From: Octopus vulgaris
Lineage: Eukaryota
Assembly (NCBI GenBank): GCA_951406725.2
Contig: OX597814.1
Span: forward strand, 19,654,001 to 19,718,000
Length of the DNA: 64,000 nt
Direction of reading: 5' to 3'
In this document: piece after piece, positions 1 through 64,000 of the stretch
Layout: the number at the start of each line of letters is the position of its first letter
Numbering within the stretch: position 1 is the stretch's first letter
Translations under genes and position numbers: made by a program
Notes under the pieces: generated by a model
The model's database searches: none
Told to the model about the DNA's origin: nothing
What the model saw: the letters and a program-made list of their open reading frames with translations, nothing else

Positions 1-23
1 TCATTTCGTCTTGTGCCCTCTAA

Positions 24-229
24 CTCTTTTACTCTTTTGCTTGTTTCAGTCATTTGACTGCGGCCATGCTGGAGCACCGCCTTAGTCGAGGAAATCGATC
101 CCAGGACTTATTCTTTGTAAGCCTAGCACATATTCTATCGGTCTCTGTTGCCGAACCGCTAAGTTACGGGGACGTAAACACACCAGTTGTCAAACGATGT
201 TGGGGAGACAAACACAGACTCACAAACAT

Positions 230-282
<53 letters not shown>

Positions 283-460
283 TATACATATATATACGAC
301 GGGCTTCTTTCAATTTCCGTCTATCAAACCCACTCACAAGGCTTTGGTCGGCTCGAGGCTATAGTAGACGACGCTTGCCCAAGGTGCCACGCAGTGTGAC
401 TGAGCCCAGAACCATGTGGCTGGTAAGCAAGCTACTTACCATACAGCCACTCCTACGCCT
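24..460 (-). mobile_element. tRNA-derived SINE, family A, with internal (CA)n/(TA)n microsatellite
   Basis: Minus strand begins AGGCGTAGGAGTGGCTGTATGGTAAG (A-box-like), has a B-box-like GGCTCAGTCAC and ends in a (GAGTAAAA)n tail; near-identical copies at 6535, 18788 and 47040. Confidence 0.85.
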
Positions 461-668
461 GGCAATGTTTTTTTCGTCTTACGACCTCTAACTAATGAAA
501 GAACATGAAGCACTGGTTATTTAATTTGCGTCACACGGGTAGAAGCAATTTAACTCGTCTTCCAGATTGGATCGAATGTAGGATTGGTTACAGTATGGGT
601 TTCTCAATGTATTTTCTTCATACATATGCCTTTTGTGTGGTTTCGGAATTTAATACATTTATAATAAC

Positions 669-1803
669 ATGGACCATATATTTACTCTAACGCAACTGCT
701 TGAGCGAGCAAATGAGTACAAGCTGCCTCTTTGCGTTGCGTTTGTAGACTATGAGAAGGCCTTCGATACCGTCGAAACCAACGCAGCGCTGAACTCGCTG
801 CAGAGGCAAGGAGTCGAAGCGCAATATGTGCAGCTGCTCAGGGAGGCAAATTCCGGATGTACCACCGACATAGCTCTACTGTTATCACCCATACGAGTGC
901 CGGTCGACAAGGGAGTGAAGCAAGGAGATACAATCTCCCCAAAACTTTTCACCGCATGTCTCGAACAGATCATCAGAGGCATCGACTGGCAAGGCGGTGT
1001 CAACATCAATGGCGAGCTCCTCACCCACCTCCGTTTCGCTGATGACATCGTACTCATCGCTGAAAACACGGATCAGCTTCAGACCATGCTGACGGAGCTC
1101 GAAATCAAAAGCTCTGCAGTAGGTCTCAAGATGAACCGCATGAAAACAAAGTTCATGCGGTCAGACAACGTACTAACAGGTCGAATGGTGATCGGCAGTG
1201 ATGAAATAGAGGAGGTAAGGGAATATGTCTACTTGGGACAGGAAGTGAATATGTGCCGAGATATCGAAAAGGAGATCTCACGGAGAGTAAGGGCCGGATG
1301 GAAGGCGTTTAATGGCATAAGGGAAGGTTGGACAGGATCACCCGCGCCAACCTCATTAACAGTACAGTTCTACCTGCAATGTTATATGGAAATGAAACAT
1401 GGGCTACCACAAAGAGAGAAGAGCAGAGACTGGTAACGGATCAAAGAGCCATGGAAAGGTCAAAGCTTCATATCTCGTTGAGAGAGCACATCAGTAGCGA
1501 GATCATCAGAAAGAAGTCCGGCGTGAGAGATGTCATCGCAAAGTATACACGCAGCAAGTATAGATGGGCTGGACACGTCGCCCGGCTCACCGATAATCGG
1601 TGGACCCACGCTGTTGTCGAGTGGTACTCGCGCGAGCGGAAAAGACCACCCGGAAGACCTCCTCGACGGTGGAGTTACGATTTCAGGAGGACGATTGGGA
1701 TCACGTGGATGAGAAAGGCGCGATCCAGAGAGAAGTAGACAGCGTGCTGTGACCAGTGGTATCAAATAGACGCCTGACGGACTGGTCGGTCAAGGCGAAG
1801 GTG
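669..1803 (+). mobile_element. 5'-truncated RTE-clade LINE (RT and C-terminus, one frameshift near 1328)
   Basis: FVDYEKAFD, KGVKQGDTISPKLF, LRFADD, YVYLG, RWAGHVAR and RPPGRPPRRW motifs; candidate 10-bp TSD ATAATAACAT at 661-670 and 1804-1813. Confidence 0.92.
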
Positions 1804-1835
1804 ATAATAACATAATTGTCATTGTAATAAACATG

Positions 1836-2050
1836 GCAGTGTTGAAATAGGACGAATGTTGCTGTAATTTAGCCCCAGGAGACATCATCTCCAGCTGGCT
1901 ATACGACACGATCTGTGTCCTTATATTTTCGAACAAGGACACAGATCGTGTCGTATAACCAGCTGGAGACAATGTCTCATGGGACTAATTTGCAGCAACA
2001 TTCGTCCTAAACCAGCACTGCTACGTTATGTTGGCAAACAATCTTTACTA
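1836..2050. repeat. Fold-back inverted repeat (~87-bp arms, 12-nt loop) derived from a PLE pLTR-like family
   Basis: 1836-1922 pairs with 1935-2021; the right arm and its extension are similar to 53950-54070, downstream of the HHR at 53856. Confidence 0.75.
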
Positions 2051-2210
2051 CAAAGTACTGTTGCTGAATATCTCACGTTGTGAGATTTAAAAACAGTAAT
2101 TTTCTACTCATTGTCATTGTTGGGCTCTCATTCGATCACATAAATTAATATTTGCATCAACACGCACTTTGGTTAGCTATAAGTTACACAAACATCAGAG
2201 CGGGGCGCCA

Positions 2211-2309
2211 ATGCAGCAGGTTGGCGTCATTTAAAGGCTAAAACAATGCAAGAACGCATTGTGACCAGCGATGTGGAACAGCATCTGAAAGTCTGGTCGA
2301 TCATGTGAT

Positions 2310-2310
<1 letters not shown>
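2211..2310 (+). mobile_element. 3' tail fragment of family B SINE (RTE-like tail)
   Basis: GGCGTCATTTAAAGGCTAAAAC...TGTGACCAGCGATGTG...CTGGTCG matches 14770-14860. Confidence 0.7.
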
Positions 2311-2369
<59 letters not shown>

Positions 2370-2384
2370 GCATGTATGTACATT

Positions 2385-2594
2385 CAAACATATAAGGCAT
2401 GGCCATAATAGGACATCCGACTCACTAAAAAGAGCAGCTACACTCCAAACCACTAATAGTTGTAATTCTGAAATGGAAAGAGAAATAAAAACGTTTACCC
2501 TCTCCATTCTGGACTATGCATAGTTTCGGCAATCTTTTGTAAATAAATTAATTTATTTTAATGTATTTACCACTGGCGTTGCCAGTGGTAAATA
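2385..2594 (-). mobile_element. 5'-truncated PLE pLTR with the 3' half of a hammerhead and an inverted 5' end
   Basis: Minus strand GGCAA...TTGCC-GAAAC-TATGCATA-GTC (palindromic stem III, GUC site); the CUGANGA core is replaced by a 14-bp fold-back (2564-2594); flanked by (TA)-rich tracts. Confidence 0.65.
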
Positions 2595-2648
2595 ATATAT
2601 ATAAATATATATAAATATATAAATATATATATACATATATAAATATAA

Positions 2649-2698
<50 letters not shown>

Positions 2699-2725
2699 GG
2701 AATTTACAAAAAAAAACATATATAA

Positions 2726-2758
<33 letters not shown>

Positions 2759-2879
2759 TATGTGTTTATGTATACCATTGCCTTATAAATGTACGAGTAT
2801 GAATACAAATGTGTGTATTGATTTGCAAGCAAAAATTTTATACACTAAAAATGGGAAAACAGACACACACATACACACA

Positions 2880-2984
2880 AACAGGCAGACAGACAGATAT
2901 ACAGATGATAGACAGACAGACAGACAAGCAGACAGACAGACAGACAGACATACAGACAGACAGACATACAGACAGACAGATAGT

Positions 2985-3081
<97 letters not shown>
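2880..3081. repeat. (CAGA)n/(TAGA)n microsatellite
   Basis: Direct reading. Confidence 0.95.
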
Positions 3082-3389
3082 GGAACAGAATTGGGCAAAA
3101 ATGACTTATCTTGATAACAAGAAAAGAGCACCCACTTGAAACTAAAATCGAATACTGAATGGGTGACAGGGTCAAAAGTGAAGGAGAAATACAAGAATAC
3201 GTTTAAAATAACACTGAAGTAATACCGAGCGGAATGGTGGCGGTTTGGGGTTTGGGGTGTGTTGTTGGAATTTATTGAAAGAAGGGATTGCGGCAAAAAG
3301 AAATCGAGTGAAGACAAGGGAGAAATGAAGTGGCGGTTGATGGTTACTTACTTCAAGATGAAGGATCGTAAGCTGTCTGGGAGGTATGC

Positions 3390-3790
3390 GCATGTGTATA
3401 TATGCATATATATGTGTGTGTGTGTGTGTATGTGTGTGTGTTTGTGTGTGTGTGCTTGTGTGTGTATGTAAGTATATATGTATATATGTATGTGCACATA
3501 TATATATGTATATATATATATGTGTATATATATATATGTATATATATAGATGTCTTTATATATTTCATATATGCGTATGTATCTATGTATGTACTACGTA
3601 CGTACATACATACATACATGCATGCATACATACATAGATACATACATACAAACATACATACATACATACATACATACATACATACATACATACATACATA
3701 CAAACATGCATACATACATACAAACATACATACATACATACATACATACATACATACTTACACATGTATGTATGTATGTATGTATGTATG
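3390..3790. repeat. Compound (TG)n/(TA)n/(TACA)n microsatellite
   Basis: Direct reading. Confidence 0.9.
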
Positions 3791-4178
3791 AGTGTGTATG
3801 GAGACGGTTCTTTGCGTATGGTTATTAGGAAATGCGAAGCGTGAAAGACACAAAGAAGGAAAGTGAAGGAAATAAAGCACGAAGAAAGAGAGGAAGGAAG
3901 GAAGGAAGGAAGGAAGGAAAGGAAAGGAAAGGAAGGGCGTAAAATAATATAACAAGAGAAGGGTAAAATAAAAAATTAACGAAGATAATGGGAAATGTGA
4001 ATGATTGACAAATGAAATTGAAAAATAACTTGCTGAAAAGAAAATGAGTTGCTTAAGGGAATGTGAAATAGAGAGAACTTATATTGTTGTACGGTGATAA
4101 TGGCTGATTACAAGGAAGAAGATCGATATATGAAAAAGGTAATACAGTCAGACTGACAAACAGGCACACAGACACATA

Positions 4179-4179
4179 A

Positions 4180-4220
<41 letters not shown>

Positions 4221-4292
4221 CAGATAGATAGACAGATAGATAGACAGATAGATAGACAGACAGATAGATAGATAGATAGATAGATAGGTAGG

Positions 4293-4383
<91 letters not shown>
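4179..4383. repeat. (TAGA)n microsatellite
   Basis: Direct reading. Confidence 0.95.
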
Positions 4384-4384
<1 letters not shown>

Positions 4385-4870
4385 GTGATTGATTGACTTC
4401 TATATAGATGCACAACAAACATGCATAGACGTGTCACATTTCGAAGGTTATGTATTTGTAATTAAAAATAAAAGGGCAAGAGATAGTTAGAAAACGCCCG
4501 ATGAACAAGACTCTTAAATTTCCCAAGACTAGTAAGGCTTTTAAACCCCAAGATACGAACGAAAAATGTCAACTGCATCACGTTTCTATTAAAAATACAA
4601 TACGTGTGTGTAATTAAGCAGTTACCGAAAAGGTTATCAATACATCACCTTCTGATGTGACAGGAGCTTTTTTACTAACAATACACATCATCCGTAAAGG
4701 AAAAAAAAACGGACTGGTTCAGAATTAAAAACAAAATACTATTGATATCATTAGTCTGTTACCAATTTGAGCTATCCGACTGTGGACATGCTAGTGCCAT
4801 GCCATCTATATATACCGTTCCATTTCGGTATTTGTTGAACAAGGAAGAATAATGTTTTTTCCCTCGTAAT

Positions 4871-5050
4871 AGGCGCAGGCATATTGTGTGGCAAGAAGCT
4901 TGCTTCCAGCCACACGATTCTACGTCCAGTCCCACTGCATGGCAACTACAATAGCTTCGTTTGGTAGACGGAAACTAAAAGAAGCCCTTCGTATGTATAT
5001 GTATATATATATATATGTAAATATGTGTGTGTGTATGTGTGTGTGCGCGT
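4871..5050 (+). mobile_element. Degenerate partial family A SINE
   Basis: AGGCGCAGG...TGTGTGGCAAGAAGCTTGCTT head and TTTGGTAGACGGAAACT body. Confidence 0.7.
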
Positions 5051-5075
5051 ACGCGTCCTTCACTGTCGCTAGACC

Positions 5076-5324
5076 ACTGAAATATGCGCAGTCTACGGTG
5101 ATGTTTCTTTATCCGAAAGAACTATACGGCAATGATTCGCAAGGTTCGGAGTTGGAGATTGTAGCCTTATTGATAAAGCAGGATCAGGCAGACCATCCAC
5201 TACAGATGATGACCAAATCAAGTCATTAATTGAGAATAACCCACATTGCACAACCCGAGAATTGGCAGAATGCCTCAACCTATCAAAATCCGTCGTTCAT
5301 GAGCACCTGGTAAAGCTTGGATAA
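5076..5324 (+). pseudogene. mariner transposase N-terminal HTH fragment
   Basis: Manual translation TEICAVYGDVSLSERTIRQ*FARF...SGRPSTTDDDQIKSLIENNPHCTTRELAECLNLSKSVVHEHLVKLG, typical of Mos1-like HTH domains. Confidence 0.8.
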
Positions 5325-5357
5325 TGGCATGTATTCATTGACCTTTTTCTTTCCTCT

Positions 5358-5506
5358 TTACGGGGGACGTAAACAAGCGATGTTGGGGGGACAATCACAA
5401 ACACACAAACCTATACACACACATACACATATATATACAAGTATACAACGGGCTTCTTTCAGTTTCCGTCTACCAAATCCACTCACAAGGCTTTGGTCGG
5501 CCCGGA

Positions 5507-5507
<1 letters not shown>
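5358..5507 (-). mobile_element. Internal fragment of family A SINE
   Basis: Matches 165-355 and 47190-47392. Confidence 0.8.
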
Positions 5508-6155
<648 letters not shown>

Positions 6156-6534
6156 TCGAAAATAGATGTTTTTCGAAATACTTGCAAGATAAACTAGATT
6201 GCTGTTTTTGGCTGATATTTTCTTTTGTCTTTTTCTTCTGCGATTACAGTTCCAATAGGACACACACACCGGAGTGATTACAGTTGATAGCAATAGTTTA
6301 ATTAATTAATTAATTAATCAGTTTGTTAGTTAGTTCAGGTAATTAATTTGTGTTTTATATTCCCTTGTCGGTTAATCTTGTGTTGTTACAGCATCTAATT
6401 AGCAGGTGAAGGTAAACAGACTAAACAGGTTTTGGCTTCAAATGAAACAACGATGGCCGAATATAAAGTAGGAGGAATGGTAGAATTGGAGGAGCATGAA
6501 TCATAGTTCCTTAGATAAGTTTCTTTCCATTCTG

Positions 6535-6956
6535 AGGCGCTGGAGTGGCTGTGTGGTAAGTAGCTTGCTTACCAACCACATGGTTCTGGGTTCATTCCCA
6601 CTGAGTGGCACCTTGGACAAGTGTCTTCTACTATAGCCGTGAGCCGACCAAAGCCTTGTGAATGGATTTGGTAGACGGAAACTGAAAGAATCCCGTCGTA
6701 TATGTGTATATATATGTATATGTATGTGTGTGTATATATGTTTGTATGTCTGTGTTTGTCCTCCCAACATCGCTTGACAACCGATGGTCGTGTGTTTATG
6801 TCCCCGTAACCTAGCGGTTCGGCAAAAAGAGACCGATAGAATAAGTACTAAACTTCCGAAGAATAAGTCCTGGGGTCATTTTGCTCGACTAAAGGCGGTG
6901 CTCCAGCATGGCCCCAGTCACATGACTGAAACAAATAAAAGAGTAGAAGAGTAAAA
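6535..6956 (+). mobile_element. Full-length family A tRNA-SINE
   Basis: A box TGGCTGTGTGG, B box GGTTCATTCCC, CCTTGGACAAG core and GAGTAAAA-type tail. Confidence 0.88.
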
Positions 6957-7017
6957 TCCCATTCGAGTACGACTTTGTCATTCTTTCGAAGTACATAAAA
7001 TAAAGTACAGTCAAATC

Positions 7018-7048
<31 letters not shown>

Positions 7049-7205
7049 CTAGTTTCAGCTCATGAGCTGTGGCCATGCTGGGGCACCGCCATTTGGTGTT
7101 GCTACATGGTTTTACTTCACGAATGCTTTTTAGCAACTGCCATTTGGTGCATGAGAGAGTAGTGATCATTGTATCATTGTAGTGATATTATTAATTTTCT
7201 TTCTA

Positions 7206-7365
7206 AGGCGGCGAACTGGGAGGAGTGTTACCAGGTAAGATGCCTGGCAGCATTTCGTCCGTCTTTACGTTCCGAGTTTAAATTCCGCCGAGGTCGAATT
7301 TGTCTTTTATTCTTTCGGGCTCGAATTAAATAAATATGTACCAATTAAATAAATAAGTACCAATT
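7206..7365 (+). mobile_element. Family C SINE (Nin-domain-like), degenerate
   Basis: GGCGGCGAACTGG head and CCGAGGTCGAATTTGTCTTTTATTCTTTCGGG body shared with 48344 and 52728. Confidence 0.7.
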
Positions 7366-7548
7366 GAAACTAACACAGCTCATACTTCTGTTTTTTAATT
7401 CACAGTCCTATTCTATACCAAGACAGGAATTTTATGTATATTATCCATGTAAATGTATGGATTGTTGGTAAAAAAATTTTAAGATATATTCTGTAGTATG
7501 GTATAGGATGTCTGTGTGTATGTGCATGTGCGTGTGTGTATGGGCTGT

Positions 7549-7795
7549 AGAAGACCGGACGGTATACCAATTTTCCCGTTCCGTGGCGGTAGGCTCTTCA
7601 TCTGGGATGTCACACCTTCTCCAGCGGCAACTTGGTGTTGTCAGCTACCAACCCAGGGTCCGATACACATCAGGCTGACAAAACAAGCTGTCTAAATATC
7701 GGTTGCTCTCCTACAAGTTTATGGTCAAGCCTGTGGCAGTTGAGTCCTCCGCCGTCCTTGGCCCCCGAACCATAACCCTGCTCACCGGTACTCGG
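7549..7795 (+). pseudogene. Restriction-like endonuclease fragment of a CRE-type non-LTR retrotransposon
   Basis: Translation across frameshifts: RRPDGIPIFPFRGGRLFIWDVT...SATNPG...KLSKY...FMVKPVAVESSAVLGP (RPDG...WDVT...K..KY...PVAVE pattern). Confidence 0.7.
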
Positions 7796-7883
7796 AATAT
7801 AAAGATTAACCTAAGTTTAAGAAAGAAGTTCGTTCACTCAGGCAGTTTACTACTGTTCTATTATGCCTTTTTTTTTGACAGTA

Positions 7884-7978
7884 CAAGTCCTGATTATCTA
7901 TTTTTTGCATAAGTCATTACAGCAAATAATTTTCAATAGAATAACTTTATGCACCTTTTGAAACAGCTGTAGTGCTTG
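7884..7978 (+). ncRNA. Degenerate type I hammerhead ribozyme
   Basis: CAAGTC-CTGATTA-[TGCATAAG...CTTTATGCA]-GAAAC-AGCT-GTA-GTGCTTG; G8 is mutated and the base of stem II is eroded. Confidence 0.45.
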
Positions 7979-8000
7979 ACTAATTTTTCCATTCCTTCTA

Positions 8001-10345
<2,345 letters not shown>

Positions 10346-10387
10346 TGGGGAAAATGCCTTTGAGTGTGTGGTGCAGACTTTTGGAAA

Positions 10388-10934
10388 TCTCTTATTATAA
10401 AAGGCAGATTTTATCTGCCTCCCTTTGTAACTTATAGAAATCTACAATATAGGATTTCTTCAATTACAATTTACCTAGCATTTTTAAGAGTAGAATGCAT
10501 CGGGTCATGCCAGGTCCAGTTTTTAAAATTTAAACTCCAATTAAGCAAAATTTACAGAAAACTCACATTCTGGTGTGTATGTCAAATGCTTTTCTTAATG
10601 TGGTTTACACCACACGCACACGCACACACACAGTGTGCAACGAATAAAATGAAAGTAAATAGCGACAGAGTGATTTGAGGAAGACTAAACTGAAAGTATT
10701 TAAACCACTACTCAAAAAATAAAAAAACACAGCAAACAGAAACAAATAAATACATAACGATTTACTCCTCACACAATTTCTTCAATTAGAGTTTACCTAA
10801 CATTTTTCAAAGTACTCCATTCGGTCATGCCATAATATATTTCTTTCAATTTCACCCCCAATTAAGACAAAATTCGAGAAAACTCAATATTTTAACATTT
10901 CACTCCGAAAGCATTGATGTACATGTGTGCGTGC

Positions 10935-10997
<63 letters not shown>

Positions 10998-12088
10998 GAT
11001 GGGTTGTGCGACACAGAAAGTGTGGTGTGTAAGTGAAGTGCTTTTGTTAGTGTGTGTAAAGAGACAGACAGAGTGAAAGACAGAAATAACTGAACTTTTT
11101 TTATTCACTTTTTGTAGTGAGTGACTGAGAGAGAAAAGAGAGAGAGAGGTTATGTATGTATATATGTATGTATGGCTTCAGTGACACACACACACACAAA
11201 AACACATACCTACGTACACCTAAAGCACGCACACACACACACACACAAGCGGAGCGCGAACTTCAAAATTTTGGTAGTATTAATTTGCGAGCGTACTTCT
11301 AAGCGCGCGTAATTGAAAGTTTTCACTATGATATCATCACGTGCGAAAAAATTCGAAGGGTTTTGAACAATTGAGATACAGATGTCACGCCTGTATGGAA
11401 ACCATTGCTAAGCTGCCGTAATTGCTTAATTAAGACTTTGTTTAAATTGAAAGGGGCAAATATGTGACGAGGTTGAAAAAAAATACCCCAGAAAAAAAAA
11501 TGTACTGCTGGTATTTATATAATTCACTACTATTTTGCTACAATGTCATGAAAAAGAAAAAATTTAGGTATGTAAATCGAATTCGCCACCCCCTTTTCCC
11601 CGTTCGCGTTTGTGTAAAAAAAATTATTATTTAAGTTTTAAAAATTATTTACTTTGTTCAAAAAATATTAATATTAATTAATTTTCAAGAATTATTTAAT
11701 TTTATTCTGTAAAATAGTAATTAATTCATTTATCTGTAAATCCGCGAGGTTGTTACTCAGGCACCTAGAATGGTAACCTTCAACTAACACTATCTCCTCC
11801 GAGACCCTGCGGCGCAAGTTGACCAAAATTGAGAGTATGGTAGAAGAAGGGTTGCTCTTCCTTCCGTAGAACATAAAATTCAAATCGGACCATGTTAACA
11901 CCAAAAATTATTTACATCAAAAAGATGCTTTTTTCTATGAAAATCCCTATTTTTTACGATTTTTCACTGCTGTGTCGCCACTTTTCGGTGTATTTCGACC
12001 AGAAAAATGTTCACAAAATTTTTACTTTTCAAAATTACAATTCCAGCGGGTCGAAACAAACCCGAGCAACGCCGGGCGATACTGCTAG
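10388..12088 (+). mobile_element. Non-autonomous Helitron (~1.7 kb)
   Basis: A|TCTCTTATTATAAAA 5' end; 3' hairpin CCCGAGCAACGCCGGG then CTAG|T; diverged internal duplication at 10453-10570 and 10776-10892. Confidence 0.75.
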
Positions 12089-12107
12089 TGTGTAATATTT
12101 TGATGTG

Positions 12108-12173
<66 letters not shown>

Positions 12174-12182
12174 ATCATCCTA

Positions 12183-12245
<63 letters not shown>

Positions 12246-12734
12246 AATAGAATTTACTTATGAAGAAAATGGTATAGCAATTTGATAAATCTACGCGTGT
12301 TGAGATTAAAATGATACAATTAGAAATCGCTGGCACATTGAAATATATTTAACAGCTAGTAGAACTCTTTCGCAGTAATATTAATCAACGTTTAGCAGCT
12401 TAGCTTAGTGAGACCTGATACAGCTGGTTGCCTGCTGAAAGCGCAGTTATTCTATTATGTTTGCGTCCTGCAGGTGTTTGACAAATGTCATCATCTATTA
12501 GAACGATCGTAGATAATAGTGAGGACTTTTGGCAGTGTGTAGTGGCTCTTTTGTCAGGAAATACGTGATGGAATGACCAGGATAGCAAGTCTATCAACGC
12601 CGGATTCGTCTTCGGGAGCTGTGGGGTGTGTGTTGCGAAGTGGGGCGGTTGTTGTGATGTGGTTGAGTTTGATTGGAATGGAATGTGGTGGTTTAATATG
12701 GAGCGGTCTGATCTAGTATGATGCATTGGTAGAT

Positions 12735-13110
12735 TGGCGGTGGTGGTGGTGGTGGTGGTTGTGGTGGTACTCGTAGCCATGGTGATGCTGGTGATACTAG
12801 TAGTACACGTGGTGGTGGCGGTGCTGGTGATGATGATCGCGGTTGTGATAGTGGCGGTGGTGGCAGTAGCAGTAGGGGTGGCGGTAGTGGTAAAAGTGGT
12901 GGTGGTGGTGGTCGTGGTGGTCGTCGTCGTCGTCGTAGTAGTAGTAGTAGTGGTCGTGGTGGTCGTGGTCGTGGTCGTGGTCGTGGTGGTCGTGGTGGTC
13001 GTGGTGGTGGTCGTGGTGGTGGTCGTGGTGGTGGTGGTGGTGGTGGTGGTGGTGGTGGTGGTGGTGATGGTGGTGGTGGAGTGATAGTGGTGGTGGAGGT
13101 GGTGCTGGTT
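12735..13110. repeat. (GGT/GTC/GTA)n trinucleotide low-complexity tract
   Basis: Direct reading. Confidence 0.9.
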
Positions 13111-13785
13111 GTGGCAGCGGCGAAGGTGATGTAGGTGTAGAATGCCACATGACATGCTACGTACTATATAGCAACAGGAAAATAATGTGGCACAGGAGCT
13201 TCTGTGTGTATAGGATGTAGTACATACCCCATGTATGCAGTATATGATGTTGTGTGATGCACTACAGTTTAAAGTGTTACGGAATAGTGTTTCATGCATG
13301 CAGGGTAGAATCTATAGCCAGAATCATCTCATAAACAGATCTATAAATCTAACGTTGTTGTATTCTTTTTTTTTTTTTCTCTCTTCTGATCTGATTTTTG
13401 CCTTTCATATAACAGATATATTTACTTCAGACTAGATATATATCATCATTTTTTTTTTCCTATAACAGTATAAATATTTATTTCTTACAACAGATATGAC
13501 ATCTAATTTTTTAGTAGGTTTTTTTTCATATTACAGTAAATATAATTATTTCTCGCGACAGATACGACATAATTTTCTTATAATATCAAAAATATTTAAT
13601 CTTCACAGTAGATATGTTTGGATTTTTTTTTACCTTATAACAGCAAATATATTTCTTTGTTACTGAAAATTCATAGTAAAAATATATGGCGTTCGTAGTA
13701 AAAAAAAACATGGCGTTCTTTTCCCTTTCAAATCTCTGTCAGTTTACAAAACTTTATTTAACTTTAGGAAGATAAAAGAAGATAG

Positions 13786-14010
13786 CCAGATACAGCTGTC
13801 TGGTTAAGAACCTCGCTTTGCAACCATATAGTTCCGTAGTGAGTCCCACTGTGCAGCAGCTTTGGTAAATGTCTTCTACGATAGCTTCGGGCCGAATGCC
13901 TTGTGGGTGAATTTGGGAGACGGAAAGTATGTGGAAGCCAATCGTATGCGTGTGTGTGGAGACGTGTTTGAGTATGCATGTGTGTTCTGCCCTCCTACCG
14001 TCAACATCCT
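13786..14010 (+). mobile_element. Old family A SINE
   Basis: Diverged head and AAATGTCTTCTACGATAGC...GCCTTGTGGGTGAATTTGGGAGACGGAAA body. Confidence 0.65.
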
Positions 14011-14568
14011 GAGAACCCAGCAAGCATTGCGGCACCAGATTGACACACACACACCTCAAAAAAACCTACACGTATACCAACCCTACGTAAATATCAACCT
14101 TACATAAACACCACCTTCCCTAATTATATTTTCACCAGACTCCTTACAGCATCTCAAATACTATGACATACCTCTTTGTAAATCCTTTGCAGAATTCGCA
14201 TCTCACGACTTTGTTTCGTCTTTTCGTCACAGCTCCCACAAAGCAGATATAATATTTTTTACCTCCAAAAACAGATAACATTCGCCCAATTTTTTCCATA
14301 CGTACCGTCTCTGAAGAGTACATGATGTTACTTAATCATGCTGTTATCTAATGTCCAGTATGAGACCGATTGGTAAGATCGGTTGAAATGGATTTGGGCA
14401 GAGGCAGGCAGAATCTTTGCTTGCCCTTACAAATATGTTATCCATGGAGCAAATACTGAGAGATCTACATGAAGTGGGACCTTGACCTTCTGCTGTCTAC
14501 ATTCATTCACACATATGCGTGCATATATATGTGTGTGTGTGTGTGTGTGTGTATGTATATATATATAT

Positions 14569-14878
14569 ATGGCCCAGTGGTTAGGGCAGCGGACTCGCAG
14601 TTGTAGGATCGCGGTTTCGATTCCCAGACCAGGCGTTGTGAGTGTTTATTGAGCGAAAACACCTAAAGCTCCACGATGCTCCGGCAGGGATGGTGGCGAT
14701 CCCTGCTGTACTCTTTCGCCGCAACTTTCTCTCACTCTTTCTTCTGTTGTCCTGCTCGCTTAGCCAGCGGGGTGGCGTCATTTGAAGGCTAAAACACTGC
14801 GAAGCGCATTGTGACCAGCGATGTGTGGCAACATCTGATAGCCTGGTCGGTCACGGTAATCCCGGTGATCACGGTGAT
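14569..14878 (+). mobile_element. Family B tRNA(Arg)-like SINE with RTE-derived 3' tail
   Basis: TGGCCCAGTGG A box, GTTTCGATTCC B-box-like motif; tail TGTGACCAG...CTGGTCGGTCA resembles the RTE 3' end at 1745-1795. Confidence 0.85.
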
Positions 14879-14885
14879 ATATATA

Positions 14886-14965
14886 TAGGGAGAATTCACA
14901 CAAAAAACAAAAGATGAAGACAGGTGGTGTAGACAACAAACAGATGTATTAGTATAACGCTCAGA
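14886..14965 (-). mobile_element. 3' end of a PLE pLTR-like repeat
   Basis: Reverse complement of 16250-16326; abuts (TA)n. Confidence 0.6.
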
Positions 14966-15451
14966 AATAAATAACTGAACGCTATTAATATTGTTTGAAA
15001 AAACGTTATATGATATAACGTCAGAGGTAGCCTATAGAAAGAGGAGGGGTAAATTAAAGAAAATCTAAATAAATGAGAAGTATATATATATATATGTGTG
15101 TGTATATCTGCTGTCACGGGATCTAAAAAATAAGACATTTTGCATTTTGAGTTTGTCAATGGGGAATATTTAGTATGCATATTTATACTTACATTACAAA
15201 CATATATGTATAACTTCTTACTTACAAAAGGACAATCATACAAACACACATATTTCCCCTCTGTATAGAGAGAATGAAAAACTTACTATTTACAATCGTC
15301 ATAGAATGACGGCGTAGAACTGCAGCATCATCCAACCATCCATCCATTCATCTAACCATCCATCCATCCATCCATCCCTCCATCCATCTATTCATGCATC
15401 CATCTATCCATTTATACATGCACGTACACCTTACATACATAAACACACACA

Positions 15452-15549
<98 letters not shown>

Positions 15550-15589
15550 ATATAAGGTCATTGTATCTGAAGTCAATTCCAACAGAATC

Positions 15590-16104
15590 AAGTTTATGTC
15601 AAGTAACTTTAAAATTAAAAATTCTATATACCAGTGTAAAATTACTACTCATAATTAAGTATTTTTTTAATATTGGAAGCACGTCTTTACAGTTATCTAA
15701 AAGGATTTCTAATCACTACTCGACATTTAGGGATAGGAATAAACGTAACAGTACAGGGCTCAGGAAATTAATTTAGGATCTAAAAGACCACAATAAACAG
15801 TTGAACTTAGATTGGTTGATTCTCTCAATCTCGATGCCTTATGACAAAGCCAAGGAATTCTGTCTTTGTCAGTCATTAAGATAGTGCTTTGAAGCTTTTG
15901 AGTTGTTTTAACTTTTCTTTCTAGCAATAGTGGTGCTAGTGAGTATCCTTTGTCACTTTTGTGAACGCCAAGGAATTCTGTCTTCTCTGTAATTCTGAAC
16001 TATTTTTCATTATTTTTCCTAAAAATCCCCTAGTAAACATGGTTATAGAACGTGCATACCAATGTAAACATTGGCAAAAACACACCTTTAGTTCATATAA
16101 GTGA
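15590..16104 (+). pseudogene. Degenerate Naiad-type PLE GIY-YIG endonuclease, interrupted by a 100-bp insert
   Basis: IGSTSLQLSKRISNHYSTFRDRNKRNSTGLRKLI*DLKD...W.IL...PY...FCLLCNSE...LVN...CKH aligns by eye with the 60808-61239 protein. Confidence 0.8.
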
Positions 16105-16213
16105 TCTCTGTCATTATAAATAATTTAAACATTAATTTTCTTTTTATATTTCACATTCACTAAATATATATTTTCCTAGTATATAAGGTTTTATTTAATA
16201 TATATATATATAC

Positions 16214-16322
16214 AATGTAGGCTCGAAACGTTAAATACTTTTTCACTTCCCGAGCGTTAAACTAATACATGTGTCTGTTGTCTACACCACCTGTCTTCGT
16301 CTTTTGTGTTTTTGTGTATTCT

Positions 16323-16326
<4 letters not shown>
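16214..16326 (+). mobile_element. PLE pLTR 3' portion with half hammerhead (CGAAACGTTA)
   Basis: GAAAC-GTT-A palindromic minimal stem III, T-rich tail, (TA)n on both sides, downstream of the GIY-YIG relic. Confidence 0.55.
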
Positions 16327-16358
<32 letters not shown>

Positions 16359-16378
16359 TTATGTACATTTATGTACAT

Positions 16379-16410
<32 letters not shown>

Positions 16411-16531
16411 GAGCGTGTAAATAGATAGATAGACAGATAGATATAAATGCGTTCTTATAAGTACGCATGAATATGTATGTGCGTAAGTGAATGCGAGAGA
16501 AGGCGAGAAAGAGCCAATAACACATGTCGTT

Positions 16532-16592
<61 letters not shown>

Positions 16593-17381
16593 TTACAGAT
16601 ACACACAAACAGTGAGGAGTCATTAGAGCGCCGCACATTAATAGAGATTAATAGCGGGTTCAGGAGTTCAAGGCAGATGGTGGAAGCGACACACAACTTG
16701 TCAGTGTTAGAAAGTTGAATTGATTCTTTCTTTAACCTGTCATCACATATACAACGATCTTTCTCTTAACATTGAGCCATGCTGGACAGACTGACCGTGC
16801 TTAACATTAGAAAGATTGACCGTACTTAGCATTCAGCCTGTGTCAGATAACTACTCTATCACGAAACAGCAAAGGAACCAGCACACGTTCGCTTGACCTG
16901 TTAGAAACAATAGTCAAATAGCCATTAACGTACATCCTAATGCTTTAAAAACACGATAGTATACACTGGGTAATGTCGTTTTAAATACATAATGTCTGAA
17001 TAAGCAATGAAATAGTCATGGGTGACACGTCTTTGAATACGTCTGTTGGATTAGGCATCGTATGCGATTAAACAACACCATTAGCCGCAAAACATCAATA
17101 AGAGTGGTTTCTACGTTGACGTTTCCCTGCTAGAAACAGCAGCTATATCTGAAAATCATTTCTTACTGTCTTAAAATGGAATATTGGAAATATATAGACA
17201 TTATATATACTTTCACTCATAGGAAAAAGACCTCTTAAGATAAGGAGAGAAAAAAAGCTACAAACCTTGAAGCGGTTCTTTCCCCTAAAAGAGAATATTA
17301 ACCCTCTCTGTCATCTCACAGTAGTCGCTCTCTCCTCCCCCTCTCTCTCTTTCCCTCTCTCTCTCCCTCTGTCTCTCTCCC

Positions 17382-17447
<66 letters not shown>

Positions 17448-17450
<3 letters not shown>

Positions 17451-17740
17451 GGAATATTATTCCAAACTTACAGGGAAAAAATTCAATTTAGAAATACTAA
17501 ATCAAATTTCACAAAATATGATATATAAATGTATATAAATTAGAAAAACACCACCTTTTATCAATTCAACAATGAAAAATCTAAATTATACCATTTAGAA
17601 AAAATTACATCTTATAGAAAAATTAAATATAACATAAAACATATACCAATGATTAAGTAATCTACAAAATATTTATTACTATGGTATAATTTAATTTTTT
17701 CATTGTTGAATTGATAAAATGTGGTTTTTTTCCTAATATA
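17448..17740. repeat. (TA)n-flanked AT-rich element with ~55-bp inverted repeat
   Basis: 17540-17594 pairs with 17681-17736. Confidence 0.65.
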
Positions 17741-19040
17741 TATATATATATATTACTCCATAAGCAACTATAAGCAGCAACATCTGTAGATCCCAGTCAA
17801 GTAACCATGTGTAATAGTTATACTATATTAAAAGATAACGGAATGATCAAAGCCAGACCACTTTTGATCATCCGTCTGTTCGATCAGAGCTGACCGGGGA
17901 TTACACCACAAGGATAACGACAACTATTATTTTAACTGCGATAGTATCTCAACAAGAAGAGACGGTGGTAATATTTTCTCCCAAACTTGATTCCTAAGTA
18001 AACCCTAAGTTTCAGTTCTTCCATTGATTTCAAAACATTCTTGTTCTTCTTGTGCATAAGAAAAGAACAAGTAATACAATGTGGCCGGATGTCATAACAC
18101 CCGAGCAACGCCGGGGTGCACTGCCGGTCATATATAAAATAAAATGGAAAATAATGTATAATGTAAGGTAATAACGATGCTTCGTGTAACATAGAGTGCG
18201 CTGCTGTGTTGCTTGTAGTGGTTCCAATTTTCTCAACCTTCAAATGATATGAAATTTGCGTTTCAAAGCAGGAATTTGTTCCAGACATTTCAATACGTCC
18301 TTATATCTTTTATATTTTTTTTCCTTTTGTTCCTATCGTAGGATTTTGGCTCTCTCGTTCAACATGGTGTGAATAAAGGAACAACGCCAGATTGTAGTGT
18401 TACAAGCTACTAACGCAATTACCCTGTTTTAATCAGTGATTTATTATTTCGACGTCGAATTAACCACTTACGCGTCATCATCCTTCACGATAAAGTATTA
18501 TTGCTGTTTAAGCACATACTCCTCCTGAGTCGACCAAAGATTATTACTAACATTCCTGCGGTAACTGTCCTGTATTCTCTAGTATGGCCTACATTTTACT
18601 TCTTAGTCAGGAAGGAAAAAGACAGCCGTCATCACTTTTTTTATTTATCTTTTATCGTTTGCATACGTATGTTCGCACGCGCACACACAGACACACGCAC
18701 ATACACATACAGAAACACACACACAAACACACACACATATATACAGAGTGGGGCAAAATGAGCTGATGACACATTTGTAGGTTTATTCTTTTACTCTTTT
18801 TCTTGTGTCAGTCATTTGACTGTGGCCATGCTGGAGCACCGCCTTTAGTCGGGCAAATCGACCCCAGGACTTAGTCTATCGGTCTCTTTTGCCGAACCAC
18901 TAAGTTACGGGGACGTAAACAGACCAGCATCGGTTGTGAAGCGATGTTGGGGGGACAAACAGACACAGAAACATATAAACACACACATACATACAAACAT
19001 ACATACATACATACATACATATCTATATCTATATCTATCT

Positions 19041-19271
19041 CTCTCTCAAAACCTGTTACTCTGAGTTTCTCTGTTACTCTCTCAAAACCTGTAACTCTCT
19101 CAAAACCTGTTACTCTGAGTTTCACGTTCCCGTCCGACGAACGGGAATGTGAAACTCAGAGTAACAGGTTTTGTTGAATTTCCTGCTGCTTTTGAATAAA
19201 GCATATTATTCTACCACTGGTATTTGAGTACTCTTTTTTCCACCTTGTTTCACATTTATGTATTTACTCCA

Positions 19272-19272
<1 letters not shown>
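19041..19272 (+). mobile_element. PLE pLTR with inverted, reiterated 5' end
   Basis: 33-bp hairpin arms at 19101-19133 and 19141-19173, extra partial inverted copies at 19041-19100, AATAAA, then (TA)n. Confidence 0.7.
19129..19168 (+). ncRNA. Minimal type I hammerhead ribozyme (U4C core)
   Basis: CCCGT-CCGACGA-ACG GGAA TGT-GAAAC-TCAGA-GTA-ACAGG; GNRA-capped stem II; predicted cut after 19163. Confidence 0.65.
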
Positions 19273-19329
<57 letters not shown>

Positions 19330-19583
19330 GACGGGCTTTATTCAGTTTCCTTCTACCCAAATCTACTCATATGGTTTTGGTCGGCCCGAGGCTATAGTAG
19401 AAGATACTTGCCCAAGGTGCCACGCAGTGGGACTGAACCTGGAACTATGTGGTTGGTAAGCAAACTATTCACCACACAGCCACTCCTACGCCTAACATTT
19501 TGATAACATTTTTTTCATTCTTTTCTCTATTTCGCTTTTATTAAACCTACAAATGTGTCAGGTTATTATATATAGAGAGCTGT

Positions 19584-19669
<86 letters not shown>

Positions 19670-20833
19670 TTGATTTCTTTTCAAAAGAACCTTTTTTTTT
19701 CTTTTAAGGAAAAGAGAATGTGATATTGCGACTGAGATCTTTCCAATGGTTATTATTAACAACTTATATTATAAAGAATGTCTTTTACCTAGAAATGAAA
19801 CTACCTCTTGATACTGACTTGCCATTGTTTGTCCTTTGACCTGCAATATTCGCTACAAAATAAATCAGTAAAACCAACGGTTTTGAAAAGACTTTTGAAT
19901 CGAAGTCAGTATGAACGGTACTACTATTGCCATTCATCCCAGAAGAATGAAAGAACTAATCTGACTCCAAGAAAATTGAAAAATAATATTGGCTACGGTG
20001 GGCTTTGAAACTAGAACTTTAACATTAATATGAAGCCTGCGTTCTTAGCCATACAACGATCCTTTGTTCGTTTGAAAGGAACAGTTTTGTGAAATGAATT
20101 GTGGCCTTTATATTGCTTGTTATTTCATCAACTTCAGATGGCGAACATAATCAATCACCCGCTTTTTGCTCTACCACAACCACCACCACCGCCACCGCCA
20201 CCACAACCTGGCCTTCGCCTTTCGGTCTTCCACCAGTCTCGAAGCTTTTTCACAAATACAGGAACATAGGTGCCGTTCTTCCGCCGCTAAGCAAGCTATG
20301 AAAGAGAAATATATTTTTTTTTAAATGTCGACTGACTCCAGCGATCCTGAACCGCTGAACCAAGAACGACAATTTCAGTTAATATATATTTTTTCACATG
20401 CCAACACATCGTGACACTTTTAAATCCTGTTATCCTCTCGGGGATAAGCCAAACGTTAGAGGAAGCCGACATCCAGCTACTTAATATATTATATCAAAGG
20501 ATAAGCTGATATTTCAACTACACTGATCGCTACCAGCCTATTAAATGTCCTTGGTACGAATCTTAGACGATCAGACAGTTGCGTTTGTTTATTTTCTGTT
20601 CGATGATGATAAGCGTTCGGATTTCTCATTCGACCTTCTTTCTTTTCTTCGTTTCTTCTTCTTTTCCTTCACCCAATCCCCCCCCCCCCCATCTTTCTCT
20701 CTCTCTCTTTTTCTCTCTTCTCTTAGAATCAGTTTTCTCAGCATAGGTAGGTGGAAGATATAACGAAAATTAATTTCCTTTCTCACTTTTAAACAATATC
20801 AATTTTCAGCAAAGAACAAACTTCCATCAATGG

Positions 20834-20875
<42 letters not shown>

Positions 20876-21269
20876 CACTACATATGGTAATACTTCTATT
20901 AGTAGTAGCACTGCTACTTCTGAAACGGTCCAATAACAATATCAACACGGAATTGTTATTTGTTTTTAATTTTAATTTTTAAATTTATTTCACACTTATT
21001 TTTTTAGCATTTGTTCTTGTTTTGTTCCTTTTCATCTGTGATTTCAGCTTGAGATACGATAGTTTAAATCCTTTTATTTCTAAGTTTGCCATATATATTT
21101 TTTCGTAATTTTTTATCTTTATTTCTTTTTAGCCATCACTCATCCGATTTAGACACATCTGTAGTTTTAGTCAGCGGATCCGGACACACACATACAATCA
21201 CACTCTCACGAATGTGTATGTGTGTGGGTGTGTTTCGGTGAAGCATGCAAATTTTCAACGCTTTTACAG

Positions 21270-21371
21270 GTTTAAGTCATTGGACTGCAGCCATAATGAG
21301 GCACACCTTCAAGAGTTATTGTCAATCTTATTGACACCTGTCTGTTTTTTATTCTGGTAAATATTTTATAG

Positions 21372-21412
<41 letters not shown>

Positions 21413-21715
21413 CTTGCTAAGCTACCATTTCCACACAACATTGACGTTTACGTCGGTACCCAGGTACACCCCATACATACATCCGTAATACATACATACA
21501 TACATACATACATACATACATACATACATACATACATACATACATACATACATGCATACATACATTTATACATACATACATGCATGCACGCATACATACA
21601 AATTCCATTCACAAGGTTACACTAAAGATATTTGCCTGATAATGTCACGCTGTAGGATCGAACCCGAAATCATGTTGTAGCGAAGAAAACTTCTTAATTA
21701 TACAATCATTCCTGT
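21270..21715 (-). mobile_element. Old family A SINE
   Basis: AGTCATTGGACTGCAGCCAT tail region and diverged head (GGATCGAACCC) around internal microsatellites. Confidence 0.55.
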
Positions 21716-21821
21716 CCCTAAGTGTGTGAGGAGAAAGTGAGAGAGGGGCGAGACAGATGGAGAGAGAAAGAAAGAGGAAGATAGACAGAGAGACGGAGGG
21801 ATAGACAGACAAAGAGAGCGA

Positions 21822-21885
<64 letters not shown>

Positions 21886-22380
21886 CGCAGCAGCAGCAGC
21901 AGCAGCAGCAGCGACGGCGGCACCAGCAATAGCAGCAACAGCAGCGGCGGCAGCGGTGGTTGTCGCCGTCGTAATGGCGTTCATGTTATTAGAAGAAGAA
22001 CCCGATATGGGAACAGGTGCCCGTGCTTGGCAGTGAGAAAAGGAATACTTGAAGTCGGTCTATTTACGGTAAATTAAGATGGCTTTCTGAAAAGAAAAAA
22101 GAAAACAAACGTGAATCCGGCTCATATTCTATACCCAGAAGACTTTTTCAAGACCATAGATAACCAGATGGTTTATGAAATCAATTGACAGGCCACAAAA
22201 CAGCCTAGTCGAGGCTGTAGTTAAAAACCTATCGTTTTAATGAATCACAAATCTAGAACCAGTACTCAACTCAGGTCTCCATATTCATTTTGTATAGGTT
22301 AAGATATATATTCCCCGGGATAGAAAGCTATTTACTCGCAGGTAATTTTTCTAGAATGTGCTAGCACATTCTTTCCAATC

Positions 22381-22591
22381 AAAGGAACACTCTGATCGTG
22401 AGATTAACGTGCAAGTGGTTGAACTCTCCACAGCCACGTGTACCCTTAACGGAGTTCTCGGGGATAGTCAGTGTGACACAAGGTGTGACAAGGCCGGCGC
22501 TTTGAAATATAGGTACTACTCATTTTTGCCAGCTGAGTGGACTGGAGCAACGTGAAATAAAGTGTCTTGCTCAAGGACACAACGCGTTGCC
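22381..22591 (-). mobile_element. SINE fragment with body shared with 24884-25270 and core shared with 55417
   Basis: ATTAACGTGCAAGTGG...CCCTTAACGGAGTTCTCGGGGA and AGTGTCTTGCTCAAGGACACAACGC. Confidence 0.7.
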
Positions 22592-22626
22592 AAAATGCCC
22601 TAACCACTATACATATATATATATAT

Positions 22627-22672
<46 letters not shown>

Positions 22673-22804
22673 TGAGTGAGAGGGACATATATATACTCGT
22701 TTTTACGTACTCATATTCATGCACCATAAAATGTACATATCCAGAAAATTGTATTTACAAAAGAAATATTTGTTTCAAATTTTAACAGAAGGCTGTCTAT
22801 TTCG

Positions 22805-22990
22805 GGGAGAGCGTAAGTCGATTGCATTGACCCATGTATCTGGGTGTCAACTGGTACTTATTTCATTGAACCCCGAAAGGATGAAAGGCAAAGTCGTCCT
22901 CAGCGGAATTTGAACTCAGAACATGAAGACTAACGAAATACCGCAAAGCATTCTGCCCGGCATGCTGATGATTCTGCTAGCTCGACGCCT
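22805..22990 (-). mobile_element. Family C SINE
   Basis: CCCCGAAAGGATGAAAGGCAAAGTCGTCCTCAGCGGAATTTGAACTCAGAAC. Confidence 0.75.
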
Positions 22991-23305
22991 TTGCACGAAA
23001 AGAAATATTACCTAGAAATACACAAATACACACCAAACGTGTACGCGCAAAGTCATACATATATGTAAGTGTGTGTAAATGTGCCCCGATGCAAAATGTC
23101 AGTTACTTGGGTGCAAAACTGTAGCCTACAACTTCTAATATACATACTTGTATTCATTTTTATAACGTTTGTACGTATGTACGCACGTACGAACATGCGT
23201 ATGCATGTATGTATGTATGTATGTATGTATGTATGTATGTATGTATGTATGTATGTATGTATGTATGTATGTATGTATGTATGTATATATATATGTATAC
23301 ACATG

Positions 23306-23540
23306 CACGGTGGCCCAAAAGTAGGTTTACAGTTATTCTACTATGTCTTTCACATTCGTATGTTAACAGTTTAGATCTTAATTTTAAAAAAGTATGTAAC
23401 TATTACTCTATACTAATTTAGTTAATTTTGTCAAGCTCCCTTTTCAGTTTGTAAGACAGAAATTTAAATGTAATAAAATGTTTTAAAAGAACTTTAAAGT
23501 GCATATGTGATAACTCTAAATCTACTTTTCGGACACTCTG
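23306..23540. mobile_element. Tc1/mariner-type MITE (235 bp)
   Basis: ~31-bp imperfect TIRs CACGGTGGCCCAAAAGTAGGTTTACAGTTAT / ATAACTCTAAATCTACTTTTCGGACACTCTG|TA. Confidence 0.7.
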
Positions 23541-24359
23541 TATGTATCTATGAATACATATAATGCACAGAACTGGATATCAATATAGATTTGAATATCA
23601 GTATACAGGAACGGATATCGACAGGTGACTATAGATTATCGTTGATACTTTGCTGTCAACAGAAACTTATATAAAATTCTGAATGACAATGCTTACCTCC
23701 TCGAGGAGGGGGCTCTATCGGAATGATGGATTGATAGATGCTCATATGGTGACGAAGTGAGAAAGAGACGGTTCACTGGACGGATTAGTGGTTAGATGAT
23801 AGATATAGGAGGATGGTTGGATGAGAAATTGGTTGATGCATGAATGGGTTGGGACGGAAATATAGATGGATGAATGGTGATAGACACAGATAGATAGATA
23901 TCTTCTAAAGACGTATTATTGTATTAACATGTGGATTTTATGATGAGATTATGACGAGAGAAAAGAAAGGAACGAATTTGTTACTATATTGGATCAATGT
24001 ATAAATTGATGGATGATCATTGATAGCTAGATGCCTGGATGAGGGCAGAGCTGAATGGACATATGGATAGATGGACGAGTAAGTGGATAGAGGGATATGT
24101 AGATGGATGGGTAATGGATTATTAGGAGGGGTGAATACATGAATAAATAAAATATTTAGATGTATTTAAGGATAAATGGATCACGAATGAGGGATGAACT
24201 GGATTAATCGTTTCGAGAATAGGTGCATAAGTAAGCGGAGAGACTGATTATTATTGAAGAGAAATAAATACAATAGAGAAACAATTGGAAATAAGGGTGT
24301 GTGTGTAAGTGCGCGCACGAATGTAAACCTGCACGTATAAACATATACACATATATAGT

Positions 24360-24477
24360 GGAGGCGCAATGGCCCAGTGGTTAGGGCAGCGGACTCGCGG
24401 TCATGGGATCGCGGTTTCGATTCCCAGACCGGGCGTTGTGAGTGTTTATTGAGCGAAAACACCTAAAAAGCTCCACG
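24360..24477 (+). mobile_element. Family B SINE head, 3'-truncated
   Basis: GGAGGCGCAATGGCCCAGTGGTTAGGGCAGCGG, near-identical to 24884. Confidence 0.85.
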
Positions 24478-24878
24478 ATAGGGATTAAGAGTTAAAAAGT
24501 AGATTTATAAGGTTATTGGGTTTACCTAAGGGGTATTGTGGAAATATACTGTATAGTCGTTTAGGTATATTTATATATATATATATATATATGTATATAT
24601 CTGTGTGTGTGTGTGTGTGTATATGTATTATGTATAGTAATGTTTATGTGCCAAAAGAATGTGGCAGTCCTATAAAGGACGATGTTACTGTTGTTTTAGC
24701 CCCAGGAAAACATCTTTTACAGCTGGCTTTCGACTCACAGTTTATGTCCGTATACCATTTACAAGGGAGGTCATCGATCCCATCTCTAGCCTTACGTGAC
24801 ACTCACAGAGCTAAGTTTCTGAATGTTGTTCTATATTTTACTAAAATGACAAGGCGGTCACAACTAATATATATTATT
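24478..24878 (-). mobile_element. Fragment of the PLE-derived element at 45298-46910
   Basis: Near-identical reverse complement of 45298-45768. Confidence 0.85.
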
Positions 24879-24883
24879 TTTGT

Positions 24884-25270
24884 GGAGGCGCAATGGCCCA
24901 GTGGTTAGGGCAGTGGACTCGCAGTCATAGGATCGCGGTTTCGATTCCCAGACCGGGCGTTGTGAGTGTTTATTGAGCGAAAACACCTAAAAGATCCACG
25001 AGGCTCCGGCAGGGGATGGTGGTGATCCCTGCTGTACTCTTTCATCACAACTTTCTCTCGCTCTTACTTCCTGTTTCTGTTGTACCTGTATTTCAAGGAG
25101 CCGGCTTTGTCACTCTCTGTGTCACGCTGAATATCCCCGAGAACTACGTTAAGGGTGCACGTGTCTGTGGAGTGCTCAGCCACTTACACGTTAATTTCAC
25201 GAGCAGGCTGTTCCGTTGATTCGGATCAACCGGAACCCTCGTCGTCGTAACCGACGGAGTGCTTCCTTTC
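24884..25270 (+). mobile_element. Full family B SINE with an alternative 3' body and tail
   Basis: Same tRNA head as 14569 but a different 3' half ending GTCGTAACCGACGGAGTGCTTCC. Confidence 0.85.
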
Positions 25271-25334
25271 CTAGACACATATATGTATATATTCTCTATC
25301 ATTTTTTTTTTTTTAATTTTTTATTTTACATACT

Positions 25335-25537
25335 CCAGTCATTGAACTGCAGGCATGCTGGGACACCGCCTTAAAGAACTTTCAGTCGAACAAATCATCA
25401 CCATTATTTTATTTTTTTAAATCTCTTGCTTATTTTATCAAAACACTTTCGTCGACCCTCTAAGCTACAGGGATTTAAATAAACCAACACTGGATGTCAA
25501 GCGGCGGTAGGGGACAAACTCAGACACAAAGACACAA

Positions 25538-25545
<8 letters not shown>
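25335..25545 (-). mobile_element. Family A SINE 3' half
   Basis: CAGTCATTGAACTGCAGGCATGCTGGGACACCGCC. Confidence 0.65.
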
Positions 25546-25604
<59 letters not shown>

Positions 25605-25704
25605 CAGATGCAGATCGACAGGTACAGCCACTGCAGATGGCTGTTGTGATTGTACCTGCTGACGTGTTTCCTTCAGGTTTCATAGAACCTAGTCATGCCT
25701 TAAA

Positions 25705-26800
25705 TATATATATATATACAAATTGAGATAGGGGTTGTAAATGCAACCCTCCATGGGATAACATATATCCAATATACTGCTAGTGAAGTACCCAACAAAG
25801 TTGATACATAAATGTTAAAAATTGCGATGCAATTAATTCATTTACTGTATTATATGGGCAAAGGTAAAATGTTTTACCACAAATTCATAATACAAAATAA
25901 GAAAAGGGAGAAATACATCCAAATCAAATATCAATTACCAGATAATACCCAATCACATACTTTAATAAACCACCACATAAGAAACTTTAAGGTCAAACAT
26001 AATAATATAGAACAAAACAGTGTACATAAAGGAGTGTACATAAAGGAGTAATGTGATACAATAAGTACAATATGTATAAGAGAATATAAATATAAATAAA
26101 TATAAATATAAACTACATCTTACAGCTGTTTCGGCCATGCAGATAAGTATGTCTCATTTTACTTATATTAGCCATTTATGGTAGGTCAATATGTAGTTAT
26201 AAATGAGACATTTACAAAATATTCTAAGGCCTCTTCGGAGATTATGTGATACAAATCAGATTACATATACACTTATATAGGTGTGGGTACATACCCATAA
26301 TAAATCATATACATATACATATGAGTGCATATACTCATACTCCTATACATATATATATACATATACATAATAATATAAATAATATAAATCAATCAATAAA
26401 CATACATATGTTCCACATTCAATGTTACAGTTTTTCAACTTAATATTGTGATATTACAATGTAGAAAACATACACATATTAATACCTAAATGCAGATATA
26501 CAGAGTCAAGAGTACATTATATTAATTCTTATTAATTTCCAAAATGTCATTAATGTTAACATCATTACTATTGTCATTACCACTAATGCTACCAATATCA
26601 TTATTCTTATCATTAATAACGCTAATACTAGTAAAACAATATATAGATTCCATTATTAGCAATATAGTAGCAAAAACTCAGGACCACAATAGTACTACAG
26701 TACCATGCAAAGCGTTAAATATCTGCATATACATACAAAATATGAAATAAAAGCATTCTGTTTACACGACATTAAGATCCACAGGTGCACAGATGTACAT
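25705..26800 (-). mobile_element. PLE-like 3' UTR/pLTR remnant
   Basis: Contains the HHR at 26117-26242, has a T-rich sense strand and ends at (TA)n; 5' boundary uncertain. Confidence 0.5.
26117..26242 (-). ncRNA. Type I hammerhead ribozyme with long stem II (U4C core)
   Basis: Minus strand ATCT-CCGAAGA-GGCC-[~95 nt including ATGTCTCATTT/AAATGAGACAT helix]-GGCC-GAAAC-AGCT-GTA-AGAT. Confidence 0.72.
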
Positions 26801-27009
26801 CCGAGTTCAAATTTATAATTTCCATTGTGACACAAATACATTATAACTTTCAGAAATAGTTACGAATCTAGCGCTAAAATATGATTGGCTTGTGGATTTA
26901 AATTTAAATTACCATTGTCTTCTTTACGGTTGGTTTGTTGAGAGATATCCACACACTTACTCTTGCATACGTGTTCCCACACCCAACTACAAAGCCACAC
27001 GCCTCTACA

Positions 27010-27583
27010 TATATGTATGTACGTACGTACGTATGTATGTATGTATGTATGTATGTATGTATGTATGTATGTATGTATGTATGTATGTATGTATGTATGT
27101 ATGTGTGTGTGTATGTGTGTGTGTATGTGTATGTATGTATGTATGTATGTGTGTGTGTGTATGTACGTATGTACGTACGTATGTATGTATGTATGTATGT
27201 ATGTATGTACGTACGTATGTATGTATGTATGTATGTGTGTGTATGTATGTATGTACGTATGTATGTATGTATGTATGTATGTATGTGTGTGTGTGTATGT
27301 ACGTATGTATGTATGTATGTACGTACGTATGTATGTACGTACGTATGTATGTATGTATGTATGTATGTATGTATGTATGTATGTATGTGTGTGTGTATGT
27401 ACGTATGTACGTATGTATGTATGTATGTATGTACGTATGTACGTATGTATGTATGTATGTATTACGGATGTATATATGTATGGGATGTATGTATGTATGT
27501 GTGTGTGTATGTGTGTGTGTATGTACGTATGTATGTATGTATGTATGTATGCATGTGCATATGTGTGCGTGTATGTATGTATG

Positions 27584-27617
<34 letters not shown>

Positions 27618-27665
27618 TGTATGTATGTATGTATGTACGTATGTATGCATGCATGCATGCATGCA
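27010..27665. repeat. Long interrupted (TATG)n microsatellite
   Basis: Direct reading. Confidence 0.95.
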
Positions 27666-27719
27666 AGACGATTTCAGGTTTGAAAATCTCTATGACAGTA
27701 CATAGAGATCATATACCAC

Positions 27720-27905
27720 AAAATGACTTCGATTAATCCAGCGGAAGTTACAGCCATCGTCTGTCAACTGTGTTTCAAACTACGCAAGCCTGCGGATGGG
27801 ACTAAATAATTATCTGAGAGGTCATGGACGGAGAGACAGAAATGCCATTGACAACGAAAAAGCACAGAGAAATGGCAATCGTCTGTGAAGATGGAGTAAT
27901 AATAC
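27720..27905 (+). mobile_element. Possible RTE/BovB-like LINE 3' end relic with zinc-finger remnant
   Basis: IVCQLCFKLRK...G(fs)LNNYLRGH followed by a short stem-loop-like tail. Confidence 0.35.
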
Positions 27906-28240
27906 AATGAGGATAACCACACATTGCAGCCAACTGCTATTCGACATTTAATCATTGTTTAAAAGACAATTAATTTATTAGCTTACTGAAATATATCTTT
28001 ATGCATCTAAGTGGGGGTTGATGGGGCGAGTGCAGGAAGCGAGGTAGTTTTATATTTATTTATTAGTACCTGTTAAGCTCGGCTTTATCTTCTTTAGCGC
28101 CTGTGAGTCGGTATCAGTGTTTGAAACCCTATCAGAAGCGCTTATTTACTGCTCTCTCGCCTGACTATAATGTTTGGTGCGGAATTAATCTAATGATACA
28201 AAGGAAGCAAAGAAAGGTTTGGTGTCAATGGGGGAAAAAG

Positions 28241-28276
<36 letters not shown>

Positions 28277-28388
28277 GAGAGAGAGAGAGAGAGGGGGAGA
28301 GAGAGGGAGAAAAGAGAGACTGAGAGAAAGAAACGGAGTGAGAGAATTATGAGCGGAAGGTAACAGATACATAGACGGATCATTAGAT

Positions 28389-28449
<61 letters not shown>

Positions 28450-28639
28450 ATGTGAAAGTGTGCGCATTTATGTGAATCTGTGTGTTTGTGACAGGAAGAA
28501 AAGAGATGTGACAGACAGAGATAAAGAGTATGTATTACACACATAATACACGTCTATGCATGTATATATATATATAAGCATGTGTGTGTAATATATATAT
28601 AAACATGAATATATGTGTAAGTATGTATATGTATGTATG

Positions 28640-28670
<31 letters not shown>

Positions 28671-28778
28671 ATGTATATATATATATATATACATATATAC
28701 ACACATATATATATATATACATATATACACATATATATTACTCTTTTTCTCTCTCTCTCTTTCCATATATATATATAG

Positions 28779-28888
<110 letters not shown>

Positions 28889-28955
28889 CGTGTATTTGTG
28901 TGTGTGACGATACAGAGATGTTACCGAATGAGATAGATAGATGGAAGGCAGCGAC

Positions 28956-30394
28956 CTGCAGAAACGGCCAAAATGATCAGAACGGTTGCTTTTACTCCGT
29001 GTTTTAGTATATTTAACCGGTGAACTCTAATGTTTTGAATTTGTTTACGTGACGGTTCGCTTACTAAACATTAGGAAGAATATTTGCAGTGTACTTTGTT
29101 AATATAATGCCACTTACTCCGTCACCAATTCGTCAGCAGATTATTAAGCTTCGAAGGGGGGATAATTTAAGTATTGGATCTATTGCAAAGATTGTTAACA
29201 AGTCAAAAAGTGTTGTACAAGGTATTCTTAAGGTCTACGATGATTATGGTTCGTGTGAAGCAAGAAAGTTTACAGGTAGGCCAAGAAAAACGACATAGAG
29301 AGAAGATCTTCCTATAGTAAAGTTGGTTAAAAAGGACAGATTTAAAACTGCTGCTGCTGTTTCTCGGTAAATGAGCATTGTATTGAAGAAAACCTTATCT
29401 CGAAAAACTGTGTCTTGTTGTTTAGTTGAACATGACCTACAAGCAAGAGCACCTGCAGTGAAGCCACTGATCAGCTCCAAGAATAAAAAATGTCGTCTTA
29501 CCTTTGCAACCGAACATGTGTTGTGGTCTCAAGAAAAATGGCAAACGGTGCATTTCAGTGATGAATCTAAGTTTATTTTATTTGGCTCAGATGGGAAAAG
29601 GTACGTTCGTAGAACAGTAGGTGAAAAATTGTTGCCTAAATGCCTTAAGATTAGTGTTAAATTCAGTGGAGGAAGTGTCATGGTTTGGGGGATGATATCT
29701 GGAGATGGTGTGGGCCCTTTGGTGCGATTACATGGAAAGTTAAATGCAGGAGTTTATAAACAACTTGTAAAAGATCATGTCTTGCCTGTGCTGAGAAATT
29801 CAACTAAGCGACCACCCATATTCATGCAGGACAATGCCCCATGTCACAAGGCTAAGGTGGTCATGAACTTCCTCGAGGCTGAAAAGGTTATTGTTATGGA
29901 TTGGCCAGCTCAAAGCCCAGATCTCAATCCTATTGAAAATGTGTAGAATATTCTAGGAGAACGTTCGAAAGCCAGAAATCCTAAAACAACTGAGCAATTA
30001 TGGAATGCCCTTCAGGAAGAATGGAATAAGATCACCCAGCAAGAAATTGAAAATTTAATTTCCTCATGCAGTCGAAGATGTCAGAGTGTGATTGAAGCTA
30101 AAGGGCTTCACACTAAATATTAAATAATTCCAGTATTCTCTGTCATTTTTTATTATTTTGTTATTTTTTCAACCGTTCTGATCATTTTGGCCGCCATGGG
30201 TTTTGCAGTAAATCAGTAAATCATCCATAACTTTTGTATTATCCTGTCAAATTACACCAAAATCTCAGACAATAACAATTCATATCGTATTTATTGTCTG
30301 TGAAAGTTATAGAATATAAAACAACTTTGATAAAAACTTATACTTACTTTTCTGACGAAAACAATGCCGTTCTGAACATTTTGGCCGCAACTGT
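28956..30394 (+). mobile_element. Tc1-family DNA transposon with IR/DR-type ends, left end truncated
   Basis: CGGCCAAAATG(A/T)TCAGAACGG occurs once at left (28965) and twice inverted at right (~30170, ~30367); ends CAACTG|TA. Confidence 0.88.
29107..30123 (+). pseudogene. Tc1 DD34E transposase with three in-frame stops
   Basis: GRPRKTT, FSDESKF, GGSVMVWG, FMQDNAPCH, WPAQSPDLNPIE (34 residues between D and E), GLHTKY*; stops at 29296, 29368 and 29944, no frameshift. Confidence 0.93.
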
Positions 30395-30489
30395 ATTTAT
30401 ATATAAGGATAAGATCGTTATTTAAAATACCGATCATATCAAGTAGCTAGCATGGGAATAAAAGCCTCATAGGTAATAATTATTATTAA

Positions 30490-30655
30490 AAAATTGTAAT
30501 TAAGGGTATCTAAAAGATACCACCATGCTAGATATAGCACCCAAAACCTGACTCTAAAACCACGTTAAATGTTCATTTAATGTGGTTTTAGAGTCAAGCT
30601 TTGGCTGCTACATCTAGCATGGTGGCATCTTTTAGATACCCTCAATTATAATTTT
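30490..30655. repeat. 166-bp imperfect palindrome with 2-nt loop
   Basis: AAAATTGTAATTAAGGGTATCTAAAAG...GTTAAATG-TT-CATTTAATG...CTTTTAGATACCCTCAATTATAATTTT. Confidence 0.9.
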
Positions 30656-30662
30656 ATATATA

Positions 30663-31386
30663 TCTCCTTTATATATAAAAGTAAAGTTGTGTGTCTGTCT
30701 CCTACGATTTAGATTCCTAACTACTCCCACATTTTGCGGTGCAGTGTAACCAAAAGCGGGTATCTTATAGTCGTGATTTATATCAAGCCCTTCTACGATG
30801 AGTCAACGATTTAAAAAAAAATTACAATCATTTTTCCCCATTTTTAATGCATTTTTGGCTATTATATAAGGGAAGTAACTCTCTAAAAATGTATTATTAA
30901 ATCTCAGAACGTAAAAAGCTACAGTAACACCCCACTTTGTGGTTAGCCATATTGAGATGGCTATTATACTTTACATCTCTAAAAATGCTTATATAGTTAT
31001 TTCCCTTACAAACCCGAGCAACGCCGGGCGATACTGCTAGTTCAAGTTGTGTGTCTGTCTCCTACGATTTAGTTTAACCAAAACCGGGTATCTTATAGTC
31101 GTGATTCATATCGAGCCCTTCTGGGTATTAGCGCGCGTCTACAATGAGTCGATTTTTTTTTTAAAATTACCATCATTTGTTTCCATTTTAATGCATTTTT
31201 TCGATATTATATAAGGGAAGTAACTCTCTAAAAATGTCTACGATGAGTCAACGATTTAAAAAAAAATTTACCATCATTTTTTCCATTTTTAATGCATTTT
31301 TTGCTATTTTTTGGCTATAACTCTCTAAAAATGCTTATATAGTAATTTTCCTTACAAACCTGAGCAACGCCGGGCGATACTGCTAG
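30663..31386 (+). mobile_element. Head-to-tail dimer of a non-autonomous Helitron
   Basis: A|TC start; hairpin plus CTAG ends at 31040 and 31386; same family as 56183-56579. Confidence 0.85.
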
Positions 31387-31403
31387 TATATATATATATA
31401 CAT

Positions 31404-31481
<78 letters not shown>

Positions 31482-31654
31482 ATATATATATGTATGTATA
31501 TGTATATGTGTATACATATACCTTTGTGTGTGTATATGCATACATATGTGTATATGTATATATACGTATACATATAAGTACATATATGTACATATATATA
31601 TATACATATATACACACACACACATATATATATATATAAATATATATATATATT

Positions 31655-31686
<32 letters not shown>

Positions 31687-32517
31687 CATACATACATACA
31701 CAAACACATGTTTGTGTGTTTGTCACTATACGTGTAAGTATATACACATAGATACACACATATACGAAGTGCATACGTACGTAAATACATACATACGTAT
31801 GCATGTATACTGTCGTAATTGCATGTCAAGATCTGTATGTCTGCATTTATCTAAGCGTGCGTGCGTTCATGCATGTTTGTGTATATGCATAAGTGTGTAC
31901 GTGTGACCGTGTGCGTATTATGTGCAGCGGTTCTTTGTAATATATATTCGTGTGTGTACGTCGACGTTAGAAACTTGCAATTTGTAACACTAGCCGAATC
32001 GCACGGACAAGCCTGCTGCTTAGGGTCGTTGGGCGAATGGTAAGGGGCGTGTGTAGTGTTGATCATTTCAGCTGAAGAGGAAACATAAATTACTATAAAA
32101 TGATATAAGCGCTGAGGTCATAAATCAAGGTTCACCTCTCTTCACTTAAAGATACCAAGATCAAATCCGGCAAGTGAGATAGGTGAGTTTTTCAGCTTAA
32201 GGTAGGGTATCGGGGGAAGTCTAGGGTCTAGCGGGGGTCGGCTGATTCGAGATTACTGGTGTGCTTACTAGGTTTGGGTTGGTTTATGGGGGTTTCCTTT
32301 GAGGGTTTGAGGCACTTTGGTGGGTGTGGAAGGTAAAAAGAAAGATTTAGGTTCGGTGCGTACTTCTTCCACCTCCGGTTTTATTCTTATTTTTATTATT
32401 TTTTTGGCGGGGTGGGGTGCGCCGATGTCGACACGAACATGTATATCACATTTTTTTTTTTTTTGTATTTTTGGAGTCATTTGACACCTTTGTTTTACCT
32501 GCTATCAGTGCCACTTC

Positions 32518-32652
32518 CATCATCACCATCATCATCATCATCACCCTCAACATCATCATCGTCATTATCATCATTATCATCATCATTATCATCACCATCA
32601 TCATCATCATCATCACCATCATCATCATCACCATCATCATCATCACCTCCAC

Positions 32653-32724
<72 letters not shown>

Positions 32725-32790
32725 CACCACCACCACCACCACCACACAAACAGCAACAACAACAACAACAACAGCAGCAGCAGCAGCAGC
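32518..32790. repeat. (ATC)n/(ACC)n/(AAC)n/(AGC)n trinucleotide tract
   Basis: Direct reading. Confidence 0.9.
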
Positions 32791-33699
32791 ATTATCAACA
32801 TTAACGGTGACACACCACTGTGGTTTGCAGTTTCATTATCTTTCTCGACCACGACTCTTGCTGTCCCTAATGTTGCCAAACGCCATCAACGTCACCAGCC
32901 ATCCGCCCGACCACCACCTAGTGCCATGTCGCCGCCTCCGCCCTCAGCTGCGCCGTTCTAAGTGTGACACCGCCATGGTTGTTGCTGATAGCGTCACAAA
33001 CATTACTACCACTAGCACAACTTGTATCAGAGCCACTACCGTATCAACCACGACAACCATCACAACCACTACCTGCACCACCACTATCACAACCACAACA
33101 ACAACCACTACTACTATAACTACCACACAACTACTGCCATTGCTACACTCAGCTACCACAACTATCGCCATAATTACCACCAACACCACCACAACCGTTA
33201 CTTCTAACACCATCACAACAACCACTGCTACCACCAACCACCACTACCATCACAACCACTACCACCATTACCATCACCACCGCTATCACCATACCACCAC
33301 TACCATCACAACCTCTACCACCATAACCACTATCACCACAACCACTGCCAGCAATACCATCACAACCGATACCACCATACCACCACTACTATCATAACCA
33401 CTACGACCACTACCATGACAACCACTATCACCACAATTCCTGCCACCAGTACCGCCACTACTGTCACAACCACTTCCACCAAAACCACTATCACCACAAC
33501 CACTACCACAAATGCCATCACAACCACTGCCACCAGTACCTCCACTACTATCATAACCATTACCAGCACAACTACTATCACCACAACCACTGCTACCAAT
33601 ACCATCACAAAACTACCACCACTACCGGCACAGCCACTACCACCACAACCACTATCACCACAATTACTGCCACCAACACCACCACTACTATCACAACCA

Positions 33700-36600
33700 C
33701 TACCACACAGCCACTACTATCACAATCACTACCACCATAACAACTATCACCACAACCGCTACCATCACGACCACCACAACCACTATCACCGGAACCATTG
33801 CCACCAATACCGTCACAGCCATTACCACCACAACCACTATCAACACAATTACTGCCACCAACACCACCACTACTATCACAACCACTACCATCACAGCCAC
33901 TACCATCACAACCACTACCACCATAACAGCTATCACCACAACCGCTACCATCACAACCACTATCACCAGAACCATTGTCACCAATACCATCACAGCCACT
34001 ACCATCACAACCACTACCACCATAACAGCTATCACCACAACCGCTACCATCACAACCACTATCACCAGAACCATTGTCACCAATACCATCACAGCCATTA
34101 CCACCACAACCACTATCAACACAATTACTGCCACCAACACCACCACTACTATCACAACCACTACCATCACAGCCACTACCATCACAACCACTACCACCAT
34201 AACAGCTATCACCACAACCGCTACCATCACAACCACTATCACCAGAACCATTGTCACCAATACCATCACAGCCACTACCATCACAACCACTACCACCATA
34301 ACAGCTATCACCACAACCGCTACCATCACAACCACTATCACCAGAACCATTGTCACCAATACCATCACAGCCATTACCACCACAACCACTATCAACACAA
34401 TTACTGCCACCAACACCACCACTACTATCACAACCACTACCATCACAACCACTACCATCACAACCACTACCACCATAACAGCTATCACCACAACCGCTAC
34501 CATCACAACCACTATCACCAGAACCATTGTCACCAATACCATCACAGCCACTACCATCACAACCACTACCACCATAACAACTATCACCACAACCGCTACC
34601 ATCACGACCACCACAACCACTATCACCAGAACCATTGTCACCAATACCATCACAGCCATTACCACCACAACCACTATCAACACAATTACTGCCACCAACA
34701 CCACCACTACTATCACAACCACTACCATCACAGCCACTACCACCACAACCACTATCACCATAACAGCTATCACCACAACCGCTACCATCACAACCACTAT
34801 CACCAGAACCATTGTCACCAATACCATCACAGCCACTACCATCACAACCACTACCACCATAACAGCTATCACCACAACCGCTACCATCACAACCACTATC
34901 ACCAGAACCATTGTCACCAATACCATCACAGCCATTACCATCACAACCACTATCAACACAATTACTGCCACCAACCACCACCACTACCATCACAACCACT
35001 ACCATCACACCACTACCATCACAACCACTACCACCATAACCACTATCACCACAACCGCTACCATCACAACCACTACCATCACATACCACTACCATCACAA
35101 CCACTACCACCATAACAACTATCACCACAACCGCTACCATCACGACCACCACAACCACTATCACCAGAACCATTGTCACCAATACCATCACAGCCACTAC
35201 CATCACAACCACTACCACCATAACAGCTATCACCACAACCGCTACCATCACAACCACTATCACCAGAACCATTGTCACCAGAACCATTACCACCACAACC
35301 ACTATCAACACAATTATCACAACCACTACTATCACAACCACTACCATCACAACCACTACCACCATAACAGCTATCACCACAACCGCTACCATCACAACCA
35401 CTATCACCAGAACCATTGTCACCAATACCATCACAGCCACTACCATCACAACCACTACCACCATAACAACTATCACCACAACCGCTACCATCACAACCAC
35501 TATCACCAGAACCATTGCCACCAATACCATCACAGCCATTACCACCACAACCACTATCAACACAATTACTGCCACCAACACCACCACTACAAACAAAACC
35601 ACTACCATCACAACCACTACCATCACAACCACTACCACCATAACAGCTATCACCACAACCGCTACCATCACAACCACTATCACCAGAACCATTGCCACCA
35701 ATACCATCACAGCCATTACCACCACAACCACTACCACCATAACAGCTATCACCACAACCGCTACCATCACAACCACTATCACCAGAACCATTGTCACCAT
35801 TACCACCACAACCACTATCAACACAATTACTGCCACCAACACCACCACTACTATCACAACCACTACCATCACAACCACTACCATCACAACCACTACCACC
35901 ATAACAGCTATCACCACAACCGCTACCATCACAACCACTATCACCAGAACCATTGTCACCAATACCATCACAGCCATTACCACCACAACCACTATCAACA
36001 CAATTACTGCCACCAACACCACCACTACTATCACAACCACTACCATCACAGCCACTACCATCACAACCACTACCACCATAACAGCTATCACCACAACCGC
36101 TACCATCACAACCACTATCACCAGAACCATTGCCACCAATACCATCACAGCCACTACCATCACAACCACTACCACCATAACAACTATCACCACAACCGCT
36201 ACCATCACAACCACTATCACCAGAACCATTGTCACCAATACCATCACAGCCACTACCATCACAACCACTACCACCATAACAGCTATCACCACAACCGCTA
36301 CCATCACAACCACTATCACCAGAACCATTGTTCTCAATACCATCACAGCCATTACCACCACAACCACTATCAACACAATTACTGCCACCAACACCACCAC
36401 TACTATCACAACCACTACCATCACAGCCACTACCATCACAACCACTACCACCATAACAGCTATCACCACAACCGCTACCATCACAACCACTATCACCAGA
36501 ACCATTGTCACCAATACCATCACAGCCACTACCATCACAACCACTACCACCATAACAGCTATCACCACAACCGCTACCATCACAACCACTATCACCAGAA

Positions 36601-39600
36601 CCATTGTCACCAATACCATCACAGCCACTACCATCACAACCACTACCACCATAACAGCTATCACCACAACTTCTACCATCACAACCACTATCACCAGAAC
36701 CATTGCCACCAATACCATCACAGCCATTACCACCACAACCACTATCAACACAATTACTGCCACCAACACCACCACTACTATCACAACCACTACCATCACA
36801 GCCACTACCATCACAACCACTACCACCATAACAGCTATCACCACAACTTCTACCATCACAACCACTATCACCAGAACCAATGTCACCACCATCACAGCCA
36901 CTACCATCACAACCACTACCACCATAACAGCTATCACCACAACCGCTACCATCACAACCACTATCACCAGAACCATTGTCACCAATACCATCACAGCCAT
37001 TACCACCACAACCACTATCAACACAATTACTGCCACCAACACCACCACTACTATCACAACCACTACCATCACAGCCACTACCATCACAACCACTACCACC
37101 ATAACAGCTATCACCACAACCGCTACCATCACAACCACTATCACCAGAACCATTGTCACCAATACCATCACAGCCATTACCACCACAACCACTATCAACA
37201 CAATTACTGCCACCAACACCACCACTACTATCACAACCACTACCATCACAGCCACTACCATCACAACCACTACCACCATAACAGCTATCACCACAACCGC
37301 TACCATCACAACCACTATCACCAGAACCATTGTCACCAATACCATCACAGCCATTACCATCACAACCACTACCACCATAACAGCTATCACCACAACCGCT
37401 ACCATCACAACCACTATCACCAGAACCATTGTCACCAATACCATCACAGCCACTACCAACACAACCACTACCACCATAACAGCTATCACCACAACTTCTA
37501 CCATCACAACCACTATCACCAGAACCATTGCCACCAATACCATCACAGCCATTACCACCACAACCACTATCAACACAATTACTGCCACCAACACCACCAC
37601 TACTATCACAACCACTACCATCACAGCCACTACCATCACAACCACTACCACCATAAAAGCTATCACCACAACCGCTACCATCACAACCACTATCACCAGA
37701 ACCATTGTCACCAATACCATCACAGCCACTACCATCACAACCACTACCACCATAACAGCTATCACCACAACCGCTACCATCACAACCACTATCACCAGAA
37801 CCATTGCCACCAATACCATCACAGCCATTACCACCACAACCACTATCAACACAATTACTGCCACCAACACCACCACTACTATCACAACCACTACCATCAC
37901 AGCCACTACCATCACAACCACTACCACCATAACAGCTATCACCACAACCGCTACCATCACAACCACTATCACCAGAACCATTGTCACCAATACCATCACA
38001 GCCATTACCACCACAACCACTATCAACACAATTACTGCCACCAACACCACCACTACTATCACAACCACTACCATCACAGCCACTACCATCACAACCACTA
38101 CCACCATAACAGCTATCACCACAACCGCTACCATCACAACCACTATCACCAGAACCATTGTCACCAATACCATCACAGCCATTACCACCACAACCACTAT
38201 CAACACCACTACTGCCACCACACCACCACTACCATCACAGCCACTACCATCACAACCACTACCACCATAACAGCTATCACCACAACCGCTACCATCACAA
38301 CAACTATCACCAGAACCATTGCCACCAATACCTTCACAGCCATTACCACCACAACCACTATCAACACAATTACTGCCACCAACACCACCACTACTATCAC
38401 AACCACTACCATCACAGCCACTACCATCACAACCACTACCACCATAACAGCTATCACCACAACCGCTACCATCACAACCACTATCACCAGAACCATTGCC
38501 ACCAATACCATCACAGCCATTACCACCACAACCACTATCAACACAATTACTGCCACCAACACCACCACTACTATCACAACCACTACCATCACAGCCACTA
38601 CCATCACAACCACTACCACCATAACAGCTATCACCACAACCGCTACCATCACAACCACTATCACCAGAACCATTGTCACCAATACCATCACAGCCACTAC
38701 CATCACAACCACTACCACCATAACAGCTATCACCACAACCGCTACCATCACAACCACTATCACCAGAACCATTGTCACCAATACCATCACAGCCACTACC
38801 ATCACAACCACTACCACCATAACAGCTATCACCACAACCGCTACCATCACAACCACTATCACCAGAACCATTGTCACCAATACCATCACAGCCATTACCA
38901 CCACAACCACTATCACCACAATTACTGCCACCAACACCACCACTACTATCACAACCACTACCATCACAGCCACTACCATCACAACCACTACCACCATAAC
39001 AGCTATCACCACAACCGCTACCATCACAACCACTATCACCAGAACCATTGTCACCAATACCATCACAGCCACTACCATCACAACCACTACCGCCATAACA
39101 GCTATCACCACAACCGCTACCATCACAACCACTATCACCAGAACCATTGTCACCAATACCATCACAACCACTATCACCACAACCACTACCACCATAACAG
39201 CTATCACCACAACTTCTACCATCACAACCACTATCACCAGAACCATTGCCACCAATACCATCACAGCCATTACCACCACAACCACTATCACCATATCACC
39301 ATTGCTACCAACACCACCACTACTATCACAACCACTACCATCACAGCCACTACCATCACAACCACTACCACCATAACAGCTATCACCACAACCGCTACCA
39401 TCACAACCACTATCACCAGAACCATTGTCACCAATACCATCACAGCCACTACCATCACAACCACTACCACCATAACAGCTATCACCACAACCTCTACCAT
39501 CACAACCACTATCACCAGAACCATTGTCACCACATACCATCACAGCCACTACCATCACAACCACTACCACCATAACAGCTATCACCACAACCGCTACCAT

Positions 39601-42600
39601 CACAACCACTATCACCAGAACCATTGTCACCAATACCATCACAGCCATTACCACCACAACCACTAACAACACAATTACTGCCACCAACACCACCACTACT
39701 ATCACAACCACTACCATCACAGCCACTACCATCACAACCACTACCACCATAACCAGCTATCACCACAACCGCTACCATCACAACCACACACCAGAACCAT
39801 TGCCACCAATACCATCACAGCCATTACCACCACAACCACTATCAACACAATTACTGCCACCAACACCACCACTACTATCACAACCACTACCATCACAGCC
39901 ACTACCATCACAACCACTACCACCATAACAGCTATCACCACAACCGCTACCATCACAACCACTATCACCAGAACCATTGCCACCAATACCATCACAGCCA
40001 TTACCACCACAACCACTATCAACACAATTACTGCCACCAACACCACCACTACTATCACAACCACTACCATCACAGCCACTACCATCACAACCACTACCAC
40101 CATAACAGCTATCACCACAACCGCTACCATCACAACCACTATCACCAGAACCATTGCCACCAATACCATCACAGCCATTACCACCACAACCACTATCAAC
40201 ACAATTACTGCCACCAACACCACCACTACTATCACAACCACTACCATCACAGCCACTACCATCACAGCCACTACCATCACAACCACTACCACCATAACAG
40301 CTATCACCACAACCGCTACCATCACAACCACTATCACCAGAACCATTGCCACCAATACCATCACAGCCATTACCACCACAACCACTATCACACAATTACC
40401 ACCACCACCACTACTATCACAACCACTACCATCACAGCCACTACCATCACAACCACTACCACCATAACAGCTATCACCACAACCGCTACCATCACAACCA
40501 CTATCACCAGAACCATTGCCACCAATACCATCACAGCCATTACCACCACAACCACTATCAACACAATTACTGCCACCAACACCACCACTACTATCACAAC
40601 CACTACCATCACAGCCACTACCATCACAACCACTACCACCATAACAGCTATCACCACAACCGCTACCATCACAACCACTACCATCACAGCCACTACCATC
40701 ACAGCCATTACCACCACAACCACTATCAACACAATTACTGCCACCAACACCACCACTACTATCACAACCACTACCATCACAGCCACTACCATCACAACCA
40801 CTACCACCATAACAGCTATCACCACAACCGCTACCATCACAACCACTATCACCAGAACCATTGCCACCAATACCATCACAGCCATTACCACCACAACCAC
40901 TATCAACACAATTACTGCCACCAACACCACCACTACTATCACAACCACTTTCATCACAGCCACTACCATCACAACCACTACCACCATAACAGCTATCACC
41001 ACAACCGCTACCATCACAACCACTATCACCAGAACCATTGTCACCAATACCATCACAGCCACTACCATCACAACCACTACCACCATAACAGCTATCACCA
41101 CAACCGCTACCATCACAACCACTATCACCAGAACCATTGTCACCAATACCATCACAGCCACTACCATCACAACCACTACCACCATAACAGCTATCACCAC
41201 AACCGCTACCATCACAACCACTATCACCAGAACCATTGTCACCAATACCATCACAGCCACTACCATCACAACCACTACCACCATAACAGCTATCACCACA
41301 ACCGCTACCATCACAACCACTATCACCAGAACCATTGTCACCAATACCATCACAGCCATTACCACCACAACCACTATCAACACAATTACTGCCACCAACA
41401 CCACCACTACTATCACAACCACTACCATCACAGCCACTACCATCACAACCACTACCACCATAACAGCTATCACCACAACCGCTACCATCACAACCACTAT
41501 CACCAGAACCATTGTCACCAATACCATCACAGCCACTACCATCACAACCACTACCACCATAACAGCTATCACCACAACTTCTACCATCACAACCACTATC
41601 ACCAGAACCATTGTCACCAATACCATCACAGCCACTACCATCACAACCACTACCACCATAACAGCTATCACCACAACCGCTACCATCACAACCACTATCA
41701 CCAGAACCATTGTCACCAATACCATCACAGCCATTACCACCACAACCACTATCAACACAATTACTGCCACCAACACCACCACTACTATCACAACCACTAC
41801 CATCACAGCCACTACCATCACAACCACTACCACCATAACAGCTATCACCACAACCGCTACCATCACAACCACTATCACCAGAACCATTGTCACCAATACC
41901 ATCACAGCCACTACCATCACAACCACTACCACCATAACAGCTATCACCACAACTTCTACCATCACAACCACTATCACCAGAACCATTGTCACCAATACCA
42001 TCACAGCCACTACCATCACAACCACTACCACCATAACAGCTATCACCACAACCGCTACCATCACAACCACTATCACCAGAACCATTGTCACCAATACCAT
42101 CACAGCCACTACCATCACAACCACTACCACCATAACAGCTATCACCACAACCGCTACCATCACAACCACTATCACCAGAACCATTGTCACCAATACCATC
42201 ACAGCCACTACCATCACAACCACTACCACCATAACAGCTATCACCACAACCGCTACCATCACAACCACTATCACCAGAACCATTGCCACCAATACCATCA
42301 CAGCCACTACCATCACAACCACTACCACCATAACAGCTATCACCACAACTTCTACCATCACAACCACTATCACCAGAACCATTGTCACCAATACCATCAC
42401 AGCCACTACCATCACAACCACTACCACCATAACAACTATCACCACAACCGCTACCATCACGACCACCACAACCACTATCACCAGAACCATTGTCACCAAT
42501 ACCATCACAGCCATTACCACCACAACCACTATCAACACAATTACTGCCACCAACACCACCACTACTATCACAACCACTACCATCACAGCCACTACCATCA

Positions 42601-43185
42601 CAACCACTACCACCATAACAGCTATCACCACAACCGCTACCATCACAACCACTATCACCAGAACCATTGTCACCAATACCATCACAGCCACTACCATCAC
42701 AACCACTACCACCATAACAGCTATCACCACAACTTCTACCATCACAACCACTATCACCAGAACCATTGTCACCAATACCATCACAGCCACTACCACCATA
42801 ACAGCTATCACCACAACCGCTACCATCACAACCACTATCACCAGAACCATTGTCACCAATACCATCACAGCCACTACCATCACAACCACTACCACCATAA
42901 CAACTATCACCACAACCGCTACCATCACGACCACCACAACCACTATCACCAGAACCATTGTCACCAATACCATCACAGCCACTACCATCACAACCACTAT
43001 CACCACAATTACTGCCACCAACACCACCACTACTATCACAACCACTACCATCACAGCCACTACCATCACAACCACTACCACCATAACAGCTATCACCACA
43101 ACCGCTACCATCACAACCACTATCACCAGAACCATTGTCACCAATACCATCACAGCCATTACCACCACAACCACTATCACCACAA
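33700..43185. repeat. ~9.5-kb higher-order minisatellite of 99-bp and 78-bp units built from ~15-bp ACCATCACAACCACT monomers
   Basis: Unit A = 6x15+9 bp, unit B = 4x15+18 bp, arranged as AB/AAB/AAAB; degenerate precursor-like zone at 32990-33700. Confidence 0.95.
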
Positions 43186-43269
43186 GCACATACACAGCAA
43201 TTACCACCAGATCCACCGCAACAATCACCCACAATCATCGCTACTTCCACTAAAGATCAGCCAATGTGA

Positions 43270-43460
43270 GACTCTGGGACTATTGGAAATAGCAGCCAAA
43301 TCGCCCTTGAATCGCACCCTACCGTCTTCGGGAAGAACACTTTAGATAATGAGGTAATAGGCTCCTGGTGCATAGGAATAAGATGGAATTGGCAAGACTG
43401 GAATATCTTTGATACGTATGCTGGATCAGAGCTGACCTGGGGCTAAACAACACCAGCAAC
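43270..43460 (+). repeat. Dispersed repeat (GAAATAGCAGCCAAAT...GATCAGAGCTGACCTGGGGCTAAACAAC)
   Basis: Diverged relatives near 16890, 17860, 43815, 51680, 52115 and inverted at 52605. Confidence 0.55.
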
Positions 43461-43615
43461 TTTTACCATCACTGCCAACCAACTACCACCACCACCACCA
43501 CCACCACCACCACCACCACCAATACCACCACCACCACCACCACCACCACTGCTATCACTACTACTACTACTACTACTACTACTATTACCACCACCACCAC
43601 TACCACTGCTATCGT

Positions 43616-43653
<38 letters not shown>

Positions 43654-44169
43654 TTACTACTACTACTACCACCACTACCACCACTGTCACTACCGCAATA
43701 CTACTTCTAACATCACCATCACTTCCACTACTATACCCCACCGCTACATCACGATAGTTACCACTATTATATCCTCTATCGCTGAGGGTCAATACGAGAG
43801 CTTCTATAGGGTCATTCGACCTGCTAGATATAGCAACCAAAAATTCCCTCAAACCACCCCATTACTGTCTTATAAAAAAGAAGGACCCACTGTGTAATAT
43901 AATCCTATCACCACCACCACCACCATCACAACTACTTACTCTCACCCAACTACACTCTTTACAAACACTGCTACCCCAACCATCACCACCAGTACTATAC
44001 TAACTACTACTACCACCACAAACATTGCCAACAATTAATCCACTACTACGACTGCTGCTATTACTACCACCATTAACAATACCAGTACACTATCTCCCCA
44101 CACATTAATGCTACCACCAAGATCGTTACTGCATTCACCATCATCAACACCACCACCACCACCATATCG

Positions 44170-44600
44170 AATTAATGGTTTCAAATTTTGGCACAAGGCC
44201 AGCAGTCTTTGAGGGGAAAGGGGTATCGGTTACATTGATTCCATTATTGACAGGTACTTGTTTTATCGACCTCGAGAAAGCTGAAAAGCAAAGTCGACCT
44301 CGGCGAAATTTCAGCTCAGAACATATATCGATTTCGACAGAATGAAAGGCATTGTCGATCACAGTCAAATCTGAGTTCAGAACGTAAAGACTGACGAAAT
44401 GCCTCTACCGTTTCCTTTTCTGATAAAGCGTGCTAACGATTCTGCCAGCCCGCTGCCTTCGCTTGTACGATAGGTACAAGGCCTTAAATTTTTTTTTTGG
44501 GGGGGGGGTAATCGATTACATCGACCACAGTACGCAAATGATACTTAATTTATCGACACCGATAGGATGAAAGACAAAGTCGACCTCAGAGGAGTTTCAA
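44170..44600 (-). mobile_element. Cluster of family C SINE fragments
   Basis: AAAGTCGACCTCGGCGAAATTTCAGCTCAGAAC and GATGAAAGACAAAGTCGACCTC. Confidence 0.7.
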
Positions 44601-44769
44601 CCCATTTTGAGATAATAACGGAGCTTCTACGTGGGTCACACGATCTGCTTGAAACAGCAACCAAAACTTCCAACCATACCCTCCACCCTGATATACCCTC
44701 CACCCTTCATCAGGTTTCTTGGGGAAACATCGAACCTGGGTTCTCATTCCTAAGCTATTTTTCGATGTT

Positions 44770-45261
<492 letters not shown>

Positions 45262-45297
45262 CAGATTCTCAGTTCGATTTCAGGCAGTGACTTGTAT

Positions 45298-45573
45298 AAT
45301 AATAATATATATTAGTTGTGACCGCCTTGTCATTTTAGTAAAAAATAGAACAACACCCAGAAACCTAGCTCTGTGAGTGTCACGTAAGGCTAGAGATGGG
45401 ATCGATGACCTCCCTTGTAAATGGTATACGGACATAAACTGTGAGTCGAAAGCCAGCTGTAAAAGATGTTTTCCTGGGGCTAAAACAACAGTAACATCGT
45501 CCTTTATAGGACTGCCACATTCTTTTGGCACATAAACATTACTATACATAATACATATACACACACACACACA

Positions 45574-45628
<55 letters not shown>

Positions 45629-46906
45629 ATTATATATATATATATATACATATATATACATATATATATATATATATATCACTAAACGACTATACAGTAT
45701 ATTTCCGCAATACCCCTTAGGTAATCCCAATAACCTTATAAATCTACATTTTAACTCTTAATCCCTATCTAATTCCTCACTCATTCTCGAATATCACAAC
45801 CATCTAATTATATTCGTGTGTATATGCGTGCATGCATATGTGCGTGCATGCATGCATATGTGCGTGTACATGTATGTGTGTATGTATGTGTGTATGCATG
45901 AGTGTGTGTGTATGTGTGAATGTATGTATGCAAGTTATATATACCTGCGTGTATAGGGGTGATAATACATACAGATACACGTATATATGGATAAGCATGT
46001 GTACATATACATATGAGTACGGGTTGTATATGTAGCTATTGATATGTATAAACATATGTACAAATATACATATACATGTCTAATATATACATATGTATAC
46101 TTCTTCACATATATATTTTCTTCTACTACTAAGCACTGACCTGTCCAACCACCTAATCTATATTCCTAAATTCTTCATTCCATACTACTACCTGTCTCTC
46201 TGCCCCATCACTTAGGCTCTATCATTACATAACTGACACTCCTTTACCTTTTACATTATTATACCTCTCTCTCTCTCTCTCACCCTCGTTCCTTCTATCT
46301 TTTTACACTCTAATACCTTTCTCTCTCTATCACCCTCATCTCCCCATTCCTACTTTCAAATTAACTTGACTGACCTCTAGCTTGTACACTTTCCCTTATT
46401 ATCTCTCTCTCCTTGTTTTTCTTTTTCTTTTTTCTTTCTTTTCTTTATTCCTCTCTTGCTGTTTTTTTCTTCTTTTTTCTTCTTTTTTCCTCTTTTCTTT
46501 ATTCCTCTCATCCTGTTTTCCATTTGACCTCACAAACACATTCCCTACTTTTAGGGTCACTTTAAATAAAAACCCTTGATTCAATAGCACTGTGTACAAA
46601 CATTATACTTGGAATGACCAATTTTAAATACTATTGGATTGTACTCACAAGGTATTGGAATCTAATTCTGCATAAATAATGGATCTACAAATGCAATATC
46701 CCTGCATATCTCACATCTATTTTCATTCTTCCACTTCACTCGCTATTTTGTATCCCATCTAAATTAATTATTATTTAACCATCCTCTCACACCGTCTCCG
46801 ATGAAGGGATATAATAAATATCCTGGGAACAGCTGTAAGACCTTCTATTTATAAATGTTCTAAAATCTTCACAGCCTTGGTTTTTTTTGTTTCTCATTCT
46901 GAAAAA

Positions 46907-46910
<4 letters not shown>
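45298..46910 (+). mobile_element. Non-coding PLE-derived element (long 3' UTR, HHR, then (TA)n)
   Basis: 5' part duplicated at 24478; terminal HHR at 46794; half HHR at 45360; continuity across the whole span is inferred. Confidence 0.55.
46794..46841 (+). ncRNA. Minimal type I hammerhead ribozyme (U4C core, GAAAC mutated to GGAAC)
   Basis: GTCT-CCGATGA-A-GGGATAT AATAA ATATCCT-G-GGAAC-AGCT-GTA-AGAC. Confidence 0.65.
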
Positions 46911-46979
<69 letters not shown>

Positions 46980-47039
46980 TAATGCAAAACTAGGCATAGC
47001 TGACATAAATCGTTGAAATTATTGGTAGAGGAAGTCTTC

Positions 47040-47273
47040 CTCTCTTTTACTCATTTACTCTTTTACTTGTTTCAGTCATTTGACTGCGGCCATGCTGGAG
47101 CACCGCCTTTAGTCGAGCAAATCGACCCCGGGACTTATTCTTTGTAAGCCCAGTACTTATTCTATCGGTCTCTTTTGCCGAACCGCTAAGTGACGGGGAC
47201 GTAAACACACCAGCATCGGTTGTCATGCAATGCTAGGGGGACAAACACACACACACAAACACACACACATACG

Positions 47274-47329
<56 letters not shown>

Positions 47330-47494
47330 TACGGCAGGCTTCTTTCAGTTTCCGTCTACCAAATCCACTCACAAGGCATTGGTCGGCCCGGGGCTATAGC
47401 AGAAGACACTTGCCCAAGATGCCACGCAGTGGGACTGAACCCGGAACCATGTGGTTGGTTAGCAAGCTACTTACCACACAGCCACTCCTGCGTC
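47040..47494 (-). mobile_element. Full-length family A tRNA-SINE
   Basis: B box GGTTCAGTCCC on minus strand; matches 24-460. Confidence 0.88.
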
Positions 47495-47529
47495 TATACA
47501 AGAACATTATATGTACAGTAGTAGGCAGT

Positions 47530-48300
47530 ACTTAATCTCCATCTCAAGCGACGCATTTGCGCCATCGCTGAATTCGTCACACGAATCTCCTTTGGAAAAT
47601 TATATGTAAGCTCTTTTACCAAATAGTTTACAGTCACTTTCACCTCATCTGTGTTGTCAAATCGTTGTTCATTGGAGTGAACAGGTCCAATGAAGGACAG
47701 AGCGCCAGATTAAGGTTGAGCAGTGTAGGGAAGAGCACTGATCCGGCCTGTATGCTGATTGCCTGGTTTATTGCCAAATATGCGTGTGGTCACGCATTGT
47801 CTTGGTGAATGTGGATTGTCTTTAGATTTTTGTTCGGTCCCTTCCTACTAATGGCTACTCTAAGTATTTTGAGTGTCTCAATGTACTGCTTTTTAGTTCA
47901 CTGTGTAGTCACGTTCCAGAAAATCAAGGAGGATGATGCTCTTTTCCTCACACAGACATTCACCATGAGTTTCTTCTACGATCGCCGGCTCGTAAACTTG
48001 AGTCTTGGAGAAGAGTTGTGATGCCATTTCACAGACTGAGCTTTAGTTTCTGAATCATAAATGATCACGTTTAATTTTCTTGTCACCAGATGAAAAAGAA
48101 AAACTTGTTTTCATTAACTGCAAACATTTGCAAACAGATCGGAGCAGATTTTTGCCCTTCTTCTCTTTCAAATTGTTTTAATTGTCAAGGTACTCACTTT
48201 GCGCACACTTTTTGATACTTGAAGCAATGCATTTTCACCACATTTGCAACCTCATGGATTATGACATACCTGTCTGTGCCAATCAACAAATCAGTTCACT
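47530..48300 (-). pseudogene. Degenerate mariner transposase
   Basis: KVCAK*VP*QL (WVPxxL), YDSETKAQSVKWHH, IILLDFLE..TVN..YIETL, HQDNA*PH, RF...DEVK, RWRKCVA*DGD. Confidence 0.78.
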
Positions 48301-48343
48301 CGCTGCTAGCGATTTGTGTTGATGGTCTCTCGCTGTATGGTTT

Positions 48344-48567
48344 GCGGCGAGCTGGCAGAAACGTTAGCACGCTGGGCGAAATGTGTAGCCGTATTTCGTC
48401 TGCCGTTACGTTCTGAGTTCAAACTCCGCTGAGGTTGACTTTGCCTTTCATCCTTTCGGGGTCGATTAAATAAGTACCAGTTACGCACTGGGGTCGATAT
48501 AATCGACTTAATCCGTGTGTTTGTCCTCTCTGTGTTTAGCCCCTTGTGGGTAGTAAAGAAATAGGTT
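48344..48567 (+). mobile_element. Full family C SINE (Nin-domain-like)
   Basis: GCGGCGAGCTGGCAGAAACG head, GAGTTCAAAC B box, CTTTGCCTTTCATCCTTTCGGGGTCGA domain, CCCCTTGTGGGTAGTAAAGAAA tail. Confidence 0.85.
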
Positions 48568-49258
48568 TGCATTCAAGGCTGATTTCCCTTCATTTAAACT
48601 TCCTCCTCCATCTGTACACATTACTTTCGTCAATGGTGTCATCTCTGTTAAAAAACCTGTAACCTCCTGCTGAAGATAGCGATCAGAGGGCAAAACCTTC
48701 TTTGTCAAGATCTTAATGACTACATGTTAATTCCTGACTGGGACCCATTATTATCCTGCTCTCTACCAACCTATGCAATTTGAAAGGCCTCAGTCAATTA
48801 GAGAAAAAAAAAATTGAACTCACTTTCGAATCATTGTGTATGTGTGCATGTGTGTGCATGTGTGTGCATGTTACGTGTCTGTTATGTGTGTGCGTGTGAG
48901 CGTGTGCATGTATATGCATGCCTGTATGTAATGAAGCCTACACATATACATATATCACTATACTTCTCTCACTTTTCAATTTCCGTACCAGGTTTTCCCT
49001 TGCTCTCTTTTAGTCTTTCACCTCAAGACTTCTCTGCCTCTGCCTCTGCCCCCCTTCCTCCTTCCTCCTCCTCCTCCCCCTCTTGGCTTTTTTTTTAGCT
49101 TTCTTTTCATACTTCTTTTTCATTTTTTGATGTGTCTGATTGACTGCATTCGCACGCAGATTCCTTCTGTAGCTTTTCCCCGATTTTCTTACTATTTCGT
49201 CACTCCCTCTATGTATGTGTGTATCAGTCTGTCTGACTGTCTGTCTGCCTCTCTGTCG

Positions 49259-49289
<31 letters not shown>

Positions 49290-49473
49290 ACTTTCTAAAC
49301 CTTAACTCTAATTCAGACGAACAGTCGTTTAACCTTCACCAAGCAAAGCTGTCGATTAGTTTCAAGAAGACCTATCGCTGACAGCAAGTGCTAATTTTGC
49401 ACTTTATCATGGCACCGCCTAAAAATCCATTCCCCCTACCACCACCACCGCCACCACCACCACCACCACCATC

Positions 49474-49505
<32 letters not shown>

Positions 49506-49923
49506 CACTACACAAACCTATACTCACACCTTCCTCGCGATCACTTTTGGTAATTTTTCTTGTTTTGAAAGGCACAGTGAAAAGGCAACATTAAGATTCC
49601 AGCTCACGCAGTAAGAGAGTAATTAAAAGACGAGATTTCACGAGATTTGTAATTCTGTGACTTGATCTTTGATACGCATTTTTAAATTTTTTTTATTATT
49701 TTTATTTTTTTTTATTTTTCTTAAGACGGAAACTGAAATTACCAAATGTTGTTGTCGCTGTTCTTGCTGATTGCTCGTTGTACCAGACTCTGTACCTATG
49801 TGTGTGCATATGTGTGCAAGGATGAAGGTGAAAAGAAGGATTAGAGAGAGAAAGAGGGTGGTTGAGGAAGACCGAGAGAGAGAGGGAAGGAGAGAGAGGG
49901 AAAAGTTGAGAGAAAGGGTAATA

Positions 49924-49960
<37 letters not shown>

Positions 49961-50316
49961 CATCATCATCATCATCATCGTCGTCGTCGTCATCATCATC
50001 ATCCTCATCATCATCATCATGATCTTCCGTATTGTTGTTTATAATAGGATTAACAGGTGTGTATGACATACAGAATGACTGTATGAGTGAGAGAGAGAGA
50101 GTGAGGTGGAGAGATGGGAAAGAGAGGAGGAGAGAGGGAGAGAGGGGGAGAGAAGGAGAGTGAGGGTGGGGAGAATCAAGAGTATTAAAAGAGATATATC
50201 TACATTTATTACTCGAGATATCAGAAACACACACACGCACATACACATGCATTTATATATGCATGTGTATGTATGTCTGTGTGCGTGCGCATACGCAAAG
50301 ATATATACATACCTAC

Positions 50317-50353
<37 letters not shown>

Positions 50354-50354
<1 letters not shown>

Positions 50355-50721
50355 TGACCGAGGTTACCGTGGTCTTTTTCGTAGGCTTTTCTTCCCACGG
50401 ATAAACCTTATCTGCTTTCCCCTTTACACCGTACATCATGACACTGTGATGCACGATCCCTATTGATCGTTTTTTTTCCTCTTCCCCTTTTTTCCTCTTT
50501 TTTCTTCCTTTTTTATTCATTTTTTCTTATTTTTCCTTTTTCCCTTTTCTTTTTTTTTCTTTTTCCCCTTTTACGATCCCTTTTGATCGAAAACCTACGC
50601 CACTTTCTTTTGTTTCTTTTGATTTTTGTTTTATTTTCGTTTTTTTTCATCCCACAAAAGAAAAGCTCTACCTTGTAATTTCTCCCATCTGTGTGCAGCC
50701 CTGTGTGGCCAATAAAGAAAC

Positions 50722-50722
<1 letters not shown>
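50354..50722 (+). mobile_element. Probable LINE 3' UTR inserted in (TATC)n
   Basis: T-rich UTR ending GCCCTGTGTGGCCAATAAAGAAAC, (TATC)n on both sides, terminal ~30 bp repeated at 50927. Confidence 0.55.
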
Positions 50723-50783
<61 letters not shown>

Positions 50784-50852
50784 GTTTGTTTGTCTGTCTG
50801 TCTATCTATCTATATATCTATCTATCTATCGATCTATCAATCTATCTGTTTG

Positions 50853-50926
<74 letters not shown>

Positions 50927-50956
50927 GTGCAGCCCTGTGTGGCTAATAAAGAAACA

Positions 50957-51029
<73 letters not shown>

Positions 51030-51875
51030 GATTTGTTCCGGTTCTTTAAAATCTGATTCCTTTGGTAGCAGACTTTGGCCATCACCCTGTGTACTCTGAT
51101 GCAAGCATATGACTTAGGTCTCCTGTCTGAGATCAGCTTACTCCCTTTCGACTTTGCTTCCATCAAGAAACTCTGAAAAAATATAAAGCTCATAGGCTTG
51201 GCCTTCCCCTCTTTACTAAGCAGTAAAAAAATGTGACTCCGCTTTCATCAATTGATGCACCTTATAATAAATGTCTTCCAACTTCTTGAACTAACGCATG
51301 TCTCTTATTAAATTATATCTGCCCGCCTTTTGAAAAACCTTTTTCGGTTTCATCGTTGTTCTATCACTGCTTGTCTAAACTGCCTTTTACAATTTATATT
51401 TCACATTGTCAACAACACACCTTCCTTTCCTTACAAATCACAGCTTAGAATAATAACTTTGAACTCAACGAAGTATTAATCATGCACGTACCATACCTCT
51501 GCTACCTTTGCTAACGGATTACTTCTACTTTTGCTATCGTTGTTTAGTTTTCATTATATTTTATTTGATATTTGAAGCAATATTTCTCGAACATTTCATC
51601 ATACTACTTAATTTCCCACGCAGTACCACATATCTCTCACTACATCTACATACAATGAAGTATCTTAACGCAGCGAAATCGACCAGCTGGAAATAACAGC
51701 CAGTTCTCACTGAATTTGCTCCCTTAAGTCTCTTAAAAACACTGAGGAACTTCTTTAATTTACTCTGTCTAAAAGAGACTGTTGGTAATGGTTTGAACGT
51801 TTTTGATAACAGGTTTGTTGGATCAAGATTGCCTCCGAGTCAAACGATAAGAATTATATTATATCGGTCATAGTT

Positions 51876-52036
51876 CATCTGTCTTTACGTTCTGAGTTCA
51901 AATTCGGCAGAGGTCGACTTTGCCTTTCATCCTTTCGGGGTCTATAAATTAAGTACCAGTTCCGTACTGGGGTCGATCTAATCGACTGCCCCCACTCCTC
52001 CAAAATTTCTGGCCTTGTGCCTAGAGTAGAAAAGAT
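51876..52036 (+). mobile_element. Family C SINE, 5'-truncated
   Basis: GTTCTGAGTTCAAATTCGGCAGAGGTCGACTTTGCCTTTCATCC. Confidence 0.8.
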
Positions 52037-52727
52037 CAAATCAGTCATAGTTCTGCATAATGTTATCACACCAATGCTATCCTGCTATACTGAGATTAGC
52101 AAAGTAGCTAACGACCTAGAAGGTCAGTTGAACACGTCACCGACAAAACAACTATCGAATTGCCTTGAAATCATACTGTACCATCTTTTAAAAAAGAAGT
52201 GCATAACATTGATAGAAAAAACAGTATAGAGAAAACGGTATAGTCACGACTAGAAAGTCTTTGATGTGAGCATTGACCAAGTTAGAGTTAATCTAGCATT
52301 GAGCTGTAGCAACAGTCTTTGAAAGCAATTTTACAATAATTTCAGCAGATCCTTATGATTGTGCAGATGCTTCTTGTTGGTTTATGAGAGGCTCACTCTT
52401 TAATTAGATTGCAGTGCGGGTATGGTGATTGCTTTTCCAGTTTGAAGGTCTAATGACTTATTATAGGGAGAAAAACATGTTGCAGAAGGTTGCAAGTATG
52501 AGAGTAAATGGGGTGGTACTCAGTTGCTATTTCTAAGGAGCATGAACTAGTGTAGCAACTACAAAAGAGATACAGACAGACACAGTACACAGGGCAGTAC
52601 ATTAGCTGTTGTTTTAGGCCCAAGTCAGCCTTATTTGCTAAAACTTACGACCAAAAGCATTGCATGGTAATCTTTCATCTTTTCAAACACAATGTATCTG
52701 GGGTGGCGCCTTCCAATTTGTCCTTTA

Positions 52728-53130
52728 AAGGTGGTAAGCTGGCAGAAACGTTAGCACGCCAGGTGAAAAGCTTAGCGGTATTTCGTCTGCCGTTAACGTT
52801 CTGAGTTCTAATTCCGCCTAGGTCGACTTTGCCTTTCATCCTTTCAAGGTCGATAGATTAAGTACCAGTTACGCACTGGGGTCGATGTAATCGACTTAAT
52901 CCGTTTGTCTGTCCTTGTTTGTCCTCTCTGTGTTTAGCCCCTTGTGGGTAGTAAAGAAATAAGTATTTCGTCCGTCTTTACGATCTGAGTTCAAATTCCA
53001 CTGAGGTCGACTTTGTCTTTCATCCTTTCGGCGTCGATAAAATAAGTATCAGTTGAACACTAGGTTTGTTGTAATTGACTTTCCTCTCCCTCAAATTTTC
53101 TGGCCTTGTGCCAAAATTTGAAATCATTAT
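52728..53130 (+). mobile_element. Two tandem family C SINEs with different tails
   Basis: 52728-52965 matches 48344; 52961-53130 matches the 51876 type. Confidence 0.8.
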
Positions 53131-53480
53131 TAAACTGCAGCAGTATGTTTTGAAAGAAAATTAACTCGTTCTTGTACTAAAGACTGTAGTATGTAATTTA
53201 AATGTAGATTTGTTAATCAGACAGATGACTCGTTCTTGAATGCTTAAGTATGTGTGTAGTAGCTGCCCTATTCAGATGTGTAAGGTGTACTTTAGAATGA
53301 AATACAATTTCACTTTGTGGAGAACAGTAACTGTTCAGAGCTGAAAGAGTTTCTGTTCCTGAAGAGAAAGTCAAGTTTTGAGGAAATAATTTTTAGTTAT
53401 ATTAATAAATAACTAGAACTCCTCAGAGATTACGAGGCCTCACTAAAGTATTTTATGCACCGTGTTAATGGCACGATTAC

Positions 53481-53552
<72 letters not shown>

Positions 53553-53855
53553 TGTGTGTGTGAGAGAGAGAGAAAGAGAGAGAGAGGGAGAATCCGACAA
53601 GAATATAAGAACATATTTTTTGCACTCAAATCTCTGTACTTCTACAAACAGCGACTGTATTTGAATAAGAGGAAGAAACTAGCAGAAATCGCATCCCGAT
53701 TTCAATCTTCGGTAGAAATCATTTTATTTTACTCGCTCATTAAATACACTTGAGAAAGGTAAACATCAGAGTTTGCGACATCATCGACAGTGTGTTGCTT
53801 AGGGAATTTATAGTATTTGCAAGTGGAGATAGCTTTCATCACTAACTGGTGGTTG

Positions 53856-53901
53856 ACTCACACTGAGGACGGATTACATTCAGAAACCTAGGTCTGTGAG
53901 T
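53856..53901 (+). ncRNA. Minimal type I hammerhead ribozyme with intact core
   Basis: ACTCACA-CTGAGGA-C GGAT TAC ATTC A-GAAAC-CTAG-GTC-TGTGAGT: 7-bp stem I, palindromic ACCTAGGT stem III, GUC site (cut after 53894). Confidence 0.8.
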
Positions 53902-54070
53902 GTCACGTAAGGCTAGAGATGGGAGCGATGACCTCCCTTGCAAATGCTATATACGGACACAGACTATGTGTCGTTAGCCAGCTGTAAAAGATGTTTTCCT
54001 GGGGATAAAACAACAGTAGCATCGTCCTTTACAGGACTGACATGTTATGTTGACATATAAACATTACTAT
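53856..54070 (+). mobile_element. Solo pLTR-like repeat headed by a hammerhead
   Basis: Similar to 45358-45545, 24637-24822 (inverted) and 1935-2050. Confidence 0.7.
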
Positions 54071-54575
54071 CCGGTACTGTTATTGTATTTCTCTCGCTCA
54101 GAGAGTTAAAACGTTGTTTTTCTCGATAATTAATTTTTGTCTTTTCTAAAAGTACTCAATATTCTAAGGTAGGATTTGAACCCAGGATATATTGAGACAT
54201 GATTAATCATTATTCTATTAATTTTGTCATTCATCACTCAGTAATCGCGTCGATCATTTTGGGAATATTGTAGTTGATTTCATCGACCCACGCACATGAC
54301 TAGGACTTATTTAATCGACCCAGAATTGATAAAAGGGAACATTCAAGTTTCTTGGGATGTGAAACCAGGTTTAATTGTCAATAACCCCTTATGAAAATGA
54401 ATGGCACAAGGTTACATATCGTGATAAAGACTATAATTGATTAAATCTCTCCGAATATGAAAGTAGTGTTTTATATCGATCTCGGAGATGAAAGGCAAAT
54501 AGATTTTGATGAAATTTTAAACTCAAAACGAAGTGTTTGTGGTAACAGATATGATAGTAGTAGTAGTAGTAGTAT

Positions 54576-54646
<71 letters not shown>

Positions 54647-55416
54647 TCATCATTAAAGAAATCGATATTATTATTCAGACAAATCATTATTATTATTAAA
54701 GAAATTTCCATTTAACAGATTCTATGAGCGGTATCCCACGTTGCTCCAATGTTGTCTTGTCCCAATTCAGGCATCTTACCATATGATTTCTTGAGAATCA
54801 GTTTTTCGATATCATTATTCCTATGAAAGATTCCAGTTAATGTCAGTAATTGATGTATTTTAATGTCTCTGGAGTAGATTTCCTCTATAGTCTCGTCACC
54901 CCCAGCCAAATTCTTAGTAGAATATTATCTTGAAAGAGGAAAACTCCAGTTGCAATGATATCCTATCAAGTATAATATTCTTTGGTATATCTTGGTTTGC
55001 AGCACCTTTGTAAGACAGATTATCAATAATGGTTAGATATTCGTATCACATTTTGAGCGACAGAGAGATAAAAGTTTTTTGTAAAGTGTTTTTTCTAACG
55101 CTGACCTATCAAGTATGAACATTTCCTTTGGCCCAGTTTTGTCTCTCTTTCAGCTATTATAAAATGTTATTCACCCCGGCCATTTCACAGGATTACATTA
55201 GCAAAGTAATTGTGGGTCACTTTCGCGCCGCTTGCTGCTGCGGATCGTAGCCTACAACCACTTTTGAATTTTGTAACAGAAACGATAATGGATTTAATGT
55301 CAAAATAAATAAAATCACCGACAGTCTGTTTCCTTAAAATATTCTTTCTGATATATCGGAGACAATCGTTCTAGTGTAACAAGTGCGAGGGTTGTTGATA
55401 AATAAGCTTTGTAGTG

Positions 55417-55637
55417 GAGGTGCGTAGCTTAGTGATTAGGGTGTTGGATTCATGATCGTAAGATTGTTGTTTCGATTCCTGAACTGGGCGACGCGTTATT
55501 GTTCTTGAGCAAAACACTTTATTTAACATTAGTTCAGTTCACTCAACTGGTAAAATTGAGTAATCCTGCGATCGACAGGCGTCTCCTGTAGGGAGAAGAT
55601 ATATACTCCACAGAAACAGGGAAACCGGCCCTATGAG
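55417..55637 (+). mobile_element. Old tRNA-derived SINE with conserved central core (Meta/CORE-like)
   Basis: GGAGGTGCGTAGCTTAGTGATTAGG head, TTCGATTCC, GTTCTTGAGCAAAACACTTTA core, CAGAAACAGGGAAACCGGCCC tail. Confidence 0.65.
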
Positions 55638-56182
55638 TTTGTATGTAAACTTTCCAAAGGCAACGGCTAAGGCAGTAGGTAATTTCCAATGGCAACGGCT
55701 AAGGCATCTGGTAACTAAGTTGAGAAAGAGAGATAAACTCTATTTATTCATTTTTATTTTATTCATGTATTTATTTTTTGTCATTAGTACAAAATGTCTT
55801 AAGATTTCTGAGGCTTTTATTTTTACTTTCAACTACGTAAAAAATAATTTTTTCCAGCACATTCCACCTCACCAAACTGTTCACTTACCTGCCAATCAAT
55901 TATGATCTTGCTGGACTAAAAATGGTGTTGAAGACGATTTAATCAAACGTATACTAATGTAATCCTTATTGTCCTTTCTACACCTTGATGATTTTCCTTA
56001 CATGGTATTTAAAATGCAAAATTATATATTTATATATGCTTTGTAATTTTCATCGTGTTTCTGAAATGAAACAATTGTGGGTGAATATGTTGATTAATTA
56101 ATAAATGAATTTGCATCCATTAGGTCTCTCTGTTTTCTACCTCCATAATAATATTTGATATTTTACGATATTTTATATAATA

Positions 56183-56579
56183 CTAGCAGTATCGCCCGGC
56201 GTTGCTCGGGTTTGTAAGGGAAATAACTATATAAGCATTTTTAGAGAGTTATAGCCAAAAAATAGCAAAAAAATGCATTAAAAATGGAAAAGAAATGATG
56301 GTAATTTTTTTTTAAATCGTTGACTCATCGTAGACATTTTTAGAGAGTTACATCCCTTTATTTAAAAAATATGCGTTAAAATGGAAAAAAATGATGTTAA
56401 ATTATTTTTAAAATCGTAGACTCATCGTAGACGCGTGCTAATACCCAGAAGGGCTCGATATGAATCACGACTATAAGATACCCGGTTTTGGTTAAACTGC
56501 ACCGCAAAATGTGGGAGTAGTTAGGAATCTAAATCATAGGAGACAGACACTCACACAACTTCAGTTTTATATATATAGA
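56183..56579 (-). mobile_element. Complete non-autonomous Helitron (397 bp)
   Basis: Minus strand A|TCTATATATATAAAA ... CCCGAGCAACGCCGGG-CGATACTG-CTAG|T. Confidence 0.88.
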
Positions 56580-56864
56580 TATTCATTCAAGAAATATCGC
56601 TTCAAAATATAATATATTAAAGCAGTGTATTTTGGGAAAAATATCTCTATAAGCGGTTTAGATATATCCTCATTGTGACTATATATATTACATCTCTGTA
56701 TGAGTTTGTGTGTGTGTGTACGTATATGAATGTAGCTACGAATGCCTGTATATACGGATGTATGATATATACGCAAACAAGGATACGTGGGCGTACTTAG
56801 TAACATTTCTACATCTGTACTCATATAACTCAATCACATAATACACACACACACACGCACACAC

Positions 56865-56911
<47 letters not shown>

Positions 56912-57129
56912 CGTGTGTGTGTGTGCGTGTGCATGTGTGTGTGCATGTGCGTGTGTGTGTGTTTGTGTGTATTATCTCATTTTTCCTCCACGTTTCTGCA
57001 TAACCCCTCTCTCTCCCTCTCTCTCAATTTATAAATGTGCATTCTGTAAGTCCATACGTATCTATAAATGTATGTTTGTATTTATTGATGTATGTATGCA
57101 CGAGTATATACATCCACACACACACACAA

Positions 57130-57175
<46 letters not shown>

Positions 57176-57508
57176 GTACACTGTAACATTTTTATATATT
57201 TGTGGGAATGAATATATATATATATATATATATATACATTTATATATATCTATATATATACATATAAATTTATATATATATATATATATACATATCATGC
57301 ATATGCATATATCCATTCATATATATATGAATTATATATGCATAAATATATAAATATATATTATATACACACGTATATATATTTTTGTATGTATATATAT
57401 ATGTGAATATATACATACACACATATGTTTGTGTATATATATATATATATATATAAATATATGAATATGTATACATATATATTTTAACAAACACACACGC
57501 ACACATAC

Positions 57509-57585
<77 letters not shown>

Positions 57586-57897
57586 CATATATACTTATGC
57601 GATACATATTCTTGCAATAACAACAGTAAGACTCAGATTTTCTGTTGGTCTTCAGCCTGCTTCTGAACAGACCACCACCGATGACATAACTTTATAAAGA
57701 TTTATTTCACATTCTTCCCTCTAGGCATATCATTTCACTCTAGATTCAGTTTTAAACCAAATTCTTCACCTTTCCTATGTATATGCATATGTCTATTCAT
57801 GTTCATCTGTCTACATATTACATAACCACATACACATATACTCACATACAGCACATGAATAGACATATAACACACACATGGACATGTACGTATGTAA

Positions 57898-57933
<36 letters not shown>

Positions 57934-58045
57934 TATATATATATATATACATATACATATACATATACATATATATAGTAGTATGCACAGCTACCTCACC
58001 CTCACTCTTTGCATATATAGATAGATATATATGTATACATATGTA

Positions 58046-58124
<79 letters not shown>

Positions 58125-58283
58125 CCTCAGCATCCAATTTTCCTCATTCTACATTGAGAGAAGAAAGAGATGGACGCTTCAATTCTATGCTGCTGCCGCA
58201 TTATGTCGTACGTGAATGAGAGGATTTGCATCCCCAACCAAGAATTTTTGATGTAACACATGTCCTTGCGGAAGCTGTTGTGC

Positions 58284-58361
58284 GCGGCTGAAGAAGGCCA
58301 CAGACATACATTATGCATTGTTATAAATCTGTCTAATAAAGGCCCGAAACATATGTACCGC
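58284..58361 (+). ncRNA. Type I hammerhead ribozyme with intact core
   Basis: GCGG-CTGAAGA-A-GGCC-[41 nt including ACAGA/TCTGT]-GGCC-C-GAAAC-ATAT-GTA-CCGC; cut after 58357. Confidence 0.85.
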
Positions 58362-58479
58362 TGAATCCTTCGCATCATGTTTTTATTTTATTTTGATCAA
58401 TTTACTCCACCACCTACACCACCAAACGGTATACACAGGTGCTTATAATTATCAAGTACTCACCCCGAATTTCTATACT

Positions 58480-58555
<76 letters not shown>

Positions 58556-58661
58556 GTGCTTATAATTATCAAGTACTCACCCCGAATTTCTATACTCAAC
58601 TATATATATATATATATATATATGCTTATAATTATCAGTACCACCCCGAATTTCTATACTC

Positions 58662-58703
<42 letters not shown>

Positions 58704-58822
58704 GAGTATAGAAATTCGGGGTGAGTACTTGATAATTATAAGCACCTGTGTATACCGTTTGGTGGTGTAGGTGGTGGAGTAAATTGATCAAAATAAAATA
58801 AAAACATGATGCGAAGGATTCA

Positions 58823-58900
58823 GCGGTACATATGTTTCGGGCCTTTATTAGACAGATTTATAACAATGCATAATGTATGTCTGTGGCCTTCTTCAGCCGC
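58823..58900 (-). ncRNA. Type I hammerhead ribozyme with intact core (sense to the PLE ORF)
   Basis: Reverse complement of 58284-58361. Confidence 0.85.
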
Positions 58901-60807
58901 GCACAACAGCTTCCGCAAGGACATGTGTTACATCAAAAATTCTTGGTTGGGGATGCAAATCCTCTCATTCACGTACGACATAATGCGGCAGCAGCATAGA
59001 ATTGAAGCGTCCATCTCTTTCTTCTCTCAATGTAGAATGAGGAAAATTGGATGTTGAGGTAATGTAAATAAATAAATACATATATAGAGGTGAAGATGGA
59101 GGAGCGAGAGTTCGGGACGAGGGATAAAAAGTGTATAAAAAGTGTAAGTATAGAATAATATAAAAATGTAGAGGATAAAGATATAAAGAGTTGTAAGGAG
59201 ATGTAAAGGGGGTATAGAGAAATATAAAGAAATGTAAATAAATGTAAAGGCATAAGGTTATAAAGTAAAAATAGAAATAGAAATAAAAGTAAAAAAATCT
59301 GATAAGACCATGATAAAAGTGTAAAAGAATGTAAAGGTAAGGGATGTATAGAGGTTACGGACCAAGCATGGTGGTCAGGAGATTGATAAAATTTAGTTGT
59401 AGAATTGTCAGTAAATCAACAGTAAATCAACAGTTTCGTCTGGGGACTTAATGCGTTGTAAATCAGAGCTGATGAGCATTTAATCTGGTTCCTTGAATTA
59501 AATGGACTTCTAGTACATACATATCATCATGGATACATACACCCACATACACGCGTACATATACGCCTCCAAGCATATAAGCATGCACACGCACTCGCGT
59601 GTCAACACGTACATAAACACACACGCACCCACACGCACGCGCGTACACACACATACATACACCAGAATATCCGCATATATACACGGACATTACGCGCGTA
59701 CACGCTCACATGTATATACGCGCGCCCATCACTACATACACACACGTATATGCCCACGCCTCAAGGTCCAGGTATAAGATATTAAAGGATGTGTATAAGA
59801 ACGTAAGTAAAGAATCTCGTACTCATGTCAATACGCGCACGCACACACGGCTGTGTGTCCGTATGTGCGTGCACATATACACTCACATACACACACAGAG
59901 AGACACACGCGCACATGGGTATAGCTATAAGATATCGAAGTATGCATGTACACATATGCGCGTGCATATGTATGCGTATGCACACGTACGCGGACGCTCG
60001 TATATTCAAAAGATGGATCCATATGTAAGTAAATAAACATATATAGAGGTGTAAAGCGATAAGTTAGGGGTAAGAATGAGGGTAAGGGTAAAGATTAGAA
60101 ATAAAAAATACAGTATAAAATAAGAAATACAATGTAATAGTTAGAAATGAAGTATATGAATTATAAAAATTATAAGAGTTAAAGTAAGGGATGAAAATGA
60201 AAATGAGAATAAATGGAAGTAGAATAAAAGTAAAAATAAAATTAAAAATAAAAATAAATGGAAGTAGGATAAAAATAAAAATAAAAGTAAAAATAAAAAT
60301 AAAATAAAATAAGATAAAAATAAATTTTGTAAAGTTTAACATGAGATGGAGGTGGTTGAAAGTTAGAGGTGTGTGTTAACTGTTGGGGCGGGGGGGGGAA
60401 CTGAAAATTGGAAGGGTGGGAAGTGGAGTTTGGCGGTGTGCGTTCAACATCTGAGTTAGAAATGTGAAAGGGTATAGATATAGGGAATTAAAGAGACTAC
60501 ATAGGGAGGATATGGGTGTAGGAGAAGAAATATTTAGGGAAAAGAAGTCATATATGGGAGACAAAATTTGTATATATAGGGGGAAAATGCAGGGAACCGT
60601 ATATGCACATACACACACCCACACACACACACACACGCACATGTGTATATATATGTATATGTACACATACGTACACGTATGTGCACATACATACGCACAC
60701 ACACACACACACACACATACACACGCACATATAGGAAAGCGGGATGTGCTGGAGCCGACAGGTTGCACCGGGTGGGAGGAAATTGCATGGGGGAGTTGGT
60801 ATAAGAC

Positions 60808-62285
60808 CTAAGCATTGTAGTATTTGAAAGTATTAATAAGTTTATGTATACAGGATGGTTTGAACTCTGACCTTTTGTTAATAAGATTGTGTTTGTCTTT
60901 GAATTTCAAGATGTTCAGGAGTTCTACGCAGCATAGTTGGCATCCTGCTCTATTATTTAAATAAGGTGCAGCTGATCCGATGATGGACCATCTGAGTTTG
61001 AAGCCTATGCATTTGTCTTTTAATTCCCAAATTCTTTTAGAGAGGGAGGTGCTGTTAGCCTTATGTCTGTGTCTCAGCGAGGACCGGTGGTTGTAGTATC
61101 TGGATTTCCAGGAGGTTGAGCAACCAATATAGGTGAGTGTGTTAAACTGAGTACTCACCTCACATGAGTATATTACGTTTTTCGCCCTACATGCGCCCTG
61201 CAGCGGGCACTTTGATGCACATCTGCAGTTGCATTGCATTGTATTATTCGGTCGTGTGCTGCTAATCCCAGGCGGAGGTGTTGCAATACGAGTGGGGGCG
61301 TTGGTATCCTCCTGGTTGTTGATGGGTGTAGTATTTCCTCTGTTGTGTTGGCGGGTGTTATTACTAACTGTTTGGGTAGTATGGCTGTCAGTCTGGTTAT
61401 ATTGTCTACTGTCTAGATGAGGGGGTTCTGTTGGTCGCTATGGTTCGCTCTTGATCTAGCTGTTCTAATATTAATATAGTTATGTTTAGCTATGAGGCAG
61501 CTCATGTTGGGCAGGGTAGAGTAGGAAATCCTAATAGTTTTGTTGGAGAAGATACTTCTATACTTGTGGGTGGGTGGGAAGTTGTTGGAAATTATAGAGA
61601 ATATTCTCTTACATAACTTACCCCTAACTGCTAAGTTGAAAGGTATGTTGAACCATATATATTTGCGTAATCTACTATTATCCCTTCTATTTCTCCTAAT
61701 AGGATCTATATTGTTCTCGTCGGGAGGGTTACTATTGTGTGCTGTTCTATTAGTTCGCCTATTTCCTATACGTTGTTTGGAGTTTAAATTAGAATTATCG
61801 CTAGTGTGAGTTGAGTGCTGAGTTCGATTATAATTGGGAGTCTTATGGCCGACGGACGTTCCCGGGTGGTCTACATATGATATTCTCTGGTTATACCCGG
61901 CACTATAGAGAGCCTGGTTGTAGTGTTGTGCATGATTATTGAAAATTTCTCTATTAGAGGATAGTTTTGTCAGTCTGTCTGAGATGGCTTGGACCGTGGT
62001 GCTAATTATACAGGGTGGATGGTTGGAAGAGGTATGGATGTATTTGGTAGTTTCTTCTGGTTTCCTATACGGGTAGTGAAGGTGCTTATTCAAATCTAAC
62101 GTAACATCTAAGAAGTTTACTATTTTAGTGTTGGTCATGAATTCTAGTTTAAGATTGAAGGATTTGAAAAAAAGCCTGATCTTTTTCCTAATTCTTTCTA
62201 GTTTACTCCTATTGTTGGTGGGGTATATGAAGAGAGCGTCGTCTCTGTATAGACCCCCCTGAAGATCTGGTACCTCGGAGAAGGT
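60808..62285 (-). pseudogene. PLE RT-thumb, linker and GIY-YIG ORF with one frameshift near 61416-61437
   Basis: GLYRDD, VNFLDVTL, PYRKP, YIHTSSNHP, LYSAGY, IWFNIPF, ISYSTLPNM; CNCxxxxxCPxxGxC, VIY...YIG...RYYNH, CQLCCVE, NKRSE...CIH. Confidence 0.9.
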
Positions 62286-62348
62286 ATATATACATATGTA
62301 GGCATATATCCTCACTCTTTGCATATATAGATAGATAGATATGTATAC

Positions 62349-62390
<42 letters not shown>

Positions 62391-62394
<4 letters not shown>

Positions 62395-64000
62395 CCACTC
62401 CTTGAAAAGGATGGCACACTCACAGGAAATCCAATGAGGGTAAGTGAAATACACTAAATGAGCAATTCAAGAGTATTTTCACGCCACCCCTAGGGCATTT
62501 TCGAGGCAGCAATCCAACTGACTTCTTTACCACTGCAGATATAAAATCGGAGGCACCAATGATTGATTACATCAATATAAAGGAAGACGATGTAATAAAG
62601 GCTATCGATGAAATGAAAACAAACTCAGCTACTAGCCCAGATGGATTCCCAGCAATCCTTCTAAAAGTATGTAAGAGAGTCCTAGCAAGACCACTGCAGT
62701 TCCTCTTTTAGAGCTTCCTTGCAACTGGCAAACTTCCAAGAAAATTGAAGGAAGGTAAAATATGCCCTATTCATAAAGGAGGTAGCAGAGTGGAGGTCAA
62801 GAACTACAGACCTATCTCTCTCACCTCACACATCAGCAAGGTCATGGAACGAATAGTCAGAAGGAAACTAATCACATTCCTTGAAGAAAATGACTTGCTG
62901 CCTGACACTCAACATGGTTTCCGACCAGGAAGAAGCTGCTTAACTCAGCTCCTACAACACTATGACTGGGTGCTGAAACGACTGCTCAACCACTCAAATG
63001 TGGAAGTGATATATCTCGACTTTGCAAAGGCCTTTGATAAAGTCGATCATGGAATGCTATGTCACAAACTGCGTGATCTTGGCATAGTTGGAAAGTTTGG
63101 AAAGTGGCTTCATGACTTTCTGAAGGATAGAAATCACATGGTAGTAGCCAATGGGGCCACTTCCACTAACACGCAAATAGTGAGCGGTGTTCCGCAGGGC
63201 ACTGTTTTGGGACCCCTACTTTTCATAATGGCCCTCTCAGACATGCCCTCAGCCACGCAGAGAGCCACGATCACAAGTTATGCAGATGATACAAAAGTTT
63301 CACAGGCAATACAGAACCCTGAGGACACTAAGCACCTGCAATGTGAGCTGGACAAAATATACAAGTGGGCTGAAAAGAATAGCATGCAGTTCAATGTTGA
63401 AAAGTTTCAAGCTCTATGCTATCAGCACGCAAAACTAAATGCAATACCCAATGAATACACTGGACCTGGAAGGACTGCAATTCCAGAGGCACAATCAGTG
63501 CGAGACCTGGGTATTTACATGAGTGATGATGTAACCTTTCATGTGCATGTTGCTAAATTGGCAATGAAATGTAGGCGGCTGACCAGATGGATTCTTAGAA
63601 CCTTCAGAACAAGAGACCAGGAAACCATGATGGTCCTCTTGAGGACACTTGTCCTAAGCCATTTTGACTATTGCTCTCAGCCATGGTCACCATCTAGTGT
63701 CAAGTTAATCACAGAACTTGAGGCGATCCAACGAAGCTACACGAAGAAGATAGCCTCTGTGCAGCATATAAGCTATTGGGAAAGACTGAAGAGATTGAGA
63801 CTCTATTCCTTAGAGCGTAGGCGAGAAAGATATGCCATAATATACATATGGAAGATCCTAGAAGGACTTGTCCCAAACTTTGGCATCAAGAGTTACACAA
63901 ATGCCAGAACTGGGCGCCACTGCATAGTGCCAAGGACTCCAAATTTGCCATCAAGATGTAGGACAAGATACTGTGATAGCCTGGGCTTCCGAGGCCCACA
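62391..64000 (+). mobile_element. 5'-truncated CR1-group LINE RT region, running off the window
   Basis: Manual translation: SPDGFP, PIHKGG, NYRPISLTS, QHGFRPGRSCLTQL, YLDFAKAFDKVDH, SGVPQGTVLGPLLF, YADDTK, RDLG; one stop near 62709. Confidence 0.92.

Follow-up and report, generated by a model that had tools for sequence, protein, structure and literature searches.

How did a Penelope-like element (PLE) of Octopus vulgaris come to face, across TA repeats, three inverted duplicates of its 3' end? The insertion lies in a window of 64 kb of contig OX597814.1, the whole stretch of DNA analysed here, in which the ORF listing gave no host gene, a result compatible with an intron location. Judged from its sequence, it is a 5'-truncated and frameshifted copy of a young PLE family of the Hydra clade. 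Hydra-type PLEs are an already known kind of animal jumping gene, and what is unusual at this locus is the tail-to-tail layout, the opposite of the head-to-head layout usual in the family. These tail-to-tail ends are likely to be a one-off accident of fold-back copying during insertion.

Coding region and clade assignment

The preliminary description reported a minus-strand RT with an LYRDD motif and a Cys-rich endonuclease (EN); both are there, but in separate frames and with no intact ORF. The RT and thumb region (61413–62282, minus strand) is 5'-truncated, starting just before YRDD, and has a frameshift in a C-run near 61420; seven of ten distinct family copies read through this run. The CxCX5C linker and the C-terminal GIY-YIG-type EN, with CxxC and CxH and without CCHH (60808–61437, minus strand), are out of frame with it. 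The different frames and the start just before YRDD leave no intact ORF, and no working protein can be made from this copy. No Pfam family was found in either window frame, and a PDB sequence search with P0001, a natural intact copy, returned nothing. P0001 carries YRDD at residue 339, with the linker and EN following from residue 678; the family copy L044 has a single open frame of 818 aa, with the RT followed by a C-terminal GIY-YIG. The RT preceded the linker in all 64 proteins having both, among the 95 considered.

Assignment to PLEs was borne out, and the motifs and the order of RT and EN mark the Hydra clade. The Hydra clade, including Hydra-1_Obim, as described in PMC8557442, has in common with this family an RT followed by the EN, DKT, CxCX5C without CCHH, CxxC and CxH around E/N, a (TA)n target, and a hammerhead whose core and stem II are separated by an extra base or an unpaired position. 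P0001 contains ADKTGN; at the N-terminal RWK position it has RIRWA, a possible variant, RW(A), of the motif, where its relatives have RWK (36/95) or RWR (9/95). DKT was found in 58 of the 95 proteins with a pattern unable to register DKG, and CxCX5C, CxLCxxE and CxH in 65, 73 and 68 of them, respectively; CxCX5C, CxxC and CxH, with no CCHH, are all present in both P0001 and the EN frame of the window. Among the copies listed, the 3' ends of the family run into (TA)n, except those continuing into the ORF, and the hammerhead lies near the 3' end; its arrangement was checked visually against File S2 of PMC8557442. The RT core closely follows that of Hydra-1_Obim, again by eye. However, the natural unit of about 4.7 kb exceeds the size given for Hydra elements in that source (generally <3 kb, a tendency), because of a longer linker and a 3' UTR of 1.7 kb. 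This long minus-strand 3' UTR, noted from the outset, occupies 59064–60807 and is 93–98% identical to those of other family copies. The tail (about 80 nt here, 30–40 nt in Hydra) and hammerhead loop II (about 41 nt, against 3–10 nt in the Hydra motifs listed in PMC8557442) are also longer.

The label Naiad-type, initially given to the element, does not hold. Naiads, as characterized in PMC8557442, have an N-terminal EN, DKA, a CCHH finger in the GIY-YIG core and no canonical hammerhead, whereas in this family the EN is C-terminal, the motif is DKT, a hammerhead is present, and the two core strands of P0001 enclose no pair of cysteines. The same source describes features that Naiads and this family share, a (TA)n target and a Cys-rich EN region, and Naiad remnants in cephalopods. 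The break in the window copy is a frameshift, and not the selenocysteine read-through that is a Naiad trait. Neptune and Nematis, described there with a CX2-5CxxC linker and CCHH, were rejected too, the linker here being CxCX5C and CCHH being absent.

The insertion is young, as first proposed: across 3581 nt of its body, 11 differences are private (0.31%), while the two arms differ at one position in 362 (0.28%), so that arm and body are of equal age.

Arms, spacer and flanks

The two inverted arms of 362 bp stand as described, with 361 of 362 positions identical and a single mismatch (58130 G versus 59054). The right arm (58701/58702–59063, minus strand) is the element's own 3' pLTR and ends at the family's long start site; the left arm (58121–58482, plus strand), bearing the private base at 58130, repeats the final 362 nt of the element in reverse orientation. 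Both 3' ends had been placed in one (TA)n tract, but the 219-nt spacer between the arms (58702 being the first base of the right arm in the pairwise comparison) consists of three TA tracts, of 69, 23 and 36 nt, and two extra 3'-end copies. From left to right, these are TA tract 1 (58483–58546), a reversed copy of 54 nt with 100% identity (58547–58600, plus strand), TA tract 2 (58601–58622), a reversed copy of 42 nt with two 1-nt deletions (58623–58664, plus strand), and the central tract of 36 nt (58665–58700), which is the axis of inversion. All four 3' ends at the locus lie at the long start site and none at the short one, and the junction of the left arm is one base shorter than the remaining three. 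These three share the junction CTCAAC/TATATA, which occurs 39 times genome-wide; elsewhere it accounts for 36 of about 714 other long-end motifs (about 5%), and the chance of two further independent primings at it is about 0.25%. Short tandem 3'-end copies no more than 150 nt apart were found only at this locus.

The unit is also bracketed in its entirety by a direct repeat (58000–58122 and 62310–62391) absent from the preliminary description. Its left copy (plus strand) consists of about 52 nt of unique sequence and a 71-nt TA tract (58052–58122), and its right copy (plus strand), with a 38-nt TA tract, has two differences from the left in a microsatellite context. The first 21 nt of the repeat occur twice in the genome, both times at this locus, and a TA-rich filler of 27 nt (62283–62309) separates the right copy from the 5' end of the element. 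Among 42 other insertions surveyed, flank duplications outside microsatellites never exceeded 11 nt, so the duplication here is atypical as well.

Hammerhead motifs and predicted hairpin RNA

Each arm contains the hammerhead core reported earlier, in the form GCGG-CUGAAGA...GAAAC-AUAU-GUA-CCGC, with a 4-bp stem I and a palindromic stem III (ACAUAUGU). It is not of the minimal type I first named, since 51 nt separate CUGAAGA from GAAA and position 10.1–11.1 is A.C; it is better described as a type I motif with a long stem-loop II (58284–58361, plus strand, predicted cut at 58357/58358), with its counterpart in the right arm at 58823–58900 (minus strand). A custom hammerhead descriptor matched both arms, and none of 5000 shuffled arms or 100 shuffled windows. 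An Rfam search of 56000–64000 (E ≤ 5), the check proposed for the motif, gave 143 matches, mostly microRNA models on simple repeats, and no hammerhead; we attribute this to the long stem II and not to absence of the motif. The complete core with stems I–III is found in both arms and across the family, where the core varies by 0.2–0.65%, against 1.88% for the rest of the pLTR. In the computed fold, stem III has a pairing probability of about 0.2 as a monomer, and no dimer can form within one transcript because the two hammerheads are on opposite strands. Hammerhead-cut RNA was rejected as a template: only 2 of 174 family 5' ends lie within 2 nt of the cut, with 1.6 expected, and these ends show no truncation peak at the predicted site.

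The commonest 5' end of family copies corresponds to the A at 58146 in an initiator-like TCATTC (58144–58149, plus strand), about 25 nt downstream of the end of a TA tract. From these truncation points we infer a transcription start at 58146 (plus strand), with a right-arm counterpart at 59038 (minus strand). Since both arms keep the initiator-like start and an upstream TA-rich box, either would fire into the other, and a hairpin RNA of about 340 bp burying the hammerhead is predicted. The earlier suggestion that read-through dsRNA would mask the ribozyme is thus upheld as a prediction; a hairpin RNA or editing role for this locus is speculative.

Origin of the tail-to-tail layout and its bearing on PLE integration

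Complex PLE insertions canonically carry an inverted, 5'-truncated pLTR and a one-sided tail (PMC8557442, PMC3846280), and the family as a whole has the canonical layout (PMC8557442), head-to-head with one long and one short end. At least 717 exact long-end motifs of the family are present in the genome. Along C1 and C2 up to 146 Mb we counted 37 head-to-head long/short pairs, one long/long pair (an internal read-through) and no short/short pair, against the single tail-to-tail case at the window locus. The latter departs from the canonical layout in its inward 3' ends, its exclusively long ends and its two extra short copies. In PMC3846280, head-to-head copies are described as commonly seen and tail-to-tail ones are mentioned solely as what self-priming on a sense template should yield; we found no report of an observed tail-to-tail PLE insertion in the open-access literature.

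The family's normal layout is likely due to priming from both strands of one break, given the activities described for Poseidon_Ac (PMC11167929). The preliminary description invoked such opposite-strand priming at one site, which likely gives head-to-head ends and does not by itself explain tail-to-tail ones. As that source describes it, Poseidon_Ac shares with the family a pair of start sites immediately before or close to the beginning of the ORF, AT-rich targets and no genomic sign of a hammerhead-cut RNA template. The differences are a site spacing of about 80 nt and the almost invariable use of different sites by the two ends of an insertion here, whereas no strand difference was seen for Poseidon_Ac in vitro.

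On balance, we think that the 3' end of this 5'-truncated, frameshifted Hydra-clade insertion was recopied backwards in the same event, by a fold-back on the TA tract, which is self-complementary. The endonuclease would have cut the (TA)n tract, one 3'-OH priming reverse transcription at the long site to give a cDNA of 3.58 kb. The newly made sense strand, with (AT)n at its end, would then have folded back and copied that end, returning to the TA tract by slippage twice, first after 42 nt and then after 54 nt, before running for 362 nt. At an AT-rich stretch of the element resembling (TA)n, synthesis would have switched to the TA tract of the left flank; the left arm does end next to 23 positions of which 18 agree with (TA)n. 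The fold-back and the switch might be the work of the element's RT or of a host repair polymerase. The left arm is not a run-off from an RNA 5' end, because it begins 25 nt before the RNA start proposed above.

The three ends with the 5% junction favour one event with recopying and two slips, and the unique duplication around the entire unit, the equal age of arm and body and the restriction of short tandem ends to this locus also support a single event. PMC3846280 predicts tail-to-tail repeats from 3' self-priming on a sense template, and snap-back and loop-out synthesis in end joining (PMC5728401) yields, as proposed for this locus, inverted copies primed by a hairpin and direct repeats made by slippage at a break, although the copies described there are short, against one of 362 nt here, and the break here is a retroelement insertion. 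TA-centred fold-backs at other family insertions lend further support. At C11:25.76 Mb, a tail-to-tail insertion has about 150 nt of host flank inverted too, and its arms have shared private rearrangements; at L047, 10 nt of host sequence recur inverted around (TA)n; and iterated fillers are present in L003, L006 and L034. Two further tail-to-tail candidates were discarded, C3:14.26 Mb as a chance match and C4:100.62 Mb as a head-to-head insertion with a chance match. Against a fold-back stand the shorter junction of the left arm and the lack of an informative private variant shared by the arms, the right arm being of the family's commonest type. Moreover, at 69 and 23 nt the spacer tracts are more than half as long as the central tract of 36 nt, which requires that slippage added to their length as well.

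A possible but less probable explanation is that the same RNP primed three times on RNA at the long site, twice abortively, with TA added between rounds. Opposite-strand nicks could flank a paired TA duplex, or the (AT)n end of the second strand could be returned to the RT. This is close to the idea in the preliminary description. A PLE protein can cut and extend both strands and start inside the RNA (PMC11167929), every one of the four ends is at the long start site of the family, which also contains solo 3' cDNAs of about 55–70 nt (L066, L076 and L204), and one junction is off by a base, as expected from independent priming. However, the normal second end is at the short site, as in the 37 long/short pairs, and no short end is present in the window; three identical junctions of the 5% class need a fixed register; and the C11 case includes inverted host DNA, requiring a DNA template. 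An RT complex staying in register on the RNA could reuse a junction, and the 0.25% estimate therefore rejects independent insertions and not repeated RNA priming.

We regard it as improbable that a fold-back chimera at the TA tract made the reversed cluster during sequencing or assembly. No independent contig bridges the junctions (the four sequencing runs are available as contigs only, and skip TA repeats), read errors could account for the three deletions of one base found in the reversed copies, and mirror images with host flank are found at C11 (about 150 nt) and L032 (about 1.25 kb), which could themselves be assembly artefacts. Yet a simple fold-back chimera would mirror the 3' UTR past 362 nt, whereas the mirror stops and rejoins a unique left flank that is seen in other samples (57600–57885, covered in four of four runs). 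The two asymmetric extra pieces require at least three extra junctions, and the arm substitution is absent from all other copies listed. Later independent insertions of the family into the TA tract are very improbable: the family is abundant, it ends in (TA)n and each insertion is a new target, but three extra events in one tract and one orientation, nearly all with the 5% junction, would be needed, both arms are of the commonest type, and tandem short ends are seen at no other locus.

A more remote idea, which we hold doubtful, is that the Hydra RT is reiterative, like its telomerase relative, re-priming one RNA site at an internal break and laying (TA)n between rounds, with convergent pLTR promoters giving a silencing hairpin. 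If so, part of the TA tracts next to these elements would have been made by the RT instead of serving as its targets, and the hairpin RNA could silence a family that numbers more than 700 copies.

The window locus alone is one dead copy. The young family to which it belongs bears on how PLEs finish integration, a process whose later steps are described as unvalidated in PMC11167929. It offers countable rules, a long and a short end for each two-ended insertion, 5' ends accumulating at an initiator-like site and no sign of templates cut by the ribozyme, and the locus, as the exception to the rule, makes the choice between snap-back and repeated RNA priming testable.

Structure and clade of the window insertion

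Comparison of the arms, of which the left spans 58121-58482 (+) and the right 58702-59063 (-), showed identity at 361 of 362 positions, in keeping with the preliminary description, which reported two convergent arms of 362 bp. The same description held that both 3' ends meet in one TA tract, but the spacer has three such tracts, of 69, 23 and 36 nt in that order; a 3'-end copy of 54 nt stands between the first and the second, and one of 42 nt, with two 1-nt deletions, between the second and the third. The whole unit is bracketed by a direct repeat of ~52 unique bases plus a TA tract (58000-58122 and 62310-62391), the start of which occurs genome-wide at two positions only, both at this locus; genome-wide scans covered the 2.8-Gb assembly (227 contigs), in which the window occupies C1:19,654,001-19,718,000. 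The coding part is 5' truncated at 62282 and has a frameshift near 61420, at which the shorter C-run is common to 3 of 10 distinct family copies. The body has 11 private differences in 3581 nt and the arms 1 in 362; both are of the same young age, in keeping with the young insertion proposed earlier. Of the family's two kinds of 3' end, long and short, the short end was absent from the window locus.

A LINE-type RT fragment with an internal stop lies directly right of the insertion (62448-64000, +; Pfam RVT_1, E 5e-32), and LINE RT remnants were recognised by eye at 654-1436 (+) and 7998-9764 (-). The window also contains a 10-kb ACC-rich tandem array (33200-43250; periods 15, 99 and 177), with Thr-rich open frames of >1000 aa interrupted by frame changes, which may be a minisatellite or a mucin-like exon, and an inverted pair of 316 nt, 97% complementary, 20 kb apart (24566-24881 and 45298-45613).

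One natural copy, on contig C11, retains an open frame of 818 aa (P0001), in which the RT precedes the endonuclease (EN); five natural partial tandems place the start codon 70 nt beyond the long 3' end. P0001 contains the motifs ADKTGN, RIRWA and CxCX5C; its last conserved residues are surrounded by CxxC and CxH, and CCHH is absent. Among P0001 and 94 relatives, including named ones from Argonauta that suggest a cephalopod host, DKT was found in 58/95, CxCX5C in 65/95, CxLCxxE in 73/95 and CxH in 68/95, and the RT was upstream of the linker in all 64 scorable proteins. According to PMC8557442, RT-EN order, DKT, CxCX5C, CxxC/CxH and lack of CCHH are Hydra features, whereas Naiad is defined by an N-terminal EN, DKA and absence of a canonical hammerhead. 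The label "Naiad-type" given initially should therefore be abandoned and, judging from these sequence features, the element represents a new family within the known Hydra clade. The supplement of PMC8557442 lists Hydra-1_Obim from an octopus, the RT core of which agrees, compared by eye, with that of the window family; it also lists hammerheads of Hydra elements in which a base beside the core is extra or unpaired. Typical Hydra elements are, however, shorter than the window family (~4.7 kb).

Hammerheads, 5' ends and predicted hairpin RNA

In each arm the type I hammerhead core is complete: stem I has 4 bp, the palindrome ACAUAUGU is present, and 51 nt separate the two halves of the core. Within the 64-kb window, a purpose-made descriptor picked out the two arms plus an unrelated motif, and it matched none of 5000 shuffled arms and none of 100 shuffled windows, which upholds the earlier claim of a motif in each arm; the covariance-model search that had been proposed (Rfam) did not detect the arm hammerheads. 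Variation among family copies, which are related, was 0.2-0.65% in the core and stems, 0.76% in loop II and 1.88% in the rest of the pLTR (inflated by alignment ends), and the lower variation of the core and stems hints at selection. In predicted folds of the isolated motif, stems I and II had p ~0.75-0.8 and stem III ~0.2, and two copies were predicted to co-fold via the palindrome; this dimer is impossible within one RNA, because the two arm motifs lie on opposite strands. Poor in vitro cleavage by metazoan PLE hammerheads and closely spaced opposite-strand pairs are both noted in PMC4209133.

A second, unrelated minimal hammerhead, with the palindromic stem III ACCUAGGU and a GUC cut site, was observed at 53858-53898 (+). 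Its repeat family, for which a first look gave 2342 candidates, is older, the best copies being 82-90% identical; it includes several head-to-head pairs and is likely another PLE pLTR.

Most family pieces reaching a 3' zone (182/233) are truncated within 785 nt. After the removal of eight rows (three from the window locus and five repeats within the family loci L070 and L086), 30 of 174 5' ends fell 200-215 nt before the hammerhead cut, eight exactly at the A of TCATTC. This zone has 1.9 ends per nt, compared with 0.32 downstream of it (Poisson p 6e-14, the rows not being independent because an insertion contributed both of its arms). We read this cluster, with a TATA-like stretch upstream, as the transcription start, although it could instead mark a site at which the RT pauses. 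Hammerhead-cut RNA was rejected as a template: 5' ends within 2 nt of the cut were at chance level (2/174 versus 1.6 expected), and such RNA is therefore not a visible template. At the family locus L040, a family copy is abutted at its 5' end by a 1549-aa open frame (3900-8549, -) with helicase-like motifs, which may resemble Helitron Rep/helicase.

The inferred start is present in both arms (58146, +; 59038, -), and in the left arm the native TATA-like stretch is replaced by the TA tract, which lies about as far away. A transcript of 58146-59038 is predicted to form a single hairpin of -715 kcal/mol, with 321 long-range pairs, that would bury the hammerhead, so the suggestion that read-through dsRNA masks the ribozyme is borne out as a prediction. 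Even before the antisense arm is transcribed, the minimum-energy structure predicted for the nascent RNA lacks the ribozyme fold.

3' ends of the family and their pairing

Family 3' ends fall into two zones, ~32-47 and 114-125 nt beyond the hammerhead cut, followed by (TA)n; at least 717 exact long-end motifs and at least 456 exact short-end junctions were found genome-wide. Among the matches listed on contig C1 and on the first 146 Mb of C2, comprising 100 long and 62 short ends, there were 37 head-to-head long/short pairs, one long/long pair (an internal read-through at L098) and no short/short pairs, and the tail-to-tail layout was confined to the window locus. One short/short pair was found on C3 among 100 listed short ends, such pairs being undercounted because the short-end pattern recognises one junction only. 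Normal pairs have private variants common to both arms (e.g. loci L036, L056 and L074), and one RNA therefore serves both. This fits the two-strand priming of PMC11167929, in which a PLE protein in vitro cleaves both strands and extends them from two sites inside the RNA.

The 7-mer CACCTAC recurs 74 nt apart (pLTR-ORF junction of L097; window 58411-58417), a few bases downstream of the short and long start zones, the first repeat opening a predicted small hairpin; it is a possible start signal. At L070/L092 (C4:23,559,080-23,559,840), a mini-element without the hammerhead core has ~238-nt units in tandem and inverted. Each unit takes in the pLTR from ~5 nt before the cut, includes the tail and stops at ORF base ~115; it may represent the minimal cis-acting part. 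At L093 (C2:54.882-54.884 Mb), two family stumps of 291 nt, identical in sequence, lie in tandem 1855 nt apart, which suggests local duplication.

Origin of the tail-to-tail cluster

The junction CTCAAC|TATATA is present at three of the four window ends, the fourth being one base shorter, and elsewhere in the genome 36 times (~5% of long ends). The simplest path, which we somewhat favour, is one event with fold-back copying of the element's own 3' end. Priming at the long site would occur as normal; the sense strand ending in (AT)n would then fold back and copy its own end, slipping back twice before running 362 nt, and would switch to the left TA tract where 18 of 23 positions of the element agree with (TA)n. 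Tail-to-tail repeats from self-priming are predicted in PMC3846280, and snap-back synthesis in end joining is documented in PMC5728401. However, fold-back copying requires lengthening of the spacer TA tracts, and comparable flank duplication was found in 0 of 42 other insertions surveyed. An RNP kept in register could likewise reuse a junction, but repeated RNA priming appears rather unlikely as the source of the cluster. No read was found to span the locus; we consider an artefact improbable and nested insertions very improbable.

In genome-wide scans, tandem short 3'-end pieces within 150 nt were found in the window only, and long ends facing each other within 250 nt at the window locus, in one chance match and at C11:25.76 Mb. 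The last, the family's second tail-to-tail locus (C11:25,760,870-25,761,840; L086, L089-L091), has two mirror-image arms on either side of ~200 nt of (TA)n plus (GA)n. Its mirror takes in ~150 nt of host flank, and private rearrangements common to both arms have left neither with an intact hammerhead, which points either to an artefact or to fold-back of DNA at a long TA tract. L032 (C10:27.037-27.045 Mb) has two long ends head-to-head, with host flank also inverted over ~1.25 kb, and may be a rearrangement or an assembly fold-back.

Searches of open-access papers found no description of a tail-to-tail PLE insertion. Fillers and one small TA-centred hairpin at other family junctions show the same fold-back tendency, and the layout at the window locus is a rare variant.
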